Assembly (NCBI GenBank): GCA_905235455.1
Contig: CAJOLL010000006.1
Coordinates: forward strand, 31,835-55,834
Direction of reading: 5' to 3'
DNA length: 24,000 nt
Origin: an uncultured Clostridia bacterium
Lineage (GTDB): Bacteria; Bacillota; Clostridia; Saccharofermentanales; Saccharofermentanaceae
Below are positions 1-24,000 of this stretch, piece after piece. The notes under the pieces were generated by a model. It saw nothing but the letters and a program-made list of their open reading frames with translations, did not search any database and was not told the origin of the DNA. The position numbers were made by a program, and so were the translations under genes. Within the stretch, counting starts at the first letter, position 1, and the number at the start of each line of letters is the position of its first letter.

Positions 1-92
1 CCCATCACCACATATCCGGTCTCCAGTTCTTTTACAAGAAACGGGTTATTGCCGGCTTTGGTCTCATTAATTCTGTCACATACTTTGCACAT
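1..92 (-). CDS. HIT-family-like protein, N-terminal fragment (gene runs off the left edge)
   Basis: Not in the ORF track (too short). The reverse strand from the ATG at 92..90 reads MCKVCDRINETKAGNNPFLVKELETGYVVMG and stays open to position 1. A GGAG lies about 9 nt upstream. CxxC followed by ELETGYVV resembles the N-termini of Firmicute HIT-domain proteins (recalled, not searched). It starts 15 nt after the stop of the 108..653 gene, so it is probably co-transcribed. Confidence 0.35.
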   Translation of the reverse strand, partial: MCKVCDRINETKAGNNPFLVKELETGYVVM

Positions 93-107
93 ACAGCGAA
101 CTCCGAT

Positions 108-653
108 TTATTGTTCTATTATATATTTTTGTATTACCTTATCGCTCCAAATATGAGCTTCGATATACCTTTCCGGTCCAAACTTTCCATCATCATTCCA
201 ATCCTGCGGCATGCCGTATTTCTTTATTATCTCCAGGATCTCATCATACATATAGACCTTTTTCCTGTACTCCTTGCCATCATTCACTCTATCACTGAAT
301 GTAGGCATGGAGTCACCATAAGTAAATGAAACTGTCCGCAGGTCAAATTCCTCTACAGGGATCTTTATGTATCTACACTCTTCATACCAGGTTGATAACC
401 ACGGACTGAATCCCAAAACCATATAGTGAGGCGAATCTATCTCCATGATCCCGCCCTTTTGGGCAAATGCTTCTCGAAGCATCCGCTCGCAATTATGTCG
501 ATATTGCACGTATTTATCATGTCTGGCTGCGCATTGAGAATTGGGGCGTTCTATCTTTATCCTCTCAATGATCTCTCTGGCTTCATCCTGAGGTATAGAA
601 GTCAGACTTCTGAATGGCCCTGTCCTGGCATCATAAAAATGATATAAATACAT
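108..653 (-). CDS. hypothetical protein, no family recognised
   Basis: 181-aa ORF with non-repetitive, globular-looking composition. It lies outside the element on the host side of attR. I recognise no catalytic motif. Confidence 0.6.
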   Translation of the reverse strand: MYLYHFYDARTGPFRSLTSIPQDEAREIIERIKIERPNSQCAARHDKYVQYRHNCERMLREAFAQKGGIMEIDSPHYMVLGFSPWLSTWYEECRYIKIPVEEFDLRTVSFTYGDSMPTFSDRVNDGKEYRKKVYMYDEILEIIKKYGMPQDWNDDGKFGPERYIEAHIWSDKVIQKYIIEQ

Positions 654-873
654 TATTTTCTCCGCTCTGCAAACCCCGATTTGTCTTAGTCAGTTTTACT
701 GATAATTTTCTCGACTAAGGGATTACTCCCTCGGACAAGATAATTATATCATCCGAGTAAAGTTCTATTGATAACTTTTTATGCTGCAGATCCATCAATT
801 GAATATGGTTCTGCTACTGTCTCCAAAATATATGAGTTCGAAATTTGGTGGCTTTTTGGTGGCTTTGAAAACT

Positions 874-898
874 GAAATGCCCTATTTTAGGGCATTTC
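874..898 (-). terminator. displaced native guaA terminator (hairpin, possibly bidirectional)
   Basis: Perfect 10-bp stem GAAATGCCCT (874..883) / AGGGCATTTC (889..898) with a 5-nt loop. On the minus strand it is followed by AGTTTTC, and on the plus strand by a T6 run (905..910). It sits 14 nt beyond the duplicated guaA stop codon at 912..924, where the guaA terminator would lie in an empty site. Confidence 0.6.
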
Positions 899-911
899 CA
901 GCGTTTTTTCA

Positions 912-924
912 TTATTCAAGCTCG
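912..924. repeat. att core copy (attR side): TTATTCAAGCTCG
   Basis: Exact 13-bp direct repeat of 16645..16657, which encodes the last guaA codons (...IELE) plus TAA on the minus strand. Identity stops on both sides of the 13-mer. Confidence 0.75.
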
Positions 925-975
925 TTTCTTATCACGGTTCACAGTATTCTGAAGGGCATATCCTCGTTTGATTTG

Positions 976-991
976 CGTATCATTTGATACG
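976..991. promoter_or_regulatory. isolated fifth copy of the 16-bp palindromic operator CGTATCATTTGATACG, beside attR
   Basis: Identical to the copy at 15852..15867 in the xis/xre switch region. The half-sites CGTATC and GATACG are exact reverse complements. Located about 50 nt inside the element end. Confidence 0.5.
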
Positions 992-1024
992 TTTATCCGT
1001 TGTGTTCGTACAGTTCAATTTCTC

Positions 1025-1045
1025 ATGTACCCAGAATGTACCCAA
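1025..1045 (+). repeat. tandem arm-type repeats ATGTACCCA x2 (11-bp phasing), attR arm
   Basis: TGTACCCAGAATGTACCCAA. The same tandem, TGTACCCAAAATGTACCCAA, occurs in the same orientation at 16567..16586 near the other end. Candidate binding sites for the integrase's AP2-like N-terminal domain. Confidence 0.55.
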
Positions 1046-1049
1046 TGAA

Positions 1050-2750
1050 TCAATCAACACTATCTTTTATTTGCATCATTTTTATCAACATCATTACCAA
1101 TCCATCTATGAACCCAGCTTTCTGTTCAATCAATATTTCGTTAATATCGTTTTTCTCCGTAGTAGCTACACAATTTGCTATGATGTGCTTCACGCGTTTT
1201 TCTGTACTCTCGCTCCACTCTGAACCTTGAGATAAAAACACATTTCTCATTCTATCGGACCACTTGGCATTTCCTTTAAACTCTTTGCACTTAAGATTAA
1301 TATTATACTCATCTTCCAGAGAATCAGCATAAACATCTGCTCTAATACAGTCTTCAAATTCAGATTCTGTAGATCCATTACAAATGGTCATCTTCACCTG
1401 AGAATCCTTTACGAGACCAATCTTTCGTGCTTTATCTATAGCTTCCTTTCCAGCTTTATCATTATCTAGTAATACGACAAAGCTACATAAGCTAGCCTTC
1501 AAATCCATTGCATCATGCGTTAAGTTCCCCACACCTGCCAACGGCTTAATAACTAATTGATTTGATAACAACACACTCCTCAATGCACTGCTTTTCATCG
1601 AAAGAATTCTTTCCAACGCAATCTTATCATTTTCACCCTCGACCAAAAGAACAAACCTGGAATGTTGAAGATTGTCGGATGGGATAACTCCGAGTATATT
1701 CCGTATTTCTTCAATACTTTTAGCAGGTCTAGCAGTACCAGAATCCACAATAATATTTGAGTTCAGTTTATTTTGCCGAACAAACAGAGGATTGTGTGTA
1801 GTTATAATTATTTGGTTGTGCTCAGATAATGAATTTATAACATCAATCAAATTGTGTATTGCGCCAGAATGAAGATGTGATTCCGGTTCTTCGATAGCAA
1901 TTATCGATGCTTTTTTTGTACTAATCCTATCCTTAAGAACGGCTAGAGTAACTAGACTTTTAATCCCATCACCTTTATTTGTAATACTAGTCAGCTCCCC
2001 ATCATCAATTAATACATCAAAGCCGTTATACAAGCGCCAATTCCTTGAGTTTTCACGAAGTTTACGGATACATATCTTTTTTAGATTAGGCAGAAAAACG
2101 TGTAATGGACCAAACAATTGTGCAGAAATATTATCCAGTATTTCTTGCTCTAGACTATCTACTTTGTCCATAGCCTCTACATATTCCTGATTATTCTGCA
2201 ACGATCGCAATTCTCCTGATATTGCCCATCTTAACGCGTCCAAAGCCATCTCTTCAGTTCGAACCGCTTGAATGTAATTGAAAGAAATATTCGTCGAGAT
2301 GAAGTGAGTAACCTGTTTTGAATTCCTGTTATAAGACGATGAACCTTTTTTAGGAACTTCAATTTTGGCCTTGTTATCACGTCCAAACTTAACAGTTATT
2401 GGAATATCTTCATTTCCTCTAATTTTGGTTAAGTCATGAAACTCAGTTAATTCATCTCCTTCCAATCTAAAATGCAGTTTAAAAATCGACTCAAGACCAT
2501 TCTTCCTATTCTGCAGAGATATTGGGAAATCACGATTCCAATTATATAAATACTCGCCCTCCAAATCTCTAAAATGATTATAATCCTGTGAATGCTGTAA
2601 AATAGCGCGCATGGCAATATTTAAAGCGGTAAGAAGATTGGATTTTCCTTCATTGTTTTTACCGACAAGAACTGTCATATCTTGAAGATTAATCTTGTGG
2701 GCTTTCGTTATACTTCTAAAGTTTGTTACTGAAAATTCCACTAATTTCAT
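1050..2750 (-). CDS. OLD-family nuclease (ABC/AAA_15-type ATPase plus C-terminal Toprim), stand-alone class-1-like
   Basis: The ORF-track start at 2756 is a GTG. The ATG two codons in (2750) lies 7 nt after GGAGGA and is preferred. ATPase motifs: Walker A GKNNEGKS, signature-like NKGDGIKS, Walker B IIAIEEPESHLH, TTHNP. Toprim motifs: LLVEGENDK (Glu) and VVLLDNDKAG (DxD). No UvrD-like partner is adjacent. Confidence 0.85.
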   Translation of the reverse strand: MKLVEFSVTNFRSITKAHKINLQDMTVLVGKNNEGKSNLLTALNIAMRAILQHSQDYNHFRDLEGEYLYNWNRDFPISLQNRKNGLESIFKLHFRLEGDELTEFHDLTKIRGNEDIPITVKFGRDNKAKIEVPKKGSSSYNRNSKQVTHFISTNISFNYIQAVRTEEMALDALRWAISGELRSLQNNQEYVEAMDKVDSLEQEILDNISAQLFGPLHVFLPNLKKICIRKLRENSRNWRLYNGFDVLIDDGELTSITNKGDGIKSLVTLAVLKDRISTKKASIIAIEEPESHLHSGAIHNLIDVINSLSEHNQIIITTHNPLFVRQNKLNSNIIVDSGTARPAKSIEEIRNILGVIPSDNLQHSRFVLLVEGENDKIALERILSMKSSALRSVLLSNQLVIKPLAGVGNLTHDAMDLKASLCSFVVLLDNDKAGKEAIDKARKIGLVKDSQVKMTICNGSTESEFEDCIRADVYADSLEDEYNINLKCKEFKGNAKWSDRMRNVFLSQGSEWSESTEKRVKHIIANCVATTEKNDINEILIEQKAGFIDGLVMMLIKMMQIKDSVD

Positions 2751-2763
2751 ATTCACATCCTCC

Positions 2764-5700
2764 TCATGCTACTCTCGCATTATCATTAATACCATCTATA
2801 ACCTTCCGGATTCCCATCCAGACGTTTAGATCCGTAAATATCTCTACCACGCTTCCCTGATCCGTGAATGGTGACTCCTGAAGCACAGACAAATCTTTCA
2901 TCATTCCGTTGTGAACAATATACTCAACAATCTGGTTTACAAAGTATATCTGCCGGCTGTCGAGATCATTGCTCTCAAGATACTCGGAGAAGGCTGCCTT
3001 TGCTGCATTCATATCAAGACCAACGATCTCCCGAACAAGTTCTCCCAACGGCTTAGTACCATATTCCTGCTCATACTCTTCCTTCGTTCCAAGATCCGAC
3101 CAAAGCACCTGTTCCAAAACCTCTATATCATCATGAGACAATGGTATATTTGACTTCAGTTTCTTTATAACTTCATTATCTTGATGCTCCCGGATATAAT
3201 ATTCAGCCTTCGCTTTATAATTCTTCAGATCATCATTATCAAGCTCCGATTCATTCCAGGAAACATCAAGAATATCATCATCGAAGTTTGTATCATAACG
3301 AAGATGCTTCTTTGGAATATACTTCATAAGATCACGAAGATTCTCTCTGATCTCTTCGAACTCGATCACACCACAATCCGTAATATAGTCCGTGTGGAGG
3401 ATCTTATCTATCAGCTCGGACTGTACTTTTATCTCCGGTATATTGGCCACACTTGCAATTCCACTAACACGTTTATACAGATCACTTCGTGCTCTGCCAT
3501 ATTTCTTACCTGCAAGATACGCAAGTTCAATACCATACATAAGTGCATCGAACCGCGCAGCACTTGCCTCGTCATCATTAGGCAATATCAACGGCGCTAA
3601 TTCTTCGCGAACAAGCAATGTATCTGCATATGTCAGCGTTTGATAATTAGCTTCTGCAGAATACAGATCAACATACTTCAGATGCTGTCTGACTGCAAAG
3701 TTCTCACGAGGTAGTTCCTGAACCTTTCCGGTCATCGCTTCCACCAATGCCTTACGGTAAGCTATAAATCTCTCTTCCTGGTAAGCAAGATCCTGCAGCT
3801 TATATGTGATCTCGAACTGCAGATTAAAGATAGCTCCCTGCAGCGCGATCATGTTTGCGGTTGGCTTGCCCTTGCTCATGCGGAAGAACTCGAAGTTCCC
3901 ACAAAAATCAAAAATATAAAACTTACTCTTATCTTCGCCATCAATTAGTCCCGGACACAATCTGGTTCCACGGCCTATCATCTGCCAGAACTTGGCGTAA
4001 CTCATTACCTTCTTGAAGAATACAAGATTCAAAACTTCCGGCACATCAATACCAGTATCCATCATATCAACGGAAATCGCTATCTGCGGGAGTTTGTTCG
4101 GATCAGAGAACTCATCTATCAATGTCTGTGCATAATTTATTCGATTATCAATAACCTGGGCAAAGCCATTTAGGTGCGGATAATCCTTGTTGAAGATCTC
4201 AAGTATCTTCTCCGCATGATCATGATTCTTGGCAAAGATAATCGTCTTACCAAGCTTCTGACCATAGTCGATCTTTATACCGTCTTTCATCACAGTATGA
4301 AGAACCTGACGAATCGTATCCTCATTGAAGATCCATGAATTCAAAGCAGACGAACTAATCGCTTCGGGCAACTCCCCGTCTTCCATTTCAAACGTATCTT
4401 CGTAGATAGCCTTGTCTTCTTCTGAAAGCTCATCATAAACAATGCCTTGTTCAATAAACTTCAACTTTGTCTCTACCGAAAGGAAGTCGACAAGATATCC
4501 GTCATTGACAGCTTGAGCAAGCTCATATCCGTATGTTGGAACACCCTGCTCCAGATCGAAAATCTCATACGTATTCTTATCAATATCATCCTTCGGCGTA
4601 GCAGTAAGACCAACAAGCGGCGCATCGAAGTAGGTAAAGATATCTCTGTATTTGTTATATATTGATCTATGCGCCTCGTCACATATTACAAGGTCGAAGT
4701 GTCCGCTGGTGAAAAGCTTCTGATTCTCAACCTTAACAGTGTCGATACAATTCATCATCGTCTGATATGTCGAGAAGACGCAGTGCGCATTGTAGTTATC
4801 TTTCTCTTCGCAGAGGTTTGTTACAGACAGCGATGAATAGTTATTTACAAAAGCACGCTTCGCCTGCGTAACAAGCGATGTTCTATCTGCCAGGAAAAGG
4901 ATATTCTTTACCCAACCTGCATCGAGAAGCACATGGCAAAGTTCAATTACCGTTCTAGTCTTACCGGATCCTGTTGCCATAACAAGGAGAGCCTTCCGGC
5001 GATTCTTCTTATCGAAACTATCACATACCGCCTTAATGGCCGCTTCCTGATAATATCTTCCGGCGATATTCTTATCTACATTAACATGAGCAAGAGATGT
5101 CCTCATCCTTCTGAGATTGAACATCTTCTCCAGATCGGCTTTGGAATAGATACATGCTACCTTTCTCTCAGGGTACTGCCCGTCTATGATCCTTGTATCA
5201 AATCCATTTGTAAGGAATATGCATGGTCTTCTTTTATACTGCTTCTCAAGAATATCTGCATAAAGTTTCGCCTGCTGGCGACCCTTAGATACATCAACAC
5301 AGGTTCTCTTGGCCTCGATAACGGCGAGAGGTTTGTGTGCATTATCAAAAAGAACATAATCAGCAAAACCCACTTCTGATTTATTTGGCATACCCGGGAG
5401 TTCAAGCTCATTGATCCAATCTGATCCCTCTTTCCATCCGGCATCGATAAGCATTGCATCAATATATATCTTACGAGTCTTATACTCGGAAAGATCTAAC
5501 GGCTTCGGCACATACGTCTCAAGCTGCTCTTCTCGACGAGAGGTCAACTCTTTCCGCAAAGCAGAATTTTCAGCAATAAGTTCTTTTATTTCAACATCCG
5601 GAAACTCAGTTTCAAACTTTGCATCTTCATCTTTTACAAGTAACGATTTATCAAAGGGATGTTCTTCATAATGATCAGCATAACAGTAGCACACGAAGTC

Positions 5701-6054
5701 AAAGAAAATCTGAAGATTCTCAAGACAAAGTATCGCTTGATCCTCAGTAATCTTCTTTCCGGAATGCGCAGCATTATTACCCATCTTACGAATGAAGTCC
5801 ATTCGCTTCATGAGATCATCATCAATAATGTCGCGAAACTCTTCCGTACTCATGAGGCTTATCAAGTTGTCCTGGTACGGCATCTGCAGTGAACTATCTA
5901 CGGAATACATCCACTTGATCGCAAACTCCATTGCTCTCCGGCAGTTGATAATACAGGAAGTAGGATCAATATACAGAATCTTCTCAGCCGCAATTGCCAC
6001 ATCAGAGAATGTGTTAAATTTCGGCTCATTTTTCAAATAATCGAAGTTGGTCAT
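2764..6054 (-). CDS. hsdR: Type I restriction enzyme R subunit (HsdR)
   Basis: 1096 aa. DUF4145-like N-terminus (AIAAEKILYIDPTSCIINCRRAMEFAIKWMY). PD-(D/E)xK nuclease motif (FADYVLFD...AVIEAKR). SF2 motifs: I MATGSGKT, II VICDEAH, III GLTATP, VI QMIGRGTR. C-terminal tail resembling the EcoEI R C-terminal domain. GGGAGG lies 7 nt before the ATG. Confidence 0.95.
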   Translation of the reverse strand: MTNFDYLKNEPKFNTFSDVAIAAEKILYIDPTSCIINCRRAMEFAIKWMYSVDSSLQMPYQDNLISLMSTEEFRDIIDDDLMKRMDFIRKMGNNAAHSGKKITEDQAILCLENLQIFFDFVCYCYADHYEEHPFDKSLLVKDEDAKFETEFPDVEIKELIAENSALRKELTSRREEQLETYVPKPLDLSEYKTRKIYIDAMLIDAGWKEGSDWINELELPGMPNKSEVGFADYVLFDNAHKPLAVIEAKRTCVDVSKGRQQAKLYADILEKQYKRRPCIFLTNGFDTRIIDGQYPERKVACIYSKADLEKMFNLRRMRTSLAHVNVDKNIAGRYYQEAAIKAVCDSFDKKNRRKALLVMATGSGKTRTVIELCHVLLDAGWVKNILFLADRTSLVTQAKRAFVNNYSSLSVTNLCEEKDNYNAHCVFSTYQTMMNCIDTVKVENQKLFTSGHFDLVICDEAHRSIYNKYRDIFTYFDAPLVGLTATPKDDIDKNTYEIFDLEQGVPTYGYELAQAVNDGYLVDFLSVETKLKFIEQGIVYDELSEEDKAIYEDTFEMEDGELPEAISSSALNSWIFNEDTIRQVLHTVMKDGIKIDYGQKLGKTIIFAKNHDHAEKILEIFNKDYPHLNGFAQVIDNRINYAQTLIDEFSDPNKLPQIAISVDMMDTGIDVPEVLNLVFFKKVMSYAKFWQMIGRGTRLCPGLIDGEDKSKFYIFDFCGNFEFFRMSKGKPTANMIALQGAIFNLQFEITYKLQDLAYQEERFIAYRKALVEAMTGKVQELPRENFAVRQHLKYVDLYSAEANYQTLTYADTLLVREELAPLILPNDDEASAARFDALMYGIELAYLAGKKYGRARSDLYKRVSGIASVANIPEIKVQSELIDKILHTDYITDCGVIEFEEIRENLRDLMKYIPKKHLRYDTNFDDDILDVSWNESELDNDDLKNYKAKAEYYIREHQDNEVIKKLKSNIPLSHDDIEVLEQVLWSDLGTKEEYEQEYGTKPLGELVREIVGLDMNAAKAAFSEYLESNDLDSRQIYFVNQIVEYIVHNGMMKDLSVLQESPFTDQGSVVEIFTDLNVWMGIRKVIDGINDNARVA

Positions 6055-6080
6055 ATGACTACCTCCCTCTTACGTTTATA

Positions 6081-6605
6081 TCATTTGAATAATTCCGGTT
6101 CTTCGTTATATAGCTCCAATAACCAAGGTTGCGGAACATAGGTCAATATCATTGCGTTGTTCCACCCTAGTGTAAACACCTGTTCAGGCATGTGTAAAAA
6201 CAAGTTATTAACCAAATAAATTGTATCTCCAGATGTCTTATCTAACGATATCGTTTTATCCTCGCTCCGCAACACCTGCAAAACTATTGCTTTTTGTCTA
6301 GGACTTAATGTCAGAAGCTTCTTCTTCAAGTTTTCTCGAATACGTTTATTTCTTCGTCTTGTAGAAATATCTGAAATAACAGAAAAGATGACTATGGTAG
6401 CTATCAATGCGATGCTCAGCAAAAAGATGATCCCTATAATTCGATTCCATAAGACTGGAAGTTCATTCAGATTCATCTTAGCCAATACCGACTCAGGAAG
6501 AAAAATAAGCAAGCCCGACAGTATCGCAACTGCTGCCAAGGCAGGCGTTATCTTCTTAAAATTATCAAAAGTCTTTTCGACTAAATTGTCAAAAGAAACA
6601 CTCAT
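6081..6605 (-). CDS. small 2-TM membrane protein, SieB (superinfection exclusion B)-like, embedded between hsdS and hsdR
   Basis: The track ORF is 6081..6626, but the internal ATG at 6605 (MSVSFDN...) is preceded by GGGAGGAGAG and the ATG at 6626 has no SD. Two hydrophobic helices (ITPALAAVAILSGLLIFLP and IIGIIFLLSIALIATIVIFSVI) are followed by the basic stretch TRRRNKRIRENLKKK and a roughly 90-aa soluble C-terminal domain. The LIFLPESVLAKMNL motif and the overall layout match my memory of the SieB family (PF14163). Not searched. Confidence 0.5.
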   Translation of the reverse strand: MSVSFDNLVEKTFDNFKKITPALAAVAILSGLLIFLPESVLAKMNLNELPVLWNRIIGIIFLLSIALIATIVIFSVISDISTRRRNKRIRENLKKKLLTLSPRQKAIVLQVLRSEDKTISLDKTSGDTIYLVNNLFLHMPEQVFTLGWNNAMILTYVPQPWLLELYNEEPELFK

Positions 6606-6618
6606 TTTTCTCTCCTCC

Positions 6619-7809
6619 CTATCCAAAATACTCTTGCATCAAACTATCAAAAAGTAATTGAGTTTTTTCTAATGCTTTCTGCACCTCAACTTTTGATTTG
6701 TCGACTTGTTCACAAAATGAGTCAAACTCTATCTGAAGGTTCATAGGCGGCACAAAAGCCTCCAAACTATTAATCATATTTGTATACAGGCCCGCCTGCG
6801 CAGCTGCGTGCGAACAATGATCAATGTCATTCTGAATCGATTCGCTTCTCAATACGTTTATAAGGAAATTACTTGTAACCATTTCCTTATTAGGTTTTAT
6901 CAAAGCGACACTACGGGCCATACTGAATTCACCCATCGTTTCTGGAACTAATGTGCATTTTCCAATTGTTGCCCCTACGCATACAAGGAGCAAATCATCC
7001 TTTTCTGGATTACATCTTTTATATATCTTCTCATGGATCTCTTGAGGAACAAAAGATGTTTCAGATAAATTGATTTCACCATCTTTTGTAATATTACGTG
7101 CCATGAAATAAAGATATCCTTCACCTTCATCAACTCTTGGAACTGTGCCGTGCTCTCCATCAGTAATTTTTGTACTGACATCCTTGAACGTACATTTCTT
7201 CCACCCATGCTCATTTGTTTTTATATCACCAAAGAGCTCGACAAATCGGGCTTTGATAAGTTCATCCAGCATCTCAAGTTCATGTTGTCTTTTTTTAATA
7301 ATCCCTTCCAGTTTAGAAATTCGTTCAATTATCTCTTTTTGCTGATCCAATGCCGGTAGAGATATTTCCATCTTATTGGCATTCTGAATTGTAAAGGTTC
7401 CTACCGTTGTTCCGCTGGAATTTTTGGATATAAAATCCTTTACTTCCTTTGAATCAAATGCCTTTACAAGATATTCCGGCAAGATCCTTTCTGGTGCTTT
7501 TTGTCTAAACCATAGGATATTTCCATCTTTGAAGTAAAACTTGTCTTCTGGTTTTACAATATAACAAACTCCCAACGTGCCAACGCCAGTTACCATTACG
7601 TCACCTGGCTGAGGTTTACCATATTTCTCTGTGTACTCTTCGTAAAGTTCTTCATCTATGAATAGCTCATTATCGACATAACCATCTTCCGATAATCGCG
7701 CAATTTCCCTCGCCCTATAAAAAGGTATTCCCTCTTCTCTCCATTCAGATTGAAAAACTCTTTTACTAGAGCCTATATCATAAAGATTGCTTAGTTTTTC
7801 TTTTGCCAT
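6619..7809 (-). CDS. hsdS: Type I R-M specificity subunit (HsdS)
   Basis: 396 aa. Two variable target-recognition halves are separated by conserved helical spacers: a central LDQQKEIIERISKLEGIIKKRQHELEMLDELIKARFVELFG and a C-terminal QKALEKTQLLFDSLMQEYF. Located within the hsdM...hsdR block. Confidence 0.9.
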   Translation of the reverse strand: MAKEKLSNLYDIGSSKRVFQSEWREEGIPFYRAREIARLSEDGYVDNELFIDEELYEEYTEKYGKPQPGDVMVTGVGTLGVCYIVKPEDKFYFKDGNILWFRQKAPERILPEYLVKAFDSKEVKDFISKNSSGTTVGTFTIQNANKMEISLPALDQQKEIIERISKLEGIIKKRQHELEMLDELIKARFVELFGDIKTNEHGWKKCTFKDVSTKITDGEHGTVPRVDEGEGYLYFMARNITKDGEINLSETSFVPQEIHEKIYKRCNPEKDDLLLVCVGATIGKCTLVPETMGEFSMARSVALIKPNKEMVTSNFLINVLRSESIQNDIDHCSHAAAQAGLYTNMINSLEAFVPPMNLQIEFDSFCEQVDKSKVEVQKALEKTQLLFDSLMQEYFG

Positions 7810-7825
7810 ATCATCCCTACAAATC

Positions 7826-8860
7826 TCAATTTATTGATTCATCATCATTCAACATCCATATCCTCTTAAGAGGAATGTCTGCCTGCATATCTGGACTTAA
7901 CTTTTCGTAATTAGCAAAGAGTTCGTTAATTACATCATTTGAATCCCATAATCTTATTCTGAAGAACTGATTTCCACGCTCTTTTTCTACGCTCGACTTA
8001 AAACCGCTCCAAGAAACAAGCAATCCATATTCCGCTCCGACTTTATTCATAACGCCACCCAACTGATCAAGTATAGAGCGTTCTATTGGAGCGTCTTGCG
8101 TCTTAACCTGCACACATATTTTCGGGGAGCCAAAACCCATCGTACCACCGGAAGCAAGTAGATCTTTTCCGCCATCAGCCCCCTGTTTGCTGTGATAAAC
8201 GGTAAAACCCTTTGCTGCTAACAGCTCACAAATTAATTCCTCCATTCTGTATCCCTTAAATTTATGAAGGATATACTTAGAGATTGCATCTCTAGCAGCT
8301 AATTCAATATCTGTTGTCGTTTCAAAGTCACTATCAGTACCGTCAGGGAAAACCGCATCAGCTGCAGTTGAAACTTTCCAATTATTCTTTTCCATTGCCT
8401 TAAGGCGCTTCTCTGCATCGTTTCTGGTAATCTGACACACAGTCATGAATGCACCAAATGAATACAAAATATCCTGATCGAAATTACTCCTCGGAATATC
8501 AGTCGCAAACCATTTAACCTCAATATAATGCTTATACGGACTTACTGCTTTTTCATCATATGTATAAGATCCGATAACTTTAGCAAAATGTATAGTACTC
8601 GATCTTTTGCTCGGCAAAACGATCCAGTCCTCCTCCTGGATTTTATTGGCAAATGGATATATTTGAGATGCCCAATTCTTAATCGTATTCGGCTTTTCAG
8701 ACGAATATATTTCGTTTAACTTGGATAAAAGCTTCTCTCTGTTCTTATACTTAGTTAAATCAATATCAAGCTCTCCCCATGTAAGATAGATTTTCTTGTC
8801 ATTGAGGAATTTATCTTCATACTGCCCTTTACTTCCTGCACGCACTAACCAGATACTCAT
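7826..8860 (-). CDS. Mrr-family (Type IV-like) restriction endonuclease with a non-canonical N-terminal domain
   Basis: The C-terminal half has an Mrr_cat-type PD-(D/E)xK core (GADGGKDLLAS...PKICVQVKTQ...LLVSWSGF). The N-terminal roughly 160 aa (MSIWLVRAGSKGQYEDKFL...YIEVKWF...FGAFMTVCQI) is not the winged-helix N-terminus I remember from E. coli Mrr. GGGAG lies 9 nt before the ATG. Confidence 0.75.
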   Translation of the reverse strand: MSIWLVRAGSKGQYEDKFLNDKKIYLTWGELDIDLTKYKNREKLLSKLNEIYSSEKPNTIKNWASQIYPFANKIQEEDWIVLPSKRSSTIHFAKVIGSYTYDEKAVSPYKHYIEVKWFATDIPRSNFDQDILYSFGAFMTVCQITRNDAEKRLKAMEKNNWKVSTAADAVFPDGTDSDFETTTDIELAARDAISKYILHKFKGYRMEELICELLAAKGFTVYHSKQGADGGKDLLASGGTMGFGSPKICVQVKTQDAPIERSILDQLGGVMNKVGAEYGLLVSWSGFKSSVEKERGNQFFRIRLWDSNDVINELFANYEKLSPDMQADIPLKRIWMLNDDESIN

Positions 8861-8876
8861 ACATTTTGACTCCCTT

Positions 8877-10373
8877 CTATTTTAATAGCTTTTCAAGTTC
8901 ATCCATCTCTACCGCTATCTGTTTTTCGATATCTCTGATACTCGCCATGATCTCCGATGTCGGCGGATATACTACAGGAACATACTCGACTTCCTTATAC
9001 TTATTAATCGAGAGATCATAGTCATTATCTGCAATTTCCTTCTTTGATACCATGAACGATTTTTCTGTGCGCTTTCTGTCCTTCTCGGCATCAAGATTCT
9101 TGAATCGGTTTATGATATCAGGAATATCATTGTCCTTGATCTCTGCGCGCTTATCATCAAGGCTGAATCCGTCGGCAGTCATATCGTAGAACCATACATT
9201 ATCCGTTCCGCCGTGGCCTGTCTTAGTGAAGATAAGTATACCGGTAGACACTCCGGCATACGGCTTAAATACACCGGACGGCATAGAGATAACGGCTTCT
9301 AGCCTTTGGTTCTCAATAATCTCTTTTCGTATAGCCTTATGAGCATTGGATGATCCAAACAGCACTCCGTCCGGTACGATACATGCACATCTTCCGCCGA
9401 CTTTAAGCATTCTTACAAACAGAGCCAGGAAAAGTAATTCAGTCTTCTTTGTCTTGCACATTTTCTGCAGGTCCGTTGACACCGTATCAGCATCGAGATT
9501 CCCCTTAAATGGAGGATTTGCAAGGATAAGCGAATACATGTCTTTATCCGGATTCTGATCAGATAGACTGTCTCTGTATTCTATGAAAGGATTATCTACA
9601 CCGTGCGTCATCATGTTCATGGCACCGATACGAAGCATAGTTCTGTCCATATCGTATCCGTGGAACATATCGTTCATGAAGTGATTTCTGTTTTGTTTAT
9701 CGAGAAGAACTTCTTTCTTATACTTTTCTCTAAGATAGTCGCCACTCGTGACAAGGAATCCGGATGTTCCGCATGCCGGGTCACAGATAGAATCTGTCGG
9801 TTTCGGATCCATCATCTCGACCATCATTCGTATGATGTGTCGTGGCGTTCTAAACTGACCATTTACACCTGACTGTGAGATCTTGGAAAGAAGATATTCA
9901 TATACGTCACCACGTATATCCGTCTGATGAAGTTCCTCCATCATGGAGTATATCTCATCCATAGCATCTACGATCTTGGAGAGCATCAATGGTGTATTTA
10001 CCTTGAAAATAGCATCATCCATGTACTTGCTATATGCAGAATTCTTATCTCCGTGAAGATTCTTTATAAACGGGAATACCCATTCCTGCACAACAGAATA
10101 CATGCGCTGTGCCGGAAAATCGTGGAACGTCGACCATTTGAGTTGATTCCCGTCGACCTTACGATCTCCAATCTCAACTTCATCTGCAAAGATACTCTTG
10201 TAGGGAAGTCCAAGCATTGCTGCTTCCTTTGCACGAAGATTATCTGTATCATCGAGATCCTTAATGAACATTAGATATGTCATCTGTTCAACGACATCAA
10301 GAGGATTGGTGATTCCGCCATTCCAGAATATCTCCCACAAACTATCGATCTTATTACCCAGTTCTCCGGTCAT
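8877..10373 (-). CDS. hsdM: Type I R-M N6-adenine DNA methyltransferase subunit (HsdM)
   Basis: 498 aa. HsdM_N-like N-terminus, AdoMet motif DPACGTSGFL, catalytic NPPF (LILANPPFKG). AGGAG lies 8 nt before the ATG. Confidence 0.95.
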   Translation of the reverse strand: MTGELGNKIDSLWEIFWNGGITNPLDVVEQMTYLMFIKDLDDTDNLRAKEAAMLGLPYKSIFADEVEIGDRKVDGNQLKWSTFHDFPAQRMYSVVQEWVFPFIKNLHGDKNSAYSKYMDDAIFKVNTPLMLSKIVDAMDEIYSMMEELHQTDIRGDVYEYLLSKISQSGVNGQFRTPRHIIRMMVEMMDPKPTDSICDPACGTSGFLVTSGDYLREKYKKEVLLDKQNRNHFMNDMFHGYDMDRTMLRIGAMNMMTHGVDNPFIEYRDSLSDQNPDKDMYSLILANPPFKGNLDADTVSTDLQKMCKTKKTELLFLALFVRMLKVGGRCACIVPDGVLFGSSNAHKAIRKEIIENQRLEAVISMPSGVFKPYAGVSTGILIFTKTGHGGTDNVWFYDMTADGFSLDDKRAEIKDNDIPDIINRFKNLDAEKDRKRTEKSFMVSKKEIADNDYDLSINKYKEVEYVPVVYPPTSEIMASIRDIEKQIAVEMDELEKLLK

Positions 10374-10385
10374 AATCGAACTCCT

Positions 10386-11444
10386 TTACTCGTTATCTCT
10401 GTTCCAAACATACTTTGTATATCTTCCGCCACCGATCTTTATGATCTTCTCCGCTGCCAACAGGTCTGACAACGTTCTTTCAACGGTTATGCGGCTGATA
10501 TCCGGACACTTCTCCATAATCTGTGATTTTGTTATCTCGCCGTATGTGCTCTTAATGAGCTCTGCGACACGCTCAGGCTTAGACAGGCCACTCTCGATCA
10601 ACGTCTGAACCCTGTCTGAGAAATCACGATATGCCGCAACTACTACACCCAGCATATACTGAACAAAAGGAGCGTAATTGTTATTTCCTTCATGCCAGTC
10701 GATCGAGCTTTCTTGCAGACACTCGTAGTATGAATCCTTGGTCTTCTCTATGAGATGCTCAATACTTATGTACTTTCCGACTATGTATCCGGCTCTGTAT
10801 AACAAGAGTAAAGTTAGGAGACGACTCATCCTTCCGTTACCATCGTTAAACGGGTGTATACACAAAAAATCGAGAATGAACATAGGTATTAAAAGAAGCG
10901 GATCTATCGTCCCTGCTCCCATCGCCTTTGCAAACTCGTCGCAAAGAAGTTCTACCGCTTCCGGAGTCTCCCATGCAGAAACCGGCCTGAAGCGGACAAA
11001 CTTATTACCCTGAGCATCCTCTTCTTCAATGATATTATCCGTTGGCTTATATTTCCCACCGAAATCATGGCCCTCGAACTTATATAAATCTCTATGAAGT
11101 TGCAGGATCATATTGGGCCTTATCGGTATATGATCGTGACTCTCATGAATTGTATTAAGTACATCTCGATAACCGGCAATCTCCCTTTCACTTCTCGTCC
11201 TTGGAGTTGTCTTATCCTTTACTATCGCCTTCAAACGGGCATCCGAAGTATAAATACCTTCTATCTTGTTTGACGCCTCAGTACTCTGTATCTTTGCAAT
11301 CTCAACAAGCTGCGTCAACACATCCGCCTTGGCTTCAATAAAAAGCGACTGCTCACCCTTATACTCATGTATCTGTGAAAGCAGTGCCACAATTTCCGGT
11401 GTCAGTAGCTTTTGCCATTTGTTACTGTAGTCAAATGATCTCAT
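10386..11444 (-). CDS. fic: Fic-family protein (probable AMP-transferase), class II type with N-terminal inhibitory motif and C-terminal wHTH
   Basis: Canonical Fic motif HPFNDGNGRMSRLL. An inhibitory (S/T)xxxE(G/N) motif, SNKIEG, lies near residue 60. The C-terminal region (ITKSQIMEKCPDISRITVERTLSDLL) looks like a winged helix. It is the first gene of the operon. Confidence 0.9.
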   Translation of the reverse strand: MRSFDYSNKWQKLLTPEIVALLSQIHEYKGEQSLFIEAKADVLTQLVEIAKIQSTEASNKIEGIYTSDARLKAIVKDKTTPRTRSEREIAGYRDVLNTIHESHDHIPIRPNMILQLHRDLYKFEGHDFGGKYKPTDNIIEEEDAQGNKFVRFRPVSAWETPEAVELLCDEFAKAMGAGTIDPLLLIPMFILDFLCIHPFNDGNGRMSRLLTLLLLYRAGYIVGKYISIEHLIEKTKDSYYECLQESSIDWHEGNNNYAPFVQYMLGVVVAAYRDFSDRVQTLIESGLSKPERVAELIKSTYGEITKSQIMEKCPDISRITVERTLSDLLAAEKIIKIGGGRYTKYVWNRDNE

Positions 11445-11502
11445 TTTAATAACCTCATTTTTGTTTCAATATACTCATTAGCAAGTATTATGATGTAGTT
11501 TA

Positions 11503-11531
11503 ATAATATTATGCAATATACTCATTGTCAA
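11503..11531 (-). promoter_or_regulatory. sigma-A type promoter of the fic-hsdM-mrr-hsdS-sieB-like-hsdR-old operon
   Basis: The reverse strand reads TTGACA (11531..11526), 17 nt, TATTAT (11508..11503), about 50-60 nt upstream of the fic ATG. One copy of a 13-nt direct repeat fills the spacer. Confidence 0.55.
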
Positions 11532-11534
11532 CGT

Positions 11535-11587
11535 TAATTGCATCAAATTTGCACAAATGATGCAATTAAGCAATTAATGATGCAATT
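11535..11587. promoter_or_regulatory. cluster of TAATTGCATCA / TGATGCAATTA half-sites just upstream of the operon -35
   Basis: TAATTGCATCA (11535..11545) is the exact inverted repeat of TGATGCAATTA (11558..11568). AATGATGCAATT recurs at 11576..11587, 20 nt after 11556..11567. A related TTTGCACAAA lies between the arms. Confidence 0.45.
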
Positions 11588-11597
11588 GGAGAGTCTA

Positions 11598-11616
11598 CGG
11601 GAGACTACGTCTCCCG
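11598..11616 (-). terminator. GC-rich hairpin just after the mob stop codon (weak terminator candidate)
   Basis: CGGGAGAC-TAC-GTCTCCCG: perfect 8-bp stem with a 3-nt loop, 12 nt downstream of the relaxase stop. No U-tract follows, so function is uncertain. Confidence 0.3.
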
Positions 11617-11628
11617 TGACCCTGTCAA

Positions 11629-12873
11629 TCATCGCTCTACGCCTTTTCTTCTGTGATTTTCCGTTCTCGGCATATTCTTAACGATCTCTTCCTTCTCACG
11701 AAGTGTTGCAAGGAGAGACTTCTTCGCCTCCCTACGGATCGGCTCAAGGTTTTGCTTTTTCATCTCGGGACTTTGTAAGGTCATGATAATCTTTTGTGTG
11801 ATGTTCGACATCGCATTCTTTATCCTCCTAGAGACCGCATCGAGAACCTTCTCCGCAAAGTTCTTTTCTTTGATTGGATAATGCTTTGCCTTGTCTTCCA
11901 GCTTGGCACGGACCTCATTAACCTGGTGAAGATCCGCTTTCATCGTCTCAATCTGAACGGTATTCGTTACTACCTCCACCGCCTTGTCATAGGCTGCTTC
12001 TGCAACTTCATCGACCAAGGTTTCGAGCTCTTCGACCTTAAGTGTCATCTCATCAAGTTGGGTTTGAACCTGAGATAATTCTGCTTCCTTCTGTTCAAGG
12101 ATCTCTTTCTGCTTTTGGATAATATAATCCTGCTTCTCGAGATACTTTCTGGATCCGTATTCCGGTTCCTGATCAAGATGGAGTCCGTGCTTCTCGCAGA
12201 TATCAAATAAGATAACTCTGCAAGTAGCATCGAACGTGACCTTGCGGTTGTTTGTCTTACTCATCTTCTTATCGAGATACGGAAGTTCAAACCCGAGTTC
12301 CTCGAGAGCCTTTTCCTGCTGCGGCATCAATTCTCCGTATTTGTTTTTGCAATCGAACACATGTCGCTCGTGAATGTGAGGAGTTGCTTCGTCCAGATGC
12401 AGAGACCAGTCCAGGATATGAACATATTCACCGAAGCGGCGATCGAATTCTTCATAAAAATCTTCTGCGATCTGTGCAAGCACTTCGGGTGATACCGAGT
12501 CTTCCATCGTTCCGATCTGAAGGATCGTTTCTTCAGGACATGTCCTTCTGTCCTGTCTCAGATCTTCCGTGTCTCGATTTCTTTCCGGATGCCCGGTCTT
12601 CTTATTTCTTTCATGCTGTCCGTCACAATACTCCTGGTAATGATCAGAGTAGTATGCCTCTTCGACCTCTTCAAAAGAGAATCGCACTTTATCTTCTGAT
12701 TCATCATCCATTGGATTGTGATAACCCTGATAGCAGTCCCAGTAGATGTTACCCTTTGCTCGTTCCTGATCAATATGATCAGCCAGTTCAAGATCAAATC
12801 TTCTATCATTATGCTTTGCACTATATGCTCCATCCTTGCCGGTTCGCCCATTATGTCTTGTTAGTTTTGTCAT
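11629..12873 (-). CDS. mob: MobV-family (Mob/Pre, plasmid recombination enzyme) relaxase
   Basis: 414 aa. The HxDE...PHxH signature is present as HLDEATPHIHERHVF. The N-terminal region contains TRHNGR (HxxR-like). The C-terminus is long and coiled-coil-rich. AGGAGG precedes the ATG. Confidence 0.85.
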   Translation of the reverse strand: MTKLTRHNGRTGKDGAYSAKHNDRRFDLELADHIDQERAKGNIYWDCYQGYHNPMDDESEDKVRFSFEEVEEAYYSDHYQEYCDGQHERNKKTGHPERNRDTEDLRQDRRTCPEETILQIGTMEDSVSPEVLAQIAEDFYEEFDRRFGEYVHILDWSLHLDEATPHIHERHVFDCKNKYGELMPQQEKALEELGFELPYLDKKMSKTNNRKVTFDATCRVILFDICEKHGLHLDQEPEYGSRKYLEKQDYIIQKQKEILEQKEAELSQVQTQLDEMTLKVEELETLVDEVAEAAYDKAVEVVTNTVQIETMKADLHQVNEVRAKLEDKAKHYPIKEKNFAEKVLDAVSRRIKNAMSNITQKIIMTLQSPEMKKQNLEPIRREAKKSLLATLREKEEIVKNMPRTENHRRKGVER

Positions 12874-12909
12874 GATTATTACCTCCTGTCAGTGTAGTGA
12901 TTCTGAGAT

Positions 12910-13090
12910 CCTGCCTTGAAAACTTGTTTTCATCGGCAGGTAATAACCCAGTATGAAGTGACGATGCTCATCACTTTACTGGGCGGGGAGTATGCCCTCG
13001 ACCCCTTGCAGGCGCTTTCACCCTGCACCCGAAGAAGAGGACAACCTCTTCGCTCCGAGATCGTCCCCGAGGCTATAAGTGCCCGGAGCC
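12910..13090. other. candidate oriT / structured region upstream of mob
   Basis: Nested hairpin CCTGCC-TT-GAAAAC-TT-GTTTTC-ATC-GGCAGG (12910..12940). Bulged 13-bp hairpin CCCAGTA..AAGTGA-loop-TCACTT-TACTGGG (12947..12983). Hairpins TGCAGG/CCTGCA (about 13006..13026) and GAAGAGG-ACAA-CCTCTTC (13034..13051). Motif TAAGTGCCC at 13076..13084. This stretch is locally GC-rich inside an AT-rich element. Confidence 0.4.
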
Positions 13091-13105
13091 GACATATATA
13101 TTTCC

Positions 13106-13188
13106 GTGACGATGGTGACGGTTGTGACGGTCATTTATAGACCGCACCCCACTCCCAAATCTATCGTCACTATCGACACGACCGTCAC
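13106..13188. repeat. two inverted triplets of 9-bp-phased iterons (GTGACGRT-type)
   Basis: Left arm: GTGACGAT (13106..13113), GTGACGGT (13115..13122), GTGACGGT (13124..13131). Right arm in inverse orientation: ATCGTCAC (13163..13170), ATCGACAC (13172..13179), ACCGTCAC (13181..13188). A 31-bp spacer separates the arms. The last iteron contains the stop codon of the AAA_25 gene. Confidence 0.7.
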
Positions 13189-14237
13189 GCTTTCCATGGA
13201 TCATAGATGACTCTGATCCTCCTTCCATCGTGAGTGCGCATCGATTTATATTCGACGTTGTATTCCTGTGCCAGTCTCCCAAGATTGACATTCAGATACA
13301 TCGTAAGTTTGTTTGGTGCCATATCGAGCCCCAACAACTTGACGAACTCTGATGGGGAGCCTTCCCAGCAAAAGAACTTGTTGGTAAATGCAGCAACCTT
13401 TTCCAGGATCGGATCGGCAGGAGGGGTTATCTCCTCCGCTTCTACCTTAGTTATTTCCCAGATCAGTGTTTCCGCATTTCTGTTCAGATACAGTTTTTGA
13501 TCCATTTGATCCCTTCCGGAGATCTCGAGGATCGCTTCACTTCCTACTCTCTTATCCTTGTGAAGAATAAATGCTCCGTCTGCTGCACCGTGTATGGCAG
13601 TAGTACCGGAAATCATCTCGAAGTGATCATCGGATTGTTGCTTTCTTGTGTGATGTACGATTAATAGACTGATACCGGTAAAGTCGGTAAATGCCTTGAG
13701 CTTACCGATTGTCTCGTAGTCATTTGCATAACTGTACTTATCGTTGCCCTGTTCTTTAACCTTTTGAAGGGTGTCAATGATGATTAGGGTAGTGTCAGGG
13801 TGATCATCCCTAAAAGCTTCCATCTGATTGATCAGATTGCCTTCAAGGGTATCGGACCTTGTAGCCAGATACAGATCATCAGCACACTCCGTCCCAAACA
13901 TACGAAAGAGACGCTCCTGAAGTCTTCTCAGGTCGTCTTCGAGTGCAAGGTATAGTACTGTTCCCTTATGAGCGTGATACCCCCACATATCCGTACCTGT
14001 TGCTACATGATATGCGATCTGAAGCATGAGGAAGCTCTTACCGAGCTTCGGAGCTCCTGCGAAGATATACGTTCCGGGAAGAATCAATCCGTCTATGATC
14101 GGCGGTCTCTTCTGAAAAGATTGATCATACAACTCGGTCATTGATACCGTCTGTAGATTTTTATCATCAATCTGATTGTAAAATGTTGCGATACTGCTTA
14201 TTTCTTCATCGATTACTCTGTCTAATTGGTTTTCCAT
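13185..14237 (-). CDS. AAA_25 / RepA-like RecA-fold ATPase (element replication or processing helper)
   Basis: 350 aa. Walker A GAPKLGKS, followed by YLALEDD and a Walker B-like LIIIDTL, then LLIVHHTRK. This pattern is typical of the AAA_25/RepA-like proteins of plasmids and IMEs. GAGGAGG precedes the ATG. Confidence 0.7.
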   Translation of the reverse strand: MENQLDRVIDEEISSIATFYNQIDDKNLQTVSMTELYDQSFQKRPPIIDGLILPGTYIFAGAPKLGKSFLMLQIAYHVATGTDMWGYHAHKGTVLYLALEDDLRRLQERLFRMFGTECADDLYLATRSDTLEGNLINQMEAFRDDHPDTTLIIIDTLQKVKEQGNDKYSYANDYETIGKLKAFTDFTGISLLIVHHTRKQQSDDHFEMISGTTAIHGAADGAFILHKDKRVGSEAILEISGRDQMDQKLYLNRNAETLIWEITKVEAEEITPPADPILEKVAAFTNKFFCWEGSPSEFVKLLGLDMAPNKLTMYLNVNLGRLAQEYNVEYKSMRTHDGRRIRVIYDPWKA

Positions 14238-14253
14238 TATTACCTCCTCGTGT

Positions 14254-14556
14254 TTATTGATTCATCAGCGCCAGCAATTCTTTGACTGTTGTGTGGAGCT
14301 CGTAAATCGCTTCGTTGTCTCCGTTTTCTGTTCTTCTCATGAGTTCTTCCAGAGCCATCGCCAAACGGTCTGATTTATATCTTCCTGATACGATTTGTAT
14401 CTCTTGCCCGGTAACAGCTGATCGGTAGTACTCACCCTTTGGTATTCCTGCGATTTTGATCCTGGCCTCAACGATTCTTTTCTCCTCATCGCTGAGCCAG
14501 AATGCGATCGTGTTGTGTCTTCTTCTAGCTTCTCTTTTGCATGGCATCTTTATCAC
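14254..14556 (-). CDS. MobC-like ribbon-helix-helix relaxosome accessory protein
   Basis: 100 aa. A basic N-terminus is followed by IAFWLSDEEKRIVEARIKIAGIPKGEYYRSAV, matching the R-x-I-x-F-x-L-T/S-x-x-E...G-x-S-x-x-E-Y-x-R pattern of MobC/RHH mobilisation proteins. Non-ATG (GTG) start in the track. Overlaps the int 3' end by about 30 nt. Confidence 0.6.
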   Translation of the reverse strand: MIKMPCKREARRRHNTIAFWLSDEEKRIVEARIKIAGIPKGEYYRSAVTGQEIQIVSGRYKSDRLAMALEELMRRTENGDNEAIYELHTTVKELLALMNQ

Positions 14557-15616
14557 CTTTACTTACCTTTCCTAATGTATTTGCTATTTTCTGTTGTGCG
14601 TCCATTGACTGATGGCAGTATGTCTCGATGGTGGTAGTTACCCGCCCGTGTCCAAGTCTCCTTGCGATCGCCTGTGCGCTGAACCCGAGCTCTACAAGCA
14701 TCGATGCATGTGAGTGTCGAAGACAGTGGATAGTGATCCTTTTTACTCCGCTGTTCTTGATTCCCCTTTGCATCTCCTTCTCAAAGAAGCTTTTTGTCTT
14801 TTCTGCGAAAAGCCTCGTATCCGGCTTTGCTTTGTAGATATGAGAGATATACTCCTCAATAATTTCCGCCAGATCCTCATGGATAGTGATCACACGGATC
14901 GAGCTTTCTGTCTTGGGAGTTGAAATAATGTCCTTCCCGTTGAGTCTGGTATACGATTCATCTATACGAACCGTCAGATCATCGAGATCGATATCTTCGA
15001 CTTTGAGTGCTAGGAGTTCGCCGATACGCATTCCTGTCCAGAACAGGATCTGAAATGCAACCCATGCTTCATACTTATCACTTACCGCATCGATGAAGGA
15101 TTGAAACTCTTCAAGAGTCCAAAATGGTCTTTCGTCTGCTCGCGACTTTCCCATACTCCCGGCCCTCTTACAGGGATTTGCCCTCAGATCGTAGTAGCTC
15201 ACTGCATAATTAAGGATGGCGGACAACTGATTGTTGATCGTCTTTAGATACGTTGCCTTATACCCCTTCTCCATCATTTCTCCTTGCCACTTACGGATCG
15301 TAGCTGCAGTGATCTGACTGAGGGGCATATTGCCGAAATATGGAAGGAGCTTATCGGTAACGATATACTCCTTGTTCACCATTGTCGTTACCTTAAGACG
15401 TTTTCCCATATCCGCCTTATAGATTTCCCAGAAATCCTTAAAAAGCATACCGGGATCTGCGGCTTGCTGAAGCAGAAAGCGGTTCAACCATTCTTCCGCT
15501 TCCTTCTTCGTCTTAAAGCCTTTTCGAGATGTCTTCCGGATAGTTCCTGTCCAGTCTTTATAACGGAACTGAATGTGCCAGGTACCGTTGGGATCTCTCT
15601 TGGCACTGTTTGCCAT
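14525..15616 (-). CDS. int: tyrosine site-specific integrase (Tn916-like, AP2-type arm-binding N-terminus)
   Basis: 363 aa. N-terminal KRDPNGTWHIQFRYKDWTGTIRKTSRKGFKTKKEAEEWL (AP2-like integrase DNA-binding domain). Catalytic residues in WTGMRIGELLAL (Arg), HCLRHSHAS (His-x-x-Arg) and LGHGRVTTTIETYCH (His...Tyr). Confidence 0.95.
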   Translation of the reverse strand: MANSAKRDPNGTWHIQFRYKDWTGTIRKTSRKGFKTKKEAEEWLNRFLLQQAADPGMLFKDFWEIYKADMGKRLKVTTMVNKEYIVTDKLLPYFGNMPLSQITAATIRKWQGEMMEKGYKATYLKTINNQLSAILNYAVSYYDLRANPCKRAGSMGKSRADERPFWTLEEFQSFIDAVSDKYEAWVAFQILFWTGMRIGELLALKVEDIDLDDLTVRIDESYTRLNGKDIISTPKTESSIRVITIHEDLAEIIEEYISHIYKAKPDTRLFAEKTKSFFEKEMQRGIKNSGVKRITIHCLRHSHASMLVELGFSAQAIARRLGHGRVTTTIETYCHQSMDAQQKIANTLGKVSKGDKDAMQKRS

Positions 15617-15816
15617 TACGCGATCACCTCCTCGCCGTGAGAACCACCGAAGTACCTCTCATCAAAGTAGTCCTTAGACACTTTTCCTTCGACTACCAGA
15701 TACCCCTTTTCCTTAAGTTCCCGGTTGAGCTGCTTTACGATACCGTAGGCAGTAGTACGACCTACGCCGACCATAAAAGCGACTTCGTTTGCTGTGTAGT
15801 ACAGTTTTTTGTTCAT
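15616..15816 (-). CDS. xis: excisionase / small HTH DNA-binding protein (Xis-like)
   Basis: 66 aa with a helix-turn-helix (YTANEVAFMVGVGRTTAYGIVKQL). Its TAA overlaps the int ATG (TAATG), suggesting translational coupling. AGAGGTGA precedes the ATG. Confidence 0.75.
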   Translation of the reverse strand: MNKKLYYTANEVAFMVGVGRTTAYGIVKQLNRELKEKGYLVVEGKVSKDYFDERYFGGSHGEEVIA

Positions 15817-15873
15817 TTGTTTTCACCTCTTTCCTCTAGATTTGTATCATGCGTATCATTTGATACGCTTGTG

Positions 15874-15902
15874 ATAATAGCGTATCTTTTGATACGTGTC
15901 AA
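15874..15902 (-). promoter_or_regulatory. xis-int promoter
   Basis: The reverse strand reads TTGACA (15902..15897), 17 nt, TATTAT (15879..15874). The 17-nt spacer is exactly operator O2, and O1 lies just downstream of the predicted start. Confidence 0.6.
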
Positions 15903-15911
15903 TAGATAATC

Positions 15912-15940
15912 TTGAAAAATCGTATCTTTTGGTATAGAAT
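15912..15940 (+). promoter_or_regulatory. xre regulator promoter
   Basis: TTGAAA (15912..15917), 17 nt, TAGAAT (15935..15940). Operator O3 overlaps the spacer and the -10. AAGGAG lies 8 nt before the ATG at 15976. Confidence 0.5.
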
Positions 15941-15975
15941 GGCATCAATTGATACGTTTACAAGGAGAATAGCCT

Positions 15976-16527
15976 ATGACTACAGGTGAAAATATCCGCC
16001 GCATCCGCAAGCAGAGAGGTATGACTCTTAAGCAATTAGGAGATGCCGTTGGAGTAAGTGAAGCATATATACGTGCATATGAGGCCGGAAGAAGGAATCC
16101 GAAGCAGCAGTCTTTAGAAGCACTGGCATCTGCGCTTCATGTAAATGTTGAAGTATTAACAGGAGCCGATTTTGATGGCATCAAAGCCATGCACCGTCTC
16201 TTTCAGGTATTCCGTCAATACAGCGGAGAGATGATCACTTATAAGGATGAGGATGGCAACGAACGTGTTGCCGTCGGATTTGGAACGCTTTCTCTTATGT
16301 CATCTTGGTATGAAAAATATGAAGAGTATCAGAATACTATCAAGAAGTGTAAGAAGATAAAGAATGTAACCGAACGTGCTAATGCTTTGCTTGAAGCAGA
16401 GGCCGCATTCGACACATGGATGGATACATATCCTGAATGTGAGACTGATTCCGAGAAGTTGGAGATCCAGAAAAAGCATGATCAGTTCATGGATAAGATG
16501 GGACTTAATCCCAAGGATCCGGAATAA
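15976..16527 (+). CDS. XRE-family HTH transcriptional regulator (element repressor candidate) with a roughly 115-aa C-terminal extension
   Basis: The N-terminal NIRRIRKQRGMTLKQLGDAVGVSEAYIRAYEAGRRNP is a classic HTH_3/cI-like motif. Divergent from xis-int. Confidence 0.9.
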   Translation: MTTGENIRRIRKQRGMTLKQLGDAVGVSEAYIRAYEAGRRNPKQQSLEALASALHVNVEVLTGADFDGIKAMHRLFQVFRQYSGEMITYKDEDGNERVAVGFGTLSLMSSWYEKYEEYQNTIKKCKKIKNVTERANALLEAEAAFDTWMDTYPECETDSEKLEIQKKHDQFMDKMGLNPKDPE

Positions 16528-16566
16528 CTGCAAATAGCTTGCAGAAATCACGTCAGAATAAAAATC

Positions 16567-16586
16567 TGTACCCAAAATGTACCCAA
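16567..16586 (+). repeat. tandem arm-type repeats TGTACCCA x2 (11-bp phasing), attL arm
   Basis: TGTACCCAAAATGTACCCAA, about 60 nt inside the element from the core at 16645. Same orientation and phasing as 1025..1045. Confidence 0.55.
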
Positions 16587-16599
16587 ATGGGCATAATAA

Positions 16600-16637
16600 A
16601 ACCCCGAAAGTGCTGATATTAAAGCGTTTCCGGGGTT
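16600..16637 (-). terminator. element-encoded hairpin acting as surrogate guaA terminator
   Basis: AACCCCG(AAA) at 16600..16609 pairs with (TTTC)CGGGGTT at 16627..16637, with one bulge and a roughly 16-nt loop. On the minus strand it is followed by TTATTATG. It starts 8 nt after the guaA stop. Confidence 0.45.
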
Positions 16638-16644
16638 GTAATAT

Positions 16645-16657
16645 TTATTCAAGCTCG
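16645..16657. repeat. att core copy (attL side, within the guaA 3' end): TTATTCAAGCTCG
   Basis: Exact direct repeat of 912..924. Contains the guaA stop codon (complement of 16645..16647). Confidence 0.75.
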
Positions 16658-18186
16658 ATCGTGGCCGGCGGTTTTCCGGTGCAGTCGTAGAGGACTCGGT
16701 TGATGCCTTTGACTTCGTTGACGATTCGGGAAGAAACTCTTCCGATGAGGCTCCACGGGAGCTCGGCAAATTCTGCCGTCATGAAATCTGTGGTCGTTAC
16801 CGCACGGATGACGCAGGCATAATCGTACGTTCTCTCATCGCCCATGCAGCCGACGGAGCGCATGTTTGTGAGAGCTGCGAAGTACTGGTTCGCATTTCTG
16901 TCGAGACCGGCTTTTGCCATCTCCTGACGGAAGATCGCATCCGCATCCTGTACGAGGCGGACCTTCTCGGCAGTAACTTCGCCGATGATACGGATCGCCA
17001 GACCCGGGCCCGGGAACGGCTGACGGAAGACAAGATTCTCCGGTATACCGAGCTCAAGACCGGCTCTTCTTACTTCATCCTTAAAGAGCAGGCGCAGCGG
17101 CTCGATGATCTCTTTGAAATCGACGCAGTCCGGAAGTCCGCCGACATTGTGGTGGGACTTGATGACGGCGCTTTTACCGAGGCCGGATTCAATAACGTCC
17201 GGATAGATGGTGCCCTGTACAAGGAAGTCGACTGCACCGATCTTCTTAGCTTCTTCTTCAAATACGCGGATGAATTCTTCACCGATGATCTTTCTCTTCT
17301 TCTCCGGTTCTTCGACCCCGGCGAGCTTGCTGTAGAAGCGCTCCTGGGCATTTACGCGGACGAAGTTCAGGTCGTAAGGACCCTCCGGACCGAAGACTGC
17401 TTCTACTTCGTCGCCTTCGTCTTTTCTGAGAAGACCGTGGTCAACGAATACACAGGTAAGCTGCTTGCCGACTGCCTTGGAAAGAAGAACGGCGGCTACG
17501 GAAGAGTCAACACCACCGGACAGGGCACAGAGGACTTTACCGTTTCCGACTTTTTCGCGGATCTCTTTGATCGATGTCTCGACGAAAGAATCCATCTTCC
17601 AGTCACATGCGCATTTACATATAAGCTTTAAGAAGTTCTCGAGCATCTTGTTTCCCTCGACCGTATGGGAAACTTCCGGATGGAACTGTACGCAGTAAAG
17701 GCCCTTCTCCACATTCTGTGCAGCCGCGACCGGACAGGCTTTCGTGGTGGCTGTAACAGTGAATCCCGGAGCCGCTTCCGCGATATAAACTGTGTGGCTC
17801 ATCCAGCAGACTGTCTTATCGGATACATTCTTGAAAAGCGCTGTGTCGGTATCCACATCGACCTCGGTGTGACCATATTCACGGACGGGAGCTGTTGCGA
17901 CTTTACCTCCGAGGAGATAGTTCATGAGCTGGGCACCATAGCAGATTCCAAGGACCGGAATACCGAGCTCGAAGATCTCTTTGCTGCAACGGGGAGCATC
18001 GTCATCTGTGACGTTGCTCGGACCACCGGTGAAGATGATTCCCTTCGGATTCATTTCTTTGATTTTTTCGATCGGTATGTTGTAAGGATGAACTTCGCAG
18101 TAGACGCTTAAGTCGCGGACTCTTCTTGCGATGAGCTGGTTGTACTGGCCTCCGAAATCCAAGATAAGGATCATTTCATTCTGCAT
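16645..18186 (-). CDS. guaA: GMP synthase (glutamine-hydrolysing)
   Basis: 513 aa. GATase domain with GICYGAQL (catalytic Cys). ATP pyrophosphatase P-loop SGGVDSS. Conserved C-terminal dimerisation region ending ...KPPATIELE. Confidence 0.97.
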
Positions 18187-18266
18187 GGTGAGCCTCCCCG
18201 ATACATATGTGGAATTTTATGTGGTTATAATACAGCAAAAGCACCGGGGATTTATATCCGTAAAAT

Positions 18267-18280
18267 GCACAAATTTGTGC
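18267..18280. promoter_or_regulatory. perfect 14-bp palindrome GCACAAATTTGTGC between the DUF2809-like gene and guaA (terminator or operator)
   Basis: Flanked by an A-run and a T-run (AAAATGCACAAATTTGTGCGTTTTTTT). About 90 nt downstream of the upstream gene's stop and about 80 nt upstream of the guaA ATG on the minus strand. Confidence 0.35.
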
Positions 18281-18372
18281 GTTTTTTTGGACTTTTTCGT
18301 TATCCTGCGGGATGAGTGCGGGATCCATCTTCAAACATCGGTTCAATATGCGGGGGAAAAACTCTATGCAGA

Positions 18373-19242
18373 TCAGGTCCAGTCAGCTTCTTCTTCGGAG
18401 ACTTTTTCGCCCCACTTGGAAGCCCATTTTTCACAGTAGAGCCTCGAGTAGGGAATATTCTTTTCCGTTCGAAGTTTCTGGCATTTTTTGCTGCTTGCCC
18501 AGAAGATCGACGGAATTCCGATTACGAGGAAATAAAACGGTCCGAGCAAAAGGGACTGGAAAGTGTGGCCGTATTCATGGACCGCGACTCGTTCGTTATA
18601 GGCACGGATCCTTTTTGCGCGGTCGCTCCGGTCATCTGCCGAGGGTTCTCTCGGCGTAAAGATAAACATACCTAAGGACACTGCGGAAGTCTTCGGCCAG
18701 ACGGTTCTGACTACTCCTCGGTAATAGGTGTGCTTACACTTGAAAAACCATAGGTAAACGAAAAATCCGACCGAAGTCTGGATATATCCCCACGTCCAGT
18801 GAAGGAATACGGCGATCGGATAAAACCAGCGTCGGTCATCCTTCCAGTGCGTCTCGAGGGCCAGGAACAGCCCGATCAGAAGAAGTCCCAGAAAATAACA
18901 CAGCCCGTCTTTGTGGTCGTAGGTTCCGCCGAGTAGTTCACCCGGGAAAGAAGAAGCCGAAAGCCCAAGTGCTTTTGGCACGGAAAGAGCCTGAAGGATC
19001 TCGACGAACCAGCCGGTAAAATAGCAGACGAAGGGAAGCACGTAGATCGAAAAGATCTTATCTTTCGGGAAAAACATGGCACGAAAGAAAAAGTAGAGCG
19101 CCGGGATGACGATCACGTCACCGAGATAGGCACGCACGACACCGCGGGAAAAGAGCGCGATCAGTACCTCCGCCATGAAAAGTACCAGAAAAAGGACCGC
19201 GTATTTAAATCTCTGCTGCAGTTTTCTTTTGTCTTTTTCCAT
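18373..19242 (-). CDS. polytopic membrane protein: DUF2809-like N-terminal half plus C-terminal HExxH (HEYGH) region
   Basis: The track ORF (18373..19701, 442 aa) overlaps uppP on the opposite strand. The internal ATG at 19242 (MEKDKRKLQQRFKYAVLFLVLFMAEVLIALF...YLGDVIVIPALYFFF) gives 289 aa and clears uppP. HEYGHTFQS lies between hydrophobic segments. Confidence 0.65.
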   Translation of the reverse strand: MEKDKRKLQQRFKYAVLFLVLFMAEVLIALFSRGVVRAYLGDVIVIPALYFFFRAMFFPKDKIFSIYVLPFVCYFTGWFVEILQALSVPKALGLSASSFPGELLGGTYDHKDGLCYFLGLLLIGLFLALETHWKDDRRWFYPIAVFLHWTWGYIQTSVGFFVYLWFFKCKHTYYRGVVRTVWPKTSAVSLGMFIFTPREPSADDRSDRAKRIRAYNERVAVHEYGHTFQSLLLGPFYFLVIGIPSIFWASSKKCQKLRTEKNIPYSRLYCEKWASKWGEKVSEEEADWT

Positions 19243-19344
19243 TCTGTCCCCGCTGCGGCGGACATCTCCGACAGGATCCCCCGTCTCTCCGCCTTTTCGA
19301 TAATGTGCTATACTGGAAACCATATTATCAAAGGTGGACGTAAA

Positions 19345-20190
19345 ATGACAATATTCGAATGGACAAAACTCATCATCATCGGCATCGTCGAGGGCATTAC
19401 CGAATGGCTCCCGGTGAGTTCGACGGCGCATATGCTCCTCATCGACGAGATCATACCGATGGCCCAGAGCGAAGAGTTCAAGAATATGTTTTTTGTCCTG
19501 ATCCAGTTGGGCGCGATCATGGCAGTCGTCGTCTCGTTCTGGAAACGCCTTTGGCCTTTCGGTTACGGCGAACAGCCGGGCATGGAAAAGAAGAAAGTCT
19601 ACATCAAAAAAGACATCTTCATGATGTGGTTCAAAGTTGTTGTTGCCTGTATCCCGGGCTTTATCGTCACCATGCTTTTCGATGACTATGTCGAAGCGCA
19701 TCTTCAGACACCTTATGTGATCGGCGTGGCGCTTGCCGCTTACGGCCTGATTCTTATCGTGGTCGAACAGCGCAGAAAGAACAAACTCCCGCGTGTCGAG
19801 TCCGTGGATGACCTTTCGTTCAAGGACTCTTTCATCATCGGGCTTTTCCAGTGCCTGTCCATCATCCCGGGAACTTCCCGCTCCGGCTCGACCATCATCG
19901 GTTCTCTTTCAATCGGCATCAACCGAACGACCGCTGCGGAATTTACGTTTTTTATGGCCGTGCCGGTCATGTTCGGATTAAGCTTCATTAAGCTCTTAAA
20001 GTTCGGATTTGACTTTACTGCGACAGAGATCATTACTCTTCTGGTCGGCTGTGCGATTGCATTCCTCGTTTCTCTCGTCGTGATCCGTGCACTCATGAAC
20101 TTCGTAAAAAAACACGACTACAAGGTGTTCGGTTACTACCGTATCCTCCTCGGAGTCGTGGTTATTCTTTACTTTGCGCTGGCTGCCTGA
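19345..20190 (+). CDS. uppP: undecaprenyl-diphosphate phosphatase (BacA/UppP)
   Basis: Start moved from the track's 19303 to MTIFEW... at 19345, which has AAGGTGGA 6-7 nt upstream. Motifs: EGITEWLPVSSTAHM and PGTSRSGSTI. Confidence 0.93.
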   Translation: MTIFEWTKLIIIGIVEGITEWLPVSSTAHMLLIDEIIPMAQSEEFKNMFFVLIQLGAIMAVVVSFWKRLWPFGYGEQPGMEKKKVYIKKDIFMMWFKVVVACIPGFIVTMLFDDYVEAHLQTPYVIGVALAAYGLILIVVEQRRKNKLPRVESVDDLSFKDSFIIGLFQCLSIIPGTSRSGSTIIGSLSIGINRTTAAEFTFFMAVPVMFGLSFIKLLKFGFDFTATEIITLLVGCAIAFLVSLVVIRALMNFVKKHDYKVFGYYRILLGVVVILYFALAA

Positions 20191-20214
20191 TCTTTTGGGA
20201 CATCCCCTTAAAGA

Positions 20215-21630
20215 TCACTCCTCGTCTTCCTTCTCTTCCTCATCCGGCTCTTCCGGGATCACGTGAAGGAGAAGTTTTGAGATCCAGTTTTCCTCGACCT
20301 GAATGACCTTGATCTTAAGGTTCTTGTACTGTACCTCCGGTGTCTCGCCATGGTCCGGAACACGGTCGAGAAGGCTTAATGTCAGGCCGGCAATGGTATC
20401 ATAGTCCTCGCTGACGAGATCCACTCCGATTGCTTCTTCGAGGTCGCTGAGCGTCATATCGCCGCGCACGAGGAATCCTCCGTCATTCATGTTCAGAAGC
20501 TCCTGTTCTTCCTCGTCAAACTCGTCCGTGATGTTACCGACGATCTCCTCGAGCATATCTTCAATCGTCGCGATACCCATCGTTCCGCCGTATTCGTCAA
20601 CGATAACGGCCAGCTGCATCTTCCCCTTTTTCATTTCATGGAAAAGGTCCGATATCTTTTTCGTTTCATGCACGAAAAGCGGCGGTCTCATGATCTTTTC
20701 CAGCGAAAAATCACCGGTTTCGTTGGAAACAGCGAGAAGATCCTTGATATGCAGGATACCGACGATCTCGTCGATGGTCTCATTATAGACCGGGATACGT
20801 GTGTACTTCTCGTTTGTGGCCACATCCATGACCTCTTCGTAAGTCGAGTCGATCGGAAGTGCCACGACCTGTTTTCTGTGGGTCATGATCTCTGCAACAT
20901 CCTTGTCATTGAACTCAAAGATATTCTGGATCATCTGTTTTTCGGAATCCTCGATAGATCCTTCCTCAGATCCTACATCTACAAGCATACGGATCTCTTC
21001 CTCGGTGACATTGGTCTCTTTGACCTCCGGATCGATATGAAGCAACCGGAGGACTGCATTTGTCGAGATCGTCAGGAAGCGGACGAAAGGTTTCATGATC
21101 GTGCCGAAAGTGCGGACGACCGACGCGGAACGGAAAGCCAGCTTCTCGGCGTTATTCTGGGCGATACGCTTCGGAACGAGCTCACCGAGTACCAGCGAGA
21201 AATAGGACAGGATCAGAGTGACGACAACCGTGCACACCGTTCCGAGGAAAGAATACTTTCCGTCCGGATCGAGCCAGGAAGTAAGTCTTCCCGTGAATCG
21301 GTTTGCGGCAAAAGCACTTGCCAAAAATCCTGCGAGTGTTACGCCAACCTGGATCGTCGCCAGAAAAGCGGCGGGGTTTTCGATAAAGCGGAGGACTCGT
21401 TTCGACTTTTTGTCACCGTCTTCCGCCTGTTTTTTGATCTTTGCGTCATTAAGAGAAATCACCGCCATTTCCACAGCCGAGAAAAAGGCGTTAATGAGAA
21501 TAAAAATAAAAACTATGACCAGGTCAAGAATAAATCGACCTATACTGTCTTCAGGCACGTTCGTTCCTTTCCTTCCTGTATTCCGAAGATGTCGCTCTTT
21601 GCTACTTCGGCTTAAACTGTGCTCAAACAT
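20215..21630 (-). CDS. CNNM/DUF21-CBS-CorC_HlyC family transporter (hemolysin-family protein)
   Basis: N-terminal DUF21 membrane domain (LINAFFSAVEMAVISLN), CBS pair, and a C-terminal CorC/HlyC domain with an acidic tail. The real start may be the GTG at 21558 (VPEDSIG...), which follows GGAAGGAAAGGAA. Confidence 0.88.
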   Translation of the reverse strand: MFEHSLSRSSKERHLRNTGRKGTNVPEDSIGRFILDLVIVFIFILINAFFSAVEMAVISLNDAKIKKQAEDGDKKSKRVLRFIENPAAFLATIQVGVTLAGFLASAFAANRFTGRLTSWLDPDGKYSFLGTVCTVVVTLILSYFSLVLGELVPKRIAQNNAEKLAFRSASVVRTFGTIMKPFVRFLTISTNAVLRLLHIDPEVKETNVTEEEIRMLVDVGSEEGSIEDSEKQMIQNIFEFNDKDVAEIMTHRKQVVALPIDSTYEEVMDVATNEKYTRIPVYNETIDEIVGILHIKDLLAVSNETGDFSLEKIMRPPLFVHETKKISDLFHEMKKGKMQLAVIVDEYGGTMGIATIEDMLEEIVGNITDEFDEEEQELLNMNDGGFLVRGDMTLSDLEEAIGVDLVSEDYDTIAGLTLSLLDRVPDHGETPEVQYKNLKIKVIQVEENWISKLLLHVIPEEPDEEEKEDEE

Positions 21631-21764
21631 TTTATAGTAAGTAATTAATGACGAATATAACAGATTTTACAGAGTATTTCAACTTGCCGTGTGTTATCAT
21701 GGGGAGCAGAACAAGTTGCAGCAAAGGCTTCGTCGTTCTTTCCGATGAAACTGAAAGGGACTCT

Positions 21765-23510
21765 ATGAGCGGAAAAAGCACTGTTAAAAATCCGACTGCG
21801 GCTGCATCCGGCAATTCCTTCTCACGGCCGTTTCTCTGTGGTTCGTTTTGCCTGATTCTCTGGGCCGGCATTTTTATATTGACGAACATCTATGAGATCA
21901 ATCCCCTCGGATACGGTCTTGGGGAACTGTCCGCATTGAAGGTCTTCCGCGCCCGGATCCTGCGTGCGGATTTCGGGAGCTATACCTTTGATGACGGCAT
22001 GGGCACGAGCATTTTCCGCATTTATCTGAAGGGTTTCGGAGGCATACTTACATACCCGGCATCGCTTCTCCCGGGATCCGTCCACCCGCAGGCACTGGTC
22101 GTCCTCGACGCTCTTCGTCTGGCTCTTTCGGGTGCGTTCTTTTCACATCTGATCACCGTCTTCCGAAAAGATAATGACAGAAAAGTCCTCTCTTTCCTCC
22201 TTTCCGGAGTCCTTTATTCCGGAACCTGTTTTCTTCTGTGTCTTCTTCTCCGGTTCCCGGTCGCCGATACGTTTTTCTTTTTCCCGCTCGTGCTTCTCTG
22301 TCTTTTGAAGCGCCACAGGAATAAAGAAACAAGTCTTTCTCTGCTCTTTGTTTTCTGCCTGGTTTTCTGCCTGACCGCAAGTGCCGCTTGGAATCTGATC
22401 GTGCTTCCTCTTTTATTTATGTTTTTCCTCTTTACGAGAAGCTCCGGGATCTTCGGAAAGACATCCCTTCAGGCCCTTCTGTCCTTAGGTCTCTGTTCTT
22501 TTTTCCTGCTCCCGCAGTTTCTTCAAACTCCCTTCGCCGTTAACGGCGAGCCTTCTTCCGCTTTCCTGCGGGAATTGGGCAACGATACGAATAAATACCG
22601 GACCGATGTGACTTATTCCTGTGAGGCGATGGAGCTTCTGCTTCACACGTCCCCCTCGCTTTTTGTCGTCGCGCGTCAAAGCACTTCCTCTTCCGGAGAG
22701 CTCTCTGCCGAAGACCCCGCCAATGCAGTACTCCCGGTCGGAAACGCCTCTTCTTATCCTTCTCTTTTCGAGTTTTATAACGTGTGGTTCTATACCCTCT
22801 GGCCGTCTCTTTCGATCACACCGTTTCAGGAAACACCGGCAGCAAGTCCCGTTCATCTGGACACGCAGACTTTTACCTGTACGATGTCCACGCTGTTTAT
22901 GGATCCTTTATACTGTGCCCTGACCACGCCGTCCAGAAGCCATGCGGTCGATGTTTATGTCGACGGACGCTACATCACGACGGTTTCCGAAAACAAAAAG
23001 ACCGTCCTTATTAACCTCGGCTCGTACAACGTCGGTCAGACACTTACCTTGAAGTTCGTCTCCCCGAGCTCCGGAGACCTCGTAAATGCTTCCGTCAAAT
23101 TCGGATATCTGAATTCCTTTAACTGGAGCCGATATACGCAAGCCGCAAACTTCGGGGTCACTTCCATGGAAAAAGATGCCGACGGAATCACGGCAGAAGG
23201 GCTCGTTGCTTACGATTCGACACTTCTTTCGAATATCCCTTACGAAAAGGGCTGGTCCCTCTATTTAAACGGTGAAAAAGTGCCGGTGCGCGCCTACCGC
23301 GATGCCTGGCTCTGCGCAGATGTTTCTTCCGGAAATTACGTGATCCACCTGCACTATACTGCACCGGGAAGTGCAGCAGGCGGATGGATCAGCGGTCTTT
23401 CGTTTATTCTTCTGGCAGTGCTTTACGCTCGCGGAAAGAATCACTCTTCCTCATCATCGGAAGATCCGGACACCACATCGAGCTCCGGCGCATCTTCCAA
23501 GAGCTTATAG
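21765..23510 (+). CDS. YfhO-like polytopic membrane protein (putative glycosyltransferase-type)
   Basis: The track ORF starts at 21648. The ATG at 21765 follows GAAAGGGA and is preferred. Multiple hydrophobic segments. The C-terminal EKGWSLYLNGEKVPVRAYRDAWLCADVSSGNYVIHLHYTAPG, followed by a final TM helix, is typical of the YfhO family (recalled). It is shorter than the YfhO proteins I remember. Confidence 0.6.
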   Translation: MSGKSTVKNPTAAASGNSFSRPFLCGSFCLILWAGIFILTNIYEINPLGYGLGELSALKVFRARILRADFGSYTFDDGMGTSIFRIYLKGFGGILTYPASLLPGSVHPQALVVLDALRLALSGAFFSHLITVFRKDNDRKVLSFLLSGVLYSGTCFLLCLLLRFPVADTFFFFPLVLLCLLKRHRNKETSLSLLFVFCLVFCLTASAAWNLIVLPLLFMFFLFTRSSGIFGKTSLQALLSLGLCSFFLLPQFLQTPFAVNGEPSSAFLRELGNDTNKYRTDVTYSCEAMELLLHTSPSLFVVARQSTSSSGELSAEDPANAVLPVGNASSYPSLFEFYNVWFYTLWPSLSITPFQETPAASPVHLDTQTFTCTMSTLFMDPLYCALTTPSRSHAVDVYVDGRYITTVSENKKTVLINLGSYNVGQTLTLKFVSPSSGDLVNASVKFGYLNSFNWSRYTQAANFGVTSMEKDADGITAEGLVAYDSTLLSNIPYEKGWSLYLNGEKVPVRAYRDAWLCADVSSGNYVIHLHYTAPGSAAGGWISGLSFILLAVLYARGKNHSSSSSEDPDTTSSSGASSKSL

Positions 23511-24000
23511 AACAGACCCTGATTCTGGATCTCTTTGAGGAACGGAAGCGGGTCGAATTCAGAGACCATGTGCACACCGGGTGTCATCCAGGGACCGAGT
23601 GAAAGCATGACCGCACCGGAGACAAGCGCCGCGGCGCCCATGAAATCCGTAGCAGAAGCACCGTATTTTTCGAAACATTCCTGATGGTCTGTCAGGGTGT
23701 AGATCAGGCACTGTTTGCCGACACCTTCTTTACTTCCGTGGATCAGCATGCCGACACCGGTCTTGCCTCGTGCCGTAGCGACCAAGTCTTCCTGCTGCGG
23801 CATGACTTCCGACAGGAAATCCAGCGGGGCGATCTGCTGTCCGTCGATATCGACGGGAGTCGTACTGGTCATACCCACCTCACGGAGGATCTTGACCATG
23901 GACAGGAACGGACGCTTAAACGCCGAGAAATAACGGATCATCGATGCGTCCGGCACTTCTCCGGAAAGCGCGTCGATCACTTCATGGTCGACCATATAGA
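23441..24000 (-). CDS. saccharopine dehydrogenase-family protein, C-terminal part (gene continues beyond the right edge)
   Basis: The frame stays open to the window end. IAPLDFLSEVMP...GKTGVGMLIHGSKEG...YGASATDFMGAAALVSGAVML...GVHMVSEFDPLPFL resembles the Sacchrp_dh C-terminal domain (carboxynorspermidine / lysine dehydrogenase type). Recalled, not searched. Confidence 0.5.
   Translation of the reverse strand, partial: YMVDHEVIDALSGEVPDASMIRYFSAFKRPFLSMVKILREVGMTSTTPVDIDGQQIAPLDFLSEVMPQQEDLVATARGKTGVGMLIHGSKEGVGKQCLIYTLTDHQECFEKYGASATDFMGAAALVSGAVMLSLGPWMTPGVHMVSEFDPLPFLKEIQNQGLFYKLLEDAPELDVVSGSSDDEEE

Follow-up and report, generated by a model that had tools for sequence, protein, structure and literature searches.

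A probable layered defence operon on a Fic-led Type IB-like restriction-modification scaffold, carried by a mobilisable element in guaA of a Clostridia bacterium

Seven genes forming an operon on a mobile island in a gut/rumen Clostridia bacterium were analysed in a window of 24,000 nucleotides (the whole stretch of DNA under study). The operon is one example of a known pattern, in which anti-phage genes collect at the gene junctions of a restriction-modification (R-M) system. Rather than a named composite system, it is probably a layered defence operon, sited at a hotspot already known for gene embedding, built on a Fic-led Type IB-like scaffold and carried as cargo of a mobilisable element inserted in guaA. 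Gene order, domains, conservation pattern, operator covariation and element boundaries were observed directly. For comparison, the best 80 of at least 596 related genome loci and a few dozen metagenome contexts were surveyed. The genes are:

10386-11444, minus strand: fic, class II Fic enzyme of 352 aa, leader gene
8877-10373, minus strand: hsdM, Type I methyltransferase subunit of 498 aa (HsdM_N and N6_Mtase, 4.5e-65; PADLOC MTase_I, 1.6e-186)
7826-8860, minus strand: mrr-like gene, predicted nuclease of 344 aa, guest in the hsdM/hsdS slot
6619-7809, minus strand: hsdS, specificity subunit of 396 aa with two target-recognition domains (two Methylase_S stretches; PADLOC Specificity_I, 3e-68)
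6081-6605, minus strand: SieB-like gene, membrane protein of 174 aa, guest in the hsdS/hsdR slot
2764-6054, minus strand: hsdR, EcoAI/EcoEI-like (type IB) restriction subunit of 1096 aa
5650-6054, minus strand: N-terminal DUF4145 (HEPN-type) domain of HsdR (9e-16; motif IR89KMGNNAAH97)
1050-2750, minus strand: OLD, predicted solo OLD-family nuclease of 566 aa, appended after hsdR

The seven minus-strand genes, their order and their coordinates had been given in a preliminary description and were reproduced by the open reading frame list and a read-out of the junctions; from fic to OLD the gaps measure exactly 12, 16, 16, 13, 26 and 13 nt. A GGAG/GAGG-type Shine-Dalgarno sequence precedes each of the seven starts, as had been claimed, the weakest being that of hsdS. 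The starts at 6605 (SieB-like, 174 aa) and 2750 (OLD, 566 aa) agree with the gene calls of the public contig, and the domains first assigned to the seven genes proved correct by Pfam and PADLOC profile matches. HsdR contains the Pfam domains ResIII, SWI2_SNF2, Helicase_C and EcoEI_R_C (PADLOC REase_I, 1e-160) and matches the NCBIfam EcoAI-family model below its cut-off. The R, GN and AH positions of its HEPN motif are at least 90% conserved across 43 HsdR homologues; DUF4145 has been described as a HEPN RNase domain (PMC3710099; RAZR, PMC13017515).

An integrative mobilisable element of 15.7 kb, which sits in the 3' end of guaA, carries the operon as cargo. The parts of the element are:

912-924, no strand: attR core, a 13-nt direct repeat of the guaA 3' end, TTATTCAAGCTCG; equal junction in loci L084 and L089
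16645-16657, no strand: attL core, overlapping the final codons and stop of guaA (16645-18186)
1026-1043, minus strand: putative integrase arm-type site GGGTACATTCTGGGTACA, with a twin at 16567-16584 (two matches versus none expected)
11629-16527, no strand: element backbone with a MobV/Mob_Pre-like relaxase, an AAA_25 protein, a NikA-like protein, a tyrosine integrase, an excisionase-sized ORF and an XRE-type repressor

Signals for transcription and its control were located as follows:

11503-11531, minus strand: sigma-70-type promoter TTGACA-17-TATTAT
11534-11587, no strand: operator region with a perfect 12-nt inverted repeat and a third half-site
11467-11484 and 11514-11531, no strand: 18-nt direct repeat of 89% identity, one copy spanning the -35 box, the other in the 5' leader
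10407-10586, minus strand: winged-helix DNA-binding domain of fic, recognition helix at about residues 317-328
874-898, no strand: palindromic intrinsic terminator, stem of 11 bp, immediately outside attR

The single consensus-grade upstream promoter proposed earlier scores 11/12 and is indeed the sole promoter-like site above 9/12 in 13 kb; a TTGAC -35 box lies at the equivalent position in most related loci. The terminator scan gave nine matches versus 7.9 +/- 2.8 in shuffled sequences. The four on the minus strand are all weak and within coding sequence, and no intrinsic terminator was found in the intergenic gaps of the operon, in keeping with the initial report that internal hairpin terminators are absent. 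The first good terminator 3' of OLD is that at 874-898, which lies beyond the boundary of the mobile element; it probably belonged originally to the host guaA gene, and transcription of the operon would first meet an effective stop there. We infer a single transcript across the seven genes, with which the sequence is consistent. Read-through into the operon from the mob side is possible, since the mob gene, which runs in the same direction, stops about 100 nt before the operon promoter, and the hairpin behind it (11597-11617) has no T-run.

The inverted repeat, TTAATTGCATCA-N12-TGATGCAATTAA, has perfect arms at 11534-11545 and 11558-11569 and lies 2 nt from the -35 box, and the third half-site is at 11578-11587. 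Exact copies of AATTGCATCA occur only three times in the 24 kb, all at the operon promoter. A palindrome of equal layout was present in 43 of 54 loci, its two arms varying together and its end lying 3-6 nt before TTGAC. The Fic protein matched the profiles Pfam Fic (1e-14), DIP2311-like_C (1e-6) and PADLOC SoFic (6e-38), and in structure databases PDB 8UQU (1e-83) and SoFic (1e-6). Its Fic motifs are 94-100% conserved among 54 homologues, with the exception of two variable x positions, K60 (52%) and N200 (72%). The Fic columns best accounted for by operator type cluster at residues 308-322, and residues 319 (T versus I/V) and 322 (E versus Q) both co-vary with operator bases. With T at residue 319, G precedes TCA in 27 of 28 arms, and with any other residue A does so in 56 of 58 (p 7e-20); E at residue 322 goes with C in 16/16 arms (p 5e-11), both p values being computed without correction for phylogeny, and the T319/GTCA pairing recurs in several Fic sub-lineages.

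Among the best 80 of at least 596 related genome loci, fic precedes and adjoins hsdM in 59 of 78 informative ones. It is absent from 19, some of which carry a Fic C-terminal remnant or a small XRE gene instead. The gene is a conserved leader of the R-M lineage and not a guest; its first description as an inserted effector was a misclassification in view of this position and the operator covariation. Fic is probably the autoregulator of the operon, because changes in its C-terminal winged helix go together with changes in the palindromic operator that adjoins the -35 box. A dimeric winged helix would bind the palindrome AATTnnnTCA-N12-13-TGAnnnAATT beside this box and so autoregulate the entire operon, comparable to CccR and SoFic at their own promoters. 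The auto-inhibited Fic domain may be a latent AMPylating toxin, with EF-Tu as target by analogy to SoFic.

In footprinting, CccR covers AGATAATCAT-N26-ATGATAATCT close to the -35 and -10 boxes of its own gene, whose promoter it represses (PMC9755527). A dimer of SoFic binds the promoter of its own gene, and EF-Tu is the protein that SoFic AMPylates (bioRxiv 10.64898/2026.07.09.737422). Both enzymes share with the Fic protein here the domain architecture, the Fic motif and the inhibitory helix (PMC9755527; bioRxiv 10.64898/2026.07.09.737422). With its ...ATCAT/ATGAT... half-sites, the palindrome close to the -35 box is similar to the operator of CccR. However, the arms are spaced by 12-13 bp here and by 26 bp in CccR, the fic gene here stands first in a Type I R-M operon, and its product scores 50 with the NCBIfam SoFic equivalog model, well short of the cut-off of 550.

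Embedded non-R-M genes occupy these slots in 41 of 51 related loci, with contents other than those here, and fall into 64 protein clusters. Many are known or candidate defence genes, including AbiJ, AbiH, AbiU2, TIR, GmrSD, HipA-like, DUF4062 and DUF3990 genes and the PADLOC candidates PDC-S02/04/13/31/32/34/35/37/72; the cargo of relatives is mostly defence-type and not mobilome-type. The exact seven-gene set occurs in the source contig and one partial copy only. The closest relatives, L084 and L089, keep six of the genes, with hsdS replaced by a 31%-identical one and the rest 96-100% identical, and have another gene at the OLD position.

In all three guests the catalytic or structural motifs are intact and the Shine-Dalgarno sites strong. 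The Mrr-like protein contains DUF8426 and Mrr_cat (7e-20) with invariant D233, Q251 and K253 in the alignment, and matches the PADLOC candidate PDC-S02 over its full length (4.8e-142). Its AF2 model matched AspBHI (3e-7) and MspJI (2e-6) at low Foldseek TM-scores (about 0.3), a domain-level resemblance in which the inter-domain geometry of the model is uncertain. As an MspJI/AspBHI-like nuclease it is predicted to cut modified DNA that evades Type I restriction. TgvAB, a two-protein GmrSD-like system, lies inside a Type I R-M system of Vibrio cholerae VPI-2 (PMC11411939); there too a Type I system encloses a nuclease predicted to depend on modification, so that modified and unmodified DNA would both be covered, whereas the guest here is a single Mrr-type protein in the hsdM/hsdS slot.

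The OLD protein is, by its predicted domains (AAA_15, AAA_21, Toprim_2/4), a solo class 1 OLD nuclease. Its PADLOC matches are AriA (ATPase part only), Old and GajA, and its motifs comprise Walker A G30KNNEGKS, Toprim E371 in LLVEGEND, and D429-N-D431. Class 1 OLD proteins (P2 Old type; PDB 6P74) are likewise single polypeptides of ABC ATPase and Toprim with no helicase partner. Similarity to solved OLD proteins is weak, though (1.7e-4), and the gene here stands behind hsdR, presumably co-transcribed with it, and is not phage-borne. Relatives of the Mrr-like protein are free-standing or in other contexts, and OLD homologues of 61-75% identity occur in non-R-M contexts. For these two genes the neighbourhood survey gave no co-inheritance with the hsdMSR lineage.

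For the SieB-like gene such co-inheritance was found, all of about 17 contexts (some 8-10 distinct arrangements) lying between hsdS and hsdR of the R-M lineage. The protein matches Pfam SieB (6.6e-18; 65 bits versus a cut-off of 26); it consists of two long transmembrane helices and, at the C-terminus, a small alpha/beta domain. Searches with PADLOC v2.0 models, of its AF2 model against the PDB and for relatives in viral contigs gave no match, no significant match and none, respectively. Its identity is discordant with that of hsdR (87% versus 67% in L085; 81% versus 92% in L005). If the strict confinement to one slot marks a real functional link, as it could, a purely additive model would give this link too little weight.

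PrrC, an anticodon nuclease with ABC-ATPase and HEPN parts, is found between hsdS and hsdR of the type IC system EcoprrI and almost only there. It is held inactive by the EcoprrI complex and released on phage anti-restriction attack. Payne et al. reportedly also mention PrrC in EcoprrI. The distribution of the SieB-like gene, confined to the same position, resembles that of PrrC, and because it is co-inherited with the R-M lineage its product may depend on the R-M complex as PrrC does. The SieB-like protein differs: it is a membrane protein of two helices, shows no recognisable enzymatic domain and belongs to a type IB-like system.

The layered reading would work as follows. Biochemical activities and any cross-talk between the genes are predicted from sequence throughout. 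The scaffold would be a Type IB-like R-M lineage with the native order fic, hsdM, slot, hsdS, slot, hsdR, slot, the three slots acting as recombination hotspots that gather independent defence genes. HsdMSR would restrict unmodified DNA, and the conserved HEPN-type domain of HsdR could serve as an RNase back-up. The slot-restricted SieB-like membrane protein is the best candidate for an R-M-dependent abortive-infection effector. Protection would be layered and mostly additive, with co-transcription providing joint regulation and joint mobility and not one integrated machine.

A guard system, in which HsdMSR would keep some or all of the embedded proteins inactive until a phage anti-restriction protein attacks the complex, is unlikely. 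The PrrC position of the SieB-like gene, never left in its known contexts, speaks for it, as do the lack of viral relatives, the co-inheritance of Fic with hsdM and the conserved catalytic-type motif of the HEPN-type domain fused to HsdR, the PrrC nuclease domain belonging to the same superfamily (PMC3710099). However, Mrr-like and OLD relatives occur in contexts devoid of any Type I system, the composite is not conserved, and the dozens of unrelated genes in sister-locus slots would not all be predicted by a specific protein-protein guard. The SieB-like protein also has no PrrC-like ATPase or nuclease domain, and its confinement may result simply from recombination in the conserved flanking hsdS and hsdR, by which cassettes are exchanged. 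A guard role would be tenable for the SieB-like gene and Fic only. Thus the initial proposal of a monitored effector at every R-M junction fell for Mrr-like and OLD and kept support from co-inheritance for SieB-like. An R-M core interleaved with other predicted effectors was confirmed, and of the two explanations then offered the layered system fits the comparative data and the general guard does not.

Still less probable is that the guests are selfish or neutral cassettes at recombination-prone junctions, using the operon promoter and contributing little defence here. Slot turnover is extreme among close relatives, including replacement of hsdS alone; many loci of the lineage (at least 17 of 80, with 26 integrase-cluster ORFs) carry shufflon integrases together with additional copies of hsdS, and in L096 a Tn7-like transposon lies directly downstream of a truncated hsdR. 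Against such hitch-hiking stand the intact motifs and strong Shine-Dalgarno sites of all three guests, the demonstrated or candidate anti-phage roles of their families and the mostly defence-type cargo of relatives. One integrated system of a named type is highly improbable, despite weak PADLOC/NCBIfam matches of HsdM, HsdS and OLD to mad2, mad5 and mad3 and of the OLD ATPase half to AriA and GajA: MADS was rejected at sequence level (NCBIfam scores of 105 versus 720, 55 versus 400 and 47 versus 420, other components absent), PARIS on an OLD C-terminal half with no match to the AriB profile, and Gabija on the lack of a GajB-type helicase gene by OLD, the att site following directly 3'.

The composite is unnamed, as first supposed, but the phenomenon is already published, the embedding pattern being known from rlo/mlo, guilt-by-embedding, TgvAB and the RptR-DarTG2-T1RM island. 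The rlo/mlo ORFs of Campylobacter are defence genes embedded in Type I R-M loci, as cited in PMC11411939, and "guilt-by-embedding" defence candidates were described by Payne et al. (bioRxiv 10.1101/2024.01.29.577857). Shared with both are same-strand non-R-M genes nested between hsdM, hsdS and hsdR; shared with the latter are also the dominance of known or candidate defence genes in sister-locus slots and the Mrr-like gene, a member of candidate family PDC-S02. In contrast, the lineage here adds a Fic-winged-helix leader and an HsdR-HEPN fusion, and its SieB-like guest is outside the PADLOC v2.0 models. The RptR-RMS-DarTG2 island of enteropathogenic E. coli has seven ORFs behind a single promoter, a 9-kDa leader repressor with no enzymatic domain that binds promoter-overlapping repeats, the DarTG2 toxin-antitoxin pair in the hsdS/hsdR junction, and one more gene downstream (PMC12255303). 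The operon here likewise has seven ORFs, one promoter, a leader gene, a guest between hsdS and hsdR and an extra downstream gene; its regulation is a prediction, its leader is a 352-aa Fic enzyme fused to a DNA-binding domain, and both R-M junctions are occupied.

The seven genes were found as consecutive open reading frames on the minus strand and are listed below in the order of transcription. The L-numbers used in the text denote related loci that were compared with the window.

10386-11444, minus strand: fic, Fic protein with a C-terminal winged helix
8877-10373, minus strand: hsdM, HsdM of the Type I R-M system
7826-8860, minus strand: mrr-like gene, protein with an Mrr_cat domain
6619-7809, minus strand: hsdS, HsdS with two recognition domains
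6081-6605, minus strand: SieB-like gene, SieB-family protein
2764-6054, minus strand: hsdR, HsdR of 1096 aa
1050-2750, minus strand: OLD gene, ABC-ATPase plus Toprim protein

All domain calls of the preliminary description were borne out by Pfam and PADLOC, and its coordinates agreed with the ORF list. The gaps of 12, 16, 16, 13, 26 and 13 nt were reproduced by a read-out of the junctions, and a purine-rich Shine-Dalgarno site was located before each of the seven starts. The preferred starts at 6605 and 2750 coincide with the gene calls of the public contig (174 aa and 566 aa). The proposed promoter, TTGACA-17-TATTAT at 11531..11503, scored 11/12, and all other promoter-like sites in the 13 kb scored 9/12; the total of 31 such sites was below the shuffle mean of 35.7. 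Internal terminators had been reported as missing, and nine terminator-like sites were counted against a chance expectation of 7.9 +/- 2.8, none of them in an intergenic gap. By spacing, strand and the promoter and terminator scans, the seven genes are consistent with a single transcript.

The R-M core was assigned by profile searches. HsdM comprised HsdM_N and an N6-adenine methyltransferase domain (Pfam 4.5e-65 and 1.6e-10; PADLOC MTase_I 1.6e-186), and HsdS comprised two target-recognition domains, matched by Methylase_S in two stretches and by Specificity_I over the full length (3e-68). In HsdR, an SF2 motor (ResIII, 4.8e-38, plus Helicase_C) was flanked by an N-terminal nuclease region (HSDR_N) and an EcoEI_R_C tail (7e-21). 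Placement in the EcoAI/EcoEI-like (type IB) sub-family is only approximate, since the NCBIfam EcoAI-family score of 254 bits lay below the cut-off of 550. Within the N-terminal region (5650-6054, residues 1-135), residues 23-114 matched DUF4145, a HEPN-type domain (Pfam). The motif IR89-x7-H97 was conserved to at least 90% in 43 HsdR homologues of the lineage, and its R-x7-H spacing equals that of R146 and H154 in RAZR. DUF4145 has been recorded in fusions with restriction and helicase modules (PMC3710099) and, in the defence protein RAZR, makes up the catalytic RNase domain (PMC13017515). By its profile matches, HsdR is itself a fusion with a HEPN-type domain.

For comparison, the best 80 of at least 596 related hsdM loci in species-representative genomes were taken and searched by tblastn with the proteins of the window. 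These closest loci came nearly all from rumen and gut Clostridia, including Butyrivibrio, Lachnospiraceae and Oscillospiraceae. In this set hsdR was present wherever the contig extended far enough, and the hsdM-hsdS and hsdS-hsdR distances differed by kilobases. At least one non-R-M gene was found between hsdM and hsdR in 41 of the 51 loci having both genes. ORF calling and clustering of the interval genes gave 64 protein clusters, with recurrent cargo including a HipA-like kinase, DUF3800, DUF3990 (ART-like) with a partner protein, Bro-N, AbiJ, DUF4062 and a CAP12-type TIR protein. Examination of 88 cluster representatives extended the list by GmrSD, AbiH, AbiU2-HEPN, YhcG, PycC, NsnA, HEC-06 and nine PDC families. 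Judged by these intervals and their contents, the lineage is a scaffold of the order fic-hsdM-[slot]-hsdS-[slot]-hsdR-[slot] whose cargo is exchanged rapidly. In the hsdS-hsdR interval, many sister loci carried a tyrosine recombinase together with a second or third hsdS, which makes them phase-variable specificity shufflons (L009, L013-L015, L018, L022, L027, L029, L031, L036 and others); the window has no hsdS shufflon.

The nearest relatives of the window, L084 and L089, were 95% identical in fic, 100% in hsdM, 96% in the Mrr-like and SieB-like genes and 98% in hsdR. They differed in hsdS, only 31% identical, and in the last slot, where OLD was replaced by a 441-aa protein (13870-15195) with weak HEPN (RiboL-PSP/Apea-like) matches. 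In L004, too, the slot after hsdR is occupied by this protein (7860-9182).

Comparison of these loci sorted the four extra genes into three kinds, namely Fic, the SieB-like gene, and the Mrr-like gene together with OLD. Fic had been described as an additional gene of the operon, a view that was given up: fic preceded hsdM in 59 loci (tblastn, best 80 of at least 596), directly adjoining it in all except L063 and L068, and is instead the leader of the lineage. The protein belongs to class II; its inhibitory motif reads S58NKIEG and its active site H197PFNDGNGRMSR, and the defining residues of HxFx(D/E)GNGRxxR and of the N-terminal inhibitory (S/T)xxxE(G/N) were 94-100% conserved among 54 homologues. 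The nearest solved relative was PDB 8UQU, a "Fido domain-containing protein" (1e-83), followed by SoFic at 1e-6. The PADLOC SoFic model matched at 6e-38, and the SoFic equivalog level was not reached (NCBIfam NF046030, 50.5 bits where 550 are required).

Upstream of fic, a palindrome with 10-nt arms, AATTnnnTCA-N12-13-TGAnnnAATT, was detected in 43 of 54 loci, in most of them ending 3-6 nt ahead of the -35 element TTGAC. The two arms in the window match perfectly across 12 nt (11534-11545 and 11558-11569), and exact copies of AATTGCATCA occur only three times in the 24 kb, all at the promoter. The central bases of the palindrome vary by locus, the two arms changing jointly, and this putative operator co-varied with predicted recognition-helix residues of the C-terminal winged-helix domain (Pfam). 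Where residue 319 of Fic is T, 27 of the 28 arms read GTCA, and where it is not, 56 of 58 read ATCA; E322 went with C at the neighbouring operator position in 16 of 16 arms. These statistics carry no phylogenetic correction; the T/G pairing recurs across several Fic sub-lineages. The columns whose entropy was best explained by operator type clustered at residues 308-322. The winged helix was singled out by entropy-normalised mutual information and direct inspection; raw mutual information failed.

Fic proteins acting at their own promoters have direct precedent in CccR and SoFic. CccR, a Fic-HTH protein, leaves the footprint AGATAATCAT-N26-ATGATAATCT on its own promoter, which it represses (PMC9755527). 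SoFic sits as a dimer on its own promoter and AMPylates EF-Tu; its gene was named mloA (bioRxiv 10.64898/2026.07.09.737422). Fic of the window is concluded to be the leader gene of the lineage and a probable autoregulator, and may be a latent toxin besides. The fic-less loci had either a C-terminal Fic remnant directly before hsdM or a small XRE gene in the place of the leader (L036, L056, L083, L058 and L066; remnant GGRYTKY... fused to the hsdM leader).

The SieB-like protein matched Pfam SieB (PF14163) with 65.1 bits at a cut-off of 26, residues 31-158 covering positions 2-129 of the 147-position profile; none of the PADLOC v2.0 models matched it. About 17 contexts of the gene were recovered (L005, L084-L090 and L092-L100; 58-97% identity); a metagenome scan with the protein gave eight loci, and exact-protein look-ups completed the contexts. 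All lay in the hsdS/hsdR interval of the same R-M lineage, usually 27-33 nt before hsdR; the best 80 of at least 596 genome loci yielded one relative by tblastn, L005. Identities of the SieB-like protein and HsdR were discordant (87% vs 67% in L085, 81% vs 92% in L005), which argues that the cassette moves between loci yet lands in the same slot. In the sister locus L091 the gene was reduced to a 26-aa remnant.

An AF2 model of the protein shows a pair of long transmembrane helices and a small domain at the C-terminus; a structural search with this model gave no significant match. No relatives were found in a scan of viral contigs. The prophage setting of SieB-type superinfection exclusion does not apply to the gene, which belongs to the R-M operon of a mobilisable element and had no relative in the viral contigs scanned. 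PrrC is, to our knowledge, the sole well-studied R-M-guarded effector, and the SieB-like gene was the only guest with a distribution resembling that of PrrC. Like PrrC, it sits at the hsdS/hsdR junction and is largely limited to that position; unlike PrrC, its product lacks the ABC-type NTPase and HEPN anticodon-nuclease domains and offers only the SieB match and two transmembrane helices. No relevant report linking SieB to Type I loci turned up in the literature search.

A 104-aa ORF without family assignment often preceded the SieB-like gene directly (L005, L024 and L095-L100; e.g. L098, 8684-8998). It is absent from the window, where the SieB-like gene comes straight after hsdS. In L096, a SieB-containing locus, a Tn7-like transposon (TnsA, TnsB, TniB, TniQ; 2218-9739) follows directly after a truncated hsdR of 648 aa.

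The Mrr-like protein corresponded to the PADLOC candidate PDC-S02 (PDLC04815, 4.8e-142, residues 1-341 against positions 1-345 of the 346-position profile), and its catalytic residues D233, Q251 and K253 were invariant in the alignment. By Foldseek its model came closest to AspBHI (3e-7) and MspJI (2e-6), with probability 1.0 but a TM of only about 0.3; both are modification-dependent enzymes. Relatives were found downstream of hsdR in an unrelated Type I locus beside McrBC, alone amid housekeeping genes, and in another defence island, and a look-up of the identical protein retrieved only a partial contig with the same locus. OLD combines an ABC ATPase and a Toprim domain in one protein with intact Walker A and Toprim motifs, and fits class 1, there being no adjoining UvrD-type helicase and an att site as downstream neighbour. 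OLD homologues of 61-75% identity were situated beside MNT/HEPN pairs, in an unrelated defence island, or on an element of the same integrase-NikA-AAA_25-Mob type. No relative of either protein was detected by tblastn in the best 80 of at least 596 genome loci. The varied other contexts of these relatives mark both as independent, portable defence genes.

Three named systems were dismissed. MADS failed on all scores (NCBIfam scores against cut-offs: MAD2 105 vs 720, MAD5 55 vs 400, MAD3 47 vs 420). Gabija would call for a GajB helicase, and no such ORF follows OLD. PARIS was approached by the AriA models, which match only the ATPase half of OLD; the C-terminal half had no match to AriB (DUF4435 Toprim).

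What the preliminary description observed was confirmed; its interpretation, in which the R-M complex is possibly monitored by the embedded effectors or the genes form a layered system, was only partly supported. The guard model did not hold for the Mrr-like gene and OLD, which were not co-inherited with the lineage across the best 80 genome loci; it may still apply to the SieB-like gene and Fic. The best-supported model is layered defence by an operon carried on a mobile element. In such an operon, Fic would set expression through the operator, HsdMSR would cut unmodified DNA, and the Mrr/MspJI-like enzyme would probably cut modified DNA, by analogy with the complementarity of TgvAB. OLD and the SieB-like protein would be further layers, probably abortive, and Fic and the HEPN domain of HsdR may act as built-in back-ups.

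A joint reading, which we consider unlikely, would make Fic both controller and sentinel of a Clostridial type IB R-M family that is widespread, the SieB-like protein an R-M-dependent effector and, with the HsdR HEPN domain, the whole a Type I system with abortive-infection back-ups. Fic would then repress the operon via the co-evolving palindrome; once perturbed by an attacking phage or by arrival in a new host, Fic would turn to AMPylation of a translation factor, and the SieB-like membrane protein would depend on the R-M complex as PrrC does. If true, the lineage would be more than a landing pad for guest genes.

Nesting of defence genes within Type I loci, of which PrrC is an example, is already established. 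The rlo/mlo ORFs (cited in PMC11411939) are nested in Type I loci as well. For TgvAB in a Type I locus of V. cholerae, complementarity towards modified and unmodified DNA was shown (PMC11411939), and DarTG2 with the leader repressor RptR was described from a seven-ORF island in a Type I locus (PMC12255303). A systematic "guilt-by-embedding" survey was the origin of the PDC families (bioRxiv 10.1101/2024.01.29.577857). The exact seven-gene set does not constitute a separate system; it is a composite ordinary for the class, and one more example of the embedded genes that already serve gene discovery. In the literature searched, neither a Fic-winged-helix leader with a co-varying operator at the head of a Type I operon nor a slot-restricted SieB-like gene was described.

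The locus yields two specific testable leads. The candidate regulatory code (Fic 319 T vs I/V : GTCA vs ATCA) would tie a toxin-type enzyme to the control of a restriction operon and bear on the safe establishment of R-M operons of mobile elements in new hosts. The SieB-like membrane protein is a new candidate effector, distributed in the same manner as PrrC. Whether embedded genes act independently or via the R-M complex can be asked in a natural comparison set, the hundreds of sister loci that differ in cargo.

The operon is carried by an integrative mobilisable element of 15.7 kb that is inserted in guaA at its 3' end. The 13-nt sequence TTATTCAAGCTCG is directly repeated at 912-924 and 16645-16657, the latter copy forming the last codons and the stop codon of the GMP synthase gene (513 aa). 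Just inside each end lies an 18-nt arm-type motif, GGGTACATTnTGGGTACA (1026-1043 and 16567-16584; two matches, none expected). The region upstream of the operon encodes an XRE-type repressor, an excisionase-sized ORF, a tyrosine integrase, a NikA-like protein, AAA_25 and a MobV/Mob_Pre-like relaxase. The right-end junction was also found in L084/L089, and the att assignment, put in doubt by the downstream flank that L084 shares, is supported by the presence of the same guaA-end junction and terminator in L084. This strong palindromic terminator (874-898) is immediately outside attR, so it is probably guaA's own and now also the first good stop of the operon.

An identical SieB-like protein and the same gene order were retrieved from an ENA metagenome contig (ERZ27234817:k141_1976068), and a near-identity search with positions 1-12000 of the window gave no match among E. 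coli genomes or the plasmids of PLSDB. L117, a second contig of the same sample, stops exactly at the guaA 3' end; this end point suggests that element-carrying and element-free cells coexist. Just outside attR, a minus-strand ORF (108-653, 181 aa) had no Pfam or PADLOC family match. A 9-bp GC-rich hairpin that lacks a T-run (11597-11617) separates the mob stop codon from the operon promoter and may insulate the operon only partly from backbone transcription. The 18-nt palindromic motif TGCGTATCATTTGATACG occurs as a single copy just after OLD (974-991), and a cluster of about four related copies is located at 15850-15960, where the excisionase-sized ORF and the gene of the XRE repressor lie on either side; the motif probably serves the element's repressor as its operator.

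Follow-up and report, generated by a model that had tools for sequence, protein, structure and literature searches.

A single-gene OLD-family protein appended to a Type I restriction operon on a guaA-inserted mobilizable element

Introduction

Class 1 of the OLD family is defined by gene context (PMC10568477, PMC12392090), and its genes have been described as isolated from other candidate defence genes (PMC10568477). Of the OLD classes it is the one least well understood: tests have been confined to P2 Old, Vc OLD and YbjD, and these single-gene OLDs defend alone (Vc OLD, PMC12392090; YbjD, PMC13261556; P2 Old, PMC12445682 and 10.64898/2026.07.10.737580). Activation of P2 OLD by DNA structures, possibly double-stranded DNA ends, has recently been proposed (10.64898/2026.07.10.737580).

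Several described systems combine an ABC-type ATPase with a nuclease in the vicinity of restriction-modification (R-M) genes. PrrC-EcoprrI, the classic guard-of-restriction paradigm, and RloC fuse the two parts in one protein encoded within or beside Type I R-M systems. Their nuclease part is an anticodon-nuclease domain, distinct from Toprim. PrrC is embedded almost exclusively in Type I R-M systems and has Stp, which inhibits R-M, as its trigger (10.1101/2024.01.29.577857). PARIS, RloAB and AbiL follow an ABC ATPase plus Toprim logic that is split into two proteins; the RloAB pair sits inside a Campylobacter jejuni Type I locus, and PARIS senses anti-restriction proteins, with Ocr as a trigger (PMC10802264). 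Autonomous defence genes are likewise found as TgvAB in the VPI-2 Type I locus and as HEC-01 to HEC-09 in Hma operons, where HEC-04, a fusion of ABC ATPase and Toprim, has a validated defence function (PMC11411939; 10.1101/2024.01.29.577857). Here we describe an OLD-family gene that directly follows the hsdR gene of a Type I operon in an uncultured Clostridia bacterium.

Results

The window, a contig stretch of 24,000 nt, carries an integrative mobilizable element of ~15.7 kb inserted at the 3' end of guaA. Direct reading and a repeat search located the distal att core, TTATTCAAGCTCG (912..924), which repeats 13 bp from the 3' end of guaA, and a second copy at 16645-16657 that overlaps the guaA stop codon. 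Just inside the element end lies an arm-type repeat of 20 nt, TGTACCCAGAATGTACCCAA (1026..1045), whose partner inside the other end (16567-16586) differs by one base. A 13-mer repeat by itself is expected by chance in 24 kb, and the element boundary was therefore drawn from the position of TTATTCAAGCTCG at the guaA stop codon and the arm repeats together. The last gene ahead of the element end is an old-like gene (1050..2750, minus strand) with its stop at 1050, and the first terminator-like structure downstream of it is a hairpin just outside the element (874..898), which is probably the original guaA terminator. The original prediction that no further gene lies between old and the element end is essentially borne out: the sole other open reading frame there (68 aa, opposite strand, 781-987) straddles the att copy and the terminator hairpin and is probably spurious.

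The minus-strand reading frame at 1050..2756 was confirmed as a real gene. Its probable start is the ATG at 2750, which yields a protein of 566 aa that matches the length of its closest relatives, the GTG at 2756 being merely the mechanical start of the reading frame. An ABC ATPase (residues 1-~340) is fused in this protein to a C-terminal part (residues ~365-560) made up of a Toprim nuclease plus a helical region. Alignment with homologues delineated, all on the minus strand, an invariant Walker A motif GKNNEGKS (2640..2663, residues 30-37), an ABC signature-like motif NKGDGIKS (1956..1979, residues 258-265), a Walker B/D-loop segment IIAIEEPESHLH (1869..1904, residues 283-294), an H-loop TTHNP (1788..1802, residues 317-321), the Toprim motif LLVEGENDK with E371 and D375 (1623..1649, residues 368-376) and the Toprim DxD motif LLDNDKAG with D429 and D431 (1449..1472, residues 427-434). 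The key residues of the ATPase and Toprim domains, E371/D375 and D429/D431 among them, are invariant across the alignment of 63 homologues, in agreement with the earlier reading of Walker A, Walker B, Toprim glutamate and DxD motifs in a single 566-aa protein. The acidic cluster EFEDC (1347..1361; E464, E466 and D467) is also conserved and likely provides an additional set of metal ligands. Pfam matched AAA_15 (2e-27) and AAA_21 (2e-20) in the N-terminal part and, weakly, Toprim_2 and Toprim_4 at residues 369-458; on the isolated C-terminal domain, Toprim_2 reached 23.1 bits against a cut-off of 22.1. Judged by its sequence, the window protein is a fused ABC-ATPase/Toprim member of the OLD family.

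Upstream of old lies hsdR (2764..6054, minus strand), encoding an EcoAI/EcoEI-type Type I restriction subunit of 1096 aa with an N-terminal DUF4145 domain, and beyond it profile matches defined the remaining operon scaffold (6081..11444, minus strand), composed of a SieB-like gene (6081-6626), hsdS (6619-7809), an Mrr-cat/PDC-S02 gene (7826-8860), hsdM (8877-10373) and a Fic/SoFic gene (10386-11444). The spacer between hsdR and old measures only 13 nt (2751..2763). Direct reading of the minus strand gives GTA GCA TGA, ending in the hsdR stop codon (2766-2764), then GGAGGA (2763-2758), TGTGAAT and the ATG at 2750, and the Shine-Dalgarno sequence of old, 7 nt from its start codon, thus abuts the hsdR stop codon as had been noted. 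A consensus scan of the spacer revealed neither a promoter nor a terminator between the two genes, and this result, together with the spacing, indicates that old is very probably co-transcribed with hsdR. With its own Shine-Dalgarno sequence and no evident promoter, old would most likely be expressed by read-through from the hsd operon. In composition old is foreign to hsdR (GC of 35.6% versus 41.8%, and GC3 of 31% versus 44%).

By gene context, the window OLD is a Class 1 (single-gene) OLD. Gabija GajA, a Class 2 OLD, shares its two-domain architecture and obtained comparable Foldseek scores, but differs in having an adjacent gajB/UvrD-like helicase gene. No UvrD-like helicase gene was found in the window, no gajB/UvrD-like gene adjoins old in the window or in the ~150 related loci examined, and Pfam scans of the large downstream genes of related loci detected no UvrD, in line with the stand-alone arrangement without a UvrD/GajB partner that the original prediction described. 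A reverse transcriptase gene was found neither in the window nor among the clustered neighbours of related loci; Rfam and tRNA scans of the window gave no match, and the NCBIfam model retron_eff_Eco8 scored 50.8 bits against a cut-off of 250, short of assignment to Class 3 (retron effectors). The NCBIfam MADS model (MAD3 ATPase) was likewise below its cut-off (47.2 versus 420 bits), and neighbour clustering across the ~150 loci revealed no universal neighbour or conserved partner gene. The window OLD resembles the Class 1 proteins P2 Old, Vc OLD, TsOLD and YbjD/OldB, which have no helicase, reverse transcriptase or conserved partner and are borne by mobile elements or islands. The isolation from defence genes, a descriptive feature of Class 1 and not a formal criterion, does not extend to this subfamily, given that the window old follows a Type I R-M operon and its homologues commonly adjoin R-M, AbiE, CBASS and Fic genes; unlike Class 1 as reviewed, the subfamily is usually appended to another operon, often within defence loci.

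The protein was compared with characterised OLDs by structure, sequence and profile. In full-length Foldseek searches TsOLD ranked first, followed by GajA and the retron Eco8 OLD, and the fold of the C-terminal domain was best matched by the Toprim regions of TsOLD, XccOLD and BpOLD, making TsOLD the best structural match for both the full length and the C-terminal domain. Class 2 OLDs have an additional helical insert in the Toprim domain; alignments of the C-terminal model with 6njw and 6nk8, both C-terminal regions of Class 2 proteins, were weak (TM 0.43-0.48), and the Class 1 structure 6p74 aligned with similarly weak scores. TsOLD is only 14-16% identical to the window OLD and YbjD is barely detectable, and P2 Old shows 24% identity over 417 aa by BLASTP and a probability of 98 over 154 aligned columns by hhalign. 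The PADLOC Old model matched at 1.4e-25 in two separate stretches, and several GajA models matched at ~1e-20. Of the relatives against which profile comparison had been suggested, P2 Old proved detectable and AriA/AriB-specific similarity was not found.

The original prediction had also entertained a fused PARIS-like protein, a reading that the C-terminal domain does not support. TsOLD, XccOLD and BpOLD fit it best, searches of the isolated domain with Pfam and PADLOC gave no match to DUF4435, AriB or RloB at E<=1, and AriB was absent from its 50 best fold matches. The top PADLOC match of the protein is labelled AriA, but we rejected it as evidence of PARIS, since the AriA models concerned (lengths 373 and 304) are generic and coincide in length and range with Pfam AAA_15 and AAA_21; a solved AriA matched the family profile at only E=0.057.

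The subfamily is large, comprising 549 clusters at 50% identity (E<=1e-30) of uniform length; its members come from several phyla, and none of them has been characterised. P2 Old, unlike this subfamily, occurs in phage genomes: no real homologue of the window OLD was found in IMG/VR contigs or in 50,697 phage genomes, and a P2-like, prophage-borne picture was accordingly rejected. In E. coli the gene is present in 6 of 5426 genomes, within a genomic island.

The site immediately behind the hsdR stop codon serves as a variable cargo slot, where close relatives of the scaffold hold unrelated defence genes. At 90% identity the HsdR cluster has 532 members and the OLD cluster 8 (~65-fold fewer), and near-identical hsdR genes elsewhere are followed 11-14 nt past the stop by nSTAND NTPases or a PHP-SMC_N/AAA_21 protein, or after a gap of ~160 nt by an AEP-TOTE protein, with DNA homology to the window ending at the hsdR stop codon. 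Conversely, the homologues P0005, P0006 and P0007 (70-76% identical) occupy capsule or other defence contexts, the OLD of locus L070 (94% identical to that of the hsdR-linked locus L079) follows a decayed hsdR tail with two in-frame stops, and locus L065 (91%) retains only ~11 hsdR codons. Behind the decayed hsdR tail old is under strong purifying selection (dN/dS 0.04-0.08 at dS ~0.7).

Neighbourhood analysis, in which a lack of enrichment next to hsdR would have spoken against the original prediction, showed a recurrent linkage to hsdR among homologues, with hsdR directly upstream of the OLD gene in 8 of 44 informative clusters, which fall into at least three distinct OLD clades. HsdR, with 7 of the 47 tight upstream neighbours, is the most frequent family there, and other restriction genes in this position include Type III res (L117), DpnII (L020 and L084) and a type IIG-like methylase/S pair (L014). 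Type I genes adjoin the OLD gene in 11 of 44 informative clusters, a criterion that favours positives in that short contigs were counted only if a Type I gene was present, so that 11 of 92 clusters is the lower bound; in 24 of 44 there is none within the flanks. The subfamily is in this respect mostly outside Type I R-M systems, unlike PrrC. The class with a Type I gene within the flank is an upper bound, because some phmmer matches to HsdR are other SF2 enzymes: that of L096 is a PLD-ResIII-DUF3427 protein and that of L026 a generic ResIII helicase, and those of L009 and L105 were left out of domain scanning. These counts refer to neighbourhoods, and genomes with unlinked homologues may encode, at another site, a Type I system that acts in trans.

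The subfamily gene is typically appended to a co-oriented upstream gene, with a gap of at most 100 nt in 36 of 81 clusters, as against 14 of 83 on the downstream side. An apparent conserved upstream partner of ~280-310 aa was rejected upon finding that the proteins of this size are unrelated (AbiEii, DpnII, Sa_NUDIX and others). Most neighbours are defence genes, encoding R-M, AbiE, CBASS, SoFic-like Fic, KAP NTPase and Schlafen-like proteins. In these raw counts restriction genes are the most frequent kind of immediate upstream neighbour and clearly in excess; the excess could stem from a functional link with restriction, but defence-island hitchhiking could also yield it.

Discussion

Taken together, these data suggest that the window protein is probably an autonomous Class 1-type OLD defence nuclease, encoded by the gene that closes a Type I R-M operon carried by a guaA-inserted element and acting as an extra layer of defence independent of the Type I enzyme. 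By analogy with characterised OLD proteins, from which we infer defence, trigger and substrate for this subfamily, the ABC-ATPase half would serve as sensor and regulator, with oligomerisation probably mediated by the helical insert (residues ~166-219). A two-metal Toprim site formed by E371/D375, D429/D431 and E464/E466/D467 might be licensed by a cue that signals infection, for example a phage protein or phage DNA that is aberrant or being replicated. Cleavage of nucleic acid by the Toprim domain would follow, in the form of DNA nicking as in Vc OLD or of tRNA cleavage as in P2 Old. The expected outcome is protection of the abortive-infection type, provided beside the Type I enzyme and without dependence on it.

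The close spacing of hsdR and old in the window, where only 13 nt separate them and the Shine-Dalgarno sequence adjoins the hsdR stop codon, and the recurrence of the hsdR-old arrangement in seven further loci (L010, L018, L028, L030, L063, L079 and L109) could suggest that HsdR replaces GajB as the motor of the OLD nuclease in a physical OLD-HsdR complex, as the original prediction had envisaged. We regard this as highly improbable, because the HsdRs found next to OLD fall into two families (EcoEI_R_C and EcoR124_C types), most homologues have no adjacent intact hsdR, among them OLDs 70-94% identical that persist under purifying selection, and the far larger HsdR cluster pairs elsewhere with unrelated cargo. 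Homologues also directly follow guaA, valS, acnB, AbiEii, CBASS and Fic genes, and a dedicated OLD-HsdR partnership is thus not supported. Dispensing with HsdR binding, the OLD protein could instead be a guard that responds to phage anti-restriction proteins (Ocr, ArdA or Stp-like), or to restriction having failed, by killing or arresting the cell, and so backs up R-M systems generally. Its recurrent and independent placement behind Type I HsdRs of two families in at least three OLD clades, behind Type III res, DpnII and the type IIG-like pair, and the rank of HsdR as the single commonest upstream neighbour are consistent with such a role, for which PARIS with Ocr and RloAB in a Type I locus (PMC10802264) and PrrC with Stp (10.1101/2024.01.29.577857) are precedents. 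The 24 of 44 informative clusters without a nearby Type I gene, a share that grows when short contigs are counted, argue against it, as do the unrelated cargo that the same hsdR carries elsewhere and the absence of AriA- or AriB-specific similarity; R-M genes are moreover the most abundant defence genes, and adjacency may merely reflect the structure of defence islands. On balance we consider a guard of restriction unlikely.

A related but doubtful reading casts the subfamily as a second-line effector coupled to restriction generally, placed preferentially at the 3' end of restriction genes and triggered by phage anti-restriction proteins or by DNA ends or aberrant DNA arising from restriction. 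Cleavage by R-M and abortive infection through OLD would then be successive steps of one circuit, with no physical OLD-HsdR complex. A looser guard-like synergy with restriction is possible, and the idea has published precedents in PrrC, RloAB, PARIS and embedded defence genes. Outside defence, the protein might be a DNA-repair or housekeeping ATPase-nuclease, or an addiction or stabilisation module of the mobile element, in keeping with the non-defence role of archaeal Cran1, an OLD-family protein (PMC12796447), with the several homologues that adjoin the housekeeping genes valS, acnB and guaA, and with several loci in which the gene borders the end of a mobile element. This appears very unlikely in view of the gene's mobility and patchy occurrence (on a genomic island in 6 of 5426 E. 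coli genomes), the overwhelming predominance of defence genes among the neighbours and the interchange of old with genes for STAND and ABC-ATPase proteins in its cargo slot.

The preferred reading, an autonomous defence nuclease, brings the locus close to TgvAB and the HEC genes, which are similarly autonomous in defence and lie within, or are attached to, operons of Type I or Hma systems; the window operon also bears further inserts (Mrr-cat/PDC-S02 and SieB-like). In the window old stands behind the terminal gene of its operon instead of between hsd genes, and HEC-04 is absent from the 25 best PADLOC matches of the window OLD (weakest 6.5e-14), indicating a different ABC-Toprim lineage. PARIS, RloAB and AbiL differ in turn by being split where the window OLD is fused. 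The combination of such a protein with a Type I system was put forward as a new functional pairing, but PrrC-EcoprrI, RloAB and HEC-04 precede it (PMC10802264; 10.1101/2024.01.29.577857).

As a large subfamily (549 clusters) of a class with few tested members, these OLDs are reasonable candidates for testing. That they recur behind restriction genes hints, in a way open to testing, at synergy between R-M and OLD, a concept already known, and the evidence fits such synergy and defence-island hitchhiking alike and does not separate them. The more useful result is the architecture. Mobilizable elements inserted at guaA share a conserved Fic-hsdM-hsdS-hsdR scaffold in which unrelated defence genes are swapped at three precise slots, one on either side of hsdS (towards hsdM and towards hsdR) and a third behind the hsdR stop codon. 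This pattern fits "guilt by embedding" and makes the slots a source of candidate defence genes, such as those encoding the PHP-ABC ATPase and the STAND NTPases.

Genomic context and sequence features of the old gene

ORF calling confirmed the old reading frame on the minus strand (1050-2756). Its most plausible start codon is the ATG at 2750, yielding a 566-aa product equal in length to those of its closest relatives. Direct reading of the minus-strand hsdR/old junction (...GCA TGA GGAGGA TGTGAAT ATG AAA) bore out the original prediction that a Shine-Dalgarno sequence directly follows hsdR: it begins immediately after the hsdR stop codon, within a 13-nt gap between the two genes. A consensus scan of this intergenic stretch revealed no promoter or terminator, and hsdR and old are therefore likely to be co-transcribed. 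The Walker A (residues 30-37), Walker B (283-294), Toprim Glu (368-376) and Toprim DxD (427-434) motifs expected from the earlier reading were all located in the protein, together with an ABC signature (258-265), an H-loop (317-321) and an extra acidic cluster, EFEDC (464-468). The key motif residues are invariant in an alignment of 63 homologues with 54-80% identity, and Pfam searches returned AAA_15 and AAA_21 at the N-terminus and weak Toprim matches at the C-terminus.

The gene (1050-2750) closes a co-oriented block comprising Fic/SoFic (10386-11444), hsdM (8877-10373), a Mrr-cat/PDC-S02 gene (7826-8860), hsdS (6619-7809), a SieB-like gene (6081-6626) and an EcoAI/EcoEI-type hsdR (2764-6054). 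At its N-terminus (residues 23-114), the HsdR protein carries a DUF4145 domain that precedes the usual nuclease-helicase body. Beyond Fic lie a weakly supported MobV-like relaxase candidate, a RadA-like ATPase, a tyrosine integrase, a small ORF termed Xis-like from its size and position, an XRE repressor and the chromosomal guaA. The guaA 3' end is duplicated over 13 bp (TTATTCAAGCTCG), with one copy at 912-924 and the other at the guaA stop codon (16645-16657), and a 20-nt arm-type repeat (TGTACCCARAATGTACCCAA) lies just inside both ends (1026-1045 and 16567-16586). Based on these repeats, the block is an integrative mobilizable element of ~15.7 kb that has inserted at the guaA 3' end, and 125 nt separate old from the distal end of the element; the 13-mer alone may be a chance repeat, and the boundary rests on its position and on the arm repeats. 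GC content is 52.5% for guaA and declines through the element backbone (~45%) and hsdR (41.8%) to old (35.6%). This drop from hsdR to old, mirrored in GC3 (44% versus 31%), suggests that old joined the hsd operon as a separate addition.

A related element (L001/L007; integrase match E=1e-90) occupies the same guaA site, with an old homologue at its guaA-proximal end. An operator-like motif (TGCGTATCATTTGATACG) is present in three to four copies in the xis/int-xre intergenic region (15850-15959), and a further copy between the old stop codon and the att core (974-994) may serve in repression or in controlling recombination directionality. Just outside the element, a 181-aa ORF (108-653) without matches in Pfam, NCBIfam or PADLOC is conserved beside the same site in two other loci (L066 and L067).

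Classification of the OLD protein

The AlphaFold model of the full-length protein (pLDDT 79.5) had the Class 1 OLD of T. scotoductus (TsOLD) as its best fold match (2.6e-16), followed by GajA and the retron Eco8 OLD, all three at 14-16% identity. When the C-terminal 227 residues were modelled separately (pLDDT 90), the best match was TsOLD, followed by the C-terminal regions of XccOLD and BpOLD; AriB was absent from the 50 best fold matches, and the isolated domain had no match to DUF4435, AriB or RloB. PADLOC 'AriA' matches were rejected as a sign of PARIS, having the same length and matched range as the generic Pfam AAA_15 and AAA_21, and the family profile reached at best E=0.057 against the solved AriA. 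The proposal of a fused PARIS-like protein found no backing. P2 Old is a remote but detectable relative, 24% identical over 417 aa and aligned by hhalign across 154 columns with a probability of 98, and similarity to YbjD is barely detectable. The protein fell far under the cut-offs of the NCBIfam retron Eco8 effector and MAD3 models, and Rfam and tRNA scans of the whole window were empty.

The protein falls in a large subfamily of uniform length, with 2,564 matches in a 90% identity database (E<=1e-5) and 549 clusters at 50% identity (E<=1e-30). Its hosts include Firmicutes, Alphaproteobacteria, Acinetobacter, Pseudomonas, Fibrobacter, Veillonella, Sphaerochaeta and E. coli, and no members were found in the phage collections searched. 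By the context-based definition of OLD classes in use (PMC10568477, PMC12392090), the window protein counts as a Class 1 OLD nuclease, and its lineage is uncharacterised. A 56%-identical homologue that nests among Firmicutes sequences in the OLD tree follows guaA by 19-21 nt in contigs assigned to an 'uncultured Campylobacter sp.' bin (L016, L017 and L087), reflecting either misbinning or recent transfer.

Association of old with restriction genes

The homologue set comprised 58 species-level genome loci and 80 metagenome loci, together with several contigs of close relatives; ORFs were called for each locus, and Type I genes were flagged by phmmer and Pfam. Dereplication at 90% identity yielded 92 OLD clusters, 44 of them informative. 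In eight of these 44, a co-oriented hsdR lies immediately upstream of old; old immediately precedes hsdR-hsdM-hsdS in one and adjoins another Type I gene in two, while 24 have no Type I gene. The remaining nine have a Type I-like gene within their flanks, an upper bound because some matches are other SF2 enzymes. The informative criterion tilts towards positives, and the conservative figure is an adjacent Type I gene in 11 of the 92 clusters. In the OLD tree, the hsdR-linked old genes are spread over three or more separate clades, and the linked HsdRs belong to two families (EcoEI_R_C and EcoR124_C types).

The association of old with restriction genes is real. The enrichment next to hsdR on which the original prediction depended was recovered, since HsdR is the commonest family among tight co-oriented upstream neighbours (7/47) and other restriction-modification genes occur in that position: one Type III Res, two DpnII endonucleases, HsdM, HsdS and a C5 methylase. 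Both DpnII cases have a methylase downstream, placing old inside a Type II system. At L020:970-4272 (also L083 and L084), the homologue lies between DpnII and N6/N4 methylase genes with overlapping or near-zero gaps, and at L117 and L149 it follows a Type III Res gene. A human-gut element seen in many samples (L129-L138, L152 and L156) has the order AbiEi-AbiEii-old-(small ORF)-hsdR-hsdM-hsdS, with a 1-nt AbiEii-old gap; it is the sole case of old upstream of a Type I operon.

Variable cargo slots and the probable independence of old from hsdR

Four sets of observations argue against a dedicated OLD-HsdR partnership. The nearest OLD relatives have no link to an intact hsdR: P0005 (76% identical) adjoins Schlafen-like and SocA genes, P0006 (75%) lies in a capsule locus and is followed by a HepT/MNT pair, and P0007 (70%) lies in a polysaccharide locus. 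At L079, whose OLD is 77% identical to that of the window, an intact hsdR tail lies 11 nt upstream. At L070 (OLD 94% identical to that of L079), the same tail has decayed with two in-frame stops (L070:244-466), and at L065 (91%) only the last ~11 hsdR codons remain (L065:~9940-10000). Because old is intact beside these scars, with dN/dS of 0.04-0.08 at dS ~0.7, it has evidently been kept after the loss of the adjacent hsdR, either carried away from it or outliving it.

In the subfamily as a whole, old typically comes last, tacked onto any upstream gene, including guaA, valS, acnB, AbiEii, CBASS genes, Fic and integrases. Of 81 clusters, 58 have an upstream gene in the same orientation as old, with a gap of <=100 nt in 36, compared to only 14 of 83 for the downstream gap. 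No UvrD, reverse transcriptase or universal neighbour emerged in the loci compared.

The window HsdR, in turn, belongs to a very abundant 90% identity cluster of 532 members, versus 8 for OLD, and in other contigs different cargo starts 11-14 nt past its stop codon. DNA homology of these contigs to the window runs at 80-83% identity through hsdR and ends at the stop codon. The alternative cargo comprises a 113-aa gene with an nSTAND3 NTPase (L159-L161), a 1236-aa nSTAND protein (L167), a 926-aa PHP-SMC_N/AAA_21 protein (L164-L166) and, after a gap of ~160 nt, an AEP-TOTE protein (L162-L163). Variation in the Fic-hsdM-hsdS-hsdR scaffold is thus confined to three precise slots (window 6081-8860 and after hsdR; loci L159-L168). 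The hsdM/hsdS slot holds Mrr-cat/PDC-S02 in the window versus an AbiJ_NTD4 protein elsewhere; that between hsdS and hsdR holds the SieB-like membrane protein in the window and, elsewhere, NmeDI_C with a 172-aa gene, Bro-N with a 377-aa gene, or nothing. The 926-aa protein (L164:8303-11083 and L166:5201-7981), with a weak PHP domain and an SMC_N/AAA_21 ABC ATPase, resembles a fusion of an ABC ATPase with another kind of nuclease-type domain, and possibly represents an uncharacterised defence gene.

Proposed function and competing explanations

OLD unites an intact ABC ATPase with a Toprim site of the two-metal type in a single protein without a partner gene, and old is mobile as a single-gene cassette under purifying selection. 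By analogy with characterised relatives, the ATPase half would sense and regulate, and the Toprim half would cut nucleic acid, leading to abortive infection; expression would probably occur through read-through from the hsd operon. Among these relatives, Vc OLD acts alone, nicking DNA and blocking phage replication (PMC12392090). P2 Old is triggered by aberrant DNA, namely phage-origin ssDNA hairpins and the defects of RecBCD-deficient cells, and cuts the tRNA anticodon stem (PMC12445682; 10.64898/2026.07.10.737580). The toxicity of YbjD is modulated by ATP (PMC13261556).

The idea that HsdR serves as the motor of the OLD nuclease is scarcely credible given the unlinked near relatives, the hsdR scars beside intact old genes and the exchange of cargo behind the same HsdR. 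A looser guard or synergy relationship, in which OLD senses anti-restriction proteins or restriction-made DNA ends license OLD, fits the enrichment behind restriction genes and has precedents in PrrC-EcoprrI, RloAB in C. jejuni Type I loci and PARIS (PMC10802264; 10.1101/2024.01.29.577857), and we regard it as a doubtful but conceivable explanation. A role outside defence is distinctly unlikely in view of the nature of the old neighbours and the interchangeable slot cargo.

There is ample documentation of genes embedded within Type I operons (TgvAB, PMC11411939; Payne et al. 2024), HEC-04 of Hma systems is a known fused ABC-Toprim defence protein embedded in a restriction-modification-like operon, and single-gene OLDs are already an accepted class. 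The window OLD is thus an uncharacterised addition to a known type. On E. coli chromosomes (L075 and L076), a 46%-identical homologue annotated as 'ATP-dependent nuclease', present in only 6 of 5426 complete genomes, belongs to an island that also holds yee-type genes (yeeS, a YeeU-family antitoxin) and adjoins IS elements; 5-7 kb away lies a Type I hsdM-hsdS locus, which in L075 also includes darTG. The homologue offers a convenient experimental model. What merits follow-up is the Type I scaffold with its three slots, along with the recurrent placement of old behind restriction genes.

Follow-up and report, generated by a model that had tools for sequence, protein, structure and literature searches.

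SieB (superinfection exclusion B) was defined genetically in phage P22 in the early 1970s. In P22 and lambda, from which its phenotype is known, it halts macromolecular synthesis midway in the lytic cycle; a 2023 paper ranks it among the 'less well understood' exclusion systems, with a poorly understood trigger (PMC10461980). By annotation, the P22 gene esc begins at codon 25 of sieB, and its product Esc, SieB minus the first 24 residues, protects P22 from SieB.

A second point of comparison lies inside Type I restriction-modification (R-M) loci. In the prr locus, the anticodon-nuclease gene prrC occupies the hsdS-hsdR position. This gene lies within a Type IC locus (PMC12707154), and those nested in Type I R-M loci are most often defence genes (Payne et al., bioRxiv 10.1101/2024.01.29.577857). 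Neither SieB nor PF14163 is named in the text and supplements of Payne et al. 2024 that were searched, and a whole-word search of the literature covered did not turn up a paper that connects SieB with Type I R-M. This agrees with the original prediction, which took the mechanism and trigger of R-M-embedded SieB-like genes to be uncharacterised.

Here we describe such a gene in a Clostridia bacterium; "the window" denotes the whole stretch of DNA analysed, 24,000 nucleotides. We propose that its product is probably a SieB-type membrane abortive-infection (Abi) effector that acts on its own, is co-transcribed and is carried as swappable cargo on an integrative element of about 15 kb. The features of the operon, in order of transcription, are as follows.

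11503..11531, minus strand: candidate operon promoter upstream of fic, sigma-70-like TTGACA-17-TATTAT (best match, 11/12, by consensus only)
10386..11444, minus strand: Fic-domain protein, the operon's first gene (PF02661; PADLOC SoFic, E 6e-38; kept before hsdM in sister loci)
8877..10373, minus strand: hsdM (N6_Mtase and HsdM_N)
7826..8860, minus strand: Mrr_cat nuclease, the second embedded cargo gene, between hsdM and hsdS (PF04471; PADLOC PDC-S02, E 4.8e-142)
6619..7809, minus strand: hsdS, Type I specificity subunit (PF01420)
6606..6618, minus strand: 13-nt hsdS-sieB spacer with the ribosome-binding site (GGAGGAGAG), by sequence reading
6081..6605, minus strand: SieB-family coding sequence, 174 aa plus stop, ATG at 6605 (ORF, PF14163, homologue length, purifying selection)
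2764..6054, minus strand: hsdR, with DUF4145 N-terminal domain, HSDR_N, ResIII/helicase and EcoEI_R_C (Pfam)
1050..2756, minus strand: OLD/Gabija-like AAA+Toprim protein, the operon's last gene, 7 nt after hsdR (AAA_15, AAA_21, Toprim; PADLOC AriA, Old, GajA)

The seven genes form an operon-like arrangement, with successive gaps of 12, 16, 16, 13, 26 and 7 nt and no convincing terminator inside it; promoter-like sites in total show no excess over the shuffled expectation. Three accessory genes (the Mrr-cat nuclease, SieB and the OLD-like ATPase-nuclease) are inserted in or appended to a Fic-HsdM-HsdS-HsdR operon, which is itself cargo of an integrative mobilisable element of ~15 kb (integrase/Mob). 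Phage structural genes are absent from the window, and its Rfam and tRNA scans are empty.

The longest ORF at the sieB position, 6081-6626 on the minus strand, has 181 aa and a TTG start. This start was the ORF finder's pick and reaches back into the end of hsdS. We discarded it and take the ATG at 6605 as the real start, because over 100 homologues have a length of exactly 174 aa and begin with MS(V/I)S. The interval from the hsdS stop to this ATG reads GGAGGAGAGAAAA and places AGGAG 6 nt 5' of the start. The hsdS stop codon lies at 6619-6621, leaving 13 nt to sieB; from the sieB stop (6081-6083) to the hsdR ATG (6054) there are 26 nt. The original prediction was right about the 174-aa protein, its start at 6605, its strong Shine-Dalgarno sequence and both spacings; of the span that it gave, 6081-6626, the stop end stands, and the other end is the rejected TTG. 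A plus-strand ORF (6388-6657, 89 aa) overlaps sieB and was set aside, the Pfam match and the conserved homologues belonging to the minus frame.

The sieB ORF is not due to chance, given the E value of its Pfam match (6e-18) and the purifying selection acting on it. Among intact homologues pN is 0.10-0.29 against a pS of 0.59-0.98, values given instead of dN/dS because synonymous sites are mostly saturated, and with pairs involving L007, a locus with an internal stop, excluded; intact copies are therefore under purifying selection.

The match in question is to PF14163 (SieB), at 65.3 bits for a gathering score of 26, and pairs residues 24-151 with positions 2-129 of the 147-position model. It is the sole Pfam match of the protein; lambda SieB itself reaches 103.5 bits with this model. 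In hhalign, a 96-sequence family profile aligns with lambda SieB over 134 columns at 95.4% probability (E 1.8e-8) and with P22 SieB at 66% probability (E 5.6e-5), the P22 link being weak on its own. In BFVD the fold search ranks the P22 protein Q38660 first (195 aa; E 0.023, probability 1.0). Intact homologue clusters number in the hundreds; the family members listed align over nearly their full length and mostly measure 160-205 aa, and a second search, this time with a diverse profile, recovered essentially the same set of close relatives. Scans of the protein gave weak matches only in PHROG (E 0.003-0.04), below-threshold noise only in NCBIfam, and no match in PADLOC v2.0.0, which has no model for the SieB family: a gap in current defence-finding tools. 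By homology, the window gene encodes a bacterial member of the SieB family, which bears out the resemblance noted in the original prediction.

The predicted architecture of the protein (hereafter window SieB) is listed from the N-terminus.

6552..6605, minus strand: N-terminal cytoplasmic amphipathic segment, residues 1-18, EKTFDNFKK (hydrophobic moment, invariant residues)
6483..6551, minus strand: TM helix 1, residues ~19-41, ending in the family-wide LFLP motif (hydropathy; AF2 helix 5-35)
6369..6446, minus strand: TM helix 2, residues ~54-79 (hydropathy mean up to 3.1; AF2)
6276..6365, minus strand: basic juxtamembrane helix, residues 81-110, with 11 K/R versus 1 D/E, including TRRRNKRIRENLKKK
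6084..6305, minus strand: cytoplasmic C-terminal globular domain, residues 101-174, winged-helix-like alpha/beta (AF2 model)

The amphipathic segment has a helical hydrophobic moment of 0.55-0.69 (11-residue windows starting at residues 4-11), and E10, K11, F13, K17 and K18 are invariant across close homologues. Two hydrophobic helices follow, with 19-residue Kyte-Doolittle means of up to 2.2 (residues ~19-41) and 3.1 (residues ~54-79). The first contains the FLPESVL motif (residues 35-41), in which at least 90% of 96 family members share P37. In the AF2 model (pLDDT 94.6), residues 51-98 form one unbroken helix, and the net charge of residues 81-100 is +5.8 +/- 2.1 family-wide. By the positive-inside rule, this charge places the C-terminus in the cytoplasm. 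The C-terminal domain is modelled as helix 102-113, strand 119-122, helix 126-133, strand 153-158 and helix 160-168, and its net charge is about neutral to acidic. Its best Foldseek matches in the PDB are all MarR-type winged helices, none of them significant (E >= 0.1), and a profile search of PDB sequences with SieB gave no meaningful match. A DNA-binding winged helix-turn-helix was considered for this domain and not adopted: the Foldseek matches are non-significant, the charge speaks against it and a basic recognition helix is not apparent. Nor did window SieB show any pore-forming or lipid-active motif. Altogether, the model points to a small inner-membrane protein with an N-terminal amphipathic segment, a two-TM hairpin, a basic helix and a non-basic winged-helix-like domain. 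Hydropathy, charge and AF2 uphold the two hydrophobic helices, basic juxtamembrane stretch and soluble C-terminal domain of the original prediction, and its topology comes out as an N-in hairpin followed by a cytoplasmic domain. The fold model is confident enough to be used for mutant design.

Compared with lambda SieB (git) and P22 SieB, window SieB belongs to the same Pfam family above threshold and has a similar size (174 aa versus 183-192 aa). All share a short N-terminal tail, a TM1 ending in a conserved proline, a TM2, a basic linker and a C-terminal domain that opens with L(S/T)xxQ/E. They differ in that identity to window SieB is only ~17-18%, and in that window sieB, instead of being prophage-borne, belongs to a Type I R-M operon carried by an integrative mobilisable element and lacks its own promoter. 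An internal in-frame start like that of P22 esc is also missing: window SieB has no methionine at residues 2-43, the first internal one being residue 44. We take the esc-type start as P22-specific and not as family-defining. The N-terminal segment of window SieB and the 24 residues missing from Esc both precede TM1, a correspondence of location and not of residue-by-residue alignment. An abortive phenotype of window SieB would be transferred by analogy from these relatives of roughly 17-18% identity.

Genomic context is conserved within one clade, down to ~30% identity. Homologues of 63-82% identity all lie within Fic-HsdM..HsdS-SieB..HsdR; at 59% the gene stands 27 nt before hsdR, at 49% the order is HsdS-SieB-AbiH..HsdR, at 44% and 41% it directly follows hsdS, at 32% it comes after hsdS, and at 30% it is found 19 nt after an hsdR of the EcoR124_C type. 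Gaps to the neighbouring hsd gene are 9-55 nt. Thus the embedded lineages (30-82% identity) involve two HsdR types, EcoEI_R_C and EcoR124_C, and positions both before and after hsdR. The embedding at the hsdS-hsdR position that had been read from the window alone is therefore a property of homologous loci as well. Seven of the 13 informative SieB lineages adjoin Type I R-M (the window clade, P0289, P0125, P0297, P0290, P0146 and P0313), in a context sample that is small, skewed towards relatives of the window protein and in several cases drawn from short contigs. The other six (P0136, P0309, P0231, P0183, a Bacillus plasmid and a Carnobacterium plasmid) do not sit beside Type I R-M, and remote relatives stand alone in a prophage, on plasmids and in islands. 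We found nothing that sets embedded members apart from free ones; the FDxFKK motif near the N-terminus is present in the non-embedded P0136 too.

Seen from the restriction enzyme, the association is one-sided. We compared about 100 related loci overall, 80 of them from an HsdR-centred metagenome scan (HsdR 73-98% identical to that of the window) and 6 from a scan of genome contigs. SieB sequence was present in 10 of the 80 loci, with a single intact copy; around 63 of 73 informative loci with a closely related HsdR carry no SieB sequence at all. The frequency of sieB in the hsdS-hsdR gap, raised as a check by the original prediction, therefore has two sides: recurrence beside Type I R-M genes in 7/13 SieB lineages holds up, and regular presence among related HsdR loci does not.

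The non-intact copies in the scan are nonsense or deletion pseudogenes next to an intact hsdR. Across the related loci, the lesions comprise a nonsense mutation at codon 4 (L007) or codon 69 (L037) and, in the L060 group, loss of both TM helices together with in-frame stops; L066 and L074 are truncated in other ways, and L012 retains a remnant of 29 aa. They are independent, so that decay beside intact hsdR has been repeated. Across the 80 loci, the hsdS-hsdR interval measures between 86 nt and >6 kb; in sister loci it holds AbiH, AbiJ_NTD4, TIR_2, NERD, DUF6414 and several unknowns, and elsewhere in the scan an integrase and extra hsdS copies. In sister operons sieB is optional, replaceable and often decayed, and does not belong to the core of the restriction enzyme.

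This behaviour is that of 'guilt-by-embedding' genes in Type I R-M, BREX and DISARM loci (e.g. TgvAB in Vibrio VPI-2, or PDC-S02). As with these, the slot between core R-M genes is variable and is filled by other defence genes in sister loci, a PDC-S02 gene is present in the very operon of window sieB, and homologues occur non-embedded too. Embedding in Type I operons in turn offers independent support for the SieB family as a defence effector. AbiH- and AbiJ-type single-gene Abi proteins fill the same hsdS-hsdR slot in sister operons, AbiH directly after SieB in one locus; they are unrelated soluble proteins, whereas SieB is predicted to be membrane-anchored.

We favour independent cargo because most related Type I operons lack SieB, decay beside intact hsdR is repeated, the slot content is swapped and relatives stand alone. 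On the same grounds, the functional or physical coupling to R-M, in the manner of PrrC, that the original prediction envisaged finds no support. As an independent effector, SieB would act alone in a second line of defence, as lambda and P22 SieB do, and would be expressed constitutively together with the R-M genes. Once a phage gets past restriction, the cytoplasmic domain may sense a phage product, a protein more likely than DNA; the oligomeric state would then shift through the hairpin and the N-terminal segment and compromise the membrane, macromolecular synthesis would stop and the infection would abort. Both this trigger and the mode of membrane damage are conjecture. The hsdS-hsdR gap would serve as a recombination-prone cargo slot, whose advantage may be co-expression and co-transfer with a first-line defence and not physical partnership.

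A closer bond is the strongest competitor, although we regard it as unlikely: SieB, following PrrC-like logic, would be held inactive by the Type I enzyme or monitor it. An anti-restriction factor (a DNA mimic or a Stp-like peptide) that disables HsdR/M/S would then release SieB and lead to killing of the cell through the membrane. Like prrC, window sieB is an accessory gene inside a Type I R-M locus, between hsdS and hsdR. The association may also be asymmetric in the same way, the accessory gene being found mostly with R-M and most R-M systems going without it; the clade is mostly embedded down to ~30% identity, with both HsdR C-terminal types, on both sides of hsdR and at tight spacings. 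Adjacency in 7/13 lineages exceeds what a random defence-island passenger would give, which leaves room for a functional link, and the cytoplasmic domain, being non-basic, looks like a protein-binding module. However, SieB has no sequence or domain similarity to PrrC or RloC, has neither an ABC-ATPase nor an anticodon-nuclease domain and is a two-TM protein; many family members are not embedded, and those in lambda and P22 prophages, plasmids and islands function or persist with no R-M nearby. Unrelated AbiH, AbiJ-like, TIR and NERD genes fill the same slot, so that the position itself is uninformative. The decay of sieB beside intact hsdR and the lack of any split between embedded and free members, FDxFKK included, also speak against a guardian. 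Less probable again is the wider proposal of a clade specialised as membrane-acting guardians of Type I enzymes, in which the non-basic winged-helix-like domain would monitor HsdR/M/S, or else bind phage anti-restriction proteins, and so turn restriction failure into membrane-mediated abortive infection. If such a clade did exist, the sieB-ral adjacency in lambda and P22 (ral being a Type I restriction alleviation gene) would point to an old functional tie of SieB to Type I R-M, and a first handle on the SieB trigger would come from the embedded clade.

That sieB is often pseudogenised or missing from sister operons, and that no PADLOC defence model matches it, would also suit a small membrane protein whose function is unrelated or absent and which hitch-hikes in a recombination-prone gap. 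Such a passenger is very improbable in view of the strong purifying selection on intact copies, the hundreds of intact clusters, the homology to experimentally defined exclusion proteins, the Abi or defence genes that neighbour it in the slot and the defence-like or prophage contexts of remote members. The poorest prospects are those of an accessory to the restriction enzyme, be it a membrane tether that brings the Type I complex to where DNA enters, or a winged-helix regulator, bound to the membrane, that controls hsdR expression or restriction alleviation when the element reaches a new host: sieB does lie directly upstream of hsdR on a mobile element that must establish in naive hosts, and the C-terminal domain with its long helix best resembles MarR-type regulators, but those matches are all non-significant, the domain is neutral to acidic with no evident basic recognition helix, the family was founded on phage exclusion proteins, and absence or decay in most related loci (about 63 of 73 without SieB, nearly all others pseudogenes) implies that SieB is dispensable for R-M function or establishment.

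These loci provide a natural test bed for telling a membrane Abi protein wired to R-M from one merely travelling along. The SieB family is not confined to lambdoid prophages, and its embedded clade is common in gut and rumen Firmicutes.

The SieB-family gene of the window sits among seven closely spaced genes on the minus strand, with successive gaps of 12, 16, 16, 13, 26 and 7 nt:

10386-11444, minus strand: Fic protein carrying a winged-helix domain at its C-terminus (PADLOC SoFic, E 6e-38), operon gene 1, 12 nt before hsdM
8877-10373, minus strand: HsdM
7826-8860, minus strand: Mrr_cat nuclease of 344 aa between hsdM and hsdS, matching PADLOC candidate PDC-S02 over its full length (E 4.8e-142)
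6619-7809, minus strand: HsdS
6081-6605, minus strand: SieB-family ORF
2764-6054, minus strand: HsdR, with an N-terminal DUF4145 domain at residues 23-114
1050-2756, minus strand: OLD/Gabija-GajA/AriA-like protein (AAA_15/AAA_21 and Toprim), starting 7 nt past the hsdR stop

The best-scoring promoter-like site lies upstream of fic, and the operon seems to end with the OLD-like gene, transcribed along with the others. The Mrr_cat gene is a second embedded cargo gene. The longest frame given by the ORF-finder for SieB begins at a TTG (6626); because GGAGGAGAG precedes the ATG at 6605 and over 100 homologues share a length of exactly 174 aa, we place the start at that ATG, where the original prediction had put it. 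Its other observations were borne out in every detail: the position of the gene, the 13- and 26-nt gaps, the two transmembrane (TM) segments and the basic stretch.

Homologues with 63-82% identity to the window protein come from Butyrivibrio, Oribacterium, Agathobacter, Christensenellaceae and Lachnospiraceae genomes and from gut metagenomes. All those with enough flanking DNA keep the order Fic-HsdM-..-HsdS-SieB-..-HsdR, some of them at chromosomal loci, not on a mobile element. Below this range, the gene is found 27 nt upstream of hsdR (cluster representative P0289, 59%), in an HsdS-SieB-AbiH...HsdR arrangement (P0125, 49%), immediately 3' of hsdS (P0297, 44%; P0290, 41%), downstream of hsdS (P0146, 32%) and 19 nt past an EcoR124_C-type hsdR, i.e. 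a different hsdR type (P0313, 30%). R-M association is absent for P0136 (41%), P0309 (33%, Bacteroidaceae island), P0231 (27%, prophage with terminase and portal genes), P0183 (25%, next to KilA-N and KAP NTPase genes) and relatives on Bacillus and Carnobacterium plasmids (22-28%). Type I R-M genes thus adjoin SieB in 7 of 13 informative lineages, mostly closer relatives of the window protein.

Scanning metagenome contigs with the window HsdR gave 80 loci (HsdR 73-98% identical), only 10 of which hold a SieB-family ORF of any kind. The single intact copy is in L035 (HsdR 98%), evidently the same element as that of the window. SieB has a nonsense mutation at codon 69 in L037 (1628-2152), has lost both TM helices and acquired in-frame stops in the L060 group (3660-4019), and is further truncated in L066 and L074. 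Two genome loci add a stop at codon 4 (L007, Butyrivibrio sp. NC2002, 8001-8525) and a remnant of 29 codons (L012, 5952-6038). In every one of these loci hsdR is full length. SieB has thus been inactivated in place, and independently in L007, L037, L060 and L012, beside an intact hsdR, which suggests that some hosts can dispense with the gene or pay a cost for it. Intact copies, judging from their substitutions, are under clear purifying selection (pN 0.10-0.29, pS largely saturated).

The hsdS-hsdR interval itself ranges from 86 nt to more than 6 kb. Among the products that sister loci encode immediately upstream of hsdR are AbiH, proteins with AbiJ_NTD4, TIR_2 or DUF6414 domains, a NERD nuclease and several unknown proteins; an integrase and extra hsdS shufflon modules likewise occur in the interval. 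The shufflon of L001-L005 (6548-9061) combines partial copies of hsdS with a tyrosine recombinase and a DUF3990/DUF3791 pair, which indicates phase-variable specificity. Such shufflons account for the recombination-prone nature of the interval.

One SieB clade, then, resides mostly inside Type I operons, while most sister operons have no SieB, have other Abi genes instead or have a decayed SieB. This asymmetry is consistent with a recombination-prone slot that takes up swappable defence cargo, the 'guilt-by-embedding' pattern of Payne et al. (bioRxiv 10.1101/2024.01.29.577857). The original prediction went further, proposing that a membrane-acting effector may be physically or genetically coupled to the Type I R-M complex, by analogy with the anticodon nuclease PrrC. 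We consider a PrrC-like guardian role of SieB the less likely reading: the same asymmetry is known for PrrC, but we found no feature peculiar to the embedded SieB members, and the family founders of lambda and P22 work without an adjacent R-M system. That so many sister operons do without an intact SieB also argues against a subunit, tether or regulator needed by the R-M enzyme.

Fic is paired with hsdM in nearly all SieB-centred and many HsdR-centred sister loci, far more steadily than SieB; this Type I lineage may have Fic as a true, fixed partner. In P0083-type loci a DUF6414-like protein of 250-260 aa (L001 9089-9841) is encoded directly upstream of SieB, across a gap of 159 nt. L060-type loci have such a gene (1698-2480) upstream of the SieB pseudogene, with a 375-aa ORF between; the window has none. 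Its product may be a partner or simply further cargo. In L032 and L033, some 2.5 kb separate a prophage homologue of SieB from a free-standing DUF4145 protein (L032 11047-11688); the SieB-linked HsdRs of L018, L019 and L029 have no DUF4145 match.

PF14163, the expected family, is the sole Pfam hit of the window protein (65.3 bits, threshold 26); lambda SieB (git ORF, annotated SieB in NC_001416) scores 103.5 bits on this model. A 96-sequence family profile matches lambda SieB (probability 95.4%, E 1.8e-8) over the two TM helices, the linker and the C-terminal domain as far as its midpoint, and P22 SieB more weakly (66%, E 5.6e-5). At 50% identity the family falls into 587 clusters (E <= 0.001), and the members listed align over nearly their whole length. 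NCBI already names the homologues 'superinfection exclusion B family protein', therefore the assignment is not new. Our literature search, including Payne et al. with supplements, found no report of SieB-family genes lying within Type I R-M loci, and PADLOC v2.0.0 lacks a model for such genes. The finding varies themes that are both known, exclusion by SieB and the embedding of Abi genes in Type I R-M, and the embedded clade offers a way into studying SieB's mechanism.

Hydropathy places the TM segments at residues ~19-41 and 54-79; with 11 K/R within residues 81-110, both termini would be cytoplasmic by the positive-inside rule. The segment preceding TM1 is amphipathic, and close homologues conserve it strongly. 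The AlphaFold2 model from the 96-sequence alignment is confident (pLDDT 94.6), with a helix at 5-35, one unbroken helix at 51-98 and then H-E-H-E-H. Its top match in a viral structure library is the P22 protein Q38660 (195 aa, 'initial portion of N operon'; probability 1.0, E 0.023), which may be SieB. Against PDB structures there was no significant match, the top ones all being MarR-type winged helices, and a profile search of PDB sequences found no solved structure for the family. Since the globular C-terminal domain is neutral to acidic family-wide, against a mean charge of +5.8 for the linker, we read this domain as a winged-helix-like protein-binding module and not as a DNA binder.

The effector mechanism would be that of P22 and lambda SieB, which halts macromolecular synthesis midway in the lytic cycle (PMC10461980). 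The P22 antidote Esc is annotated as SieB without its first 24 residues, which points to an effector that oligomerises and needs its N-terminal segment for activity. In both phages sieB directly adjoins the divergently transcribed Type I restriction alleviation gene ral (lambda, 34087-35033 of L016; P22, 29349-30336 of L034); this may be a second, phage-side link of SieB to Type I R-M, or coincidental synteny.

The operon is cargo of an integrative mobilisable element, which also encodes:

14525-15616: tyrosine integrase
13185-14237: AAA_25 protein
11629-12873: Mob_Pre-like relaxase

A 21-nt direct repeat with an internal palindrome, TGCGTATCATTTGATACGTTT, at 974-994 and 15850-15870 encloses everything from the integrase through the OLD-like gene, making these copies candidate ends of a ~14.9-kb element. 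Just outside the left repeat is a 181-aa ORF (108-653, minus strand) with no match in Pfam or NCBIfam. Further copies of TGCGTATCATTTGATACGTTT at 15879-15899 and 15939-15959 stand just upstream of an HTH gene (15976-16527) and might serve as operator or arm sites instead. Beyond the HTH gene, about 0.8 kb past the right-hand repeat, lies guaA (16645-18186).
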